Below are positions 1 through 64,000 of a DNA stretch of 64,000 nt, piece after piece. How positions within the stretch are numbered: position 1 is the stretch's first letter; each line of letters opens with the position of its first letter. Source of the stretch: Nitrospirota bacterium (GTDB lineage Bacteria > Nitrospirota > UBA9217); the NCBI GenBank assembly GCA_963796285.1, contig CAWCKW010000013.1, positions 480,001 through 544,000 on the forward strand, given 5' to 3'. A program made the translations under genes and the position numbers. The notes below the pieces were generated by a model. It was not told the DNA's origin, searched no databases, and worked only from the letters and a program-made list of their open reading frames with translations.

Positions 1-1
1 C

Positions 2-91
2 TTTGTGCAGGCGCTCGTCTTCACGCTCCTGACCATGCTGTATCTTGCAGGCTCGATCGAAGAAGCGCACCTTGGCGGCGATCACCACTAA
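2..91 (+). CDS. atpB: F0F1 ATP synthase subunit a, C-terminal end (partial)
   Basis: Frame from nt 2 reads FVQALVFTLLTMLYLAGSIEEAHLGGDHH*, the typical subunit a C-terminus, directly upstream of atpE. Confidence 0.9.
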   Translation, partial: FVQALVFTLLTMLYLAGSIEEAHLGGDHH

Positions 92-550
<459 letters not shown>

Positions 551-581
551 GCGAAGCTGAACTTCACCACGAATTCACAAC

Positions 582-620
582 AAAAAAGGGACGGTTCTTT
601 GAACCGTCCCTTTTTATTTT
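582..620. terminator. Intrinsic, probably bidirectional terminator
   Basis: AAAAAAGGGACGGTTC-ttt-GAACCGTCCCTTTTT between convergent genes. Confidence 0.85.
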
Positions 621-713
621 TCAGAGGAGGCGTGGAGTTCACCCCTTGCATGCATCATTCCGGGTGGCCGCCCATGAATAGAGTATGCACACAGGATTCC
701 CTATATACTCTCC

Positions 714-1157
714 TCACGCCACTTTCCGGTCAGCTAACGTCTCTCCCAGGACCTTTGACTCCCCGCCTATCCGGGCACTGTTGAGATGAGCGTTCCCGCC
801 GACCTCGGCCCTGTCACAAACTTCGGCTACACCAGTCACGATCGCATCTCCGTAGATGCTGGAATATCCGTATACTTTTGCGTCACCGGTTACTTTGGCC
901 TTGCCGAAGACCTTGGCATTACCGAAGACCTCCGCCCTGCCCGACACCTCGGCCTTGTCGAAGATCCACGCATTCCCGAAAATGAAGGCCTCGCCGCTCA
1001 GCTTGCACTTGCCGCAGATCTTGGCAAAAGGACCAACATACACAGTATCCGCGACCTGCGCATGCTCGGCAACCATGCCGCCGCCATTGGGGTGGTGATG
1101 GTATTTTATACCATCGATCTCCACTACCGGTGCAGTTGTCAATACCTTGATATCCAT
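714..1157 (-). CDS. Hexapeptide-repeat (beta-helix) hypothetical protein
   Basis: Repeated A-x-V-x-G-x units (AEVSGR AEVFGN AKVFGK AKVTGD); SD GGAGG. Confidence 0.75.
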   Translation of the reverse strand: MDIKVLTTAPVVEIDGIKYHHHPNGGGMVAEHAQVADTVYVGPFAKICGKCKLSGEAFIFGNAWIFDKAEVSGRAEVFGNAKVFGKAKVTGDAKVYGYSSIYGDAIVTGVAEVCDRAEVGGNAHLNSARIGGESKVLGETLADRKVA

Positions 1158-1542
1158 ACTCCACCTCCCAAGATTTTAAATTATTCGGCTTCCTACTTAA
1201 TGAAAATATCGTGCCTTCGATCCCTGATGGATCGCCGGGGATACCACCTCAAATTGTAAGTTTAGCGTAAGTAAATGATATCTAAGAACTGGAACTTTGT
1301 CAAACTCGCCTGACTCCGGCATGTAATAATCAAATGCATGGTTTAGAACACAGCCTGTCGCCAGCACTCCGCAATGACGGGTATTTAACTTCCATGCTTA
1401 CAATCGGTTATATTGCATACCAACAGGTCCACAGTAATATGGAAAACGAGATCCATTGAATTTCCTTTAGATTACATCGATTATTTGCTATAATAGTGCC
1501 TCGACACAATTCATGCATTCTTCAGAAGGAGTCCATTTCCTC

Positions 1543-2961
1543 ATGAGCACTACCAGCAATGTTCGTGTCCGTTTTGCACCAAGCCCGACCGGCGCTCTGC
1601 ACATTGGCGGCGTACGCACAGCGCTCTTCAACTGGCTCTTCGCCCGCCACCACGGCGGAAAGTTCATCCTCAGGATCGAGGACACGGACCAGACCCGCTC
1701 CACTGATGAGTCCATCAAGATCATCCTTGACGGCATGAAGTGGCTCGGGCTTGACTGGGACGAGGGCCCGTTCCGCCAAACCGAACGCATGGACATCTAC
1801 AAAGAGCAGGTGGATCGCCTGCTCAAAGAGGGCAAGGCTTACCACTGCTACTGCACTCCTGAGGAGCTCGAAGCACGGAGAAAAGTCGCCATGGCCGCGG
1901 GCAGGCCGCCCAAATACGACCGGAAGTGCCGGTCTCTTACCGCCCCGGTGGAAGGCAGGACGCCGTCAATCAGGTTCTTTTCATCAGACGAGGGCCAGAC
2001 CATCGTGCGCGACATGATCCACGGAGCGGTCACTTTTGAGAACCAGCAGCTCGACGATCTCATTATCCAGCGCTCCGACGGGTTCCCGACCTACAATTTT
2101 GCCGTGGTCGTGGACGACGTGACCATGGGCATCACCCACGTGATCCGGGGCGACGACCATTTGAACAACACGCCGCGCCAGATCCAGCTCTACCAGGCCC
2201 TGGGATATGAACCGCCGCAATTCGCGCACCTGTCCATGATCCTCGGCCCGGACAAGACCAAGCTCTCAAAGCGCCATGGCGCCACGGCCGTCACTGAATA
2301 TATCGACTTGGGCTATCTGCCCGAGGCGCTCGTGAATTATCTCTCCCGCCTCGGCTGGTCTTCAGGGGACCAGGAAATTTTCTCACGCCAAGAGCTGATC
2401 GATAAATTTTCTTTCGACACCGTGGGCAAGGCCCCGTCGGTCTTCAATCCCGAAAAGCTGCTCTGGCTGAACCATCACTACATCCAGCAAGCCGATGCAG
2501 GGAGACTCTCGGACCTGGTACTCGACCTTCTCAAGAAGGACGGGCTCGTGAAACCAGGTAGCGAGCCGGACCCTGAGTGGTTCAAGAAACTCGTAAACAT
2601 ACTCACCGAGCGCAGCCATACGCTTGTGGAAATGAAGACAGGCGCATTGCCCTTTATACTGGAGGAGATCACGATGGACGAGAAGGCGCGGGCAAAGCAC
2701 CTGACGCCGGACATTGCTCCGCTCCTTTCCGAACTGGTCGGACGGCTAAGGTCGGTCGAACCCTTTGCGCACGAAGAGGTGGCGCAGGTTTTCAACGCTC
2801 TCGTGGCGGAGAAAGGCATCAAGCTCGGCAAGCTAGCCCAGCCGGTGCGCGTGGCCTTGACCGGTGGAACGATCAGTCCCGGCATCTTTGAGGTTCTCGA
2901 GGTGATGGGGAAAGAGAAGGCCTTGAAGAGGATCGAAGCGGCGATCTGCCTGGCGAAATAG
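1543..2961 (+). CDS. gltX: Glutamate--tRNA ligase
   Basis: RFAPSPTGxLHIGG, RIEDTD and KLSKR motifs; upstream TGnTATAAT near 1486-1494. Confidence 0.97.
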   Translation: MSTTSNVRVRFAPSPTGALHIGGVRTALFNWLFARHHGGKFILRIEDTDQTRSTDESIKIILDGMKWLGLDWDEGPFRQTERMDIYKEQVDRLLKEGKAYHCYCTPEELEARRKVAMAAGRPPKYDRKCRSLTAPVEGRTPSIRFFSSDEGQTIVRDMIHGAVTFENQQLDDLIIQRSDGFPTYNFAVVVDDVTMGITHVIRGDDHLNNTPRQIQLYQALGYEPPQFAHLSMILGPDKTKLSKRHGATAVTEYIDLGYLPEALVNYLSRLGWSSGDQEIFSRQELIDKFSFDTVGKAPSVFNPEKLLWLNHHYIQQADAGRLSDLVLDLLKKDGLVKPGSEPDPEWFKKLVNILTERSHTLVEMKTGALPFILEEITMDEKARAKHLTPDIAPLLSELVGRLRSVEPFAHEEVAQVFNALVAEKGIKLGKLAQPVRVALTGGTISPGIFEVLEVMGKEKALKRIEAAICLAK

Positions 2962-3020
2962 GCGCAATCATCAAAAGACAACTTGCTCATCGCCGTGAAA
3001 CCGATCTAAAGGATAACGAG

Positions 3021-3160
3021 TTACCGACAAAGGCGCGGAGAGGACCGTGAGACGAATTAATCGAGCATTCAATTCGGTTTTGATCAACTCCTGAAAACAG
3101 AGTCTCATCGATATTACCTACTGTCATATTTTTTCTCCGTGTCTCAGTGTCTCCGTGGTA
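3021..3160. repeat. Degenerate 9-nt-period REP-like inverted element
   Basis: Left arm ttaccgacaaaggcgcggagag, right arm ctccgtgtctcagtgtctccgtggtaa; same type as 13693, 22648, 29341 and 32300. Confidence 0.5.
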
Positions 3161-3194
3161 ATTCCCCTGGTGTCCGCAGGTACTGGTTTAATCC

Positions 3195-3674
3195 ATGTCC
3201 ATCTGTATCGAAAAAAAACTGACGCTCTCCGGCAAAGTCTATTTGTTCGAATGTGAATTGCTCCTGTTGAACGACGTCCTCGGCGTTCTCAAATACGTCA
3301 TTGACCGGGAGTATATTGTCGATGGAATCAAGCTCCATCCGGGCGATATCACTCACGCTCTGTATTGGATGGACAGGCCGTACACGTTATATATCTGGCA
3401 CTTGTCCCGGGACCGGGTCGTTTATTACTTCAACATTGCGGACAGGATCTCTCTGCAGCCACGGGAATTTCTGTGGCGCGACCTCGCCGTCGACATCCTG
3501 ATCGACGATGGACGAAATATTCACGTCCTTGACGAGGACGAACTGCCTGACAACCTGGACCCGGAACTGTCCTGTTACATTCAAAACGCGAAAACGACCA
3601 TCATGCGAGAATATGCTTCAATAATACATGAAGCAAACACTATCGTAAGCGCACTGCCTTCCCGTCTATTGTAG
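3195..3674 (+). CDS. DUF402 domain protein
   Basis: YYFNIA...WRDLAVDILI...VLDEDEL motif. Confidence 0.8.
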   Translation: MSICIEKKLTLSGKVYLFECELLLLNDVLGVLKYVIDREYIVDGIKLHPGDITHALYWMDRPYTLYIWHLSRDRVVYYFNIADRISLQPREFLWRDLAVDILIDDGRNIHVLDEDELPDNLDPELSCYIQNAKTTIMREYASIIHEANTIVSALPSRLL

Positions 3675-3910
3675 CCAGTCACCCCGGCTGCGGGGAAAAG
3701 TCTTATTAAAACTAAGACTGCTAGCCGTGGAATTTATATGTTGTTTATTGTTGTAAGAGACGGTCTTTCGGTCAGGAGACAGGTACTGACCAGGTGGTCC
3801 TCTCTTTCAACTTTTTTTCCAGCGGATGGTTTCCGTAGTGCGGTGTTGGAATTCGGATGCTGATGGTAATTATGATTGTCAATCGGCCTTTTTTACGATA
3901 AAATGCCTGC

Positions 3911-4208
3911 GTGCGTCTCGATCTCTTCTTAAAAACAAGCCGTCTCGTAAAGCGCAGGACCATAGCTCAGGAGATGTGCGGGGCCGGCTAGGGTGCTGGT
4001 GAACGGCCATGAAGCAAAACCCGCAAAAGAAGTGAACAAGGGAGACGTCATCACCCTGAAGTTTTCGACACGCATTGTCGATCTGAACGTGCTCGAAATG
4101 CCGACCTCCTCGAAAAAAGCGTCTCCTGAAGCGTTCTATTCCGTTACGTCCGAGACGAGGTTGCCGAGAGATAAGGACCTATGGAGCGAAAACCCCTCAT
4201 CCTCATAA
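3911..4208 (+). CDS. S4 domain RNA-binding protein (Hsp15/YabO-like); +1 frameshift near 3989
   Basis: GTG start MRLDLFLKTSRLVKRRTIAQEMCGAG continues as RVLVNGHEAKPAKEV if one T is removed. Confidence 0.85.
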
Positions 4209-5200
4209 CCATGGGAGACCCAGCCGGCATCGGGCCTGAGATCATTGCCAAAGTCCTCGACAACGGCGAGATCGTTCCGCTCTGCAGACCGGTGGTGATC
4301 GGTGACGCAGGTATAATGAGGAAGTTGATCGAAGAGATGCGGCTTCCAATCACCGTGAACAGCATTGCATCGCTTTCCCAGGCGGCCCCTGCCAAAAGCA
4401 GGCTCGATGTGCTGGACCTCAAGAACGTCGATCTCGCGGCACACGAATGGGGGAAACCGGGCGCTTCGTCAGGTACCTCTGTCGTGGAGTATATAAAAAA
4501 GGCCGTTGAACTGACGATGGCCCACGAGGCTGACGCCATCGTGACCGCGCCGATCAGCAAAGAGATGATGAATGCGGCCGGGCACCATTATGCCGGACAT
4601 ACCGAGCTTCTGGCCGACCTTACCGGGGCAAAAGAATATGGGATGCTGTTCGTGGGCGGGGGGCTACGCGTCATCCTCGTCACCATCCACGCGGCGCTCA
4701 AGGACGTTCCTCGCCTTATCACGCAGGCGTCGGTCCTGAAGACGCTCCGGCTTGCCCACAGGGCCATGCAGTCCTTCGGCATCGACAAACCGCGCATCGG
4801 CGTGGCCGCGCTCAACCCCCATGCGGGCGAAGGCAGGCTTTTCGGCAACGAGGAGTGGGACATCATCCTTCCGGCCGTGGTCAAGGCGCGGGGAGAAGGC
4901 ATCCACGCAAGCGATCCGATCCCGGCTGACACCCTGTTTTATAAGGCTCGGAACAACTATTACGACATCGTTGTGGCCATGTACCACGATCAGGGTCTGG
5001 CCCCGCTCAAGATGATCGCTTTCGGAAAAGCAGTGAATGTTACCGTGGGGCTCCCGATCCTCCGCACGTCGGTTGACCACGGGACCGCCTATGATATAGC
5101 CGGCAAAGGTTGCGCTGACCCCACAAGCCTGCTCGAGGCCGTAAAGCTTGCCGTTTCCATGAGCGCCCACCGCAAGCGCGCTCAAAAGGAGATTTCGTGA
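4181..5200 (+). CDS. pdxA: 4-hydroxythreonine-4-phosphate dehydrogenase
   Basis: TMGDPAGIGPE, GHTE, LNPHAGE, MYHDQG and RTSVDHGTA motifs. Confidence 0.95.
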   Translation: MERKPLILITMGDPAGIGPEIIAKVLDNGEIVPLCRPVVIGDAGIMRKLIEEMRLPITVNSIASLSQAAPAKSRLDVLDLKNVDLAAHEWGKPGASSGTSVVEYIKKAVELTMAHEADAIVTAPISKEMMNAAGHHYAGHTELLADLTGAKEYGMLFVGGGLRVILVTIHAALKDVPRLITQASVLKTLRLAHRAMQSFGIDKPRIGVAALNPHAGEGRLFGNEEWDIILPAVVKARGEGIHASDPIPADTLFYKARNNYYDIVVAMYHDQGLAPLKMIAFGKAVNVTVGLPILRTSVDHGTAYDIAGKGCADPTSLLEAVKLAVSMSAHRKRAQKEIS

Positions 5201-6282
5201 GCTCTCCTCCTCAGTCGTTTCTTTCGCGCCCGATGCTTTTTTCCGTTGTTTTTTTCGGCCTTTTCCTTTTATTACTCTACCAGATGGGCCGGATATTGAT
5301 GCCGTTCCTGTCTCCCCTGCTCTGGGCCGCGATCCTTACTCTCGCGTTGTACCCGCTCCATAGGCGGATCGATGTGCTCGTGAAAGGCCGCAAAGGCCTG
5401 GCGGCAGGCATTACGACCCTGGTGGCCCTGCTCCTGGTCATTGGCCCCGCAGTCGCGCTGCTCGTTGTCCTGTCAGGCCAGGCCGTGGATATTTACCAGT
5501 GGGCATCATCGGTCATCCAGTCCGGCAGGCTTACGGAGGTTTGGAGCAGATTAACAAACTCGTTCCTCGACAGAATCCTGACCAACCCTGCCCTTGCCGG
5601 GCTCGACCTGAAGGGACATCTTCTCAAGGGACTCGGCGATCTCTCATCGGAACTGACCTCCTCTCTCGGCGGGATGCTCAGGAACACTCTGGTCTTTATC
5701 GTCGATATTGTGATCATGCTGATCGCTCTGTTCTTTTTTTTCAGGGACGGCGAAGCCTATTACAGCTCAAGCCTGGAACTGCTCCCCTTTACCAAGCGTC
5801 AGAAGGAAGCCATTGCGCAGAAATTCGCCGATACCTTCCGCGCGGTGATCAACGGCGTGTTCCTCATCGCCCTGCTCCAGGGGGCGATGACCGGGATCGG
5901 ATTTGCCGTGTTCGGCGTTCCCTTTGCAGTCTTCTGGGGGTTCCTTGCAGCAGGACTCGCGCTTCTTCCCGTTGGCGGTGCGGCCCTCGTCTGGCTGCCC
6001 GGAGCCGCCTACCTGTACCTGGGCGGCGCGACACTCCCGGGTATCCTGCTCGGCGTCTGGGGTCTGGTGCTCGTCAGCCTGCCTGATAATTTCTTAAAGC
6101 CGCTCATTATCGGCAAGAAGGCGAAGATCCCGACCTTTGTGCTCTTCATTGCCTTGCTCGGCGGGCTGCAGGTATACGGCGTACTGGGGATCCTGTTCGG
6201 TCCGCTCGTGGTGACTCTGCTGACCGCCTTTGTCCAGATCTACCGCGAAGAGTATGCAGAGCGGCATCACCCGCAGGCCTAA
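5197..6282 (+). CDS. AI-2E family transporter
   Basis: Multi-TM protein with DNFLKP and GILFGP motifs. Confidence 0.88.
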   Translation: MSSPPQSFLSRPMLFSVVFFGLFLLLLYQMGRILMPFLSPLLWAAILTLALYPLHRRIDVLVKGRKGLAAGITTLVALLLVIGPAVALLVVLSGQAVDIYQWASSVIQSGRLTEVWSRLTNSFLDRILTNPALAGLDLKGHLLKGLGDLSSELTSSLGGMLRNTLVFIVDIVIMLIALFFFFRDGEAYYSSSLELLPFTKRQKEAIAQKFADTFRAVINGVFLIALLQGAMTGIGFAVFGVPFAVFWGFLAAGLALLPVGGAALVWLPGAAYLYLGGATLPGILLGVWGLVLVSLPDNFLKPLIIGKKAKIPTFVLFIALLGGLQVYGVLGILFGPLVVTLLTAFVQIYREEYAERHHPQA

Positions 6283-6405
6283 GCGTTACAGTGCAGCCCA
6301 TGGCAGCGCCGCCCAATTTTACCGCAGTTGAGGTGAACGCTTCGTTGTCAAATGCATCATTGAAAAATCACATCAAACTAAACATATAGGAAGGATCGTT
6401 ACTCT

Positions 6406-7089
6406 ATGGAAGATTTTACAAAATCTGATACCTGGCGTGTCTTCAGGATCATGGCGGAACTGGTAGAGGGCTTTGAGGCCTTGAACAACATTGGTCCGGC
6501 AGTGACCATCTTCGGAAGCGCACGGCTGGCTCCGGGTTCTCCCTACTACAACAAATGCCTCAAGGTTGCCGAGAACCTGTCAAAAGAAGGCTTTGCCGTG
6601 ATCTCAGGCGGGGGACCGGGCATCATGGAAGCCGCGAACAAGGGTGCGCAGAACGCGAACGGCACATCGGTGGGCCTGAACATCGAACTGCCCATGGAGC
6701 AGACACCGAACCTGTACCAGGACGTGAAGGTTGAGTTCCGTTACTTCTTCGTACGCAAGCTCATGTTTGTTAAATATGCGGTCGGGTATGTGATCTTTCC
6801 AGGCGGCTTCGGCACCATTGACGAATTGTTCGAGGCCCTCACGCTCATCCAGACAAAAAAGATCCGGGTATTCCCCGTTGTACTGGTAGGCAAGGACTAC
6901 TGGTCGGGATTGATCGACTGGATGAAGACGTCCGTGCTTGCAGCGGGCAACATCAGCCCCGAGGACCTCGATTTCATGCATATCGTGGATGAACCGGATG
7001 AGGTATGCGCGATCATTAATAAACGGTATAAGGACCGGCTGAGCGGTGTCCATAAGGACCGGCGGGACAAGGCCCGGAAGGGCATTTAA
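6406..7089 (+). CDS. LOG family (TIGR00730) nucleotide phosphoribohydrolase
   Basis: FGSAR, GGGPGIMEAAN, PGGFGTIDELFE. Confidence 0.92.
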   Translation: MEDFTKSDTWRVFRIMAELVEGFEALNNIGPAVTIFGSARLAPGSPYYNKCLKVAENLSKEGFAVISGGGPGIMEAANKGAQNANGTSVGLNIELPMEQTPNLYQDVKVEFRYFFVRKLMFVKYAVGYVIFPGGFGTIDELFEALTLIQTKKIRVFPVVLVGKDYWSGLIDWMKTSVLAAGNISPEDLDFMHIVDEPDEVCAIINKRYKDRLSGVHKDRRDKARKGI

Positions 7090-7832
7090 TCGGACTTGAT
7101 CTTTTTCAATTTCGTTCGGCGAGCACGGTGTTTGAGGTGTTGCGCGGCACGCATCCTGCGAAACCAGCGCTCGATGGTCTCCCGGTAGACCATTGTGAGC
7201 AGAATGAGAAAAAGACTGACCCCGAGAAGCGTGAACAGCGCTCCATACCGTTTGTCACGGAAGAGCGTCCCTCCGACGGTAAGCAGCGTGGTTCCGAGCA
7301 GGCGGCCCGTTGTGGACACGAGCAGGAAATCACGCTGCCCCATGTGTCCCAATCCCAGAAGATAGCAGAGAATGTCCTTGGGAAAACCCGGGATCAGGAA
7401 CATGAGAAACGCGAGGAACAGGCCCTTGTGCTTCATCACGTAGTCGTAGCGTTTGATCGTCTCGGCCTTTACGACCATTTCGACCAGGGGTCTGCCGGCA
7501 AGACGGGCAAGCAGGAACGCTATCCATGAACCGAGGGTGAGGCCTATCGTTGAATACAATATTCCCCACCCTGTGCCGAAGAAGACGCCGCCGACAAAAC
7601 CCGTCGCCTCGCCGGGAATGGGTGCCGCAATTACCTGGAGCGCCTGGAGCCCGATGAAAATAAAGGCCGCGTTCGCCTGATGCTCTTTGATGAAATTCAA
7701 CAGACGCTGGCGGTCGGTAAAGTAATCGATGAAGCCGTGCGAATAGAGCAGGTAAATAAAACCGGCGAGAAAGAGACAAGCCGCAGCGAACCCGGCGATG
7801 GTTTTTTTATCAAATCTTATCATAGAGAGCAT
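7086..7832 (-). CDS. TVP38/TMEM64 (DedA/VTT) membrane protein
   Basis: APIPGE and PGFPKDILCY motifs; hydrophobic helices. Confidence 0.88.
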   Translation of the reverse strand: MLSMIRFDKKTIAGFAAACLFLAGFIYLLYSHGFIDYFTDRQRLLNFIKEHQANAAFIFIGLQALQVIAAPIPGEATGFVGGVFFGTGWGILYSTIGLTLGSWIAFLLARLAGRPLVEMVVKAETIKRYDYVMKHKGLFLAFLMFLIPGFPKDILCYLLGLGHMGQRDFLLVSTTGRLLGTTLLTVGGTLFRDKRYGALFTLLGVSLFLILLTMVYRETIERWFRRMRAAQHLKHRARRTKLKKIKSD

Positions 7833-7841
7833 GTAGACCGA

Positions 7842-8126
7842 TTATTTCTTGAAAAGATCATCCAATGCCTTGCGCGCCTGTGCGCCCCCGGCATCCGGCG
7901 CAGCAATCCGGCCTTCCACGAACACAAAATAATCGCAGAAATTGGCCTTTGCTTTTTCTCTCACCAGCTCCGCCACCGTCTCCCGGCAGTGTTTTGAAAC
8001 CGCCAGGTCGTAGAACAGACAATTGAGACAGCACCGAAGATCAGCACCGCAGGACAGGCATGCCTCCCCGCGTCCGGTCTTCAACTCGCCGGCGATTTCT
8101 TTTTTACAGGCATGACAAATCCTCAT
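7842..8126 (-). CDS. Small Cys-rich putative metal-binding protein
   Basis: CxxC...CxxC...CCxxC...C...NFCDYF. Confidence 0.75.
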   Translation of the reverse strand: MRICHACKKEIAGELKTGRGEACLSCGADLRCCLNCLFYDLAVSKHCRETVAELVREKAKANFCDYFVFVEGRIAAPDAGGAQARKALDDLFKK

Positions 8127-8423
8127 CGGTGCAATAATAATAGCCCATCAGGCCGGATTAGACAAGCCTAAAGATGGTGCGCGCGCGGTCGCGGGCTCTC
8201 AAAAGCTGCATCCCTCCGCGAAAAGATCATTATGCTGGAACTGACCATGGATCCAGCTCCAATAGTCCCGGCTAATATGGAACGGAATCTGGCCCGGGGA
8301 ACTGCTCTATCTCCCGGTGAAATATTTATTTTGTTTGTGCTTCCATGAGGGTTAAATTTCTGCTATAGTAACGGTATAACTTGAACGCAGGGAACGAGTA
8401 ATTGACTAAGGAGATGGAAAGCG

Positions 8424-8768
8424 ATGAAGATCAGCGTTGAAAATTTACCGCCCGACATCACCGAGGACAGGTTAAAAGACGTATTTGGCCAGATCGGAGA
8501 GGTCCAGTCAGTCAAACTGAAGACCGACCTGCTCACCTGGCAGCCGAATGGTCACGGTATCGTAGACATGACCCTGGAGGTGGATGCCTACCGGGCGATC
8601 AATTGTTTTGAAGGTGCTTTATTTAAGGACAAGAAGATACATGTTAAGGAAACCTATCCGCTGTTCGAAAAGGCAAAAAACGCGCTCGAGCATATCACCG
8701 ACGGTCAAGCATTTTCGGATTTCAAACCACTGGCCAGCTTCGAGCGCTGGAAAGAACAGTTCAAGTAG
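8424..8768 (+). CDS. RRM-type RNA-binding protein
   Basis: ISVENLP...L..VF.QIGEV RNP2-like start; SD AAGGAG. Confidence 0.8.
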   Translation: MKISVENLPPDITEDRLKDVFGQIGEVQSVKLKTDLLTWQPNGHGIVDMTLEVDAYRAINCFEGALFKDKKIHVKETYPLFEKAKNALEHITDGQAFSDFKPLASFERWKEQFK

Positions 8769-9013
8769 CGCTAATCCCGTATGCATCTGTGGGCCTGCCT
8801 ATTTGAAGGGTCACGTGCGGTAAAGAATACCATGCACTGAACAAAGCCCCGTTCCGGCCAATAGACGTTGGATTGACAAGCCCGCCCCGAACAGGATAAC
8901 ACAATAATTTCAAGATCACATCCTGCCCCTTGAATGCCCTGTTTCGCCGAGTCGAAGCGTGTTGAGGGGTGGATTGGGCAATTTTATAAGAACCTCCACG
9001 GTACGCGGCCTTC

Positions 9014-10435
9014 TCACTCCCAGTCAAGCAATCGTTTCTGACCTTCTAGCTTCCTGATCGCCGTCACGTCCTGGCTCACTTCAAGACAGCCGCGGTACTT
9101 GCCATCTGCATCCCGCACCGCGAAATACCTGATCAGAATGAATTTCCCCTGCATCTGGATCCAGAAATCGGCCACATCCTTTTTCCCTGATCGGAACGCA
9201 TCCAGGATCTTCTGCACCGAACCCATGCTCTTGGGCGGATGGCAGTTCTGCACCTTGCGACCGATCACGCCGGGGCTGCGCGGGAAGATCCGCTCAGGAG
9301 ATGCAGAGTAATAGGCCACTTCATCATGCTCATTCACAAATGAGATATCGACTGGCAGATGCGTCAGCATCAGGTTCACCTGCTCGGGCGTGAGTTGGCC
9401 TGTGTCGAGGTTCAGACTGCCGATCTTCTCTGCCAGAAGCGACTGCTGAAAGGATTCCGCGGTCGCCTTCCATTGGGTCTCGGGCTTGATCCAGGCATAA
9501 CCCACCTCTTCCTCGCCCTTCCGAACCTTTGCCCAGTCCTCCTCGCTCAGGGTCTCAAGCGCCATGGGGAAAAGGATGTGCTCTTCCTTGTAGATCATGT
9601 CATTGACCATCTTCACCAGGGCCTGGATGGCCACCTGTTCCATCTTGTTCTCCGCAGCGCGCTTTCGCACGTCCTTGATGAATCCCCGGATATCGTCATG
9701 GAGCGCCCACATGACCTTGGACGGTCCGGTGATGCCTTTTGTCTCGAGGATCGGAAAAAGCTGGTTCTCCTTGCGCACGAAATGCTTGTTGATCTGGCTC
9801 AGGCGGTCAAGGATGTCGAGCAGCTTGCCCTTCTCCTTCGTAAAATCCTTTATTGCCTCTGCTTCTTTCAGTATTCCCTCGCAGGCCCGGTTCTCGAGCA
9901 TCAGCGTATGCACCGGGTGACCTGCAGGCAGGCCGGGCACGGTCTGGTGCTCGAGCGATTCCTGGAAAACCTTCACGTGCACGTCGCAGAGGCTCTTGAT
10001 CTCCGATTCAGGCATGCCCTCGGCGATGAGCCGCTGCTCCATCTGCGCGATCTCCCACGGCGCCACATCCTTGATCAGTTCTCCGAATTTCTTCTTCTGT
10101 GATTCGGCGTCCTTGCCCGCGTGAAGGTCCTTGATGATCTTTTTCATCGTATCGATCCGGACATCCTGTTCGTCCTGGCCCGGCTCACCGTAGGACACAG
10201 TCACTGCCTCGCCGGTCTTTTTTTTGATCTCCCCGGCGATGCCATCGAGAAGCTTTTTCACGTCCATGCCGCTGATCATCGCAGCCTTTCCGAGAGATGC
10301 AAGCTTGCCCACGGTCTTTCGCAGGAACGGGTTGTCCAGCATCTTGAACTCCGGGTTCAGACTGATCAGAAAGTCCTTCAGAAAAGGATAGACTGCAAGA
10401 AGGTCGTTTACTTTGGTTTTAGGGCTCAGTTCCAT
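9014..10435 (-). CDS. DUF1858-DUF438-hemerythrin-PAS domain protein
   Basis: LCDVH, GHPVHT..EN, HFVRKENQLFP, KEEHILFP and C-terminal PAS (VQNCHP); SD AAGGAG before ATG at 10435. Confidence 0.88.
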   Translation of the reverse strand: MELSPKTKVNDLLAVYPFLKDFLISLNPEFKMLDNPFLRKTVGKLASLGKAAMISGMDVKKLLDGIAGEIKKKTGEAVTVSYGEPGQDEQDVRIDTMKKIIKDLHAGKDAESQKKKFGELIKDVAPWEIAQMEQRLIAEGMPESEIKSLCDVHVKVFQESLEHQTVPGLPAGHPVHTLMLENRACEGILKEAEAIKDFTKEKGKLLDILDRLSQINKHFVRKENQLFPILETKGITGPSKVMWALHDDIRGFIKDVRKRAAENKMEQVAIQALVKMVNDMIYKEEHILFPMALETLSEEDWAKVRKGEEEVGYAWIKPETQWKATAESFQQSLLAEKIGSLNLDTGQLTPEQVNLMLTHLPVDISFVNEHDEVAYYSASPERIFPRSPGVIGRKVQNCHPPKSMGSVQKILDAFRSGKKDVADFWIQMQGKFILIRYFAVRDADGKYRGCLEVSQDVTAIRKLEGQKRLLDWE

Positions 10436-10456
10436 GGTTTTTCTCCTTTGCATATG

Positions 10457-10498
10457 ATAGTACCATTTTGATCTATTAAAGCATATGATATGCGTCAT
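10457..10498 (-). promoter_or_regulatory. Putative class II Crp/Fnr-type promoter of the DUF438 gene
   Basis: Palindrome ATGA-N6-TCAT (10485-10498) about 41.5 nt upstream of the start implied by extended -10 TGGTACTAT (10465-10457). Confidence 0.5.
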
Positions 10499-10682
10499 GA
10501 CAACCACAAATTTGCCGGCCGACTCGTCGGGTCAAATTCGTCTGACTTCATATTCTATTGAAAGATATAGTTACATCGGTTGATAGATAGTTCGGAACAA
10601 CATTCCGCCAGCGTTTTTTAAACCTCGGCATAGCCAGGCATAATCAGCAAAAATTCAGTGTACCTGAAATTGATTTGGGTTC

Positions 10683-10711
10683 TTGACAAATATTAATTCT
10701 TCTGGTAGCCT
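10683..10711 (+). promoter_or_regulatory. Sigma70-type promoter
   Basis: TTGACA-17nt-TAGCCT with extended TG. Confidence 0.6.
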
Positions 10712-10764
10712 TAGTCAGTATTCAGGGCTTTTTGATGAAAAAATCATATTACGGAGGTGGTACC

Positions 10765-11053
10765 ATGAAAGTCGCAAGATCGCTTGTTCTCGTCGTTTTT
10801 GTTCTGCTCGCATTTGTAGGTGTAGCCCTCGCGCTGGAGATATCGGGGGAAGTCACTGCTGTGGATGCCGCGAAAGGTACTCTGATCGTTGAAAAGTGGA
10901 GCGGTTGATGCCGGCTTTGATTGTGAAACAGGGTCCCTGATTAAAGATGTGAAGGTGGGAGATAAGGTTGCTGTGGAATATAAGGAAGAGGGCGGCAAGA
11001 AAAAGGCAACGAAAGTTACCCCGATGAAAAAGAAGGCCGCTGTAGGATGCTGA
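10765..11053 (+). CDS. Small secreted OB-fold-like protein ending KKKAAVGC; +1 frameshift near 10886; absent from ORF track
   Basis: SD GGAGG, signal peptide MKVARSLVLVVFVLLAFVGVALA, then SGEVTAVDAAKGTL...DVKVGDKVAVEYKEEGGKKKATKVTP; own promoter and terminator. Confidence 0.75.
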
Positions 11054-11064
11054 TTTGTTCCGCT

Positions 11065-11097
11065 GAAAAGGCAGGCTAATGCCTGCCTTTTCTTTTT
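11065..11097 (+). terminator. Intrinsic terminator
   Basis: GAAAAGGCAGGC-taat-GCCTGCCTTTTC followed by a T run. Confidence 0.85.
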
Positions 11098-11302
11098 CAC
11101 CCGGACTCTGTTTATAAGATTCCCGCATTCCCTCATGTTTTCCCTGCCTGGCTCGAAAACCTGCCTTTGAAAATATTTTTACAGCGTCCACTATTGCTAT
11201 GATCATGACTGTTGCACGCGCATGAAAATCGGTCCCTGAAGAAATATTCGGAGCTCATCTTTAGACAGCTTGTCAAAAAACAAAAAGCCCTTTACAAACA
11301 CG

Positions 11303-11336
11303 AAGGGCCTCCAGAGAAAATATCTGGAGGCCCTTT
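11303..11336 (-). terminator. Hairpin terminator downstream of fhs
   Basis: AAGGGCCTCCAGA-N7-TCTGGAGGCCCTT. Confidence 0.7.
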
Positions 11337-11350
11337 GATTCTTACACTTC

Positions 11351-13115
11351 TTAAAACAGCCCTGAGACCTTGCCGGTGTTTACATCCACGTCCACGCGAC
11401 GGAATGCCGGGTTGGAACTCGTTCCGGGCATAAGGCTGATCGCCCCGGCGCACGGGCACAGGAACTTGGCGCCCGAGTAAATCAACACATCCCTGATGGG
11501 CAGCGTCCAACCCTTGGGCACTCCCTTGAGGGTCGGATCGTGGGTGAGACTGAGATGGGTCTTGACCATCATGGTGGCGTAGTCCGCGTACTTGGGATCG
11601 TCTTCCAGCATTTTGGCCTTGGCCTCAGCTTCGGGAAGCCAGGAAACACCATCCGCACCGTACACCTCTTTGGCAATTTTCGCCACGCGGTCACGCAACT
11701 TCATTTCAAGCGGATAGAGGAACTTGAAATCGGTTTTCTCGTTACAGGCGTCAATGACCGCGTCGGCAAGTTCCAGGGCTCCCTCACCGCCTTTGAGCCA
11801 GTGCTGGGATTCCGCGCAGCGGGCGCCGGCTGCTTCTGCGGCCTTCTTTACCGCGGCCACTTCGGCATTCGTATCGGTGTAAAAACGGTTGATGCAGACA
11901 ACAGGGTTTATGCCGGACTTGCGGATGACGTTGATCATGTGGACCATGTTAGCGCAGCCCTTTTCAACCAGGCCAACGTTCTCCTTCGTGTACTCTTCGG
12001 GCAGGGCCTTGCCGGCCACTACCTTGGGGCCGCCGCCATGCATCTTCAGGGCGCGGACGGTGGTGGTGAGCACGGAAACGTGCGGTTTCAGGCCGCTGAA
12101 ACGGGACTTGACGTTCCAGAACTTTTCAAAGCCGATGTCCGCGGCAAAGCCGGACTCGGTCACATGGTAGTCGAACAGCTTCAGGCCGACCCGGTCGGCG
12201 ATGATGGAGGACTGGCCCACGGCGATATTGGCGAACGGCCCGGCATGGACGAAGCAGGGGTTGTATTCGGCCGTGCACATGAGGGTGGGGTTTATGGTAT
12301 TGCGCATAAAGGCGGCCATTGCATTGCCGACTTCGAGATCGCCTGTGGTAACCGGTTTGCCGCTTTTGTCGAAGGCAACGGTGATGTGGTTCAGGCGCTG
12401 TTTCAGGTCAGCGAGGTCTTTGGCTATGGACAGGATGGCCATGCACTCGGACCCGACCGCGATACCGAACTTGGACTGCATCATGAAGCCGTCCGTCCGT
12501 CCGCCCATGCCAATGATGATATGGCGGAGGCTCTGAGCGCAGAAATCCATGATCCATCCCATCTCGACGCGCGTGGGATCTATATCGAGACGCCTCATCT
12601 TCGTGAGACGCGCAAGCTGCTCGTCGTTATAGTTGCGCTCGTGCTGCATGCGGGAGGTCATCGCCACCATGGCCAGATTATGGGAGTTCATGATGTCGTT
12701 GATGTCGCCGGTGAGCCCCAGTGAAAACTCGGTCATCGGGTATCAGCAGAGAATTGCCGCCGCCGGCTGCGGTGCCCTTCACGTTCATGGTGGGCCCGCC
12801 TGAAGGCTGACGCAGCGCCCCGCCGACGTTCACGCCTCGTTTGCCGAGACCCTCCATCAAACCGCACGAAGTAGTGCTTTTGCCTTCGCCCAGCGGGGTA
12901 GGGGTGATGGCCGTCACCTCGATGTACTTGCCGTCGGGCTTATGTTTGAGACGTTCGTTTACCTTGAGAAAGTCAATCTTGGACAGGCGGCCCATGGGCA
13001 GCATCTCGTCCTTTTGCAGACCCAGTTTCTCGCGCCACTCTTCCGGCGTGGGCATGTTCTTTTCCGCTTCTTCGGAAATCTGCCAATCAGCTAATTTTGT
13101 TGCATCAAATGGCAT
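11351..13115 (-). CDS. fhs: Formate--tetrahydrofolate ligase; split by +1 frameshift near 12737-12740
   Basis: [14 protein letters not shown] and GTAAGGG in 12678..13115; HAGPFANIA and TESGF in 11351..12736; halves join as [15 protein letters not shown]. Confidence 0.93.
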
Positions 13116-13145
13116 ATCAACTCCTCCTTTTAAATACGATTATAT

Positions 13146-13189
13146 ATTCAAGATTCAAAATGTTGAATATTGAATATTCCATCTTGAAT
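13146..13189. repeat. 7-nt periodic inverted repeat spacer
   Basis: attcaag attcaaa / ttgaata ttgaata ttccatc ttgaat. Confidence 0.6.
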
Positions 13190-13194
13190 TTTTC

Positions 13195-13653
13195 TCAATA
13201 GCTGATCAAAAGCTTCATGAGCTTCTCGTTCATGGCGTGCACGTTCCTGCTCGAGATGCGCGCGATGGTCTTCATGATCTTGTACATCATCACGGTGTCG
13301 CTTTTTTCAAACGCCTTGAAATCATCGGTCTTGAACCGATAGACCTCCGTGGCCTCAATGGCCGTTGCGGCCGCACCGTGGGTACTCTTGCCCTCGATCA
13401 CCGAAAGCTCGCCGAAGATGTGGTTGTCCGACAGGACGGCAAGGGTCTGTTTCCAGCCGTCGGGCGTGGACTTCGAGATCTCCACCTTACCGCTCTTCAC
13501 GAGATAGATCCCCTTCGTGGGTTCTCCCTCATTAAAGATCGACTTCCCCTTGGGGTAGCTCTCGACCGCGATCTTCTGCGCCATCATTTCGAGCTCGGTC
13601 TCGGTCAGGTCGCTGAAGAGTACCTGTTTTTTAAGTTCTGATTTATCGGGCAT
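13195..13653 (-). CDS. Stand-alone cyclic-nucleotide-binding domain protein (no HTH)
   Basis: IFNEGE, IYLVKSGKVEI, FGELS; ends after the C-helix at 152 aa. Confidence 0.85.
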   Translation of the reverse strand: MPDKSELKKQVLFSDLTETELEMMAQKIAVESYPKGKSIFNEGEPTKGIYLVKSGKVEISKSTPDGWKQTLAVLSDNHIFGELSVIEGKSTHGAAATAIEATEVYRFKTDDFKAFEKSDTVMMYKIMKTIARISSRNVHAMNEKLMKLLISY

Positions 13654-13692
13654 TGTTGCCTCCTCGCTGTCTAAAACGTAATGATAAAATTA

Positions 13693-13772
13693 ACCACAGA
13701 GCACACAGAGAAATCTTACGATCTCAAAAGCATAAGGCTTTCCCCGGCCGCCGCCTCTGTGCCCTCTGTGGT
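13693..13772. repeat. REP-like inverted element (ACCACAGAG..CACAGAG / CTCTGTG..CTCTGTGGT)
   Basis: Arms read directly from sequence; near-identical arms at 22648-22707. Confidence 0.8.
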
Positions 13773-13781
13773 AATAAATCC

Positions 13782-16454
13782 TTATGCCTTCTCGATCCGC
13801 ACGGCTGAGACCTTGAATGACGGGATCTTGGCTGTCGGGTCGAGCGACGTGCTGCTCGTGAGCACATTGGCCGCCGCTTCCTTGAAATGGAAGGGGATGA
13901 ACACCACGCCCTTGGCGGGCCGTTTTGACACGAGCGTCTTGACAGTGATCGAACCGCGGCGTGAGCTGACCTTCACCTGCATCCCGTCGCTGACGGACAG
14001 CTCCCTGGCATCGCCGGGGTTTATTTCAATATATGCTTCCGGCGATACTGCATTGATCGGCTTCACCCGCCTGGTCATGCCTCCGGTATGGTACTGGAAC
14101 AAGAGCCTGCCGGTCGTCAGGATGAACGGATACTCTTTGTCCGCCTGTTCCGCCGATTCTTTATAGGTTACGAGGGTGAATCTGCCCTTGCCGCGCGGGA
14201 ACCCGCCCTTGAACAGGAACTGCGTGCCGGGATGGTCCGGCGTGGGACAGGGCCATTGAAGGCCGCCGTCTTCGAGCCTGACGTAGCCCATGCCGGCGAG
14301 CGCCGGCCAAGCCTGGCCCATTTCACGGAATATTTCGACGGTATGGGAATAGGTCATCTCGTAGCCCATTCTTTTGGACAGCTCCATGATGATGAGCGAG
14401 TCTTTCATGGCCGAACCCGGAGAGCTGACCGCTCTCCTGACAAGCTGCACGCGGCGCTCCGTGTTGGTGAACGTGCCGACCTTCTCGGCAAAGGATGAAC
14501 CGGGCAGCACCACGTGAGCAAGCTCCGCTGTTTCGGTCATAAAGATGTCCTGGACCACGAGCAAGTCGAGCGCCTTGAGCGCTTTCGCGGTGTGCGTGGA
14601 GTTGGGGTCGGAGACCGCCGGGTTCTCGCCCATGATATAGAGGGCCTTAAGCGTGCCCTTTTCCGCCGCAGGCAACATCTCCGTGGCGGTCAGGCCTTCC
14701 TTGCCCGACAGTTTCGCCTTCCAGAGGGCCTCGAACCTTTCCTGAATAGCGGGGATGACGACCCGCTGGTAGCCCGGGTACATGTTCGGTATGCATCCCA
14801 TGTCGGTGGCGCCCTGAACGTTGTTCTGGCCCCGGAGCGGGTTCACGCCGGCGCTCTCCTTGCCGAGGTTCCCGGTCATGAGCGCCAGGTTGGCGATGGA
14901 GAGGACGTTTTCCGTGCCGTGAGCGTGCTGGGTGATCCCCATGGTATAGTAGATGCCCGCTTTGTCCGATGAGCCGTACATCCTCGCCGCCTTGATGATC
15001 AAGTCCGCAGGTACGCCGGTGATCTTCGATGCGGCCTCGGGGGGATAGGCTTCGATATTTTTCCGGAACTCCTCGTCAAAGCCTTCCGTCATGGACGCGA
15101 TAAAATCCTGCTTGGCGAGGCCTTCTTTCATGATCACGTGCATCATGCCGTTCAAGAGCGCCACGTCCGTGCCCGGCTTCTGCTGCATCCAGATGTCCGC
15201 GAAACGGACGAGCGGCACCCGCCGCGGATCGGCGATGATGATCTTCGCGCCTTTACGCTTGGCCTTGATCATCTTGAGCGCGACAATGGGGTGGTTCTCC
15301 TTGGTGTTCGAGCCGATGACGAACAGCACATCATTGTTCTCGATCTCAGCCATGGAGTTCGTCATTGCACCGGAACCGAATACGGTGGCCAGACCGGCCA
15401 CAGTCGAGCTATGTCAGAGACGCGCGCAGTGATCGACATTGTTCGTGCCGATGCCCGCGCGGATGAATTTCTGGAATAGGTAGTTCTCTTCGTTCGTGCA
15501 GCGTGCGGAGGAGAGGCCGGCAATGGCGTCGGGCCCGTGCTTCTCTTTGATGGCGGTAAGCTTGTCGGCGATGAAGCCGAACGCCTCGTCCCAGGAAGCG
15601 GGGACGAGCTTTCCGTCCTTCCTGATCAGCGGAGTGGTGAGCCTGTCGGGGCTGTTGATGAAGCTGTATCCGAACCGGCCCTTGACGCAAAGCCAGCCTT
15701 CGTTGATCGTGTCCTGGCGCGAGGTGACCCGCACCACTTCGTTCCTGCTCACGTGCAGGGTGAGGTTGCACCCGCAGCCGCAGTAGGGACAGATGGTCTC
15801 GACCTGCTTCACGTCCTTCTGCCTGCCCTTGCCCAGGGACTGCTTGCTCATGAGCGCGCCCGTGGGGCAGATGCTGACGCACTGTCCGCAGAACTCGCAG
15901 TCGAGGTCCTTTTCAAAGGGCGTGGAGACCTTGGCGCCGAAACCGCGGCTTGAGATGTCGATGGCGCCCACGCCCTGGACTTCGTCGCAGACGCGAACGC
16001 ATTTGCCGCAGAGGATGCACTTCTCCATGTCGCGCTCGATAAAGGGGTTCATGTCCTTTTTCGTGTACTCGCGCCGCTCGCCGACGAACCGGTTCGACCG
16101 GAGCTCGTAGAAATACGCCAGTTCCTGGAGCGTGCAGTCGCCGGCCCGTTCGCAGACCATGCAGTCGTTCGGATGGTCGGACAGGAGGAGTTCGACGATC
16201 GTGCGGCGCTGGCGCTCGATCTGGTCGTTCGAGGTCTCTACTTCCATGCCCTCGGTCACCGGCGTGGTGCATGCCGTCACCGGCCGGGGCATGCCCTTTA
16301 CCTGGATAAGGCACAGCCTGCAGCCGCCATGGGGCTCCAGCCTCGGATCGTCGCAGAGCGTCGGGATGAAGATGTCATTCCGCCGCGCGGCGTCGAGAAT
16401 GGTCGCTCCGTCGGGGACGGTTATTTTCCTGCCATTGATCGAAAGATTTGCCAT
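13782..16454 (-). CDS. fdhA: Selenocysteine-containing formate dehydrogenase alpha subunit (Mo/W-bisPGD; N-terminal 2Fe-2S/4Fe-4S)
   Basis: ORFs 15414..16454 and 13782..15401 are in frame across TGA: NVDHCARL-U-HSSTVAGLA; CPYCGCGC and LRGQNNVQG motifs. Confidence 0.95.
15385..15416 (-). promoter_or_regulatory. UGA(Sec) codon plus bacterial SECIS hairpin
   Basis: TGA at 15416-15414; 12 nt later stem GUGGCC, loop GGUCU, stem GGCCAC. Confidence 0.88.
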
Positions 16455-16458
16455 GGGG

Positions 16459-18237
16459 TTACCCTTTTCTGATCGCCTTGAACTTGCACGTCTCGAAGCA
16501 GGCTCCGCACTTGATGCACATGTCCTGGATGATCTTGTGCGGTTTCTTTTTCTCGCCGATGATGGCGCCGGCCGGGCACACGCGCGTGCAGGCGGTGCAG
16601 CCCTTGCAGAACTCCTCGAGAATGCCGTAGGACAAAAGGTCCTTGCAAACGCCGGCGGGACAGCGTTTTTCGAAGATGTGCGCCTCGTACTCGTCCCGGA
16701 AATACTTGATCGTGGAGAGGACGGGATTGGGGGCCGACTGGCCCAGACCGCAGAGCGACGATGTTTTTACGTCGCTGCTGAGCGTTTCGAGCAGATCGAT
16801 ATCCCCTTCTCTTCCCTTGCCTTCGGTGATCCTGGTCAGGATCTCGAGAAGCCTCTTGGTGCCGATCCTGCAGGGAACGCATTTGCCGCAGGACTCGGAC
16901 TTGGTGAACTCCAGGAAGTATTTGGCGACATTCACCATGCAGTCGGTCTCATCAAGCACCACCATGCCGCCCGATCCCATGATCGAGCCGACCTTGCCGA
17001 GAGATTCATAATCGAGCGTGGTGTCGATGATGCTTGAGGGAATGCACCCGCCGGACGGACCCCCGGTCTGGACGGCCTTGAGCTTTTTCCCGCCTTCGAT
17101 GCCTCCGCCGATTTCGTAGATGACCTCTCTGAGCGGGATGCCCATCGGCACCTCGATGAGCCCGGAGTTCAGGATCTTTCCGGTCAGGGCGAAGACCTTG
17201 GTGCCCTTGCTCTTCTCCGTGCCCATGCCCGCGTACCATGCCGCGCCCTTGCGCATGATGTAGGGAACGTTCGCGAGGGTCTCAACGTTGTTGATGATCG
17301 TCGGATAACCCCACAGGCCCTTCTGGACCGGGAAGGGCGGTTTGGCGCGCGGCTGGCCCCGTTTTCCCTCGATCGAGGCGATCAGCGCCGTCTCCTCGCC
17401 GCAGACAAAGGCGCCTGCGCCGAGCTTTACTTTGACATTGAAATCAAAACCCTTGCCGAGGATATTGGTGCCGAGGAACCCGCGCTCCTTTGCCTGCTTG
17501 ATGGCCAGGTGAAGCCGTTCCACGGCAAGGGGGTACTCCGCCCTGATGTAGACATAACCGTACGGCGCCGCGATGGCATAGGCGCCGATGATCATGCCCT
17601 CGATCACCGCATGAGGATTTCCCTCGACAACCGACCGGTCCATGAATGCGCCCGGGTCGCCTTCGTCGGCGTTGCAGATGAGGTACTTGATCGGACCGGG
17701 CGCCTTGATCGCCATGTCCCACTTGACGCCCGTGGGGAAGCCCGCGCCGCCGCGGCCTCTGAGACCCGAGGCTTTGATCACGTCGATCGTCTCCCGGGGG
17801 CTCATGGTCAAGAGGACCTTCTTGGCCGCCTCATACCCGCCGCGGGAGATATAGGAGTCGATGTCCTCCGGGTCTACTTCGCCGCAGTCGGAGAGCACGA
17901 CCTTGACCTGTTTATCATGGAAAGTGTGATAGTCGTCCTTCACGAGCCAGTCGCCCACTGGCGCGCCGCCCGCGATATGCTCATTCACGATCCGCTCCAC
18001 CATGTCCGGCTTGATGTACTCGTACGTAAACTTGGCGCCGTCGATGATAACGTCCACGAGCACGTCGCGCGCGCAGAACCCCCGGCAACCCACCTTATGC
18101 ACCGAACAGTTCTTCTCCACCTTCGCCCGGATCTGGGTAGCCGCTAAGGCCTTTTCGAACGAGGCGATCACGCCCACACCGCCCGCAGCTATGCCGCCCG
18201 TGCCCATACAGACCTTTATCGAGACGTCTTTATTCAT
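16459..18237 (-). CDS. NuoF/HydB-like FMN/NADH-binding subunit with N-terminal 2Fe-2S and C-terminal 2x4Fe-4S
   Basis: GLRGRGGAGFPTG, NADEGDPGAFMD, GAFVCGEET, GGPSGG, ESCGKCVPCR, two CxxCxxCxxxC motifs. Confidence 0.93.
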   Translation of the reverse strand: MNKDVSIKVCMGTGGIAAGGVGVIASFEKALAATQIRAKVEKNCSVHKVGCRGFCARDVLVDVIIDGAKFTYEYIKPDMVERIVNEHIAGGAPVGDWLVKDDYHTFHDKQVKVVLSDCGEVDPEDIDSYISRGGYEAAKKVLLTMSPRETIDVIKASGLRGRGGAGFPTGVKWDMAIKAPGPIKYLICNADEGDPGAFMDRSVVEGNPHAVIEGMIIGAYAIAAPYGYVYIRAEYPLAVERLHLAIKQAKERGFLGTNILGKGFDFNVKVKLGAGAFVCGEETALIASIEGKRGQPRAKPPFPVQKGLWGYPTIINNVETLANVPYIMRKGAAWYAGMGTEKSKGTKVFALTGKILNSGLIEVPMGIPLREVIYEIGGGIEGGKKLKAVQTGGPSGGCIPSSIIDTTLDYESLGKVGSIMGSGGMVVLDETDCMVNVAKYFLEFTKSESCGKCVPCRIGTKRLLEILTRITEGKGREGDIDLLETLSSDVKTSSLCGLGQSAPNPVLSTIKYFRDEYEAHIFEKRCPAGVCKDLLSYGILEEFCKGCTACTRVCPAGAIIGEKKKPHKIIQDMCIKCGACFETCKFKAIRKG

Positions 18238-18327
18238 GATTGCTCCGGAGTGAGACCGGGCCGAGCCCGGCATTTCACACCCAACTCTGAACCCTACACC
18301 TGTGGCTCCGCTTGGTCAGAGTGGTTC

Positions 18328-18810
18328 TTAAATATAATCGATGTACTCGTGCTTTCCCTCTTTGAGGGTCTTCATCTCTTTCATGAGCTTGTCCGGCGTC
18401 ACCTTGCCATGCACGGTCTTGTTCACGATAATGACCGGCGCAATGCTGCAGGCGCCGACACAGTTCACCTTTTCAACCGTGAATTTGAGGTCTTCCGATG
18501 TGTCCTCGCCGTCGGGTATCCCCAGCTCTTTTACGAGACTGTTGATCAGCCGCTCGGACCCCTTGACGTGGCAGGCCGTGCCGCAGCATGCCGTTATGAT
18601 GTTTTTCCCTCTCGGCTTGAGGTGAAACTGCGCGTAGAAGGTAGCTATGCCGTAAAATTTCGCCGGCGGAACATCGAGCCGCTCAGAGATCCAGGTGATC
18701 GCGTCCTCGCGCAGATAGCCGAATTCGCTCTCAAGGTCCTGCAGGATCGAGATCAGGTTGCCTTCGTTCTCATGGTACCGCGTGATGATACGTTCGAGTT
18801 TTTTTTCCAT
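18328..18810 (-). CDS. NuoE/HydC-like 2Fe-2S subunit
   Basis: ATFYAQF, CCGTACHVKG, CVGAC. Confidence 0.93.
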   Translation of the reverse strand: MEKKLERIITRYHENEGNLISILQDLESEFGYLREDAITWISERLDVPPAKFYGIATFYAQFHLKPRGKNIITACCGTACHVKGSERLINSLVKELGIPDGEDTSEDLKFTVEKVNCVGACSIAPVIIVNKTVHGKVTPDKLMKEMKTLKEGKHEYIDYI

Positions 18811-18980
18811 CGTCTTCTTCCTCTTGAGACAAAAAGGGCCGCCTCAATTGTCCCGGCAGCCGCGTAGGTACTCCACGGTCTTGGTCTTGGTGTGTGCTTG
18901 GAGGGCACGCTCCCGGCCTTCGACTGGCGCGCCCCTTATTGCAGCAGGGGCGCGCAAATTTGGACGCTATCCGTTCGTCA

Positions 18981-21182
18981 TCAGAACATCGGGTCCATCG
19001 TAAGCGCTGGATGGCCTTTTGCGGTAAGGAACTCCATCATCTTGTCGGAATCTTCCGCCACGGTCTCGTCGGCGATCTTGTCCAGGAGGTCCGGCACACC
19101 CTCTTCTTCTGCGCGCTTTTTGAACTCTTCGGCAAAGGACTCTTTCAGGTTCTTGGTCATCCAGACGACCCGCTTAAAGCCGCCGTCCGCCGCGAGGAAC
19201 TTTTTGCTCGTGAGGAAGAACCTTCCGATGCCCATAAAGCCGGGTGTCTGGGCCCCGCCACCCACTGTTCCGGCAAGGGTCGAGAACTTCATGCCGATGG
19301 GTGTCATGCCCGTGTAGCCGCGGTTCACCACCATCACGCCGTTTGCCTCCGGCACAATGGCCATGATGCACTCAAAGCAGCCGCATGACGTCATGGGCGC
19401 GTCCATGATGGTGTAGGCATTGAAATATTCGAGCGCCTGGTGCGAGTTCGTGTACACATATTCGTCCACGCCCTTCCAGCGCCCCTTGATCGCATCGACG
19501 GTCTCGCCTTTCAGTACCGGCTGGTTCGCGCCATTCGGATCGATCTCGTATGCGGCCTTGGCATCGAGCCAGTTGTAGGCGCCGCAGAGGCCGAGCCGCT
19601 CGGGAGACACAACGCACACGTGGTTCGGTGCGAAGCTCTGACAAAGGAGGCAGGAATAAAAGGTGTCAACGGACTCGTCGGTCATCGTAGCAAGACGGAT
19701 ATCGCGTTCGAGGTAGGCCTTGCGCGCTTCCTCGTTCTTCGCCTTCACGTCGGCCTCGTCCACAAACAGCGTCACCTGGACCTTGTCCACGATGTTGTTA
19801 AATTTATGTTTGAGCTGGGTCGCGAGGATGTCGCCGAAGTGCTTCAGGACGAACCCGTCCTTAAACGCGTTGATGCTGACCCGGAACCAGTTCTGGTCAC
19901 GCTGGCCCATGTGCCAGATGCCCTGTGCCTCGTTGACGAAGTGATGGATCTTCCGCTCGAGCACGGGTTCGAAGTCTTTCTGCATCTTCCGGCCCCCGAC
20001 CTCGACCATGACGCCGAGCGGCATCTGGCCGCCCTTCTGGTACCTGGCCTCGGGATCGGCCCCGATGATCGTGACCTTGCCGTCCTCGATGGTCTTCAAG
20101 TCCACCATATGGAGCCACTCGAAGGCCGGCGTGCGCTGCCCGCCGAACTCGATGTGCATGTCTTCCTTGCGGATGCGCTCGCCTTCGAAGGCCGGTCCAT
20201 AGGCCACCGGGATCGGCGGTTTCGAGACCGTGATCTTGAGACCGCGCACCTCGATGCACTTCTCAACAAGCTTCTTGGGATCGAGCTCCTTGGCCACTTC
20301 TTCGTAGATCGTGACGCCCGTGGGATGGATCGTCGGGATATCGGTGTTCGCGATGGCCGGGAAGCCCATGTTGATGGCGCCGGCGCCGGTGGTCCAGATT
20401 CGGTCGTTCAAGGGGCCGAGGACCATGGCAAAGGCGAACACCTTGTCCTTGGAGTACTTGAGTATCCGCTTGAAATCGCCGCCCTTCATGCCGCCGAAGG
20501 TGATGCCCGCGCGCGCCGCCCAATGCAGGGCATAAATGGCATGCTCCACCTCGGGGCCGAGAGGCACCAGGCGCGTATCCCAGCCGAGCTGCACGCCCTT
20601 TCGGAGAAGCTGCTTGGTCATGCTCTCTCCGTTCACGTTGCCGCACAGGAACGTGAGGATGTTCTTCTGCTGAAGGTCCCTGGCGATCTCGAAGGCCTGG
20701 TCATCGCTGTCCGCTGCGCCGATGATGCAAACATAACCCGGCATCGAGCCGTCCACCAGCTGCACACCCAGGTTGCGGAGGATCGTGTCGGAGATGAATC
20801 CATGGTAGGTCAGACCGATCGAGTCGTCCTTCACCGGCTCCTGTCCATAGATGTATCGGACCGCCATGATGATCTCCTGTGCAAAGAGGGTCGCCATGCC
20901 GGCGTCGAGCGCCTCTCCCAGATAGGGCTTGAACAGGTGGTCCGCCGGTGCCTCGGTGAGGAGCGGCTTCACATGCCGTTCAAGGGCCGTCTTCATATCT
21001 CCGACGGTATGGACCTCGTAGCCCGTCATGGAGAATATCTGCGGCAGGAAGTATGCGGTATCAGGGAACTCGAACTTGAAGTCCGCGCCCTTCTCGGTGA
21101 TGGCCTTCTCAACAAGCGCCTCGGCCTGCTTCACGTAGTAGTGGGATCCCAGAATGGCCCCGGTGGCAATGACTTTTGACAT
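18981..21182 (-). CDS. acsB: Acetyl-CoA synthase (bacterial-type, with N-terminal domain)
   Basis: FPDTAY, YSCLLCQSFAPNHVC, GLCGA, PMTSCGCFEC. Confidence 0.97.
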   Translation of the reverse strand: MSKVIATGAILGSHYYVKQAEALVEKAITEKGADFKFEFPDTAYFLPQIFSMTGYEVHTVGDMKTALERHVKPLLTEAPADHLFKPYLGEALDAGMATLFAQEIIMAVRYIYGQEPVKDDSIGLTYHGFISDTILRNLGVQLVDGSMPGYVCIIGAADSDDQAFEIARDLQQKNILTFLCGNVNGESMTKQLLRKGVQLGWDTRLVPLGPEVEHAIYALHWAARAGITFGGMKGGDFKRILKYSKDKVFAFAMVLGPLNDRIWTTGAGAINMGFPAIANTDIPTIHPTGVTIYEEVAKELDPKKLVEKCIEVRGLKITVSKPPIPVAYGPAFEGERIRKEDMHIEFGGQRTPAFEWLHMVDLKTIEDGKVTIIGADPEARYQKGGQMPLGVMVEVGGRKMQKDFEPVLERKIHHFVNEAQGIWHMGQRDQNWFRVSINAFKDGFVLKHFGDILATQLKHKFNNIVDKVQVTLFVDEADVKAKNEEARKAYLERDIRLATMTDESVDTFYSCLLCQSFAPNHVCVVSPERLGLCGAYNWLDAKAAYEIDPNGANQPVLKGETVDAIKGRWKGVDEYVYTNSHQALEYFNAYTIMDAPMTSCGCFECIMAIVPEANGVMVVNRGYTGMTPIGMKFSTLAGTVGGGAQTPGFMGIGRFFLTSKKFLAADGGFKRVVWMTKNLKESFAEEFKKRAEEEGVPDLLDKIADETVAEDSDKMMEFLTAKGHPALTMDPMF

Positions 21183-21203
21183 GGATTACTCCTTTTACAG
21201 TTA

Positions 21204-21277
21204 CAGAATCCAGAAGCCAGGATCCAGAAGCCAGAATTAAACCTCCTGACTACTGACTCCTATCTCCTGTCTCCTGA
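21204..21277. repeat. 7-nt periodic inverted repeat spacer (acsC/acsB)
   Basis: cagaatc cagaagc caggatc cagaagc cagaatt / ctcctga ctactga ctcctat ctcctgt ctcctga. Confidence 0.8.
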
Positions 21278-21283
21278 GTTTAT

Positions 21284-22624
21284 TTACGCTCTCGCCTTCA
21301 GAAAGGTCGGGAGCTGGTTCGCTTCCCGGGGGCCCACGGTGATCTTCCAGCCCGGCAGCTTCTCTTCCAGCGCACCGGAGAGCACGGCCACGTAACCGGG
21401 GATGATAAGCTCCTTGTGGCTGATGCTCTTTTCCACACCGCTCTCGGAAACGAACTGGGCGATCTTGCTTGCCGTGAATTTGCCTGCTGCCCAGGCCGTG
21501 AGCACGGACAGTCCTTCATTGTCCATGACCGCGAGCCATGACGGCACCTTGCTGTTCTCCACCTCGCCGCGCACGATAAAATACGAAAGCGAGAAGTTGG
21601 TGGTGATCATGAGCGGCGAATTCTCTTTTGCGTCGCCGACCTTGTAGATATTCTGCGCGACCTGCATCGGCACCTGAGGATCGGTGTAGATGTTCTGGCG
21701 CAGCGACAGCAGCGCGAGCATCTTCCATTTTTCAACGTTGTTCAGAATGATGATGGAGGCATACTTCATTGTCCCGATGGCGGCGGCGATGCTCTCGCTT
21801 ACCGAATCGTCACGGGTCGCGAAGGTAATGACCGGATAGCCGAGGGGCTTGAAGTTCTTCTTGATCGCGGCACGCCGGATGATGGTGAAGTGCTCGATCA
21901 TGTCCTTTGCCTTGCGCGCGCCGGAGTCGAGGACCAGATCGTCAACGCCGAGCGCCTTCACCTTCTCGGACAGGGCGGTCAGAGCGTCCAGCCCGTCCGC
22001 GGCAACCGCGAGGGAGGCCTTCTTTTCTTTTGCGATCTTGGCCATGGCTTCGGCGTTCTCGGCGGTCGCGGCGTAGATGAGCGGCTTCTTGTCAGCGCAG
22101 TGCGCAATGCCCGCTTCGATGGTCGCGGGCGTCTTGCTCACGAGGATCAGCGGCACGCCCGGCGCTCCGTCAACAACCTGCTTCACGACCGAGGCGAACT
22201 TAGCCGCGTCGCCGCCCTCGTCGGTCACGGCGATCGCGTCAACCCTGAGCTTCTGGCCGACCCGGTCGATCTCAGAATGCTTTACTGCCTCGATCTTCTT
22301 TGCCGCGGCGTCGCCGGCCTCGGAGGCCTTGATCGCGACCGCGAAGATATTGGGGTTGAAGAATTTTTTCTCGTGGCGGAACATGCAGATCTCGCCGCCC
22401 ACCTTCACGGCCTTGTCGCCCGTACCGAGCGTGATGTCGCGGATCGGCGGCGCTGCCGACTCGCCCAGGATCTTCTTCGCGTCATCGGACGCGTCAGGGC
22501 AGGCATCGAGGCTCGCCTGCTTTGCGGCAAGCTTCATGGCAAAGGCGAGGCAGGTTGGATGGCCGCACTTCTTACAGTTTGTCTTCGGTAGATGCTTGAA
22601 TATTTCAATACCGGATAGTGCCAT
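21284..22624 (-). CDS. acsC: Corrinoid iron-sulfur protein large subunit
   Basis: LPKTNCKKCGHPTCLAFA, YTDPQVP, TTNFSLSY, GPREA. Confidence 0.97.
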   Translation of the reverse strand: MALSGIEIFKHLPKTNCKKCGHPTCLAFAMKLAAKQASLDACPDASDDAKKILGESAAPPIRDITLGTGDKAVKVGGEICMFRHEKKFFNPNIFAVAIKASEAGDAAAKKIEAVKHSEIDRVGQKLRVDAIAVTDEGGDAAKFASVVKQVVDGAPGVPLILVSKTPATIEAGIAHCADKKPLIYAATAENAEAMAKIAKEKKASLAVAADGLDALTALSEKVKALGVDDLVLDSGARKAKDMIEHFTIIRRAAIKKNFKPLGYPVITFATRDDSVSESIAAAIGTMKYASIIILNNVEKWKMLALLSLRQNIYTDPQVPMQVAQNIYKVGDAKENSPLMITTNFSLSYFIVRGEVENSKVPSWLAVMDNEGLSVLTAWAAGKFTASKIAQFVSESGVEKSISHKELIIPGYVAVLSGALEEKLPGWKITVGPREANQLPTFLKARA

Positions 22625-22647
22625 GGGAAAACTCCTTTCAAGGCTTA

Positions 22648-22707
22648 ACCACAGAGAGCACAGAGGAATCTCAACAGCATGAATATTTTCTCTGTGACCT
22701 CTGTGGT
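22648..22707. repeat. REP-like inverted element (acsD/acsC)
   Basis: accacagagagcacagag ... ctctgtgacctctgtggt. Confidence 0.8.
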
Positions 22708-22720
22708 GAAATTTGTTTGA

Positions 22721-23659
22721 CTACATCAACTCTGTTATGAATTCCTTGGCCTTTGCCGCTGCGCCGGGATGGCGCATGATCAGCGTATCCGCGCCCGCCG
22801 TGATCATGGCTGATGCGGTCATGGCCTCCCAGGCGAGGGCGCGGTCTTCCAGGCCGCCCCATTCCGGCATCTCGCTTTCCGGTGCCATGGTTTCCTTGAC
22901 CTTCCAGACGTTCGCGCCGATGTCGCAGAGGATCGGGGTCTGCATCATGGGATCGTTCTGCAGGAGCGCTGCAAGACGGATGCGCTCCATCACGCTGTAG
23001 GTATATTCAAGGCCGTACCCCAGTGCCGAGGACATGGGGTCCATGATGATCTTCTCTTTGTCGAATCCCATCTGGGAAAGCAGGATATTGAGCTGTTTGG
23101 CGAGGTTCACGTCCAGCTGGCTCATGGCAATGAGCTTATGCTCGTTCGCCATTGCAGCCGCCGCAACTGTCTTGTAGTTCTCCTCCACGGCCTTGCCGAT
23201 CGCGCAGTTCTTCCCGCGCGTGGCAGCTGCCGCTGCCTGGAGCACCTGGGTGTCTTTCTCTACCGCGCCGCTGCCGAGGATGATGAGCGGGATGTCGATC
23301 GCAGCCGCGACCTCGGCCGCGACTTTGGCCGCCTCTTCAGGGCTCTTGTTCTGCTGGTCCGGGTGCGTGCCCATAAGCCGGAGCGCCACCATATCGGCGC
23401 CGCTCTGCTGGCAGAACTTTGCCCAGGCCACGGGACTCGACGCTGCTCCGCCGATCGCTTTCTTCAGGGACTCGGGCCAGTCATCGGGAGCGATATCCAT
23501 GATCTCCAGCGCGACGGCCGGCCTGTTCGGGAACGTTCCCTCGAACCCAAGGAAGGGCAGGGCGCTTGCCCCGCCGATGGTCACCGCTTTTGCGCCGGTA
23601 CCGATCTGTACGTTGTAGATCTTGCCGTTGTAGGTCTCTTTTGGTATTACGAGTGCCAT
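22721..23659 (-). CDS. acsD: Corrinoid iron-sulfur protein small subunit
   Basis: LDVNLAKQLN, LGYGLEYTYSVMERIR, MRHP. Confidence 0.96.
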   Translation of the reverse strand: MALVIPKETYNGKIYNVQIGTGAKAVTIGGASALPFLGFEGTFPNRPAVALEIMDIAPDDWPESLKKAIGGAASSPVAWAKFCQQSGADMVALRLMGTHPDQQNKSPEEAAKVAAEVAAAIDIPLIILGSGAVEKDTQVLQAAAAATRGKNCAIGKAVEENYKTVAAAAMANEHKLIAMSQLDVNLAKQLNILLSQMGFDKEKIIMDPMSSALGYGLEYTYSVMERIRLAALLQNDPMMQTPILCDIGANVWKVKETMAPESEMPEWGGLEDRALAWEAMTASAMITAGADTLIMRHPGAAAKAKEFITELM

Positions 23660-23698
23660 AACAACCTCCTGATTAATCTGTCCAAATCTATAAAGTCG

Positions 23699-23790
23699 GG
23701 GGTCTAAAGAATGGTCATTATAAAATGACGGGGTCTAAATGTCAAAGGTTTGTTCATGACCATTTAGATGCCCTTCAGACCCGTTGAACG
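23699..23790. repeat. Imperfect direct/inverted repeat spacer (acsE/acsD)
   Basis: gggtctaaa twice, opposed by atttagat...cttcagaccc. Confidence 0.5.
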
Positions 23791-23791
23791 T

Positions 23792-24580
23792 CTACATGTC
23801 TAAATATGAATGGGCATACATCTTCTTGCCCATGATCATCTCGACGGTCTTCACCGTGTCCATCATGTCCTTGTCAAGCGGGTCAATGATGGCGGCCGAA
23901 AGTCCTTCGTAGATGAGCATGGTGAGAAAACTCCGGTTGATGATCGGACGCACATGCTTCGGCGCGCCGTTCGAGATGTTCGAAAGCCCGACCACGGTCT
24001 GCATCGGAGGATCGTTCAACTGCTGGAACATCTTGACGGCCCTGATCGCCTGAAGCCCCTGGTCCTGCATGGTGCAGAGCTGGAGGATGAGCGGGTCTAA
24101 GAAGAGGTGCTCCATGGGCACGTCGTGCTCCATTGCGCGGGCCATGATCTCGGCCGCGATGCCGCAGCGGTCCTCGGCATCCGCCGGGATGCTGCCTTTG
24201 CCCAGGGTAAGCGCGATGATCTTCGCCTTGTACTTGCCGGCAAGTTCCATCATCGGGAACCGCTCCGGTTCATTGGACGTGGAGTTGATGATCGGCACAC
24301 CCCACGCGTTGTTGTGAGCCTTGAGCCCTGCTTCCATGGCCTGGATATTCGTCGTATCGAGACAGAGCGGCTTGTGAACCACTTCCTGCAAAACCTTCAC
24401 CGCCCAATCCATGAGCTTGGGACCGTTCTCCTCGGCCGGACCGATGGAAATGTCGATAAAATCCGCACCTGCCTTGGCCTGCGCCACGGCAAGCTCCTGG
24501 AGCGGCTTCGGGTCGAACTTCGTAAGGGCCTCGCGCACCTTCTTTGCAATAACGCTGATCTTTTCTCCGATTATAATCAT
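23792..24580 (-). CDS. acsE: Methyl-THF:corrinoid Fe-S protein methyltransferase
   Basis: IIIGEKI, LCLDTTN, INST, GLSNISNG. Confidence 0.94.
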   Translation of the reverse strand: MIIIGEKISVIAKKVREALTKFDPKPLQELAVAQAKAGADFIDISIGPAEENGPKLMDWAVKVLQEVVHKPLCLDTTNIQAMEAGLKAHNNAWGVPIINSTSNEPERFPMMELAGKYKAKIIALTLGKGSIPADAEDRCGIAAEIMARAMEHDVPMEHLFLDPLILQLCTMQDQGLQAIRAVKMFQQLNDPPMQTVVGLSNISNGAPKHVRPIINRSFLTMLIYEGLSAAIIDPLDKDMMDTVKTVEMIMGKKMYAHSYLDM

Positions 24581-24717
24581 GGGCCGAAACTTCTCCTTTC
24601 AAACTGGATCGAACCTTTTTAGTAACCTGCAGATAAACGCGCTGAACAACTACAAATCTATAAATCTTGCCAAGGGTGAACACGGTTTGAGAAACGTATG
24701 ATGCTCCGCACTCCGCA

Positions 24718-25605
24718 CTACTCAACCAGTTTCTGCAGCTCCTCGGCCATATCCCGGTTGATGCTTCCTTTTTCCCTTGCGACCGAGATGGTATGCCGCG
24801 CAAGTTCTTTATAGAGACCGAGAAGCTCAGGCGTTTTTTTCTGCATTGCCTCGAGATGCCCCTGGATCGTCTCAACATCACCGCGAGCAATGGGTCCGGT
24901 CAATGCATCCGCGGTCCCGAGGGTCTCTATATTATGAAGTGTGCCCCTGATGAGCGGGAGCAGGGCCTGAAGGGTTTCCTGTCTTTCCGCACCCAGCGCC
25001 TGATAGAATTTCAGTCCATAATCGACGAGCGCTACAAAATAGTTTGAAACCGCTATTGCTCCGGCGTGATACAGCGCGGCGGAGTCCTTGTCCGGGCTCC
25101 ATTTCGACATCACCAGCTCGATGCCTCCGAGCGCTTTGACCAGGTCCCTGGCGGCTTCCAGGCCCTCCGGGTCCGCCTCTGTACGAAAATACGATCCCGG
25201 GAGATTTTTAATTCCCTGTGCAGGACTGGGAACCGACTGAAGCGGATGGATCACCGCCCGATACGATCCCGACGATCGCGCCCCGGCAAGGATATCGAGC
25301 GACTGCCCACCGAACATATGCACGACGAGCGAACCTGCCTTAAGCCCGCCTTCTGCTGCAATTTTGTCGCAGACGTTCTTGATCGCCCCGTCCGGCGTGG
25401 TGATGAAAACAATGTCTGCCGTTGATGCCGCCTTCACCACATCGGTCGTCGGTTCTCCCGAGCCGATGAAGTCAGCGGCCTTTTCAGCCGATGCCATTGA
25501 GCGTGCCGCAACGGCGGTCACGGTATACCCCGCCTTCCTCAACAGGCAACCAACGGAACTGCCGACGCGACCTGCGCCTATAATGGCGACCGTTTTAGGG
25601 GTCAT
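24718..25605 (-). CDS. Rossmann-like/DUF2520 oxidoreductase (PanG-type ketopantoate reductase candidate)
   Basis: IIGAGRVG, HPLQS, YHAGA...SNY, LTGPIARGD. Confidence 0.85.
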   Translation of the reverse strand: MTPKTVAIIGAGRVGSSVGCLLRKAGYTVTAVAARSMASAEKAADFIGSGEPTTDVVKAASTADIVFITTPDGAIKNVCDKIAAEGGLKAGSLVVHMFGGQSLDILAGARSSGSYRAVIHPLQSVPSPAQGIKNLPGSYFRTEADPEGLEAARDLVKALGGIELVMSKWSPDKDSAALYHAGAIAVSNYFVALVDYGLKFYQALGAERQETLQALLPLIRGTLHNIETLGTADALTGPIARGDVETIQGHLEAMQKKTPELLGLYKELARHTISVAREKGSINRDMAEELQKLVE

Positions 25606-25608
25606 AGT

Positions 25609-26379
25609 CTACGGGATCAGTTTGTCAAGAACCGAATAAAAACTGGCAAGGGCCCTTGATTCCGGCGGAAGCTGAATCAGCGGTTTGCCGTTCAGATCGT
25701 ATTCAAAGATCAGCTCATCGGCTGGAACAAATCCTGCGAACTCGACGCTCTGCTGCTCGATCGCGTTCAGGAGCGATTTGTCCTCGCTCGTCCCGTTCTG
25801 TACCCGGTTCACGATCAAGACCGAGCGTTTGATGTTCAATTTCAGCTCTTTTACCAACTCGCCGATCCGGCCTGCGGTCATGATGCCGCGAACCGAGGAA
25901 TCGCTGATAATCATGAGCAGGTCCGTGTCCTGCGTCGTGCGTCGCGACAGATGTTCGAGGCCTGCCTCGTTGTCCATGACGGTGAAGGGATACGTGTCGG
26001 CCAGCTTGTCCATGTACTTGCGGATGATGTTGTTCGCCGCGCAGTAGCAGCCGGAACCTTCGGGCCTTCCCATCACGAGCAGGTCGAAGCCTTTTGCCTC
26101 TATCAATGCCTGCTGGATCTGGTAGTCGAAGAGCTGCTCCATGCTCATGCCGCCCGGACGGGGCGCCGTGGACTTGATCGCTTCGAGAGAGGTTTCGCGC
26201 AGTTTCCCGACGGTGGCGTGGACCTTCACGCCGAGCACATCGTTCAGATTCGCATTCGCGTCTGCATCAACGGCCAATATCGCGCCGCGCCTTTTTTCTG
26301 TCAAATATCGTATGGTCAGACCGCAGAGGCTGGTCTTGCCTGTGCCGCCCTTGCCTGCAACCGCTATGGTAAAACCCAT
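25609..26379 (-). CDS. cooC: CooC/AcsF nickel-insertion ATPase
   Basis: AGKGGTGKT, DADAN, GCYC, DNEAGLEHLSR. Confidence 0.93.
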   Translation of the reverse strand: MGFTIAVAGKGGTGKTSLCGLTIRYLTEKRRGAILAVDADANANLNDVLGVKVHATVGKLRETSLEAIKSTAPRPGGMSMEQLFDYQIQQALIEAKGFDLLVMGRPEGSGCYCAANNIIRKYMDKLADTYPFTVMDNEAGLEHLSRRTTQDTDLLMIISDSSVRGIMTAGRIGELVKELKLNIKRSVLIVNRVQNGTSEDKSLLNAIEQQSVEFAGFVPADELIFEYDLNGKPLIQLPPESRALASFYSVLDKLIP

Positions 26380-26395
26380 GGGACCTCGAACAACT

Positions 26396-26461
26396 GGGTC
26401 AAGGGTCATGGGACAAGGGTCAAAAGAATTTACCTGACCCATGACCCCTGCCCCTTGCCCC
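26396..26461. repeat. 7-nt periodic inverted repeat spacer (thyX/cooC)
   Basis: gggtcaa gggtcat gggacaa gggtcaa / tgaccca tgacccc tgcccct tgcccc. Confidence 0.85.
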
Positions 26462-26462
26462 G

Positions 26463-27194
26463 CTATTTCTTCATTACTCCGAACTTCTTCCTGACCTCTT
26501 CGATCTTGCCGCAGGTCATCTTGCCCTCGGGGCACGCGGCGTACAGACAACCGGGGCCTGATTTCCCGAAGATCGTCGGCGCGGCCTTTTTCACGTGGGC
26601 CAGCATGCGGTCGGCCATTTCCCGGATCTCCCACTGCGCCCGGTTGCAGCACCGCACGCGAAAGAAATGGAGAAGCTCCCGCGCGTTCATGGTGACCACT
26701 ATTTTTGTCTCGGCCGCGTTCGGCAGCAGATACCGCGCGTCCTGCTGGCCGACCTCACCCTTGTATCCGAGCTCCTCGAGCCGCTTGAGCACCTTCGTGT
26801 AGTTCTCCTGCGCCTCTGCCATGCACTTCTCGAACTCCCGGGAGATCGCGGCGTCCTGTTTGATGCTCGGAGGAATAATATAATCGAAATGCTCTTCCTT
26901 CACATAGCGCTGGCTCTGCTGCGAGTACGACGCCACGCGGTGACGGACAAGCTGATGCGAGCAGGCCCGGGAGATGCCTTCGATCCCGAAGGTGAACGAA
27001 ACATGCTCGATGGGAGAAAGGTGCCCGATGGTCGCCAGTTTCTCCACAAAGGCCGCCTGGTCCTTGGCCTCGATCTTCTCCTTGAGCTCCTCAACACCCG
27101 CAGCACTGTAGCAGAGCTTCGCGGCCATGGCCACGACTTCTTCGGGTTCCGGCGTATGCCGGAGAAGAACGACGTTCAATGATGCTTCTGGCAT
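26463..27194 (-). CDS. thyX: FAD-dependent thymidylate synthase
   Basis: HLSPIEH, RHRVASYSQQSQRY, DARYLLP, MNARELLHF, RAQWEIR. Confidence 0.96.
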   Translation of the reverse strand: MPEASLNVVLLRHTPEPEEVVAMAAKLCYSAAGVEELKEKIEAKDQAAFVEKLATIGHLSPIEHVSFTFGIEGISRACSHQLVRHRVASYSQQSQRYVKEEHFDYIIPPSIKQDAAISREFEKCMAEAQENYTKVLKRLEELGYKGEVGQQDARYLLPNAAETKIVVTMNARELLHFFRVRCCNRAQWEIREMADRMLAHVKKAAPTIFGKSGPGCLYAACPEGKMTCGKIEEVRKKFGVMKK

Positions 27195-27272
27195 GATCCC
27201 CTCCCCTCAGAAAGCCCCTCCGCACCCTGGTGAGCAAGAAAAGGGGGTAAAAACGGATGATAAAGGAATGAT

Positions 27273-27302
27273 ATTATAGCGAGCCGCTGTCTCATGAGTC
27301 AA
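27273..27302 (-). promoter_or_regulatory. Sigma70 promoter of thyX-acs-fdh-fhs unit
   Basis: TTGACT-18nt-TATAAT with an AT-rich upstream tract. Confidence 0.7.
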
Positions 27303-27422
27303 GAAAAAATAAGGAGACCCCTGTGAATTTTTTTAATTAACCTATAAATTTGATTGATAAAATTAACCGGCGCTGCCCAAAAATCGGTCAGATTGTTACG
27401 AATATACCTGTGTTTGATAGGA

Positions 27423-28223
27423 TTATTTAAAGCTGTGTTCTTCGGAAGGGAATTTTCCGTTCTCAACATCCTGCTTATACTCTTTTACCGCCTTGAGAGC
27501 CTGATCCTTAAGGTTTACGTACTTCTTGACGAACTTGGGTGTAAACCTGTCGAACAACCCCAGCACATCATGGAGAACGAGTACCTGACCATCGCAATCC
27601 GGTCCGGCACCGATCCCGATGGTCGGGATATGGAGCATCGTCTGGATCTCTTTTGCCAGGGAAACAGGCATGGCCTCAAGCACCACGGAGAAGGCGCCTG
27701 CGTCCTGGACCGACCGCGCGTCAGCAAGGATCTTCTCACGGGTGGCCTCGTCCTTGCCCTGTACCTTGAATCCGCCGAGGGTATGCATATACTGCGGAGT
27801 GAGCCCGATATGGGCCATGACGGGAATACCGGCATCGACGATCGCCCGGATGGCCTCTGCCATCTGGCTGCCGCCTTCAAGCTTCACTGCCTCGGCGCCG
27901 GCTTCTTTCAGGAACCGCCCGGCGTTGCGCACTGCGTCAGCCTTGTCTGTCTGATAGGACAGGAACGGCATGTCGCCCACGACCATGGCAGACACTGCCC
28001 CGCGCGATACCATTTTCGTGTGGTAGATCATCTCGTCCATGGTGACCGGCAACGTGCTCGATACGCCCTGCACCACCATGCCGAGGGAATCCCCGACGAG
28101 GATCATGTCGATCCCGGCCTGGTCCACGATCTGGGCAGTGGGATAATCGTAGGCCGTGAGCATGGTGATCTTCCTGCCTTCGGCCTTTTTCTTATAGATA
28201 TCGAGGATGGTTGTCTTCGGCAT
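27423..28223 (-). CDS. panB: 3-methyl-2-oxobutanoate hydroxymethyltransferase
   Basis: [33 protein letters not shown]; start set at MPKTT. Confidence 0.97.
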
Positions 28224-28230
28224 AATCTTA

Positions 28231-28330
28231 TTTCGGATTGCGGAATGCGGATTGCGGAATAAACCTGTAAACCGTAAACTCCTCATAATGTCCGTAGAAT
28301 CCTCAATTTCCAATCCGCTATTCCGCATCC
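28231..28330. repeat. 7-nt periodic inverted repeat spacer (metF/panB)
   Basis: ttcggat tgcggaa tgcggat tgcggaa / ttccaat ccgctat tccgcat. Confidence 0.75.
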
Positions 28331-29302
28331 TTACACCTGCGGCCTTGGATACAATCCCGCTGCCTTCACGATCCCTTCGATGGCGCTCTCCCATTCAATG
28401 GCCTGGATATGCACGCCCCTTACCCCCGGCGTCTCCAGCAGCCTGGTGGATGAGCTCGATCGTGATCTTGATGCCTTCCTGCTCCTGAAGCTCCTTCATC
28501 TTCTTCTTATCTTCACCGGCGGCGGCCTTTGCCTTGTTCATCCTGTCGATCAGCTCTTTCGGCACGGACACGCCGGCAACGGAGGAGTCCATGTACTTCA
28601 GCATCATTGCGCTCTTCGGCACGATGATGCCGGCGAGGATCGCGGTCTTTTCATGGAGGCCCATGTTCCGGATCTTTGCCATCTGCTCGCGGAAAGACCC
28701 GATATCATAAATACCCTGGGTCTGGATGAAATCGGCGCCGGCATTCACTTTCTTCATGAGATTGATCGGCCTGAAATCGATGGGATCGGCCATGGGTGTC
28801 CAGGACGCGCCGATAAAGAACTTGGGCGGCACTTCGATCGGGTCGCCGCCGTCCTGCTTGCCCTCGTCGCGCATTTTCTTCATGATGCCGACGAGCTGGC
28901 AGGTATCGACATCATACACATTCTTTGCCCCGGGATGGCCCTTGAGCCTTCCCGCTGCGCTGAATTTCTGATGGTCACCGGCAAGGCAAAGACAGTTCTT
29001 AAGCCCAGCGCCGCGGCGCCGAGAAGGTCGGCCTGCATGGCAATGCGGTTACGGTCGCGGCAGGTCATCTGCATGACCGGTTCCAGGCCCTGCTGCAATG
29101 CGATGGCCGCAGCCGCGATGCTCGAGATGCGGACGACCGCGGTCTGGCAATCCGTGATGTTCGCCGCATCGCAGAAGCCCTTGAGCATCTGCGCTTTCTT
29201 GATGACCTCATGGGGATCGGCGCTCATCGGAGGGCCGAGCTCTGCCGTGACCGCGGGCTTGCCGCTGGCGATGACTTTTTCGAGTGTGCTTCCGCTCTTC
29301 AT
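28331..29302 (-). CDS. metF: Methylenetetrahydrofolate reductase; two frameshifts (near 29005 and 28442)
   Basis: [19 protein letters not shown]; reconstructs to [14 protein letters not shown]...GADFIQTQ...[13 protein letters not shown]...RPQV*. Confidence 0.9.
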
Positions 29303-29340
29303 TATCTAAACCTCCAAAATGGTAACGTCAAAATCATTTT

Positions 29341-29416
29341 TACCGCAGAGTCGCGGAGGACGCAGAAGAACTACTTGAATCATCTTCCTCTGTGTCTCTG
29401 TGTACTCCGCGGTAAA
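29341..29416. repeat. REP-like 9-nt-period inverted element (metV/metF)
   Basis: accgcagagtcgcggaggacgcagaag ... ctctgtgtctctgtgtactccgcggtaa. Confidence 0.75.
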
Positions 29417-29425
29417 AAGGTTATA

Positions 29426-30127
29426 TTACTTCCCGGCCTTCGCCTCTTCCTTCTCCTCGTATTCCCGGATATGCTCCAGCGATATGCGCCGCGGTCCGCC
29501 GTCGCGGGATGTTGACCAGTTGCGCGGCGGCAGGACCTCGGAGAGTTTCTCGAGCGTGCCGAGCTTCTTCATCCGCTCGACGATGAGGTACCAGGCGCAG
29601 TCCACGTCCTTGCTGATCTCGCACTTGCCCTTGTTCGTGCCGCCGCAGGGGCCGTTCATGAGCGTCTTGGCGCAGCGCGCAATGGGGCAGATTCCGCCGG
29701 TCATGTGCACGATGCAGTTCCCGCATCCCGCGCAGAGTTCCTTGAAATCGCCCGGCGCTTCCACGGCGCCGTAGAACGAGGTGTTGATGCCCGGATAGAC
29801 CGGGACGGTGCCGGTCCGGTCGGACAGGAAGTTCACCCCCACGCCGCAGGCCGTGGAGAGCACGAGGTCATACTTCTTCACCTCGTCGATCACGGGCTCG
29901 AAATACTCCGGCTCGCAATGGCGCATGACGCCCATGTGGTTCACCACCATGGATTTACCTTCCTGCGATGCCTTCATTTTGATGAGGGACGCAATGGTCT
30001 CGGCCTCTTTTTCGCCGCCAGCATGGCAGATCGCCACACAGGTATTGCAGCCGAACACGAGGACCTTTTTGAAGTCCTTTACCATGTTCCATATTTCGTC
30101 GATTGGTTTTTGTGATCCTACGATCAT
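29426..30127 (-). CDS. metV: MetV, Zn/Fe-S partner subunit of MTHFR
   Basis: GCNTCVAIC, ACGVG, CAGCGNC...GICPIARCAKTLMNGPCGG...C...CAW. Confidence 0.9.
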   Translation of the reverse strand: MIVGSQKPIDEIWNMVKDFKKVLVFGCNTCVAICHAGGEKEAETIASLIKMKASQEGKSMVVNHMGVMRHCEPEYFEPVIDEVKKYDLVLSTACGVGVNFLSDRTGTVPVYPGINTSFYGAVEAPGDFKELCAGCGNCIVHMTGGICPIARCAKTLMNGPCGGTNKGKCEISKDVDCAWYLIVERMKKLGTLEKLSEVLPPRNWSTSRDGGPRRISLEHIREYEEKEEAKAGK

Positions 30128-30168
30128 AGTCAATTACTCCTTTATATCGTACTCATTGGCACAAGCAG

Positions 30169-32275
30169 CTATTTGCCGGCTCGCAGACCTATCTTCTTGA
30201 CCCGCTCGGAAAAATCAGCGCATACCGCTGCATAGGGATTGCCTCCATCGGTCGATGTTGCTGAAAGGATCTCCACTCGGCCGGGCTCGATCTTGAGCAT
30301 GCCGAGCAGGTCCTGAACCCGCTTCACCCTTGCGTTCACACGCGGGGCGATGTCCTTATACTTGCAATTCCCGTCGCCGCAGCGCACCACAGCCACGCCG
30401 TCAGCGCCGGCCTCAAAGGCCTTCAGCATATCGAGAATATCGATCCGGCTGGTGCAATGCACAGGGATACTCTTCACGTTCTTCGGAAGATCGAGGCCGA
30501 GAATGCCTGCGTGGTTCGCACACGTAAAGGCTACGATCACCGGCTCCTGCCTGTTCGGGTCAATCTTGCCGATAACCGACGGACAGCGTGTTCCTGTATC
30601 TCGCGCACGTCATAGCTCACCATGCTGATGGCCTCGGCAGGACATTCGGGAGCGCAGAGACCGCAGGCCTGACAGTACTCGGGCCGGATCTCGGAAACCG
30701 AAGTAACCACGGGAGCATCGTACGGGCAGATGCGCTTGCACGTGAGGCAGGCCATGCACTTCTTCTGGTCCACGACTGCTCCACCGCCGCAGCCGCGGCA
30801 CCTGCCTGCTTCTTCAAGCGCCTCTGCCTCGGTAAAGCCCTCTTCGAAATGCTCCATGGTCTTGACGCGAACCTCGGGAGCGAGATGCCGGACCTTCATG
30901 CGTGGTTGCTTGCTGATCTTCTCAACAACTTCTGACGGCATCTCGGCGATCTTTTCTTTTTCCTGCACAGGAAGTTTGCCTTCGATCGCCTCGCCCTGGA
31001 GAAAGAGATGCATGGCAATGGCCGAGCGATGTCCGTTCGCGACAGCGGCAATAGCCGAGCCCGGGCCTGTCACCACTTCGCCGGCAACGAACACGTTCTT
31101 TGCGCTGCTCATCTGGGTCGCGGGGTTCCATTCAACGCGGCCGCGTTCGTCGACCTTCACGCTGCTGTCCTTCAGGAACGAGAGGTTCGACATCTGGCCG
31201 ATGGTGATAATGATCGTGTCCGCTTCGAGCAGGGTGGTCACCTTGTTGTCAAAGGTCGGGGCAAAGCGCTTGTTCGCGTCGAACACGGACAGGACCTTCG
31301 TCACTTCAAGTCCTTTTACCTTGTCGCCTTCACGCTTGACCGCCTTGGGCCCCCAGCGATAATTGATCTTGATCGCCTCTTCAACCGCCTCGTCCACTTC
31401 CCATTTCCATGCCGGTATCTCCTGCTCGTTCTCGAGACAGACCATTTCGACGTTCTGAACCCCGAGCCTGCGGGCAGAGCGGGCAACATCCATGGCAACG
31501 TTTCCGCCGCCGATGACCAGCACTTTGTCTGCCCAGCTCGGGCTTCCGGTTGAAGGCAACATCCTCGAGGAAGGGGATTGCGAGCAGCACGCCGGGGCCT
31601 TCAACACCCGGAATGTTCAATGACCGGCTAAGGGAAAGGCCGATGGCGATCAGCACCGCATCATGTTTTTTCGTCAGGTCATCGAGCTTGGCGTCTCTGC
31701 CGACCTCGAAGTTCGTTTTTACCTCAATGCCCTTTGATACGACATCGTCGATGTCTTCTTTCAGTACTTCTCGCGGTAAGCGATACGGAGGGATCGCAGT
31801 GGCGAGCATGCCGCCGAGCACCGGATGGCGCTCATAGAGAGTGACGCTGTAGCCGAAATCAGCAAGGTCCCTGGCAGCGGTCAGGCCGGAGGGCCCGGAA
31901 CCGATGATGCCGATCGCTCTTGCCTTTCGTCTTCTGGGCAAGCTTACGCTTGGCGCGGCGGTAGTCTTTGGACTTCTCGATGGCGAAGCGCTTCAGATGC
32001 CGGACCGCCAGCGGTTCGTCAACGCCGCAGCGCCTGCACGACTGTTCGCAGGGATGGTGGCAGATCATGGAGCAGACCGACGCGATGGGATTCACCGACG
32101 TGATGACCTCGAAGGCCTCGGTATACTTTCCCTGGGCGATCAGGCCGACATAGGCCTGCACATCCGTATGCGCCGGGCATGCCGCGCGGCACGGCGAGTA
32201 GGGTCTCGTTTCCTTGATATCAGCGCCGTACGGCCGGTACTCGGTCGGGATGCATGTTGTTTCCGTTGCCATCAT
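30169..32275 (-). CDS. GltD/NfnB-like Fe-S flavoprotein with 2x[4Fe-4S] ferredoxin and MvhD/FlpD-like domain; reconstructed across about four single-base insertions
   Basis: Four overlapping ORFs: PCRAACP..CSMICHHPCEQSC; IGSGPSG; VIGGGNVAMD; CMACLTCKRICP/CQACGLCAPECP; IVAFTC..CTSRID..GADGV..C..NC. Frames join after removing bases near 31916, 31530, 30597 and 30583. Confidence 0.8.
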
Positions 32276-32299
32276 TCACTCCTGCCATGAAATATATTT

Positions 32300-32399
32300 A
32301 CCACGGAGGCGCGGAGACGCGGAGGAAAAACTCTGGATTCCCGCATTCGAGGGAATGACGGTTTTCATTCCGAAATCCGCAATCCGAATTCCGCAATTG
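32300..32399. repeat. Composite spacer: 9-nt REP arm, ATTCCC-N8-GGGAAT palindrome and 7-nt repeats
   Basis: ccacggaggcgcggagacgcggag; ggATTCCCgcattcgaGGGAATgac; ttccgaa atccgca atccgaa ttccgca. Confidence 0.75.
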
Positions 32400-32963
32400 C
32401 TACTCTTTCTTCGTCAACAGTTCAAGCATCTCCATGCGCGTGGACTCCTTGGTGCGGAAGCTGCCGCGCACCGCCGACGTCACTACCCGGGATCCCGGCT
32501 TCTTCACGCCGCGCATGCTCATGCACAAATGCTCTGCGTCGATGACCACCATCGCGCCCTTGGGTTTGAGGTGTTCGACGATCAGATCGATGAACTGGGC
32601 CGTGAGCCGCTCCTGCACCTGCGGCCGTTTTGCAAACACCTCAAGCGCTTTTGCCAGCGAGCTTATCCCCACGATCTTCCCGGCGCCGGGGATGTACGCG
32701 ATGTGCGCCTTGCCGAAGAACGGCAACAAGTGGTGCTCACACACCGAGTAGAACGGGATGTCGCGGATCATCACCATTTCATCGTGGCTCTCGCCTGCCA
32801 TGGGGATCAGCAGCTTTTCCGTGTCCATGGAGATGCCGGAAAAGATCTCCCCGAACATCTCAGCCATGCGCGCGGGCGTGTCTTTCATCCCCGGCCGCTC
32901 GGGGTCTTCGCCGATGCCTTCGATGATGAGGCGAACGCCTTTTTCTATTTTTTTAGTATCCAT
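32400..32963 (-). CDS. folE: GTP cyclohydrolase I
   Basis: [33 protein letters not shown]. Confidence 0.96.
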
Positions 32964-33073
32964 AAGGGGGTACAGCCAGGCACGAAATCCCAATCTCTCA
33001 AATAAATTTCAAATCACGCTATCTCAACTCGTGAGATCGTATTCCCGGGGTCTTATACTCGATTTGACGCCTG

Positions 33074-33631
33074 CTAATGGGAATTTGCTTCTATTACCCT
33101 TCTTTCCGTCACAATCTTCTTGATCGGGACATCGTGCATCTCCGTTGGAACGTTTGGTACGATCTGGAATTCGAAGGCCAGCGCAACGGTCATCTTCTTG
33201 AACGCGGAAAGAAGCTTGTCGTAAAACCCGGCGCCGTATCCCGCGCGGTTGCCTTGCTCGTCATAAGCCGCACCGGGGACGATGATGAGGTCGATCTCTT
33301 CGAGCGTGACCGGCCTGGTCTCATGGGGCTCAAGGATCCCCCACGTGCCGGGAGACACATCCTTGTCCAGGTCCGATATTTCGTGCAGGACCAATTCCGT
33401 GCCCTTTACTTTCGGAAGGCAAACCCTCTTGCCAAAGGCCAATGCGCGCCGGATCATCGGACCCGTATCCACTTCACTCCGGAACGATGCAAAGAACAGG
33501 ACAATACGCGCAGACTTGAATTCGGAAAGTGAAAAGAGCCGCTCCTCGATCTCACGGCTTTTCGCCATTCTCTTCCCCGGCGAAAGCGTGTCCCGTGCAG
33601 CGAGTACCTTTTTCCTGATCTCTTTTTTCAC
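33074..33631 (-). CDS. ygfA: 5-formyltetrahydrofolate cyclo-ligase
   Basis: SEVDT, GILEP, IVPG, RAGYGAGFYD, HDVP. Confidence 0.93.
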   Translation of the reverse strand: MKKEIRKKVLAARDTLSPGKRMAKSREIEERLFSLSEFKSARIVLFFASFRSEVDTGPMIRRALAFGKRVCLPKVKGTELVLHEISDLDKDVSPGTWGILEPHETRPVTLEEIDLIIVPGAAYDEQGNRAGYGAGFYDKLLSAFKKMTVALAFEFQIVPNVPTEMHDVPIKKIVTERRVIEANSH

Positions 33632-33640
33632 GTGAAGGAA

Positions 33641-34420
33641 TTACTTCTTCATCAACCGGTCGAGCGAGGCCTTGATGACCTTCGCTTCATCCACGGCACG
33701 AGGTGAGGCATCGTAGGGCGAACTGCCGTTTATGTCCGCCTTGACTGTGTCGTCGCTGTAACTCATGAACCCAAGGACCTTCATGCCGGTGAGGTGTTTC
33801 GCGATGAACTCCTTGTCCGCATCCTGCTTGATCTTGTTGCCGACGACGAAGACATCCTTGATGCCGAGCCCCTTTGCAAGGCTCTCCACGTGACGCGCGG
33901 TCTGCAGGCTCCGCTGGCCGGGCTCCACGACAACGATAAATGCGTTCACGCCGCTGGCGGTGCCGCGGGTCAGGTGTTCGATGCCCGCCTCCATGTCAAG
34001 GATGACCACCTCGTCAAGCCGCAGGATAAGGTGACTGATAAGACGGCGCAGCAGCACGTGTTCAGGGCAATAGCAGCCTGCCGCGGCCTCCTTCGATTTC
34101 CCCATGACAAGAAGCCGCACGCCCTCGTGCTGGATCCCGTAGGCCTCCGGGATATCGTCCACCTTCGGATTGATGCTGAACATGCCGCCGGGAGCGCCGG
34201 GACGGGAGCCGGTGCGCTCCTCGATCATGTCCGACTGCTCGGCAAGCGGCAGGGCCTTTGACGCGACCTCAGGCGAGATCCCGAGCGCAGAGGCCAGGTT
34301 CGCATCCGGATCAGCGTCAACGGCAAGGACCTTTTTGCCCTCAGCTGCGTAGAGCCGCGCCAAAAGGCCTGCCAGTGTTGTTTTCCCTACACCGCCTTTG
34401 CCGGTAATTGCGATCTTCAC
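33641..34420 (-). CDS. cooC: Second CooC/AcsF nickel-insertion ATPase
   Basis: TGKGGVGKT, DADPD, GCYCPE, DMEAGIEHL; GTG start at 34420 with SD GAGGAG. Confidence 0.92.
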   Translation of the reverse strand: MKIAITGKGGVGKTTLAGLLARLYAAEGKKVLAVDADPDANLASALGISPEVASKALPLAEQSDMIEERTGSRPGAPGGMFSINPKVDDIPEAYGIQHEGVRLLVMGKSKEAAAGCYCPEHVLLRRLISHLILRLDEVVILDMEAGIEHLTRGTASGVNAFIVVVEPGQRSLQTARHVESLAKGLGIKDVFVVGNKIKQDADKEFIAKHLTGMKVLGFMSYSDDTVKADINGSSPYDASPRAVDEAKVIKASLDRLMKK

Positions 34421-34446
34421 ATACAGCTCCTCGAAAGCAGGTGACC

Positions 34447-34476
34447 AAAATAACATCTATGAAGCTGGAGTGTCAA
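34447..34476 (-). promoter_or_regulatory. Sigma70 promoter of cooC-ygfA-folE-metVF-panB unit
   Basis: TTGACA-17nt-TATTTT with extended TG. Confidence 0.6.
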
Positions 34477-34486
34477 GGCTTTTTTG

Positions 34487-34716
34487 ATGCGCCCAGACAG
34501 GGCATTTGAGCTATGAGAACATTGAATTCTTCTCACGAGGGGCAGAAAAAGTTTGGCCCTCAGACAAGAGACCAGGAGGTACTGGATTAAGAAGAAGAAT
34601 AAATAATTTTATCTGATTTCGCTGAGTAGCACCTGCTGTTGGCATCCGGTAACCCGGTAAATCTTTTCCGGTTTGTCCGGGCATGGGGTCAAGACGGCAT
34701 TCTCCCTGCGGACCTA
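34487..34716 (+). ncRNA. Orphan group II (IIC-like) intron domain I-like RNA or remnant
   Basis: After a T tract: aTGCGCCC-AGACA-GGGC start, GGCAGAA..GGCC, ACAAGAG, CTGAG.A.CAC and AAGACGGCATTCTCCC in the order recalled for IIC DI; no RT or DV seen. Confidence 0.45.
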
Positions 34717-34749
34717 CAGGTTCGTGAGTCAATTCGCGCCCTCTCCGCC

Positions 34750-34778
34750 TTGCTTTTAGAAAGCAAAGGTGTTACATT
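34750..34778 (+). promoter_or_regulatory. Sigma70 promoter of rlmN (very short leader)
   Basis: TTGCTT-17nt-TACATT with extended TG, ending 11 nt before ATG. Confidence 0.55.
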
Positions 34779-34789
34779 CGTGAACCAGT

Positions 34790-35851
34790 ATGGACATTCC
34801 GAAGATCAACATAAAATCCATGGCCCGGGACGAACTCCAGGCCAAACTTCTCGGCATGGGGCTTAAAAAATATCGCGCCGGCCAGGTCCTTACGTGGGTA
34901 TACACGCATTACGCCCGGTCCTTCGAGGAGATGACAAACATTCCGAAAGCGGAGCGCGGCCTTCTTTCGTCCGTCTTTTCTATCTCAACACCGAACATTG
35001 TCAAAACGGAGATCTCAAAAGACTGCACAAGAAAGTTTCTTTTTACACTGGAAGACATGCATACCATCGAGAGCGTCCTGATCCCCGACGAGGACCGGCA
35101 GACGCTCTGCATATCGTCGCAGGTGGGCTGCCAGCAAGCGTGCCGTTTCTGTCTCACCGGAAGGGGGGGCATTACGAGAAATCTCACGGCCTGCGAGATC
35201 GTTGACCAGGTGCTGGAAATATCGCGCATCCTGCAGCACGAGGGAAAACGGCGCATCACGAACATCGTGCTCATGGGCATGGGAGAGCCGATGGCAAACT
35301 TTGATGAGGTTCTTAAAGCGTTGCAGGTGATCACCTCGGACAAGGGATTAGGATTTGCCACGCGACGCGTAACCGTTTCAACAGCCGGACTGGTCCCGGA
35401 AATCGAAAGACTGGGAAGATCAGGCGTGAAGGTGAACCTCGCCATCTCGCTCAACGCCACGACCGACGAGGTGCGGGACAGGATCATGCCCGTGAACCGG
35501 CGCTACCCGATCAGGGAGCTCCTGGCCGCCTGCCGGCACTATCCGCTCGAACCGAGACGCAGGATCACCTTTGAATATGTGATGCTCAAGGGGGTAAATG
35601 ACACCGTGGAGGATGCGCAGCGGCTTGCGAAACTGCTGAAGGGCATCAAAGGCAAGGTGAACCTCATTCCCTTCAATCCCTTTCCCGGGAGCGGATTTGA
35701 AAGGCCTGATGATACAACCGTGCGCCGTTTTCAAAAGATCCTGCTGGATAACTTTTATATCACGCCGGTACGCGAGTCGCGCGGCAGGGACATCTCCGCG
35801 GCCTGCGGGCAGTTGAGGGAGAGGGAAGCTGCGGGATCACAACAAAGCTGA
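34790..35851 (+). CDS. rlmN: 23S rRNA/tRNA C2-adenine methyltransferase (radical SAM)
   Basis: CISSQVGCQQACRFC, MGMGEP, AACGQL. Confidence 0.96.
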   Translation: MDIPKINIKSMARDELQAKLLGMGLKKYRAGQVLTWVYTHYARSFEEMTNIPKAERGLLSSVFSISTPNIVKTEISKDCTRKFLFTLEDMHTIESVLIPDEDRQTLCISSQVGCQQACRFCLTGRGGITRNLTACEIVDQVLEISRILQHEGKRRITNIVLMGMGEPMANFDEVLKALQVITSDKGLGFATRRVTVSTAGLVPEIERLGRSGVKVNLAISLNATTDEVRDRIMPVNRRYPIRELLAACRHYPLEPRRRITFEYVMLKGVNDTVEDAQRLAKLLKGIKGKVNLIPFNPFPGSGFERPDDTTVRRFQKILLDNFYITPVRESRGRDISAACGQLREREAAGSQQS

Positions 35852-35976
35852 CAGACGCGGTTTTTTTGCAGCCGGACGTACGGCGCTTCCTGCCATATGC
35901 ATACGCCAGCACAACAAAGGACGAAAAACATTTCGTCTCTCGTCCATCATTCTGCCCGTTGTTTTTTATTTCACGA

Positions 35977-36354
35977 TCATTTATTGCCCAATATCTGGTT
36001 CACGATGCTCAGAAGGTCCGCTGTCTGGATCGGTTTAGGAACGTAGGCATTGGCGCCCAGGGCGAGTCCGCGCTTGCGGTCCTCATCCGCGCCTTCCGTC
36101 GTAATGATGATGATGGGGATGGCCTTGTGCGCGGGGTCGTTCCGCACCATGGAGACAAGCTTGAGGCCGTCCATGATCGGCATGTTGATGTCCGTCAGGA
36201 TCATATCGAATTTGTGGGTCGAAAGCTTTTTGAGTGCGTCAATGCCGTCATTGGCCTCGACGATCTTGCTGCCCGGGATGCGCTTCAAGGCAAAGGAGAT
36301 CAATTGCCGCATCGTCGGGGAATCTTCAACCACCAGAAATGTATGCTCGGGCAT
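35977..36354 (-). CDS. cheY: CheY-like response regulator
   Basis: VVEDS, TDINMP, ITTE, KP. Confidence 0.9.
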   Translation of the reverse strand: MPEHTFLVVEDSPTMRQLISFALKRIPGSKIVEANDGIDALKKLSTHKFDMILTDINMPIMDGLKLVSMVRNDPAHKAIPIIIITTEGADEDRKRGLALGANAYVPKPIQTADLLSIVNQILGNK

Positions 36355-36368
36355 TTTCTAACCTCCGT

Positions 36369-37196
36369 TTATTTGTCCTTGAGCAGATCGAGAAAACTCT
36401 GGATCGTTGTGAGCTTGCGTTCGGACTGCGAATAAAGCTTTGAAGAAAAGAGCGCCGTGGCCGCGTGACCCGCAAGCATGGTAAACAATTCGTAGTCCAC
36501 GGGGGAAAACGCTTCCTTCTGGACCAGAAGCTTGTAAATAACGATTATGCCGATCACGTGCTCCTTGATTTTGAGCGGGATCACGACAAGCGGGTGAAGA
36601 TAATCGACGCCCTTCAGGTCCTTGGGATCCCCTGTGCGGTAGAACGACTCGCCCGTTTTCGCTGCACTTCCGATGATCCCCTCACCCAGCTTGATGCTTG
36701 CCCGCGCTTCCGGCCCCATGCCTTCCTGGGCAACGATCGTCAGTTCATTCGTCTTTTCGTCGAGCATCATGATCGAGAACTCCTCTGCGCCGATGAGGTT
36801 CATAACGATCTCGAGGATGATCTTGAGGCATTCGCTGAAGTCGAGTGTTGAATGAAGCTGATAACTCGCCACATAAAGGTTTGCCAGGTTATTGTTCTCC
36901 GTCTCCACCTCTATGTAACGGTTCGCGAAATCCTTGTTTTCCTCTTCTACCACGTGGTAACGGTCGATGAGCTGTCTATTTTCATCTTCAAGAAACTTGA
37001 TCCGCTCTTCCAGACTATGCGATCTGAAATTGCCTTCTCTGTCCGTGAACTTGGTCATTTCCTCTAACTGGGCGATCCGGTATCTGAGCTTCTCGTTCTC
37101 TTTCAAGAGTTCCTGGGTGAATTCCTCGCCCTTTTTAAAGACCTGAAGAAACTCTTCAACCTTCTTGGAAATCAGTGCGGGGTCCTTTTCCATCAT
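36369..37196 (-). CDS. Coiled-coil plus GAF domain protein
   Basis: N-terminal coiled coil, then GAF features (GEGIIG, VIPLKIKEHVIG, LAGHAATAL). Confidence 0.82.
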   Translation of the reverse strand: MMEKDPALISKKVEEFLQVFKKGEEFTQELLKENEKLRYRIAQLEEMTKFTDREGNFRSHSLEERIKFLEDENRQLIDRYHVVEEENKDFANRYIEVETENNNLANLYVASYQLHSTLDFSECLKIILEIVMNLIGAEEFSIMMLDEKTNELTIVAQEGMGPEARASIKLGEGIIGSAAKTGESFYRTGDPKDLKGVDYLHPLVVIPLKIKEHVIGIIVIYKLLVQKEAFSPVDYELFTMLAGHAATALFSSKLYSQSERKLTTIQSFLDLLKDK

Positions 37197-37318
37197 GCCC
37201 TCCTCGTACGGCCGCTCAGGTGACCGAAACTGCCGTAGCAAACAATATGCAACACCGTCATTATAGGTGAGTCTTAAAAAATTATCAAGAAAGAATTCTT
37301 ATAAATCGGCTCCATTCA

Positions 37319-38401
37319 TCACTCAGTCGACGGGGAACTGCAGCGCGCCGCGATCTCTCCTGCCATCTTGCCGAGCACCAGCACCTTGTCCACCACACCC
37401 GTGCGAATCGCCTCCTGTGGCATGCCGAAGACAACGGCGCTCTCTTTGCTCTCGGCGAGGCACTGCCCCCCCTTGTTCTTGATGGCGATGATTCCTTGGA
37501 CGCCGTCATTGCCCATACCGGTCAGCACGACGCCGAGGGTCGCTGGTCCGCAGGCCTCGGCAACGGAAACCATCATCTGGTCGGCGGAAGGACTGTACCG
37601 GTCAGATGAGCTCTGCTGGGCAAGGTTGACCATGAGCCCACCGCGGGTCCTCTTAACAATGAGGTGATGCCCGCCTGGGGCAATGAGCACCGTCCCCGCT
37701 TTCACCCGGTCCCCGTTCGCGGCCTCGCTTACCATGAGCGGCGAGAGCTTGTTCAGCCGCTCGGAAAAGCTTCGGGTGAATCCGGCGGGCATGTGCTGGG
37801 AGATCACGATACCGGCGTTGAGGTCGGCAGGGAGCGCGGTCAAGATCGCCTGGATCGCCGGCGGCCCGCCGGTGGAGGATGCGACCGCCACCACCTCGAC
37901 CGGGCCGGCTTCCCGCGGCATCTCGTCCTCTTTCCTCGCCGGAAGCGGAACATACTCACGGGCAAGAAGATCGACCGTGGACTTGACCTTCTTCATTTCG
38001 AGGTTTAATACCGTGTGGACCTTGGACACCAGCGTGTCCCTGACTCCCTCGATGCTCTTTGAAATGCGGGCCTCGGGCTTGGCCAGAAAGTCGACGGCAC
38101 CAAGCTCAAGGGCGCGAAAAACGCTGTGGCTGTCGGAAAGTGACGAGAGCACCAGGACGGGCGTGGGCCGCTCTTTCATGAGCCACCGCAGGAACGTAAA
38201 TCCGTCCATGTTCGGCATTTCGAGGTCGAGGGTGATTACATCGGGCATGAGGCGGAGCGTCTTCGCGATGGCGTCAACTCCATCCGTTGCGCTCCCGACC
38301 ACTTCGATCTCCGCGTCGCTCGCGAGCATTTCCCCGATCACCGTGCGATTGTATGCCGAATCGTCGACAACAAGGGCCTTGATCTTTTTCATAACGGTCA
38401 T
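37319..38401 (-). CDS. cheB: Chemotaxis methylesterase (REC plus CheB)
   Basis: LDLEMP, SSTGGP, QHMP, PSAD, LTGMGNDG. Confidence 0.95.
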   Translation of the reverse strand: MTVMKKIKALVVDDSAYNRTVIGEMLASDAEIEVVGSATDGVDAIAKTLRLMPDVITLDLEMPNMDGFTFLRWLMKERPTPVLVLSSLSDSHSVFRALELGAVDFLAKPEARISKSIEGVRDTLVSKVHTVLNLEMKKVKSTVDLLAREYVPLPARKEDEMPREAGPVEVVAVASSTGGPPAIQAILTALPADLNAGIVISQHMPAGFTRSFSERLNKLSPLMVSEAANGDRVKAGTVLIAPGGHHLIVKRTRGGLMVNLAQQSSSDRYSPSADQMMVSVAEACGPATLGVVLTGMGNDGVQGIIAIKNKGGQCLAESKESAVVFGMPQEAIRTGVVDKVLVLGKMAGEIAARCSSPSTE

Positions 38402-38423
38402 CCTTTTCCAGCCGGCTCGTTGC

Positions 38424-39290
38424 TCACGTCCCTGCCCTCGTCCGGAGCGGCTTCTGATAAACCATGTCATTCTTGAGTGTGCGGAGCACGAACGCATTCG
38501 AGATGTTGATCAGTGATTCGGAGTGACCGAGAAGCAGGTAGCCGCCTTCGCGGAGCTTATTCGAGAAACTCTCGATCACCTTTTTCTTGGCTTCTTTGTC
38601 AAAATAAATGATCACGTTCCGGCAAAAGATGATGTCCATGTTGCTGATCATGCTTGTCTTGGCCGGATCAAGCAGGTTCACTGAGCTGAATGAAACGAGC
38701 TCTTTGACCTTATCAACGATCCGGTAATCGCCCTTGTCCTCTTCGATGAAATACTTCGCCAGCATCTCCGGCTTCGTCACGCGGTGCGCGCCCTTCTTAT
38801 ACACACCCTTGCGCGCAGTGTGCAGGACCCGCTGGTTGATGTCGCTGCCAAGGATCTCCACCTGCCAATCGCTCCACCAGCCCCCGGATTCGAGCAGCAG
38901 CATGGCGATGGTGTAGGGTTCTTCTCCCGTGGAACAGCCGGCGCTCCAGATCCTGAGGATTTTCCGGTCGGCAAGAACTGTTCGCAGTTCGGGGAGGATC
39001 TCTTCGGAAAAAGCGCGAAGCTGCGGGCTTTCACGGAAGAAATAGGTCTCATTCGTGGTGAGGTTGTCCACAAGAATGGTGAGCTCTTCCTCCCGCTTTC
39101 GGTCATAGCGGAGGAAGTGATAGTACTCCTCGAAGGTCTTGAGCCGATGCTGCTCAAGCCGCCGGGAAAGCCGGCGTTCAAGAAGAAACTTGGAAGCATC
39201 GTCAAAAAATATCCCACAGTAGCCGTGGATAAAATCACGAAGAAGCCTGAACACATCGTCCGGCAGCGGAATGGTCTTCTCTTCAAACAT
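38424..39290 (-). CDS. cheR: Chemotaxis methyltransferase
   Basis: TTNETYFFRE, WSAGCSTGEEPY, IFCRNVIIYF, GHSES. Confidence 0.96.
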   Translation of the reverse strand: MFEEKTIPLPDDVFRLLRDFIHGYCGIFFDDASKFLLERRLSRRLEQHRLKTFEEYYHFLRYDRKREEELTILVDNLTTNETYFFRESPQLRAFSEEILPELRTVLADRKILRIWSAGCSTGEEPYTIAMLLLESGGWWSDWQVEILGSDINQRVLHTARKGVYKKGAHRVTKPEMLAKYFIEEDKGDYRIVDKVKELVSFSSVNLLDPAKTSMISNMDIIFCRNVIIYFDKEAKKKVIESFSNKLREGGYLLLGHSESLINISNAFVLRTLKNDMVYQKPLRTRAGT

Positions 39291-41285
39291 TTATCTCCCC
39301 AATGCCTCTTTCGCCGTCTGCCGTACCGCCGTATCCGGGTCACCGTCGGCAATTTTCGCAAGGATCGCCTCGACCGACGTATCCTGCCTGTGCTTGAGCG
39401 CCTCGACCGCGGCCTTCCGCACGCTCCAGTGCGGGTCCGACAATCGTGCTATCACGGCACGAAGCACTTCCTCCCCATCGTAACCGGCAAGGGCAACGAG
39501 CACTGTCTTGCGCACTTCAGGGTCCTCGTGATCGATCAATTTCAGGAGCGGGCTGAGTGCCTGCCTGAAGTGAAGCTTGCCCAGTACTTCCACGAGAGCA
39601 AGGAGAAATATATCGGACGCGTTGCCGAGATGCCCCACGAGAACCTGGCCGGCCTTATTGCCGCCGATCCGACCCAACCCCCGTGCTGCGGCCGCCCTGA
39701 CCCAGAGGTCTGTGTCCACCAGCAGGGCAATGAGGGCTTCCTGTGCCCCAGGCGCGTCCGAAGTGCCGAGCGCTTCTGCTGCCAGCATTCTGACCTCGGG
39801 ATCATCATCGGTGGTTGCCAGCAGGAGAGGCCGGAGCGACTTGGGGCCGGAAGCGTTCCCGAGCGCTTTGACCACGGCCTTCCGGACGTCCGGCTCCTCG
39901 TCCTTAAGGGCGAAGGCAAGGGCGTCCACGGCCTTTTCCGTTGTAAATTTTCCGAGCAACTGTGCGATGTTCCTGCGCAGAAAGGCATCGCGGGAAGAGA
40001 ATTCTTTTATCAGCCCGTCAAGCATGGACTCATCGCCGATCTCGGACAGAGCATGGATCGCGGTATCCTGCACGTTCTCATATTCATCGGAAAGCAGGTT
40101 AAGGAGCGGCGCGACCGCCTTCCTGCTCTTCAGCCGACCGAGGGTGGCCGCCGCAGTGCTCCGCACATGGCCGTTCTCGTCCCGGAGAAGGGGGAGCAGA
40201 GACTCCTCAGCCTCAGCACAGGCAACCTCTCCCAACGCGTGTGCAACGGTCCGGCGAATCAGCGCATTGTCACTTGCAAGGTAGGGGATTAGAAAGCCCG
40301 CATGGTCCTTGTCGATGTGCGTGAGTGTCTGCGCCACGTACTCCTGGAGTTCTTCCTCATTCAAAAGAGAGAGCAACTTCCGGATCGAATGTTCCCGCCC
40401 GGACCAGCCGAGGAGGGCGATCGTCGCTTTTTGAAGATCGCCGGTGCTCGTGGTGAGGATCTCCTCCAGATTATTCACGGCACTCTCGCTTATCCGTGAG
40501 CGCACCGCCTCGATGATCTTCAACCGATCTAGTCCGGTGCTCTTGCGGTAGACCGCGGTGATCGCCACAATCGACACTTCGCGCACGATCCTGAGCGGGT
40601 CGGCAAGGCTTACAATAAGCGGATCAATGGTGTTTGCATCGCCGATCTTGCCGAGCGACTCGAGGACCGGCTCCCGGAGAGTGCTCCGGTCGAGCGCCGC
40701 AAGAAGCGGCCCAAGCGCTCGCCCATCACCGATCTCGCCGAGCGCTTCGGCCGCTGCGTAGTCGATCCAGCCTTGGTCGTAACGGCTCAGACAGCCCAGC
40801 AGGGCGTCCACTGCCCGGGGATCACGGATCTTTCCGAGGGCCTCGGCTGCGGCCACCCGGATATTCTCGTCAGCGTCCTCGACGAGCCTGGTGATCAGCT
40901 CGGTCACGGCCCGGGGATCCCTGATGTCGCCGAGAATATCGACGACGAACTTCCGCACATCCGGGTCCGGTATCGTGAGAACGGGAAGCAGCGTCTCCAG
41001 CGTCGGCCCTCCAATCTGAATAAGGGCTTCAATCGCCGAGTTCCTGGCGCCGGCGTTGTCCTCGGTCTTCAGCGCCCCGATCAGCCCGGTGATGACACGT
41101 TCCCCTCCGATCGCCACCAGCGCCTCAACCGCGGTCTTCCGCACCCGCCAGTCCTTGTCTGCCATGGCGCGAAAGAGCAGGGGAACTGCCTCCTCACCCG
41201 CACGGCCGAGATCAACGGCAACTTCCCGCCGCTCTTCCGCATCGCTGCTCTGAAGCTGATTGCCTAATGCTTCAAGATCCGCCAT
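39291..41285 (-). CDS. HEAT/PBS-lyase repeat protein
   Basis: Many D-x-x-VR-x-x-A-x-x-ALG repeats. Confidence 0.9.
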   Translation of the reverse strand: MADLEALGNQLQSSDAEERREVAVDLGRAGEEAVPLLFRAMADKDWRVRKTAVEALVAIGGERVITGLIGALKTEDNAGARNSAIEALIQIGGPTLETLLPVLTIPDPDVRKFVVDILGDIRDPRAVTELITRLVEDADENIRVAAAEALGKIRDPRAVDALLGCLSRYDQGWIDYAAAEALGEIGDGRALGPLLAALDRSTLREPVLESLGKIGDANTIDPLIVSLADPLRIVREVSIVAITAVYRKSTGLDRLKIIEAVRSRISESAVNNLEEILTTSTGDLQKATIALLGWSGREHSIRKLLSLLNEEELQEYVAQTLTHIDKDHAGFLIPYLASDNALIRRTVAHALGEVACAEAEESLLPLLRDENGHVRSTAAATLGRLKSRKAVAPLLNLLSDEYENVQDTAIHALSEIGDESMLDGLIKEFSSRDAFLRRNIAQLLGKFTTEKAVDALAFALKDEEPDVRKAVVKALGNASGPKSLRPLLLATTDDDPEVRMLAAEALGTSDAPGAQEALIALLVDTDLWVRAAAARGLGRIGGNKAGQVLVGHLGNASDIFLLALVEVLGKLHFRQALSPLLKLIDHEDPEVRKTVLVALAGYDGEEVLRAVIARLSDPHWSVRKAAVEALKHRQDTSVEAILAKIADGDPDTAVRQTAKEALGR

Positions 41286-41808
41286 GACTCGCCTCCGCCA
41301 GCGCTGATCGCTCCTGCTGGCTCAGGATCATCGAGCTGTCGATGAGAATGATGAGCCGGTCACTTACCTTGCCCATGCCGGTTATAAACCCGGCATGCTG
41401 TCCCCGCGCGGCCTCAGGTGCTGGTTCTATGTCCTTCCGGTTGATATGGAGCACTTCCTGCACGCTGTCCACCACCATCCCGAGCAGTTCCCTGCCCGCT
41501 CTTGATGTTCCGGGAATGGCCCCCTTCGTGATCAGCATACGCATCTTTTTTGGATTATCGACGATCCGGGTAAGGGCAAAGCGCTTCCGCAGGTCTACGA
41601 TCGGGATAATCATACCGCGAAGATTGACCACACCCTCAATGAACTCCGGCATTTGCGGCAGCGGTTTGATCTTGAGCGGACGGATCACCTCGGTTATGCA
41701 CCGGATGTCCACACCAAACTCCTCATCTCCGACCTGGAACGTCACGAACTGGACCACGTCGTCGTCAACCGTGGCAACCTTTTTCTCTTTCGATAGCATG
41801 CTTTTCAC
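41272..41808 (-). CDS. cheW: Chemotaxis coupling protein
   Basis: FVTFQVGDEEFGV, GVVNLRGMIIPIVDLR. Confidence 0.92.
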   Translation of the reverse strand: MKSMLSKEKKVATVDDDVVQFVTFQVGDEEFGVDIRCITEVIRPLKIKPLPQMPEFIEGVVNLRGMIIPIVDLRKRFALTRIVDNPKKMRMLITKGAIPGTSRAGRELLGMVVDSVQEVLHINRKDIEPAPEAARGQHAGFITGMGKVSDRLIILIDSSMILSQQERSALAEASHGGS

Positions 41809-41834
41809 AACGCTTGCCCCCTGGCCCCCGAGTG

Positions 41835-43970
41835 TTATATTTTGAACTTCGTAATTTCCTTGCTGAGCAATTCAGACTGCCCGACCATAAAGTCCATGGC
41901 CACATTCAGTCCTGACGCCAGGTCCGCGTTCGCTCGTGCGCTTTCCTTAATGCGCTCAGTCGACTTTACGATCAGGTCGCTCCCGGTCTGAACTTCTCCG
42001 GCTGCCCTGTTCACCACGCCGATCTTTGCGTTTATTTCCTCGACCGCGGCGGAAATGTCCTTGCTTCCCCTTGCCTGTTCGTCCGTTGAGGTCCTGATGA
42101 AGCGCGTGAGCTCGCGCATCTTTTCCGATGCCTGCGTGATCTGCTCGCTGCCGAGCTTCTGTTCATTCACGGCCCGGACTATCTGGTGCGTCATCTCATT
42201 GATCTTATCGACGGCATCGCTCACCTGCCTGACGCCGCGGGCCTGCTCTGTCGCTGCCTTGTTGATGCCCCTGCTCATGTCCCGTGATTTATCAGCTCGT
42301 TCGACGATTTTACTGAGCGCATCGCCGGCATTACGGGCAAGCTGCACCCCTTCCTCCACCATGGTGACCTCTTCCCGCATGACCCCGACCGCTTCGCGCG
42401 ACTCCTCCTGCACCGAGGCGATCAGCTTGCCGATCTCCTGCGTCGAGGCGGCCGTGCGGTTCGCAAGTTCGCGGATCTCGGCCGCAACCACCGCGAAGCC
42501 CCTGCCGTGCTCGCCGGCCTGCGCCGCAAGGATGGCCGCGTTCAGCGCGAGCAGCCCGGTCTGGTCCGTAATGTCCTCAATGACCGTCAGGATGCTGCCG
42601 ATATTCTCCGCACGTTCCCCCAGACGGTTCACCACCTCCGCGGTTCGGCGCGCCGTGGAATCGATTCGGTTCATGCCCTCTATGGTCTTCTCGATGGCGC
42701 GCACCCCGAGCTGCTGGGCATCCGTAGCAACAGCTTCTGCCAGCGCTGCGGACTCCTGCGCATTGGACTCCACCTCTTTGACGGACGCGCTGATCTCGGT
42801 GGCCGAGGCCGCCGTGTCTTCCGCGGCCGATGAAAGCACCTCAACGTTCTCCGCGATCTGGCGGACGGCGGCGGACAGCTGAACGATAGCGGTGGACGTG
42901 TCTTCAATGGCAGTGGACAGTTGCACGATGGTTTTCGCAACCTCGCTGCTCGATGCGGCCATCTCGATCACTGCTGAGGAGGTCGTCTCCGAGGTTGAGT
43001 ACAGGTTTTCCACATTGCCGGCGATCTCCTTGAGCGCAAAGTGCATTTCATTCACCGACGATGCGGCCTCTTCCACGGCCTCCGCCTGCTCCTTGCTCCC
43101 CGCGGTGATCTCCTGGGAGGTCCCCTTCACCTCTTGCCATATCGACTCCGTTTTGTGGGCGGCACTCTGCACGTTCTCGATCATGCCCTTGAGTCCGATT
43201 GACATCCGGTTCAAGCCCCTGCCGATGCTCCCGAGCTCGTCACTTGACCGCACTTTCACCCGCTGAGACAAATCCCCCGTCGCGATATTTGATACCGCAT
43301 CCACGATTTCCGTCGTGGAAACTACGATCATCTTGCGCACGACAAGATAAATTGTCAGGGCAAGCCCGGCGATGATGAACACGCCGACCCCCAACAGCAT
43401 GCGAAGGAGCGGCAAAGCATTCTGCCGGAACCCGGACCGTGAGAACCCGATCGCTACGGTGCCTATCCGGGTGCCCCCGAGCTGTATATCGGAGATGATC
43501 TCAATGAGGCCCAGTCGCTCCTTGACTTTTGCAGCGAGCGTTTCAACATTCGTTGTTTTTTCCTGCGCGAGGAGGTCATTCAGTCCGGCATGCGACCGAT
43601 TGAAGATGACAGAGGCGTTGTTCTGGACCACGTTCGATGCATTGGTCACATACGCGTAGAGCACATCCTGGGATTTTATCGCCTGCGCAACGAAACCGTC
43701 GAGGGCGTCCCTGTCCTGGTGGAGAAGAGGTTCGGTGACGGCCTTGCCGAGCAACTGTCCCATGTCCCGGCCGCGCGTTTCGAGTGCCCGGTCCTCCCCC
43801 CTCATCAGCATGAAAATGATCAGGAACGTGCCTATCGACATGAACACGCAGATAGCGGCTGTCACCGCCAACATGAACTTAATCGCCATGCTGGCGTCGA
43901 TACGGTCCTTCAGTATCTTTCCCTTCCCTTCCTGAAAAAACCTCTTTATCATACTGAACATAGCCATCAC
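41835..43970 (-). CDS. Methyl-accepting chemotaxis protein (2 TM, HAMP, extended signalling domain)
   Basis: [27 protein letters not shown] hairpin tip. Confidence 0.93.
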   Translation of the reverse strand: MMAMFSMIKRFFQEGKGKILKDRIDASMAIKFMLAVTAAICVFMSIGTFLIIFMLMRGEDRALETRGRDMGQLLGKAVTEPLLHQDRDALDGFVAQAIKSQDVLYAYVTNASNVVQNNASVIFNRSHAGLNDLLAQEKTTNVETLAAKVKERLGLIEIISDIQLGGTRIGTVAIGFSRSGFRQNALPLLRMLLGVGVFIIAGLALTIYLVVRKMIVVSTTEIVDAVSNIATGDLSQRVKVRSSDELGSIGRGLNRMSIGLKGMIENVQSAAHKTESIWQEVKGTSQEITAGSKEQAEAVEEAASSVNEMHFALKEIAGNVENLYSTSETTSSAVIEMAASSSEVAKTIVQLSTAIEDTSTAIVQLSAAVRQIAENVEVLSSAAEDTAASATEISASVKEVESNAQESAALAEAVATDAQQLGVRAIEKTIEGMNRIDSTARRTAEVVNRLGERAENIGSILTVIEDITDQTGLLALNAAILAAQAGEHGRGFAVVAAEIRELANRTAASTQEIGKLIASVQEESREAVGVMREEVTMVEEGVQLARNAGDALSKIVERADKSRDMSRGINKAATEQARGVRQVSDAVDKINEMTHQIVRAVNEQKLGSEQITQASEKMRELTRFIRTSTDEQARGSKDISAAVEEINAKIGVVNRAAGEVQTGSDLIVKSTERIKESARANADLASGLNVAMDFMVGQSELLSKEITKFKI

Positions 43971-43999
43971 CTCGCTCTCGATATACCGGGGCTGTCCTG

Positions 44000-46795
44000 T
44001 TAATCGGTTGTACCCATTGACTCCATCTGCTCCATGATCTTCCTGATACCGTCGTAGTCCTTGTCCGCAGCTGCAACAAAACCCGTGTACTCTTTATCGA
44101 TTGCGGTAAGGAGCCGGGCATGGAACTTGTCTTTCTGATCAAGCGAAATTAACGCCTTTTTGATCAGCCCACTCGTCCGTTGGTCCAGCCGCCGGGAAGC
44201 GCAGATATTGAATTCCGGAATATCGATCGAGGCCTTGATCACCACCAGACCCTGGTCCTGAAAAGCCCTGGCAGTCGGCTCGCGAAGCCCCCCGGCATCA
44301 TACTCTCCGGCAATCACTGCTTTCGCAACATCGTCGTGATGACCGAGGAAGATGTATTCCTTGAGATCATCGAGACCGAGCCCCGCCTCGGCAAGCATTG
44401 CGCGGGGCAACAGATAGCTCGAGGTGGACATCCGGTCCCCGAACGCGAACCGTTTGCCCCTCATATCCTCGAGCCGTACGATCCCCCCGCCCGTCTTCGC
44501 GACTATGGCTGACCGTGTGTAAGGCACTCCGTTACGCAATGCCTTGACAAGGAGTTCAGCGCCGAACTTCTTCTGCGCCTCAATGTACGTGGTGGGGGTG
44601 AGATACGCCAGGTCCGTTACCCCTTCTTCAAGGTCTTTCAGCGTTTGAACGAAGTCGATGGCAACGGAAAGCTCCACGCGCCTCCCGATTACCTGCGTAA
44701 GATACTCGCTTAACGGCGTAAAACGGCGGTACATTTCGCCCGGCGCATCGAGCGGGATCACACCCATTTTCAGGGTGCCGGTCGTGCTGTCACGGTGGCC
44801 CCGCCTCACCTTCATCGTACTGATCTCCTGGTTGAGCAGTTCCGCCTGCTCGCCCAGGGTCTTGAGCGCGCCGGCCATGCCATCGACGCGTTTTATGTTC
44901 TTGCGGGGGAAATCCTGGATCCGTTCCATGGATTCCTGTATCTGACCGATCACCTGCCGCTGCTCACGGGTACCCTCCGCGATCGTGCCGGCACGCATGG
45001 TCACGTTGTCGGCCGCCATCGCGATCTGCTTTCCACCACGTCCCTGCTCGGTCATGGAGGCCCGCACCTGGTGCGCGATATTTCGCATTCCCTCGGCAGC
45101 GCTCAGGATCTTCTCCGTGCCCATGGTCTGGGCCTGGGTCGCTCCGGCTATCTGCAGCATCATCTGCTTGACGTTCATGATGGCCTCGCTCACCTGTTTG
45201 ATGCCCCGGGCCTGCTCGGTCATGGCCCGTTCGATCATGGTGGCCATCTCCGCCGAGCGGCTCGAGCTCGCCAGGATCTTGTCGAGCGCCGCGCCGGCCT
45301 CGGTTGAACGCCGCACACCTTCCTCCACCGCCGTGAGACTGCCCGACATGGCGGACACAGCCTCTTTGGCCTCCCGCTGCACCGAGGCGATCAATTTTCC
45401 GATGTCCTGCGCAGAGCCGGCGGTGCGTTCGGCCAGGGCCTTGATTTCCTCGGCCACCACGGCAAACCCCTTGCCGTGCTCGCCTGCCTGGGCTGCAAGG
45501 ATGGACGCGTTCAACGCCAGCAGGTTCGTACGCTCCGTCACCTCGACGATCACGCCGAGGATCTTGCCGATCTCTTCCGAGCGCTTCCCGAGCCGCATGA
45601 CCGTATCGGAATATTCCCCGACCGTGATCTTGATCGTATCAATGGCGGTCATGGTTTCCCGGATGGATTTCACGCCGATGTCCTGTGCTTCCCGGTACAC
45701 CTGCTGTGACAATCCCGTCGATTCCTTGGCCGCCCGTTCGACCTCCCGCACCGTTGCCTCGATCTGGATCGCCGAAGCCGAGGTTTCCTCGGCCGCAGAG
45801 GAGAGGTTCTCGACATGGCCGGCCACCTCGCGGATCGATGCAATCATCTCGGTGACTGAAGACGTAACGTCATCGACCGACGTGGTGAGTTCGTCGGTAT
45901 GGCGTGCAACCTCCTGATTCGAGGCGTTCATCTCGAGAATAGCTGACGACGTTTCCTCAGCAGAAGCCGACAGGCTTTCAGCGCTCTCGGCAATGGACTG
46001 AATGGATGAGGAGATCGCCGTGACCGACGAGGAAACGAGCTGGATGGTCCCGGCCTCGACCTCTGCGTTCTTTTTGACCTCCCGCGTGTCCGACACGATC
46101 GTCGGGCTCAATTCGCTGATCCGCGAGGAAATGGCGCCTGTATCGACGATGAACTGCTCAAGGCGCGCGATCAGGTAGTTCACACCGTTCGCCAGGTCTC
46201 CGATCTCATCACGTCCCTGTGCCTCCACGCGCCGGGTAAAATCCTTTCCATCGATCGCCTCTTTGAGCGTGCTGCCGAACTCCTTGACCGGCGTTGTGAT
46301 GGTTCGGGTCACGGAGATGAACAGGATCGCCGCCAACGTAATGAAGATAACGATGTCTTCGAGGAGCAGGGTCAGGACACACTCTCCAAGCCGGCTTTTC
46401 AGATCAGCCGGATACACCGCAATGCGGATCTCGCCGAGCTTTGTGGTGCCCGAGAGGATAGGCTGCGGCCCCACGGCGATGCGGTCCTTTACCAAGACCG
46501 GTCTGGCGATGCGGATGAGCTCCCGCCCCTCACCATCAACAATGGTCATTTCCTGGGCATCGGACGTTTGCATGAAATTGTTGGCCATGGAGTGGAGACT
46601 GGTGAGATCCGACGTCAGCAGATAGGGTGCAGCAAGCTTGGCCATAAGCTTGCCGGACTGCTCCCCTTGAATGCGGATAGCGGCAATAACGTTCCGCTTC
46701 TCCGTAACATACCGGTACGTCCCGATCAGTCCCATTGTCACCAAGAGACCGGTGAAAACCAGGAGAATAAGTCTCTGTCTTACGCCACTAACCAC
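44000..46795 (-). CDS. Methyl-accepting chemotaxis protein fused to C-terminal PhnD/PtxB-like substrate-binding domain
   Basis: MCP tip [24 protein letters not shown]; C-terminal ~260 aa LKMGVIP...[10 protein letters not shown]...[18 protein letters not shown]...[10 protein letters not shown]. Confidence 0.9.
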
Positions 46796-46905
46796 GCACC
46801 CTCCTGATAAAACAGAAGCCGGTAGACCACCTATCGGAAATCAGACTGAATCAAAATCTTAGTCTATTTTCCAATGATCCTTCTTCTGTCCCCCGACCTC
46901 CGATA

Positions 46906-49023
46906 TTAGAACTTGAAGCCTTTCAGCTCCTCCTGAAGCGCGTCTGCTTTTGACTTGAGCGCCTGCAACGCCATATCCAATTCGACCGATACGTCGACCG
47001 TATCCTGAGTGATCTTTTGAATGCGCGTGATGGCCTCGCTCATCTGCTGCATGCCAAGGCTCTGCTCCTGCGTAGAGCGGGCCGTCTGGGCTGCCTGCAC
47101 GGTGACCGCCTCGACAGCATTAGCGATCTGCCGGCTGCCCGTGGTCTGCTCCTGGGTCGCGGCCCTCACCTGCCGGGTAATGTCACGCATCCGTTCCGCC
47201 GCCTGTGCGATCCGTTCGCTCCCCTGGCGTTGTTCCTGCAATGCGCCGGCGATCTGCTCAAGCTGGCCCGCAATGCTGATTGAGGTATCGGTGATCTGCG
47301 CTACGGCCTTTGCCTGCTCCGCTGTCGTCTTTTCGATGGCCCGTGCCATGTCTGCGGATTGCCGCGAACTGTTTGCTACCTGTTCGAGCACCTCACTGGT
47401 CACGTTCACCAGCGCGACACCGCTCTCGACAGCCTTGAGCCCCCTGCCCATGGCCTGCACGCTCTCGGCGGTCTCCTCCTGCACCGACTTGATGAGGCCG
47501 GCGATCTCCTGGGTGGACGCGGCAGTTCGCTCCGCGAGGTCTTTGATCTCCTCGGCAACGACCGCAAAGCCCTTGCCGTGCTCGCCGGCCTGTGCCGCGA
47601 GAATGGCGGCGTTCAGGGCGAGCAGGCTGGTCTGGTCCGTCACTTCATCGATGACCTTCAATATCTGCCCAATCTCGTGTGACCGCTTTCCGAGACGGTT
47701 CACCACCGTAGCGGTGGCTTCGACGGTTTCCTTGATGTTCTGCATTCCCCTGATCGCTTCCGTAGCCGCGGACTTCCCGCGCTCAGAGGCATCAAGGGAA
47801 ACCTTTTCCGCCAGGCGGGCCGATTCGACGGCGCGCTGCTCGACCTCCTTCACCGAAGAGCTCATCTCGGTGATGGACGATGAGGTCTGCTCTGCTGATG
47901 CGGAAAGCGTGTCGGTATTCTCCGACACCTGTTTGATCGACGCGATCATCTCCTCGATTGATAAGGCCGTATCCTCAACGGCCGCTGCGAGCACGCCCGA
48001 ATTTCTGGACACCTCTTCGATCGATGATGCCATTTCGGACGCCGAAGACGAGGCGTCGACGGCCACCCGGGACATATCGCCGGCGTTGTCAGCAACGCCG
48101 CGGATCGAAGCAACCATTTCATTCACGACCATCGCCGTTTGTTCTGTGGCCTCCTGCTGGACGCGCGATCCCTTGCTCATTTTGGCCGTGGCGCCGCTTA
48201 TCATCACTATTGCCTCGCCCAGGTCTCCCCCGGTTGCCCCGAGCTTGTGCAGCATTTCCCTGAGGTTGGACGACATCGTATTAATGGCGCCGCCCAGATC
48301 GGCAATTTCATCCCGTCCCGTAACGTTAACGGAGATCTCCTGCGACAGGTCTCCTGCCGCCATCTGGCTGGCGATTGTCGACATTTCCGAGATGGGCCGC
48401 AGCGTGACTTTCAATATGTAACGGACAGCGGATAAAAGCGTCAATATTCCTGCAAGACCCAAAAGGACAAATATCCATTGTATTTTTTTGATTCTTGAAT
48501 AAGACTCGCTGAGGGGCACTGTTATATCCACAGCTCCAAGGACCGTCCCTTCGGGCACATTGTGACAGCTCAGGCAGTTTCTCCCCATAACATCTCGCTT
48601 GGCAATATAGGGGAAAACCCCTCTAATGTTTTCACCTTCAAAGACTATCTTTTGTGCCCCTTTGTCGAGGACTTCCGATTGTATGTCATCTTTTGCATAG
48701 CTTTTTTCAACCGAGTTATATTGTTCGTTTAATTTATCTGACCTGATTACTTTCAAATCGATAATGTTCTTCATCTGATCGATGAATAATTTATTTGAAT
48801 TTTTAATATCATTACTCATCATCATCGTTGTAAGCGAATTCAGAACAATATCTCTCGTTATTTCCAACGTCGATTTCTCTACTTCTTGATTAACAATTAA
48901 TTTCATAGTATAGCCAGTCACAAATACTGAAATAGTAATGCCAATAAATACAACTATAACAATGAGGGTTCCAATTTTCGAAGATAACGACATATTGCTA
49001 TTCGTAATTTTTTTCATTAGCAT
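46906..49023 (-). CDS. Methyl-accepting chemotaxis protein with periplasmic c-type heme (CLSCH) sensor
   Basis: [14 protein letters not shown] between two TMs; MCP tip motif; start set at MLMKK. Confidence 0.9.
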
Positions 49024-49176
49024 GGTTTTTCCCCTCACTTTATAAGTTATAGCAAGTGTGCAATTTGAGATGCGGTGACCGCAAATCACTCTACTGAATA
49101 TTTAATGGTAAGTTTGCCTGCTGTTTCGCCCAGTTCTATTGCGTGAACACACGAGAGCATCTTTCCCCACGTCCGT

Positions 49177-49848
49177 TTACATGACGGCCGCCTTATGCAG
49201 GTCCAGCACGATGTGTAACTTGTCTCCCTGCCGTACAATGCCGCGAAGAAAGTCAGCTCCTTGTTCGACATGTTCCGGCGCGGGCTTGATAGATTCAGGC
49301 AGTGCCCTGATGACACCGTTCACCCGGTCCACGATGAGTCCGACATCTTCATCTTCCGTACTGATGACGATAATGCGCGCCTTTTCGTTCCGTTCCATTG
49401 GCTTAAGACCGAGCCGGGTACAGAGGTCGATCACAGGCAGCATCGTTCCCCTGAGCGACGTTACTCCCTGTATATATTCAGGTGCATTCGGCACTCGTGT
49501 GAGCTCTGGGATTTTGAGCACCTCCCGAACGTCCGCTACCATGACGGCATACTCCTCGCCGCTCAACCGGAATGAAAGCATCTCGATCTCCCGCTGCTGC
49601 GTTGCTTTCGAAGCGCCAATAGACGCATCAGGAATTGTTACGGTGGTGTCAGGGGCAGGTACAACGGCAGAGGCTACGCTCTCCGCGGCCGGAGACTCGA
49701 TGATCTCGGCAGGACGGGACGCTGCAGGGGCCGGCGGTGCTTCTTGTTCATGCCCCGGCTGTTCAGCCGGCGCTGTTGCTTCCGGTTCCGGTTTGTTCCG
49801 GGCACTCGCCTGTTCCGCTGCTTTCTTTCGCGCTGCAAGAATGTCCAT
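49177..49848 (-). CDS. cheW: CheW with Pro/Ala-rich N-terminal extension
   Basis: LSFRLSGEEYAV, GVTSLRGTMLPVIDL. Confidence 0.9.
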   Translation of the reverse strand: MDILAARKKAAEQASARNKPEPEATAPAEQPGHEQEAPPAPAASRPAEIIESPAAESVASAVVPAPDTTVTIPDASIGASKATQQREIEMLSFRLSGEEYAVMVADVREVLKIPELTRVPNAPEYIQGVTSLRGTMLPVIDLCTRLGLKPMERNEKARIIVISTEDEDVGLIVDRVNGVIRALPESIKPAPEHVEQGADFLRGIVRQGDKLHIVLDLHKAAVM

Positions 49849-49962
49849 GTCTCTATCGCTCCGTATGATAATTACAAGGGACGTCGGATGTCAGCTCGCT
49901 TCGGTTGCATGGACGAGGGCGAAACTTCATTCCTAGACGCTTCCCTCGTACTTCATTCCTCA

Positions 49963-50760
49963 CTATTGCCGATCCTTCACTACGCTCTCGATGATTTCCG
50001 GTCCGATGATCTCTGCCGACCTTCCGAAACCCTCGATGAGCGCGTTTCCTGCGATGGTATTGATGCGGCGGGGAATGCCCTCTGAGTATTCGAACAGGAG
50101 CGCGAGCGCCTGATCATCAAACAGCGGCTCTGACCTGCCGGCAATCCCGAGCCGGTGCTGAACATATGCCTTGACCTCTTCCGCGGTGAGCGGGCCCAGA
50201 TGATACTGCATCCCGATGCGCTGGCGGAGCGCCCGGTACGGCTTTTTATCGAGCCGCTCCCGAAGCTCGGTCTGGCCAATCAGCACCAGCGACAGGAGAT
50301 TTCGATCGTCGAGCTGAAAGTTTGTCAAGAGCCGCAGCTCCTCGAAGGTCGCCTTACCCGGGATGAGCTGCGCCTCATCGATAATGATCACCGGCCGTCT
50401 GCCCGCCTCGTAGAGCTCATAGAGCCTTGCATTGAGCCCCTCGAGGATGTCTTGTCGGTAGCGGCTCACATCTTCCATGCCAAGGCGCAGCGCGACGGTG
50501 CGCAGGAGCTGCGACGGAGTAAGACGTGGGTTGATGATGAGCAGCGGGTGATAGCTCTCCTCCAGCGAATCAATGAATGCACGGGAGAGCGTGGTTTTGC
50601 CCGATCCGATCTCGCCGGTAAGCAGGACGATGTCCTGTTCCTCCACAGAAAGCAGAAGCCGAGCAAGGGCCTCCGCGTGCTTCGGGCTGTGGTACAGAAA
50701 CCGCGGGTCAGGTGTTTTGTTAAAAGGCTTTTCCCTCAGTCGGTAAAATTCTTTGTACAT
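49963..50760 (-). CDS. ExeA/MshM-like AAA ATPase
   Basis: PFNKTPDP, GEIGSGKTT, IIDEAQ, LIGQTEL, GIPRRIN. Confidence 0.9.
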   Translation of the reverse strand: MYKEFYRLREKPFNKTPDPRFLYHSPKHAEALARLLLSVEEQDIVLLTGEIGSGKTTLSRAFIDSLEESYHPLLIINPRLTPSQLLRTVALRLGMEDVSRYRQDILEGLNARLYELYEAGRRPVIIIDEAQLIPGKATFEELRLLTNFQLDDRNLLSLVLIGQTELRERLDKKPYRALRQRIGMQYHLGPLTAEEVKAYVQHRLGIAGRSEPLFDDQALALLFEYSEGIPRRINTIAGNALIEGFGRSAEIIGPEIIESVVKDRQ

Positions 50761-50861
50761 AATCCTTCAAAAGACTGCGTCTCATGACAGTGCGCCAAAT
50801 AGCTTTTATTATTCCGGTCCGGCTACTGATAGCCAATCTTCCGTTTTCTCCCGACCCCTGC

Positions 50862-52874
50862 CTACTGTTTACTGACCGCTGTTTTCCTGAGCGCCCCATC
50901 GACGAGCGATTCCACATCGAGTACAAGCACGACGCCTTGCCGGTCTCCCAGTTCGGTGGCCCCGGCAATCCCCGGCGTCTCTGAGAACCTCTTCCCGAGC
51001 GACTTGATAACGATCTCCTGCTGGTCCTTGAGACGATCGACCATAATGCCAAGTCTCCGTTCGGCAATGCCCACAAGAATGACATAGAAAGCATCGCTCC
51101 CGTGGTCTGTGGAGAGGTTGAATGCCCGGGTAAGACGGAGGAGCGGAACCGTGTCTTCGCGTACAGCCATCACCTCGCGCCCCTCGATGGTCTCCACCCG
51201 GCTGTTGCTTACCTGCAGGATCTCGAGCACCGAACTGAGCGGGATGGCGAAAACCTGTCCGCCCGATTCGATGATGAGCGCCTTGATGATGGCGAGCGTT
51301 ATGGGAAGCGTCAGGGCAAAGGTGCTGCCCTCTCCAAGCTCTGAATGGATATCGATCATGCCCGAGAGCTTCGAGACGTTCCGCTTCACAACATCCATGC
51401 CCACTCCGCGGCCGGACATCTCGGTCACCGCTTCGCGGGTGGTGAACCCGGCGGAAAAAATAAGGTCGAGTATCTCCTTGCGGTCGTGCTCGGGATCAAG
51501 TCCATGGTCCGGGGAGATCAATCCTTTTTTAACGGCGGTGTTCAATATCCGCACTGGATCCATCCCCGCCCCGTCATCCTCGATCGTGACAACAACATGG
51601 TTACCCCGGGGAAACGCGGTCAGCTTCACGACCCCCTGTTCCGGCTTCCCGAGCTGTCTCCGGAGGTCCGGGGCCTCGATGCCGTGATCGATTGCGTTCC
51701 GGATGAGGTGCAGAAGCGGGTCCGCAAGGTCTTCGATCATGATCTTGTCAAGCTCCGTTTCCTCGCCCTGAAGCTGCAGGTCTATCTCTTTCCCCGCATC
51801 CCGCGCATACTTATTGACCACCTGTGCCAGGCGCGTGAAGATCTGGCCGATAGGGACCATTCTGACCTCGAGGATGCCCTCCTGGAGCTCGTTCAGCTTC
51901 CGCTCAAGACTGTGCTGCGCCTTGTACAGTTCCGCGGAAAGGCCGGCAAAGCCCTGCATGGCGCGGAGTTCCTTCGTGATCCGGCCGATGATGTTCTTGA
52001 CCAGATGCATCTCTCCCACGACGTTCATCAGGCTGTCGAGCTTGTAGATGTCGACCCGCACGGTGTTGCTCACGGATTTGATCCCGGTCGCGTCTGCCCT
52101 CGGCTCCTCGGTCCTTCGCTCCTCGGTCCTTCGCTCTTCGACATAGGCAATTTTCTCAATAGCCACATTCGGCATGGAAATGGCTGATGCTAGCGATCTC
52201 TCATCCTTGTTCGTACCGACAACGATGCTGAAACCGATCCCGCTCCCCCCGCCCGCCGTCGGCAGCGTACAGATGATTTCGCCGTGTTTCTTCAGGGTGT
52301 CATTGAGCTCCTTGATGGCCGTCTCAAATTCGGAGAACTCGAATTGGGCCTTGAGCATGAACAGGTTTTTCCGTTCCTTGATGCACTCTTTGAGCCGATG
52401 CTCTTCATACTCAGTGAGGACCTGCAAAACACCGCGGTCGAGGCCGATCTGCTCGTTGATCGGCCGATCGGAACCGGCGGACGGCTTTGCGTGAAGTATG
52501 CCGTCAATGCCGGCCAGGGCGGTCGCAATGTCCTCGAAGGGATGGTCGGTCGCTGCCTGCTGCACCTGCCTGCCGAGCAGTGCCACGGTCTCAAGCACAA
52601 CATCAAGCGCCTTCCGGTTGAGGCCCACCTTGCCAAGCCGGAGTTCGTCGAGGAGAAATTCCAGTTTGTGCGAAAGCTCCGACGGTTCCTTGAGCCCGAA
52701 CATGCCCGCGAGACCCTTGAAGGAATGGATCGCGCGGAACAAGGCATTCACCTGATCAGGGTCGATGCGGCCTGATGCCTGCCCGCTCTCGAGCGACAGC
52801 AGCGTTTTGTTTGCAGACTCCAGGATGTCCTCTGCCTCGGCGAGAAAATCTTTTATGGGACGGTCTGTTTTCAT
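50862..52874 (-). CDS. cheA: Chemotaxis histidine kinase
   Basis: FRAIHSFKG (Hpt), HLIRNAIDHG, SGRGVGMDVV, CheW-like C-terminus. Confidence 0.96.
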   Translation of the reverse strand: MKTDRPIKDFLAEAEDILESANKTLLSLESGQASGRIDPDQVNALFRAIHSFKGLAGMFGLKEPSELSHKLEFLLDELRLGKVGLNRKALDVVLETVALLGRQVQQAATDHPFEDIATALAGIDGILHAKPSAGSDRPINEQIGLDRGVLQVLTEYEEHRLKECIKERKNLFMLKAQFEFSEFETAIKELNDTLKKHGEIICTLPTAGGGSGIGFSIVVGTNKDERSLASAISMPNVAIEKIAYVEERRTEERRTEEPRADATGIKSVSNTVRVDIYKLDSLMNVVGEMHLVKNIIGRITKELRAMQGFAGLSAELYKAQHSLERKLNELQEGILEVRMVPIGQIFTRLAQVVNKYARDAGKEIDLQLQGEETELDKIMIEDLADPLLHLIRNAIDHGIEAPDLRRQLGKPEQGVVKLTAFPRGNHVVVTIEDDGAGMDPVRILNTAVKKGLISPDHGLDPEHDRKEILDLIFSAGFTTREAVTEMSGRGVGMDVVKRNVSKLSGMIDIHSELGEGSTFALTLPITLAIIKALIIESGGQVFAIPLSSVLEILQVSNSRVETIEGREVMAVREDTVPLLRLTRAFNLSTDHGSDAFYVILVGIAERRLGIMVDRLKDQQEIVIKSLGKRFSETPGIAGATELGDRQGVVLVLDVESLVDGALRKTAVSKQ

Positions 52875-52887
52875 GTCGCTGCGCTCC

Positions 52888-53001
52888 ATTGAAAATTGGA
52901 AATTGGGAAATGCAAATTGAACATTAATAAACAGCAGCAATCCAGACGGATTTTCAACTTATCTTTTCGCAATCTTCAATTTCCAATTTTCAATTTCCAA
53001 T
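52888..53001. repeat. 7-nt periodic inverted repeat spacer (cheY/cheA)
   Basis: attgaaa attggaa attggga aatgcaa attgaac / ttcgcaa tcttcaa tttccaa ttttcaa tttccaa. Confidence 0.8.
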
Positions 53002-53388
53002 TCAGCGCGTATTACGCGCCGCTGCCTCAAGCACCTTCGTGACCATGGCCATGAGCTCTTCTTTCTTGAACGGCTTTTCCACATAGCCCTGAGCGCCCAA
53101 AGCGATCCCGCGCTTCTTATCCTCTTCGCTTTTTTCCGTGCTCACAATGACAAGCGGAATATCTTTGTAGGCCGGATTGGACTTCACGTAGCCGATGAGC
53201 TCCAGACCGTTTATATCGGGCATGTTGATGTCGGTGATGATGAGGTCGAAGGGCCGCGTGGGGAGCGTCTTGAGCGCCTCAAAGCCGTTGCCGGCCTCCA
53301 CCGCGAAAAAACCGCCCGTTTCCTCGAGCGAAACCCGGATCATCGTACGGATGGCCTTGGAATCCTCGACAATAAGAACATTTTTCAT
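53002..53388 (-). CDS. cheY: CheY-like response regulator
   Basis: IVEDS, TDINMP, VSTE, KPF. Confidence 0.9.
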   Translation of the reverse strand: MKNVLIVEDSKAIRTMIRVSLEETGGFFAVEAGNGFEALKTLPTRPFDLIITDINMPDINGLELIGYVKSNPAYKDIPLVIVSTEKSEEDKKRGIALGAQGYVEKPFKKEELMAMVTKVLEAAARNTR

Positions 53389-54569
53389 CGTTGCTCCTTT
53401 TGCAGATCGGAAATTCTCTTTTCCAGCAGCGCTTTTTCCAGGGCCATGCCCGCCTGGTTCATAAAAATTTCGAGTGTATCCATGCCGCGGATAGGCCTCC
53501 GCTCGGGGAGATTGTCGCCGTAGACGACCAGTGCTACTTTACCGTCCACGACGAGCGGGATGGCCATGATCGCATCGGGCATCGCGCCGCCAAGCGCGTT
53601 CACAAGGGCAGTATGGTTCGGGTTCGGCTCGAGGATGCCAAGATAGCTGCGCCTGCTCTCTATTACGCTGAGGAACAGGGAGGGTTGATTCAGCGGGAGC
53701 TTGATGTTGCGCACGGCCTGGTCTGCGGATTTGCCTTTGAGCTCGATGCCGAACTGGCCAAGGCCGCGCACTTCGTCCTTTTTTACCATGAATAAGACAG
53801 CGCGGTTCACTACTTCGCTTGCGTACCGCAGGATCAGCAGCGTCACTTCAGCGGTTGCGGTAGGGAACCGGAGCTCGTCAAACATGGACTTAAGCGCCGT
53901 GATCTCGTTGCGGGGCCCTTCTTTTTCTATTCGGGAACGGAACTCCTCTTTGGCGGGTTCATGGCTGAGTGGGGAAAGCGGGGTCTTCACTGAAGCACTG
54001 GGCATGGCTGGCGACGCAGTGGCCGGAGTGGGACGGGCAGCTGCTGGTTTTTTTTCATCCTTCCGTCTTTCATCGAGGATCCGCGTACCTTCCATGAGGA
54101 GGTACTCGGCGCTGATGCCGGACTTGAGGAGGAATTCCTGCGTGTCGATCTCGATCGTGTCTTTGGGGACGATCTCGCCGAGCTCGAAGTTGAAGAAGCC
54201 CTCCTCCCAGTCGAGCAGGTCATAAACGATCTCTTCAATCTGCTTGCGAATAACGCTCTGGAGCGTCTGCGCGGCCACCGCCCCCATGTCCATGAGGATC
54301 ATGCCGAGCGGCTTTTCCGGCTCCTGTTTCTGCAACGCCAATGCCTTGGACAACGCAGTTTCGTCCAGCATGCCCTGGGATACGAGGATGTTCCCGAGCG
54401 AGTCGCGGATGCTGTCGCTCGCGGCCTGGATAACCTGACCATCCTTAAAGACAACCATTCCCGTTCCCCTGCGGCTTCGAACAACAAGGGTGCCTGTTTT
54501 TCTGCTCAGACTAATGATCTGGAAGATGTCGGGTAGTGCAAGATCTTCCAGCCTGCCGACAAGGCTCAT
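53385..54569 (-). CDS. DUF4388 (PatA_N-like) plus GAF-like domain protein
   Basis: SLVGRLEDLALPDIFQ...RKTGTL...W.EG.F.F; C-terminal GAF-like segment. Confidence 0.82.
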   Translation of the reverse strand: MSLVGRLEDLALPDIFQIISLSRKTGTLVVRSRRGTGMVVFKDGQVIQAASDSIRDSLGNILVSQGMLDETALSKALALQKQEPEKPLGMILMDMGAVAAQTLQSVIRKQIEEIVYDLLDWEEGFFNFELGEIVPKDTIEIDTQEFLLKSGISAEYLLMEGTRILDERRKDEKKPAAARPTPATASPAMPSASVKTPLSPLSHEPAKEEFRSRIEKEGPRNEITALKSMFDELRFPTATAEVTLLILRYASEVVNRAVLFMVKKDEVRGLGQFGIELKGKSADQAVRNIKLPLNQPSLFLSVIESRRSYLGILEPNPNHTALVNALGGAMPDAIMAIPLVVDGKVALVVYGDNLPERRPIRGMDTLEIFMNQAGMALEKALLEKRISDLQKEQR

Positions 54570-54599
54570 GAATGTACCCTCATAAACACAATCCAAAAA

Positions 54600-54627
54600 A
54601 TTATAACAGTTTAAGCAAAAAATGCAA
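54600..54627 (-). promoter_or_regulatory. Sigma70 promoter of chemosensory operon
   Basis: TTGCAT-16nt-TATAAT with extended TG. Confidence 0.6.
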
Positions 54628-54909
54628 GATTAATTCATCAGTTAGGATAAATCAATGCGAGGGTCGGGAGACATCATTCGGAACTGGCGTCCATCCGGTT
54701 GCAACACGTTTTTTTGACGATCGATCATGACAAAATGGCACCGCGAAGACAGAGGCAGTGAAGCGATAGACCGCGGAGTATTTAGATCGTAAAGCTTGAT
54801 TCAGGACTTGATCCTCCTTCAGTCTTTAGACATATTCTTTTCCCCGGGTGCAATCTGCGGACAGGTATTGTCCGTTTCTCCGTACCCGGCAGCGCGTCTT
54901 GGTCCGGTG

Positions 54910-55407
54910 TTATGTACTCCGGTAGTTATCGAACTGGAGCTCGATGCCGAAGTCCCTGCCTTTCAGAAACTGGATGACCGTTTGGAGATTATCCCTGTCC
55001 TTGCCTGATACGCGAACCTGGTCCGCCTGAATCGAGGCCTGCACTTTGATCTTGGAGTCCTTGATCGCCTTCACGATCTCCTTGGCCTTGTCCGTCGGGA
55101 TGCCCTGCTGCAGTGTCAGGCGCTGGCGCACCGTGCCCGCCAGGGCCGTCTCCACCTTGCCGTAGGACAGGTTCTTGACCGGCACGCCGCGCTTCACGAG
55201 CTTGCTTTGCAAAATATCGATCACGCTCTTGAGCTTGAACTCATCGTCAGAGACGATCACGAGAGCGTCCTTCTCCTGCGTGATATTCGACTTGCTCCCC
55301 TTGAAATCGAACCGCTGACCGATCTCCTTCATGGCCTGGGTCACCGCATTCGTAACTTCGGCCATATCGATCTTCGAAACCACATCAAATGAATTTTCTG
55401 CGGCCAT
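54910..55407 (-). CDS. yajQ: YajQ family nucleotide/c-di-GMP-binding protein
   Basis: SFDVVS, RFDFKGS, QVRVSGK.RD.LQ. Confidence 0.95.
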
Positions 55408-55420
55408 AGCAACCTCCGGT

Positions 55421-55496
55421 TGATTGGAAAATGAATGTTGAAAATTGTAGATTTCAAATTTACAATTTCCAATTTACAATCTTCAATTTGCAATTC
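55421..55496. repeat. 7-nt periodic repeat spacer (lolA/yajQ)
   Basis: ttggaaa atgaatg ttgaaaa ttgtaga / tttcaaa tttacaa tttccaa tttacaa tcttcaa tttgcaa. Confidence 0.75.
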
Positions 55497-55499
55497 GAG

Positions 55500-56162
55500 C
55501 TATTGCTCGATTATCTCCGTTCCCTTGGGGGCCTGAAAAATAAACTGCTGGTCGTCGAGACCAACGCCTTCCCGGATATCAGTAAAAGCCATCGTCGTCG
55601 TGTTCCCGGACCTGTCGAAGATCGTGAGGTCGGTGATCCGTCCGGCGTCATCGACAACGAGACGCATCTTCTTCATGGCCGCTCCCCGTTTCCTGGGCAG
55701 CAGCTCAAGCATGCGCGGCGTTGTCGGGTCCGCTTGCAAAACGTCGAAGTCGTCCCGGATATGGGCAGCGCCGAGCAGGAACGCCACAGGAATGTTCATG
55801 TGTTCGAAATCAGTAAAGGTCTTCTTGACCACCTGCTCGCTCTTTTTAGAATAGAACAGTGCAGCCTTGTTGTTGATGAGGATCAGCTGGCCGTTTGAGT
55901 ACTCGAGCAGGAGCTTGCCCGGCTTCTTGATCCAGAGCGTGCCCTCGAACTTCTGCGTCTTGCCAATGGACTTGAGGACGTTCTTCTGAATGACCTTCGC
56001 CGTGAGGTCCGAGAGGTCGCGATAATGGTTTTCGACAGAGGTAACCACGTCCTGCAAGGTCTGGGCATATGCAGGCTTTATTGCACCCGGTGATAAGACA
56101 GAGAAGAGAAGGGCAGCGGTGATAAGACACTGTTTTCCCCATGCACGATGATGAGCAGTCAT
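55500..56162 (-). CDS. lolA: Outer membrane lipoprotein carrier protein
   Basis: Signal peptide, KKPGK...Y motif, C-terminal F.F..PKG.EI. Confidence 0.85.
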   Translation of the reverse strand: MTAHHRAWGKQCLITAALLFSVLSPGAIKPAYAQTLQDVVTSVENHYRDLSDLTAKVIQKNVLKSIGKTQKFEGTLWIKKPGKLLLEYSNGQLILINNKAALFYSKKSEQVVKKTFTDFEHMNIPVAFLLGAAHIRDDFDVLQADPTTPRMLELLPRKRGAAMKKMRLVVDDAGRITDLTIFDRSGNTTTMAFTDIREGVGLDDQQFIFQAPKGTEIIEQ

Positions 56163-56239
56163 TATTTCCTCCAGAGTGGCTTATCATACCATAAATGATA
56201 CCTACTGAGAAGATAGAAAATGGGATTCATTTACCATTC

Positions 56240-56268
56240 TTGACAATACCCTGCTCCGAGATTATCAT
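56240..56268 (+). promoter_or_regulatory. Sigma70 promoter, probably giving leaderless recQ mRNA
   Basis: TTGACA-17nt-TATCAT ending 8 nt before ATG 56277; no SD. Confidence 0.65.
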
Positions 56269-56276
56269 GAGACCGC

Positions 56277-58091
56277 ATGAAGCCCCACTCTCCTTCACAA
56301 GATTCTTCAGTCCGCGATATTCTCCGGACGGTCTTCGGTTTTGCGTCCTTCCGGCCGAACCAGGAGGCCATTGTCAAAAACATCCTGGACAGGAAGGACG
56401 TCTTCGCGGTCATGCCCACGGGCGGGGGGAAGTCCTTGTGCTACCAGCTGCCTGCGCTCTTGCTGGAAGGCACAGCAGTCGTTATCAGTCCCCTCATTTC
56501 GCTCATGAAGGACCAGGTCGACGCGGCAAAGGAGAACGGGATCGCGGCCGCGTTCCTGAACAGCTCCCTCGACCAGCCCGAGATAATCGATATCTACGGT
56601 AAGCTCAAAACCAATAAGGTTAAGCTCCTCTACATCGCGCCGGAACGCTTCGCCATGCCGCAGTTCATCGAAACACTGAAGAGGATCCCGCTTTCGCTCT
56701 TCGCCATCGACGAGGCACACTGCATCTCCGAGTGGGGCCATGATTTCCGGCCCGACTACCTCGCCCTTTCCGCTCTTCCGGAACTCTTTCCAGGCGTCCC
56801 CGTCGCCGCCTTCACTGCCACGGCAACGCAGAAAGTCCAAGAGGACATCATCCGCAAGATCGGGCTCAGGACTCCCCATACCGTTCGCGCCTCATTCAAC
56901 CGGCCCAATCTCTTCTACCAGGTCAAACCCAAGGCCGGGGTCGAACAGCAGCTTTTGGAATTTTTAAGGGACCATGAGGGCGAGTCGGGGATCATCTACC
57001 GGACGACCCGGGACTCGGTCACGGCAACAGCGGGGTTCCTGGCAGCACACGGCATCAAGGCGCTCCCCTACCATGCCGGCCTGTCGGCCGAGGCGAGAGA
57101 AAAGAACCAGGAGGCGTTCAACAGGGATGAGGTCCCGGTGATCGTGGCGACCATTGCCTTCGGTATGGGCATCGACAAGTCGAACGTCCGGTTCGTGGTC
57201 CATGCCGATCTCCCGAAACATATCGAGGCCTATTACCAGGAAACGGGCCGCGCGGGGCGCGATAATGAGCCGGCCCACTGCCTGCTCTATTTCAGCCGGG
57301 GGGACATCCCGAAGATAAGGTATTTCATCGATAGGATGGAGGACGAAGCGGAACACGCGATCGCCATGGAGAAATTGAACCAGACCGTGCGGTTCGCGTC
57401 TCATAACGTATGCAGAAGGAAGCAGCTCCTCTCCTTTTTCGGTGAAGCGTATCCCGATACTAATTGCGGAGCCTGCGATATCTGTACCGGCTCGGCGAAC
57501 CAGATCGACATCTCAACCGATGCCAGGATACTTATGTCGGCCATGGCAAGGACCAATGAGCGGTTCGGCATTGTCCACACCATCGACATCGTTATCGGCG
57601 CAGACACCAAACGGATCAGGGAACTGGGTCATCACGAGCTCAAGACCTTCGGCGCGGGAAGGCATCAGGACAAGAACCACTGGCGCTTCATCGTGAACGA
57701 ACTCCTTGCCCAGGAGCTGATCCGTCAGGACGGAGACCGCTACCCGGTCCTGAAGCTCACGCCACGGGGCGCAAACGTTCTCATGGGCAAAGACGAGGTC
57801 TTCGGGCTCAAGCGGGACGAGGTGAAGGCAAAAGAGCGTCGCAGAAAAACAGCTGAAGGCGGCTGGTATGACGAAACGCTCTTTGATCGTCTGCGCGTGA
57901 TCAGAAAAAAGATCGCCGGAGAGAACCATGTGCCTCCCTATGTTATTTTTTCAGACAAAACACTCCATGAGATGTGCAGACATTTTCCGAAGACTGCTTC
58001 CGAGATGCGGCGGATCTCGGGCGTGGGTGACGTGAAGCTTGAGCGGTATGGAGAGGACTTTCTGGAAGAAATAAGAGACTATGGGAGGTAG
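56277..58091 (+). CDS. recQ: ATP-dependent DNA helicase RecQ
   Basis: MPTGGGKSLCYQ, DEAHC, QETGRAGRD, RQC Zn ligands, HRDC. Confidence 0.97.
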   Translation: MKPHSPSQDSSVRDILRTVFGFASFRPNQEAIVKNILDRKDVFAVMPTGGGKSLCYQLPALLLEGTAVVISPLISLMKDQVDAAKENGIAAAFLNSSLDQPEIIDIYGKLKTNKVKLLYIAPERFAMPQFIETLKRIPLSLFAIDEAHCISEWGHDFRPDYLALSALPELFPGVPVAAFTATATQKVQEDIIRKIGLRTPHTVRASFNRPNLFYQVKPKAGVEQQLLEFLRDHEGESGIIYRTTRDSVTATAGFLAAHGIKALPYHAGLSAEAREKNQEAFNRDEVPVIVATIAFGMGIDKSNVRFVVHADLPKHIEAYYQETGRAGRDNEPAHCLLYFSRGDIPKIRYFIDRMEDEAEHAIAMEKLNQTVRFASHNVCRRKQLLSFFGEAYPDTNCGACDICTGSANQIDISTDARILMSAMARTNERFGIVHTIDIVIGADTKRIRELGHHELKTFGAGRHQDKNHWRFIVNELLAQELIRQDGDRYPVLKLTPRGANVLMGKDEVFGLKRDEVKAKERRRKTAEGGWYDETLFDRLRVIRKKIAGENHVPPYVIFSDKTLHEMCRHFPKTASEMRRISGVGDVKLERYGEDFLEEIRDYGR

Positions 58092-58097
58092 TGGCAG

Positions 58098-59085
58098 ATG
58101 AGCTCCATCCTGCAATGTCCCGTCTGCAAAGATCGTCTGCTGAATTCCCTGCTGACGGCTACCAATGTCCCCGAATAACCATACGTTTGATGCTGGCCCG
58201 AGAAGGATATGTCAATTTTCTGCTTGCTCACAAGAAACATTCAAAGAGCCTGGCGACAGCCCGGAAATGATCGAAGCCGGAGACGGTTTCTTGACCTGGG
58301 CTATTACAACAGGGTGTCAGATGGAATCAATGAGGCTATTGCAGATAATCTCGATCGATCAGAGAAGAAACATGCTTACAGTATTCTTGATGCAGGATGC
58401 GGTGAGGGTTTTTATCTCAAGCGCCTCAAGGAGTCTCTGGCTGGCTGGCAAGGGCGTAAAGTTCCGATCGATTATTACGGAGTCGATATTTCGAAGTTTG
58501 CTGTTCGCCAGGCTACCAAGCGCGATAAGACAATGACTGGTTTGTTGCCAGCATTATCGACCTGCCCTTTGCACCCTCATCCTTTGCTGTTGTGCTGACC
58601 GTATTTTCGCCGGCGGACATTTTACTGAGTTTTCCAGGGTTCTGAATGACGCAGGCAAGCTGGTGATCGCAAGCCCCGGCCCCCGGCACCTGAACGGCTT
58701 GAGGGAGATCATCTATCCCGATGCCAGGGAGCATGCGCAATCAACAATGATCGAACAGGCCAGAGGTTTTTTTTCTCCGTTAACTGCAACGAGGATCACG
58801 TATTCGCTTGAGCTAGAAGAGCGCGGGGAGATCATGGACCTTCTTTCCATGACCCCCTATTTCTGGAACATCGATCTGAACACCAGGTCCAGGGTGGAGG
58901 CGCTTGACCGGCTGGCGCTGGATGTCGATGTGGAGGTGCGTGTCTTCGAGAAGAATAAGGGAAAAGGCCCTGCAACTCTCCCTTTCCGGCAAAAGGAGAA
59001 AAGCGTTCAGAGCCGGCAGGTCTGCCTCCACCGCGTTCGTGTCAAAAAAGGCCCGCTCGTGTCAGGAGCGGGCGTGGTTTTGTAA
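58098..59085 (+). pseudogene. RlmA-like 23S rRNA G745/G748 methyltransferase, multiply frameshifted
   Basis: CPVC Zn finger, GDSPEM, LDAGCGEG, DISK, HL..LRE.IY and LLSMTPY are spread over different frames. Confidence 0.75.
59044..59073 (-). terminator. Terminator of HU gene
   Basis: GCCCGCTC-N7-GAGCGGGC followed by a T run on the minus strand. Confidence 0.7.
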
Positions 59086-59093
59086 GGGAAGGT

Positions 59094-59381
59094 TTACTTT
59101 GCGCCGAGGATCGCGTCTTTAGCGGCTTTGGCAACCCGGAACTTGACAACCTTCTTTGCCTTGATCTTGATGGTTTCACCGGTTGCAGGGTTTCTGCCCA
59201 TGCGGGCCTTGCGCTGTACCAGCACGAGTTTGCCGAGCCCGGGCAACGTGAACGTGTTCTTTGCTTCCTTATAGGCCACTTCTGCGATGAAATCCAATAT
59301 CTCACCGGCTGCCTTCTTGGTGAGTGATGCCTTCTCCGCGAGCTTCGTCACCAACTGGGACTTCGTCATTGCCTTTGCCAT
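59094..59381 (-). CDS. HU family DNA-binding protein
   Basis: MTKSQLV, GLGKL, RKARMGRNPATGE. Confidence 0.95.
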   Translation of the reverse strand: MAKAMTKSQLVTKLAEKASLTKKAAGEILDFIAEVAYKEAKNTFTLPGLGKLVLVQRKARMGRNPATGETIKIKAKKVVKFRVAKAAKDAILGAK

Positions 59382-59569
59382 ATTTATCCTCCTGTGAATT
59401 AGAATGGTGCTGCAATGCAGCAACTATAAGCCATTAAGACCGTATTGACAAGAACTTTTTTACCGCCCCTGCCGAACCATGGCAAAAATAATGTATTCAG
59501 CAATACCTAATAGAAGTGACCCAGCAAGGGTTCTTCTCCCCGAAAGAATAACACTCAAAATAATAACCC

Positions 59570-59598
59570 TTGACTTCCTGGCGCCAAAGTGAGATTAT
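59570..59598 (+). promoter_or_regulatory. Sigma70 promoter of cold-shock gene
   Basis: TTGACT-17nt-GATTAT with extended TG. Confidence 0.6.
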
Positions 59599-59714
59599 GA
59601 CTACCTAGAAGTTCCGGATGTACTTGTAGGGTAACCGCAAAGACAGTTCGACTTTGCGGTATTTTTTTTGTCCTTTCCGTCGGCTTCAATACATTAAGAA
59701 GGAGGTAGCTCATC

Positions 59715-59915
59715 ATGGAAAATGGTACAGTCAAGTGGTTCAATGATGCCAAAGGTTTTGGCTTCATTACCCGTGAACAAGGCGGCGATGTGTTCGTTCA
59801 TTTCGGCGACATTCAGGACAGCGGCTTTAAGTCGTTGGCCGAAGGCCAGCAAGTGCAGTTCGACGTTGTCGACTCACCCAAGGGCCCCAAGGCATCCAAC
59901 GTTGTAAAGCTCTAA
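59715..59915 (+). CDS. Cold-shock protein
   Basis: [21 protein letters not shown]. Confidence 0.97.
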
Positions 59916-59934
59916 GCGAACGCTTAACCCTTTG

Positions 59935-59971
59935 AAGCAGGCCCTGATCGTTTTCAGTGCCTGCTTTTTTT
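59935..59971 (+). terminator. Terminator after cold-shock gene
   Basis: AAGCAGG...CCTGCTT followed by a T run. Confidence 0.65.
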
Positions 59972-60044
59972 GCTCCCGTTACACTAGAACAGGCTGAATG
60001 CACCGTGAAAAACAACGTCACGCGCACTCCGCCGAAGGAGACAG

Positions 60045-60425
60045 ATGCGATACAGACAGAGTTATAAGGAAAAATTGGCCCTGGAGAAGGCCGCGCAGGT
60101 CGCCGCAGGTCTGGTTTCAGAACGCTATTCCGGAGTTTCAAGCATCGATTTTCACATGACCTATTTCCAGCGTGGCCTGTCACCGGTCCTGATGGAACGC
60201 ACACTCAGCTTCCTGCCCGCTAATTACTGCAGCTTTCACCTGAAATGCGTGCACGACGGCTGCACGGACGGCGGTTATGACCTGGCCCCGGTGGTCGCAG
60301 GCCTGGCTAAATCCCGGAAGAAGTCAGTCAAGGGAAAGATTTTTTGTCATGGAACGAACGAAACCTTTGGTCATGCCAGCATCGCCTATGAAGTCAATAT
60401 TCAGTACAACAAACAGGTCAAATAG
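60045..60425 (+). CDS. Hypothetical protein with CxxxxCxxGG...C motif
   Basis: SD AAGGAG; plausible globular sequence. Confidence 0.7.
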   Translation: MRYRQSYKEKLALEKAAQVAAGLVSERYSGVSSIDFHMTYFQRGLSPVLMERTLSFLPANYCSFHLKCVHDGCTDGGYDLAPVVAGLAKSRKKSVKGKIFCHGTNETFGHASIAYEVNIQYNKQVK

Positions 60426-60528
60426 AAACCTTCCAATGTTTCAAGGTCAACCAGTAACAACCTGAGTCCAGCCCCGGGTAACGTTATGCACTGCAGGCGC
60501 TAACGCTGTGATTGCTGTGTCATGACGC

Positions 60529-62739
60529 TTACAAATCATCCAGATCATTCATGGTCCCATCCATGTTCTTGCGCACCAGCACCTCCCGCGGCTTTGACCC
60601 GTCAGCAGCTCCGACAATACCGTCCTCCTGCATCATCTCGATCATGCGTGCGGCGCGGTTATAGCCCACGCGGAGCCTGCGCTGGATGAACGACGTGGAC
60701 GCCTGGCCGTTCAGCTGGACCAGCTCAACGGCCCGCTGGTACAGTTCGTCCCGTTCGCTGTCCTCAACTTCCGCAACCTGGGCCTCGACGATCTCCTTTG
60801 CCCGCTGCTGGAGCAGCTCGTAGTTGGGCTTACCCTGCTTCTTGACGAACTCCACCACCCGTTTGATCTCGGCCTCGGACACAAAACAGCCGTGTGCCCG
60901 GATGATGTGTGACGAGCCGGGAGGCTGGAACAACATGTCGCCCATGCCGAGGAGGTTCTCCGCGCCGTTCGCGTCGAGGATGGTGCGCGAGTCGGTCTTG
61001 GAAGAGACCTGGAAGGATATCCTTGCCGGCAGGTTCGCCTTGATGAGGCCGGTGATCACGTCCACGCTCGGTCGCTGGGTCGCCACGATCAGATGGATTC
61101 CTGCGGCCCGTGCCATCTGGGCCAGGCGCATGACCGAGTCTTCGATCTCTCGCGCCACGGTCATCATGAGATCAGCGAGCTCGTCAATGATCACCACGAT
61201 GTAGGGCAGCCGCTCTGCCTCGGGCATGGCCTTGTTGTAGGAATCGATGTTCTTATTCCCCTTCTCCGCCAGCGTGCGGTACCGTCGCTCCATTTCGGCC
61301 ACGATGGCCCGGAGCGTCTCTGCCGCCTTCTTGGGCTGGGTGACGACCGGCGAGAGGAGATGGGGTATCCCTTCGTAGACCGAAAGCTCGAGCATTTTGG
61401 GGTCGACCAGGGCAAGCTTGACCTCGCTCGGTTTTGCATTGTACAGCAGCGCCAGGATAATGGAGTTGATGGCAACGCTCTTACCCGAGCCGGTGGCGCC
61501 TGCCACGAGCATGTGCGGCATCTTGTCAATGCTGCCGATCACCGACGCGCCGAAGATGTCCTTTCCCAGGGGGATCTTGAGCTTCGACTTGTTCGACTGA
61601 TACTCCGGGGTCTCGAGGATCTGGCGGAAGTAGACGGTCTCGCGGGTGTTGTTCGGCACCTCGATCCCGACCGCGGCCTTGCCCGGCAGCGGCGCCACGA
61701 TGCGCACACTCCCGGCCTTCATGGCGAGCGCCAGGTCGTCTGCGAGGTTCACGATCCTGCTCACCTTCACGCCCGGCGCCGGCTCGAACTCGAACATGGT
61801 GACCACAGGGCCCGGGTAGACCTGCGTGATGCGTCCCTGGATGTCGAAGTCCTGCAGCTTGTGCTGCAGCAGCTCGGACTGGGCGATCATATCCTCTTTC
61901 GAGACCTTCTTCTCGATCAACGGGACAGGATCAAGCAGGTCCAGTGACGGGAGCTCGTAGGCATCTTTGACGTCTCTGGCCTCTTTTGTGCCCATGAACT
62001 CGAAAGTCGCCTGCACCGGTTTTGGCGGTTTTTCCGGTTTTACGATTCTCGGGGCCTGGGGCTCCGGCTGCTTCCGGGTATCCACGATCTTCGGCGGTTC
62101 CTTCGGCGCAGCCGGCCGCGTTCTGGCCTCCCGCGCCTTTTCTCTGCGTCCGCGATACACGGTAATCAGAATATCGACTTGCTCCGTCGTACGTCCATAC
62201 AGATTGCGCAGCCATGCCAGCGCCTTGAGCGGAGAGAAAGGCGTGAGAAGCATAAGGGCAATGACCATGGCCGTGAATGTGATGATGTAGGCGCCGATAT
62301 TGGAAAAACCGGCAATGAGCCGGCGCGCTATGAACCCTCCGAGCATGCCGCCTGACGGAATGGTCTCCCCGAACAACCGGGTCGTTTCGCTCCCGAGCCC
62401 GAAGAACGCTCCAGTGGAGAGGAAGAACACGATGCCGCCGACCTTCTTGAGAAGCGGGTGCGCCGCTTCCTGCCGGAGGGTGAAGAACAGGGCATACCCG
62501 AACATGAGGAGCGGGATCACATAGGCAGAGAGACCGAAGAGATGGAGGAGTGCGTCGGAGACATAGGCGCCGATGATCCCGATGGTGTTCCTGATCGCCG
62601 CGCCGCTGCCCGAGACGCTGAAGCACGGGTCGATGGCGCTGTACGAGACCAGGCTGAGCATGATAAGCAGCCCGATTGCGAAAAGCAGCAGCCCGACCAT
62701 CTCGTTCCAGTGCTTATGTTTGACTGCAGAAACCGCCAT
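60529..62739 (-). CDS. ftsK: DNA translocase FtsK
   Basis: N-terminal TMs, GATGSGKS, IDELADLM, ATQRPSVDV, gamma domain QRRLRVGYNRAAR. Confidence 0.97.
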   Translation of the reverse strand: MAVSAVKHKHWNEMVGLLLFAIGLLIMLSLVSYSAIDPCFSVSGSGAAIRNTIGIIGAYVSDALLHLFGLSAYVIPLLMFGYALFFTLRQEAAHPLLKKVGGIVFFLSTGAFFGLGSETTRLFGETIPSGGMLGGFIARRLIAGFSNIGAYIITFTAMVIALMLLTPFSPLKALAWLRNLYGRTTEQVDILITVYRGRREKAREARTRPAAPKEPPKIVDTRKQPEPQAPRIVKPEKPPKPVQATFEFMGTKEARDVKDAYELPSLDLLDPVPLIEKKVSKEDMIAQSELLQHKLQDFDIQGRITQVYPGPVVTMFEFEPAPGVKVSRIVNLADDLALAMKAGSVRIVAPLPGKAAVGIEVPNNTRETVYFRQILETPEYQSNKSKLKIPLGKDIFGASVIGSIDKMPHMLVAGATGSGKSVAINSIILALLYNAKPSEVKLALVDPKMLELSVYEGIPHLLSPVVTQPKKAAETLRAIVAEMERRYRTLAEKGNKNIDSYNKAMPEAERLPYIVVIIDELADLMMTVAREIEDSVMRLAQMARAAGIHLIVATQRPSVDVITGLIKANLPARISFQVSSKTDSRTILDANGAENLLGMGDMLFQPPGSSHIIRAHGCFVSEAEIKRVVEFVKKQGKPNYELLQQRAKEIVEAQVAEVEDSERDELYQRAVELVQLNGQASTSFIQRRLRVGYNRAARMIEMMQEDGIVGAADGSKPREVLVRKNMDGTMNDLDDL

Positions 62740-62740
62740 G

Positions 62741-63556
62741 TCAGAACATCCATCCTTTATGCCAGTAGGAGGCGAGGACTATCAGACCGAACACGATCCG
62801 GTAATACGCAAACCACGAAAAATCGTGCTTTGAAACGAACCCGAGGAACGCCCTGACGACCACGAGTGCGGAAAAAAACGCCGTGATAAATCCGACGGCA
62901 AAAAGCGGGATGTCCGCGGCCGAAAGCGCGTGCAGGTTTTTCAAAAGGTCATACCCGGTGGCGGCAAACATGGTGGGAATAGCGAGAAAGAAGGAAAATT
63001 CCACTGCCACGGCCCTGTCGAACCCGATCACGAGTCCCCCCATGATCGTGGCTCCGGAACGCGACACTCCCGGGAACAGTGCGAGGCACTGGGCGAACCC
63101 CACGCCCAATGCCTGCTTCAGAGTTATGCCATCGACCTCCTTCACATGAGCCCGGTGGTCCATCTTTTCAATCAGCAGGATGGCAACTCCTCCTACTATG
63201 AGCGCCCCCGCAACAGTGATGGGATTGAAAAGATACGCTTTGATGGCCTTGTGCGTGAGCAGTCCGAGGAATGCTGCCGGAAGGAAGGCCATCATGATAT
63301 TCATCGCAAGAGAGCGGTCCTCTTTTCGGGTTGGCAACCCCTTGAGCACGGAGAGAATCCTTTCTCGATAAATCCAGACGACCGAGAGGATCGCCCCCAG
63401 TTGTATGAAAACCTCGAAGACCTTTGCCTTTTCGTCATCAAAGCCGAGAAGGTCGCCGGCAAGGATCAGGTGTCCTGTTGACGAGACGGGAATGAACTCA
63501 GTTATCCCCTCCACGATCCCCAGGACCAGTCCCTTTAACAGAAGCAGTATATCCAT
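62741..63556 (-). CDS. uppP: Undecaprenyl-diphosphate phosphatase
   Basis: EGITEFIPVSSTGH, PGVSRSGAT, FSFFLAIP. Confidence 0.96.
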   Translation of the reverse strand: MDILLLLKGLVLGIVEGITEFIPVSSTGHLILAGDLLGFDDEKAKVFEVFIQLGAILSVVWIYRERILSVLKGLPTRKEDRSLAMNIMMAFLPAAFLGLLTHKAIKAYLFNPITVAGALIVGGVAILLIEKMDHRAHVKEVDGITLKQALGVGFAQCLALFPGVSRSGATIMGGLVIGFDRAVAVEFSFFLAIPTMFAATGYDLLKNLHALSAADIPLFAVGFITAFFSALVVVRAFLGFVSKHDFSWFAYYRIVFGLIVLASYWHKGWMF

Positions 63557-64000
63557 CTATCGCCTTTCCTTGAACATCGTTTCGCAGTCCACGATATCAC
63601 CTTCTGCGACCAAACCATAGGCCGTTGGCCCGGATGATAACACGTATGACGCCTATCATGAGGAGGCTCGTAAGAAACCAGCCGCCCCGAAGTCGGAATC
63701 ATCGCGGGTGTGGAGGCATTATTTCACAAAGCAGGCAGGATTTCAAGATGTTTTGAAGTTGCTGCAAAAAAGGGACGCCATGCTTGACCAATCATCTCCT
63801 TTTTCACATGGTGGGTCGGGCAAGATTGGTCATGCAGCTTGTGTGGCAGGATACCTGAAAAAGTTAATCGCTGATGACACCTGATTCAAATCACCATATT
63901 GGTGCGAGGAAAAAAATTGCGGCGCTGAATCATCAGCGCCGCATGGCATACTGGTATAATAACATCCGAATTAACATTCAACAAGCGCAGGACGAACCGA

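Follow-up and report, generated by a model that had tools for sequence, protein, structure and literature searches.

A predicted single-chain flavoprotein-ferredoxin-MvhD fusion encoded beside metVF: a candidate partner of methylene-THF reductase in Nitrospirota

How much ATP the Wood-Ljungdahl pathway yields depends on the physiological electron donor of MetVF-type methylene-THF reductases (MTHFRs), and the identity of this donor is still debated (PMC8760232 and PMC9430772, each in part). Part of PMC8760232 sets out a four-type scheme for MTHFRs. In the type III enzyme of Acetobacterium woodii, metVF is accompanied by RnfC2, an FMN protein of the RnfC/Complex1_51K fold with a MetV-like N-terminus. 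In the type IV enzymes of Moorella thermoacetica and Sporomusa ovata, the partner is HdrCBA-MvhD. The Moorella HdrA already holds a GltD NAD(P)H domain (PMC9430772), and HdrA is given as the NADH site of that enzyme (PMC9430772; PMC8760232, in part). In S. ovata pull-downs, MvhD brings MetF and MetV brings HdrA (PMC9430772).

Here we analyze a 64,000-nucleotide stretch of a Nitrospirota genome (the window) in which metV and metF lie behind a gene for a single-chain Fe-S flavoprotein. The original prediction was that this protein combines a GltD/NfnB-like module, a 2x[4Fe-4S] ferredoxin module and an MvhD domain, and that such an architecture had not been described as a MetVF partner. Our search of the full-text literature likewise found no description of it in that role.

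The fusion gene and its domains

The window's ORF list splits the fusion gene into four minus-strand ORFs spread over three frames: 31859-32275 (138 aa), 31381-31941 (186 aa), 30537-31607 (356 aa) and 30169-30540 (123 aa). We placed the frameshifts by reference to an intact 699-aa ortholog from genome G006 (L013:5246-7345). Compared with this ortholog, the gene contains four extra single bases (at ~31915-31917, 31531, 30596-30597 and 30583), and the four fragments tile it from one end to the other. Homologs are also single genes, with open frames of ~690-745 aa in the genomes of 11 relatives and in 27 genomes (28 loci) of a phylum sample; the intact protein of relatives has 690-718 residues. 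These results confirm that the four fragments are one gene for one protein of ~700 residues, as had been predicted. Its features are collected in Table 1.

Table 1. Features of the fusion-metVF locus and its surroundings (positions within the window)
Feature	Position	Strand	Basis
Fusion gene, ~700-aa Fe-S flavoprotein, read in four frames	30169..32275	-	ORF list, Pfam, ortholog alignment
Fragment A: N-terminus with Fer4_20, Cys of two GltD-type [4Fe-4S] clusters	31916..32275	-	Pfam
Frameshift site 1: one extra base	31915..31917	-	ortholog alignment, relatives' contigs
Fragment B: FAD-binding half of Pyr_redox_2 (GIIGSGPSG)	31532..31914	-	ORF list, Pfam
Frameshift site 2: one extra base	31531..31531	-	ortholog alignment, relatives' contigs
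Fragment C: NAD(P)H-binding half (GGGNVAMD), RCxxC linker, 2x[4Fe-4S] ferredoxin domain	30598..31530	-	
C-L-E codons, end of second strand of dinucleotide fold	31431..31439	-	PDB relatives, alignment
Ferredoxin-domain motif CMACLTCKRICP in fragment C	30723-30758	-	translation
Frameshift sites 3 and 4: two extra bases ~14 nt apart	30583..30597	-	ortholog alignment, relatives' contigs
Fragment D: linker and MvhD/FlpD domain	30169..30582	-	Pfam
CANH of MvhD/FlpD domain	30511-30522	-	translation
metV, zinc/Fe-S subunit of MetVF	29426..30127	-	PF12225 2.6e-35, invariant Cys
metF, in three frames	28331..29302	-	PF02219 in two pieces, ortholog alignment
folE, conserved upstream flank of slot	32400..32993	-	
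panB, conserved downstream flank of slot	27423..28232	-	
Wood-Ljungdahl cluster: fhs, Sec-fdhA, nuoF-like, acsB, acsC, acsD, acsE, cooC-like	11351..26652	-	

Pfam searches recovered the predicted architecture. From the N-terminal ORF onward, they gave Fer4_20 (3.4e-16), Pyr_redox_2 profile positions 5-122 (1.3e-10), profile positions 142-291 (2.4e-18) together with Fer4 (6.5e-9), and FlpD (PF02662; 3.4e-26, 92 bits against a cut-off of 22.3). The same four-domain architecture occurs in seven proteins from other phyla, and Pfam places no molybdopterin or NuoG domain in the fusion. All eight Cys for two GltD-type [4Fe-4S] clusters are present (C28, C32, C67, C71, C75, C79, C491, C494); in the fragment A alignment C32, C71, C75, E76 and C79 are invariant, and C28 and C67 are kept in at least 90% of rows. 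The ferredoxin domain matches residues 577-639 of HdrA (5odc_A) and also the HdrA2 C-terminus. Overall, the conserved Cys count fits four [4Fe-4S] clusters and one four-Cys site.

The closest PDB relatives, over residues 26-505, are the NfnB-like domains of NfnA (NfnABC; 9BOV, 9N5U) and StnC (StnABC; 8OH5), with E-values between 1e-91 and 1e-85. These alignments take in the RCxxC segment after the FAD domain and end at residue ~505. The fusion differs from these proteins in having CLE where they have YRR, in carrying MvhD in place of their C-terminal NuoG/formate-dehydrogenase-like domain, and in lacking adjacent BfuB/C-type partner genes. Fer4_20, Pyr_redox_2, the conserved Cys and the C-E pair are also shared with GltD and with NfnB/NfnL of NfnSL (4YLF, 5JCA), but in the fusion the first Cys pair follows the FAD domain instead of preceding it. 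Unlike those proteins, the fusion adds ferredoxin and MvhD domains, lacks the NADPH Arg pair and has no NfnA/S or GltB partner; the window's ORF list shows no NfnA-like gene beside it.

The C-terminal domain resembles MvhD/VhuD of Mvh-Hdr (7BKB_F, 5ODC_D, 9SFI_K), with FlpD matches of 87-92 bits and three aligned Cys; the Cys of 9SFI_K aligns with the first Cys of the fusion's domain. Here, however, the domain is the C-terminal part of a flavoprotein fusion, and the second C-x-x-C position, which varies across the family, is His. The CANH that had been singled out as a departure from CxxC is present, but it carries little weight because close orthologs have Arg in place of its His and four Cys are still there: Nitrospirota orthologs have CxxH/R here and keep C583, C605, C630 and C635 (ortholog numbering).

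Linkage to metVF and relation to the type IV partner

The fusion stop codon lies 41 nt from metV, which in turn is directly upstream of metF, a single-copy gene in this genome. MetV has the conserved Cys, and MetF scores 57 bits against the 294-bit cut-off of TIGR00676, the model of NAD(P)H-type MetF. Judged by sequence, this MetF is not of the NAD(P)H-binding type, and the pair has the core features of the MetVF type.

The window had been described as having no HdrA FAD domain, HdrB/C or RnfC2, and three checks agree. There is no CCG (HdrB) domain in the window, all seven CCG matches of the genome lying outside it. The sole flavin domain of the fusion is GltD-like, with the thioredoxin-reductase-like HdrA flavin domain absent, and a search with fragment C as query gave no HdrA-like match elsewhere in the window. 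The window encodes a single Complex1_51K protein (16459-18273, ~11 kb from metF), which was considered as RnfC2 and rejected, since it is NuoF-like and adjoins the selenocysteine FdhA; no RnfC-like FMN subunit lies beside metVF. One other FlpD domain is encoded in the genome, outside the window.

We then asked how regularly the fusion accompanies metVF. In a sample of 201 Nitrospirota genomes, orthologs (at least 66% identity) were found in 33, of which 29 have metV no more than 3.1 kb downstream on the same contig; in two of the remaining four the contig ends (not evaluable), and in two the genes are unlinked. Those two (G082, G140) form an exception genus in which the ortholog sits among housekeeping genes and metVF keeps an HdrCBA-MvhD partner. 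The order FolE-fusion-MetV-MetF was seen in 10/10 family loci fetched, and a 36%-identical, 650-aa relative in G204 also adjoins metV. Outside the phylum, all seven evaluable loci show metV adjacency, three of them with 4-nt stop/start overlaps between the fusion gene and metV; these come from Planctomycetota (including Ca. Brocadia), Chloroflexota, Actinomycetota and one deltaproteobacterial MAG. The linkage of homologs to metVF is therefore strong. Speaking against a role as MetVF partner, no partner-specific divergence of MetV was seen.

Where, then, did the fusion come from? In two sister species (G008, G018) the same slot reads FolE-HdrC-HdrB-HdrA(1080 aa)-MvhD-MetV-MetF-PanB, a type IV arrangement, so the fusion replaces HdrCBA-MvhD between FolE and PanB. 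Because the slot is shared, the fusion looks like a type IV partner that was stripped, by descent, of the HdrA flavin core and HdrBC and that seems to have retained the NAD(P)H module, the C-terminal ferredoxin domain and MvhD. With type IV it shares the metV-metF core, the MvhD module and the HdrA-type C-terminal ferredoxin domain, and with the Moorella HdrA also the GltD-type Fe-S/FAD/NAD(P)H domain (PMC9430772). Unlike type IV, it has no thioredoxin-reductase-like HdrA flavin domain, HdrB (CCG) or HdrC, and everything, MvhD included, is fused in one ~700-aa chain. Against the 1476-aa HdrA-GltD protein of G021, ~790 residues (between ~640 and ~1408) have no counterpart in the fusion. None of the conditions set to refute the original proposal held: the homologs are single genes, they are linked to metVF, and our literature search turned up no account of the architecture as a MetVF partner. 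The proposal is supported, although the supposed new type is better regarded as type IV in trimmed form.

We consider it reasonably likely that the fusion is a soluble electron-input partner of MetVF, working as a linear NAD(P)H module like that of type III while being of type IV descent. As in type III, one extra Fe-S flavoprotein beside metVF gives a pyridine-nucleotide site, and the proposed mode is linear and non-bifurcating (PMC8760232, in part). The folds, however, are unrelated, the fusion being GltD/NfnB-like with FAD, plus MvhD. We infer a complex in which the FAD of the GltD/NfnB-like module would take up a hydride from NAD(P)H, most likely NADH. Single electrons would then run along the two [4Fe-4S] clusters of that module, the two in the HdrA-C-terminus-like ferredoxin domain and the [2Fe-2S] cluster of MvhD, and on through the MetV Fe-S clusters to the MetF flavin, where methylene-THF would be reduced. 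During acetyl-CoA oxidation the flow would be reversed. Part of PMC11829005 describes the FAD of NfnA and StnC as just such a hydride entry, with single electrons sent onward into a [4Fe-4S] chain. Relay through MvhD cannot be general, since a metVF-linked Phycisphaerales fusion lacks three of the four MvhD Cys and two Brocadia-like ones lack one.

These missing Cys are also compatible with a different explanation, that the fusion is a free-standing NAD(P)H:ferredoxin oxidoreductase that does not dock to MetVF, with soluble ferredoxin reducing MetVF and adjacency reflecting co-regulation only. The unlinked orthologs of G082 and G140 fit this idea, as does the in vitro use of reduced ferredoxin by purified type II MetVF enzymes (PMC8760232, in part). 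Yet the fusion sits exactly in the HdrCBA-MvhD slot, overlaps metV by 4 nt at three loci and still has MvhD, which in Mvh-Hdr is known to connect subunits (PMC9012536, in part); moreover, ferredoxin reduction by NADH is uphill without bifurcation. We regard this explanation as rather unlikely.

Frameshifts in the assembly

Together with two indels in metF (one base missing near 29000-29008, one extra near 28438-28440), the extra bases of the fusion gene make six indels in 4 kb. They could mean that the operon of this strain is a real, recently inactivated pseudogene cluster, and their distribution favors this: 5/7 of the frame-switch sites (6/8 of the indels) in ~50 kb of synteny are concentrated in these 4 kb, with two frame switches in the rest, a clustering that random error does not explain. 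However, all six indels are absent from every near-identical public contig of relatives that covers the sites. At site 31917, one base is left out in 17/22 of the depth in X1 and 2.3/12 in X2; at 31531, in 21.4/21.4 and 6.9/10.7, respectively; and at both 30583 and 30596, at full depth in X1, X2 and X3, X5 having no cover. The fragments also have dN/dS values as low as those of intact neighbors (0.05-0.11 vs 0.06-0.17), fhs and dsrA of this genome are frameshifted as well, and the fusion gene is split in three other few-contig assemblies (G001, G004, G180). In addition, metF is single-copy and part of an otherwise intact acs/fhs/fdh cluster. In a search for the source reads, the best run contained a fraction of 0.38 of the words. 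Inactivation therefore appears improbable, and the breaks are most likely sequencing or assembly errors.

Electron donor, other readings and significance

The original prediction had pointed to VCLE in place of YRR at the nucleotide site. VCLE is present in the translation, and the CLE position is YRR in all five of the best PDB relatives. According to part of PMC8965080, the Arg of YRR binds the 2'-phosphate of NADPH. This replacement is the one basis for a preference, and it suggests that the donor of the fusion is probably NADH. In one metVF-linked lineage (L033) YRR is retained, and donors may therefore vary among lineages.

A second question is whether the FAD bifurcates. In a bifurcating three-gene MTHFR, the electron pair would be split at the NfnB-type FAD: one electron would reach MetVF exergonically by way of ferredoxin-MvhD, and the other would reach ferredoxin endergonically by way of the GltD-type clusters. 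NADH oxidation at this step would then supply reduced ferredoxin again in Nitrospirota that reduce sulfate, in anammox Planctomycetota and in Chloroflexota. Bifurcation is a long-standing proposal for this step (PMC8760232, PMC5861303, in part), NfnB/NfnL, a homolog of the module, has a bifurcating FAD (PMC12018979, in part), and two separate Fe-S cluster sets flank the FAD domain in sequence. Nevertheless, we give it little credence, as NfnA and StnC, the nearest relatives, use FAD as a plain NADPH entry (PMC11829005, in part), and the fusion has lost the HdrA flavin core and HdrBC, to which bifurcation in type IV is attributed.

SfrB of Geobacter SfrAB and FdhB (K15022) of the Moorella NADP-dependent formate dehydrogenase are also GltD-like and NADPH-binding and wire a catalytic partner (PMC7483475, in part). 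That partner is a molybdopterin enzyme, not MetVF. SfrB/FdhB may share ferredoxin or MvhD parts with the fusion. It is scarcely credible that the fusion is itself such an NADP-binding beta subunit of formate dehydrogenase: relatives are auto-named after FdhB in JGI annotation ('formate dehydrogenase (NADP+) beta subunit' among the names) and a Sec-FdhA is encoded 14 kb away in the window, but that FdhA has its own NuoF-like neighbor, and at none of the loci examined does FdhA adjoin the fusion, whose conserved neighbor is metV.

A single 700-residue protein that takes the place of HdrCBA-MvhD recurs beside metVF in Wood-Ljungdahl organisms that are not acetogens, including dsrA-bearing Nitrospirota and a Ca. 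Brocadia MAG. Fusion, MetV and MetF make a small, expressible three-protein system in which NADH alone versus ferredoxin co-reduction is directly testable. The finding would correct the generic family names 'FAD-dependent oxidoreductase', 'formate dehydrogenase beta subunit' and 'hydrogenase iron-sulfur subunit', and, the family being widespread, metabolic models of these uncultured groups should take it in.

Fusion gene and its frame breaks

Four minus-strand ORFs in three frames cover 30169-32275 in the ORF listing of the window, followed by metV and metF. By Pfam, they encode in order a Fer4_20 domain; the FAD half of a Pyr_redox_2 domain; its NAD(P)H half together with a 2x[4Fe-4S] Fer4 pair; and an FlpD/MvhD domain (92 bits; the cut-off is 22.3). 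The same protein is present as an open frame of ~690-745 aa in 11 of the 31 related genomes searched, and the 699-aa ortholog in the reference genome G006 carries all four domains on one chain, with its residues 1-699 tiled by the four window fragments. In a nucleotide alignment against this ortholog, the window gene has extra single bases at ~31915-7, 31531, 30596-7 and 30583. The alignment and the intact orthologs bear out the original prediction that the fragments are one gene split by single-base insertions, which it had placed correctly. The window metF, aligned to the same G006 locus, has one base missing at ~29000-8 and one extra at ~28438-40.

These breaks could be real or could be errors of assembly. 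We compared them with contigs from four public runs of four studies (X1, X2, X3 and X5), which show the bases of near relatives and not those of the source sample; no public run contains a fraction of more than 0.38 of the window's sampled words. The base is absent at 30583, 30596, 31531, 31917 and 28438/9, and a C is added behind 29000, in every run covering each site. Depth without the base at 30583 and 30596 was 18.9/18.9 in X1, 6.87/6.87 in X2 and 5.11/5.11 in X3, with no cover in X5. Each in its own frame against G006, the fusion fragments have dN/dS values of 0.05-0.11, compared with 0.06-0.17 for eight intact neighbour genes by the same measure. metF is single-copy in the genome, and the Wood-Ljungdahl cluster around it is otherwise complete (fhs, Sec-fdhA, acsBCDE, cooC). 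Indels of this assembly also reach other essential genes: fhs (window ~12738) and dsrA (G000:C13:69167-70310 of the source genome, outside the window) are each split into two frames. Finally, the fusion gene is in pieces in three other few-contig assemblies (G001, G004, G180) and whole in G005, G108 and G163. Given the relatives' contigs, the low dN/dS, the single-copy metF, the frameshifted fhs and dsrA and the other split assemblies, the breaks in the fusion and metF are very probably assembly errors. Of the seven frame-switch sites (eight indels) found in real genes over ~50 kb of synteny with G006, five (six indels) fall within the 4 kb from the fusion to metF, a clustering that random error does not explain.

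Elsewhere in metF, the relatives in all four runs have an additional base behind 28694 and one fewer at 28701, a compensated pair that would alter two metF codons of the window. The metV-metF spacer (29303-29428) holds a short dispersed repeat with seven partial copies elsewhere in the genome (71-88% identity over 32-92 nt), and ~132 nt of the spacer are replaced by 23 nt in contigs of three public runs. A search of 27000-35000 against Rfam, with E values as high as 0.1 allowed, found nothing. Promoter- and terminator-like sites are consensus matches only (12 terminator-like sites, against 7.9 +/- 2.3 in shuffles). The operon neighbours are all folate-related. With its in-frame TGA read as selenocysteine, fdhA contains CARLUHSST, a motif typical of Sec formate dehydrogenases.

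Features in the window and at loci of relatives
Feature	Position	Strand	Remark
metF	28331-29302	(-)	PF02219 match in two pieces; after metV
metV	29426-30127	(-)	PF12225 match; after fusion ORFs
thyX	26463-27194		operon neighbour
panB	27423-28232		operon neighbour
folE	32400-32993		operon neighbour
5-formyl-THF cyclo-ligase	33074-33631		operon neighbour
fdhA	13782-16454	(-)	sole interruption is in-frame TGA 15414-15416
NuoF-like flavoprotein	16459-18273		604 aa; beside fdhA
Second MetV paralog with in-frame TGA	G013:C15:1557662-1558339; G018:C7:192247-192918; G116:C32; G127:C45; G183:C73
Short genes between fusion and metV	L017 4511-5675; L021 5988-9040; L020 295-4626
Fusion unlinked to metV, and type IV cluster	L110 6038-8134; L112 629-2722; L111; L113		G082 and G140
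NuoE+NuoF+GltD fusion	L089 4779-7901; L097 6372-9443		Dehalococcoidales MAGs
Dehalococcoidia fusion copy	L030 4541-6606		two ORFs

Linkage to metVF and exchange of partners

In all ten loci examined from nine genomes of the same family, the gene order is FolE-fusion-MetV-MetF, with PanB next in all eight that extend so far. At three of these loci the fusion is separated from metV by small inserted genes, some PIN-like, some nucleotidyltransferase-like and some of other kinds. Of 201 Nitrospirota genomes sampled evenly, 33 encode an ortholog (at least 66% identity), and 29 of the 33 have metV downstream on the same contig, no more than 3.1 kb away. Two of the remainder (G016, G017) have the fusion at a contig end, and metV was not found in either genome. 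The other two (G082, G140), which belong to one genus, have a fusion unlinked to metV, and there metVF keeps an HdrC-HdrB-HdrA-MvhD partner. This unlinked fusion is only 48-50% identical in its MvhD part and is surrounded by housekeeping genes (argS, a racemase, RNase PH, ftsH and folP) or stands next to a rubrerythrin gene. In G204, a relative of 650 aa with 36% identity also adjoins metV.

Outside Nitrospirota, we scanned species genomes and took the best 80 of 600 stretches, so that the counts are examples and not a census. Among the matches listed, at least nine single-chain relatives reach into the MvhD domain. metV directly adjoins seven of these nine (Phycisphaerales, Dehalococcoidia, Coriobacteriia, Ca. 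Brocadia, a Brocadia-like Planctomycetes MAG, Chloroflexota and a deltaproteobacterial MAG), and the other two stop at contig ends; the linkage of homologs to metVF holds in most of the 33 Nitrospirota genomes and at at least seven loci beyond the phylum. The four-domain architecture was confirmed by Pfam in all seven proteins scanned (L028 and L030 were left out), and at three of seven other-phylum loci among the matches listed the fusion and metV share a 4-nt stop/start overlap. The L030 copy is a 582-aa and a 166-aa ORF in two frames, with short metV and metF matches, and may be another frameshifted assembly.

The GltD module also occurs in other metVF neighbours, namely HdrA-GltD proteins (1401-1476 aa) whose MvhD is encoded separately, and a NuoE+NuoF+GltD fusion of 1023-1040 aa directly upstream of metV-metF, for which we found no description as a metVF partner type. 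A quick IQ-TREE of 55 GltD modules, rooted at the midpoint, placed the compact fusions in at least three positions among HdrA-GltD and other architectures. From this fast search we make no claim on a single origin.

Near relatives suggest which partner the fusion stands in for. In G008, which is labelled as congeneric, and G018, a member of the same family, the folE-panB interval holds HdrC, HdrB (CCG), a 1080-aa HdrA, MvhD, MetV and MetF, which is the type IV arrangement, where the window has the compact fusion. In G021 a GltD-like module is inserted into an HdrA of 1476 aa. Residues 160-640 of this protein align with the compact fusion at 36% identity, and so does its C-terminal ferredoxin domain (1408-1458) at 41%; the ~790 residues in between have no counterpart. 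The same GltD insertion is found in the Moorella HdrA (PMC9430772, section 5), and excerpts of PMC8760232 describe that protein as the NADH-oxidising site. Based on this alignment and the shared insertion, the compact fusion appears to retain those parts of the Moorella-type partner that pass electrons from pyridine nucleotide to MetVF. Missing from the fusion are the type IV partner's thioredoxin-reductase-like flavin domains and HdrBC, to which bifurcating or membrane-linked chemistry is ascribed.

MetV identity is 73-74% in Hdr-type loci compared with 83-94% in fusion-type loci. We do not take this as evidence that MetV co-evolved with its partner, because MetF identity is lower in the Hdr-type loci too and their MetV/MetF divergence ratio of 1.8-2.0 equals that of the fusion-type G010 and G014. 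Five genomes with an Hdr-type cluster encode a second MetV paralog (45-47% identity) with one or two in-frame TGA codons, which may be a selenoprotein.

Domain anatomy and predicted electron path

An alignment of 30 family members (32-79% identity) shows C28, C32, C67, C71, C75, E76, C79, C491 and C494 to be invariant or nearly so, and these eight cysteines would be enough for two GltD-type [4Fe-4S] clusters. Equally conserved are both dinucleotide glycine motifs and C505, C508, C511, C515, C533, C536, C539 and C543, the predicted ligands of two ferredoxin-type [4Fe-4S] clusters. Among solved structures, residues 26-505 are closest to NfnB-like domains, those of NfnA (9n5u, 9bov) and StnC (8oh5), with E from 1e-91 to 1e-85, followed by NfnB/NfnL (4ylf, 5jca). 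NfnA and StnC have their RCxxC segment after the FAD domain and not before it, as does the fusion. Residues 498-555 match the HdrA C-terminal ferredoxin domain (5odc_A), residues 585-695 match MvhD/VhuD chains, and NCBIfam assigns residues 496-696 to the HdrA2 C-terminus.

In the MvhD domain, C583, C605, C630 and C635 are kept in the Nitrospirota orthologs. They are not universal: the Phycisphaerales protein is without three and the Brocadia-type proteins without one, so in some lineages this domain may only dock. The original prediction had also singled out CANH in place of the MvhD CxxC. The difference is there in the sequence, and we set it aside as a functional clue because G010 and G014 have arginine in place of the histidine and the residue at this position is variable among the 30 members.

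The most economical and most likely reading of these domains is a linear chain in which electrons would pass from NAD(P)H to FAD, through 2x[4Fe-4S], a further 2x[4Fe-4S] and a [2Fe-2S] cluster to MetV, and then by the MetF flavin to methylene-THF. In the nearest solved homologs, the FAD merely takes up the hydride and hands its electrons singly to a chain of clusters (PMC11829005). Electron bifurcation at the NfnB-type FAD is, in our estimation, improbable.

As to the donor feeding such a linear chain, the 2'-phosphate is bound by an arginine pair according to excerpts of PMC8965080. YRR stands at this site in each of the five NADPH-binding relatives with a solved structure, whereas the window fusion and six of seven metVF-linked fusions of other phyla read C/M-L-E. 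An acidic residue at that Rossmann-fold position generally goes with a preference for NADH, and by this motif NADH is the likely donor for the window fusion. The possibly NADH-fed electron wire first proposed for it keeps its footing in the departure from YRR. The seventh of the other-phylum fusions, L033, retains YRR, and the donor may differ between lineages.

PMC8760232 distinguishes four MTHFR types: MetF, MetVF, RnfC2-MetVF and MetVF-HdrCBA-MvhD. We found no description of the four-domain fusion as a MetVF partner in full-text searches of the literature, and papers on the genomes of Desulfobacterium (HdrL), Chloroflexi, Actinobacteria, ANME and syntrophic acetate oxidisers name Hdr-type partners only in the portions available. 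Ten distant clusters and other relatives carry generic annotation names, and the ESM Atlas returned generic clusters only. The proposal of a candidate new MTHFR type therefore survives as to the architecture and not as to a wholly new kind: the fusion-MetVF arrangement is best read as a new form within the known MTHFR partners.
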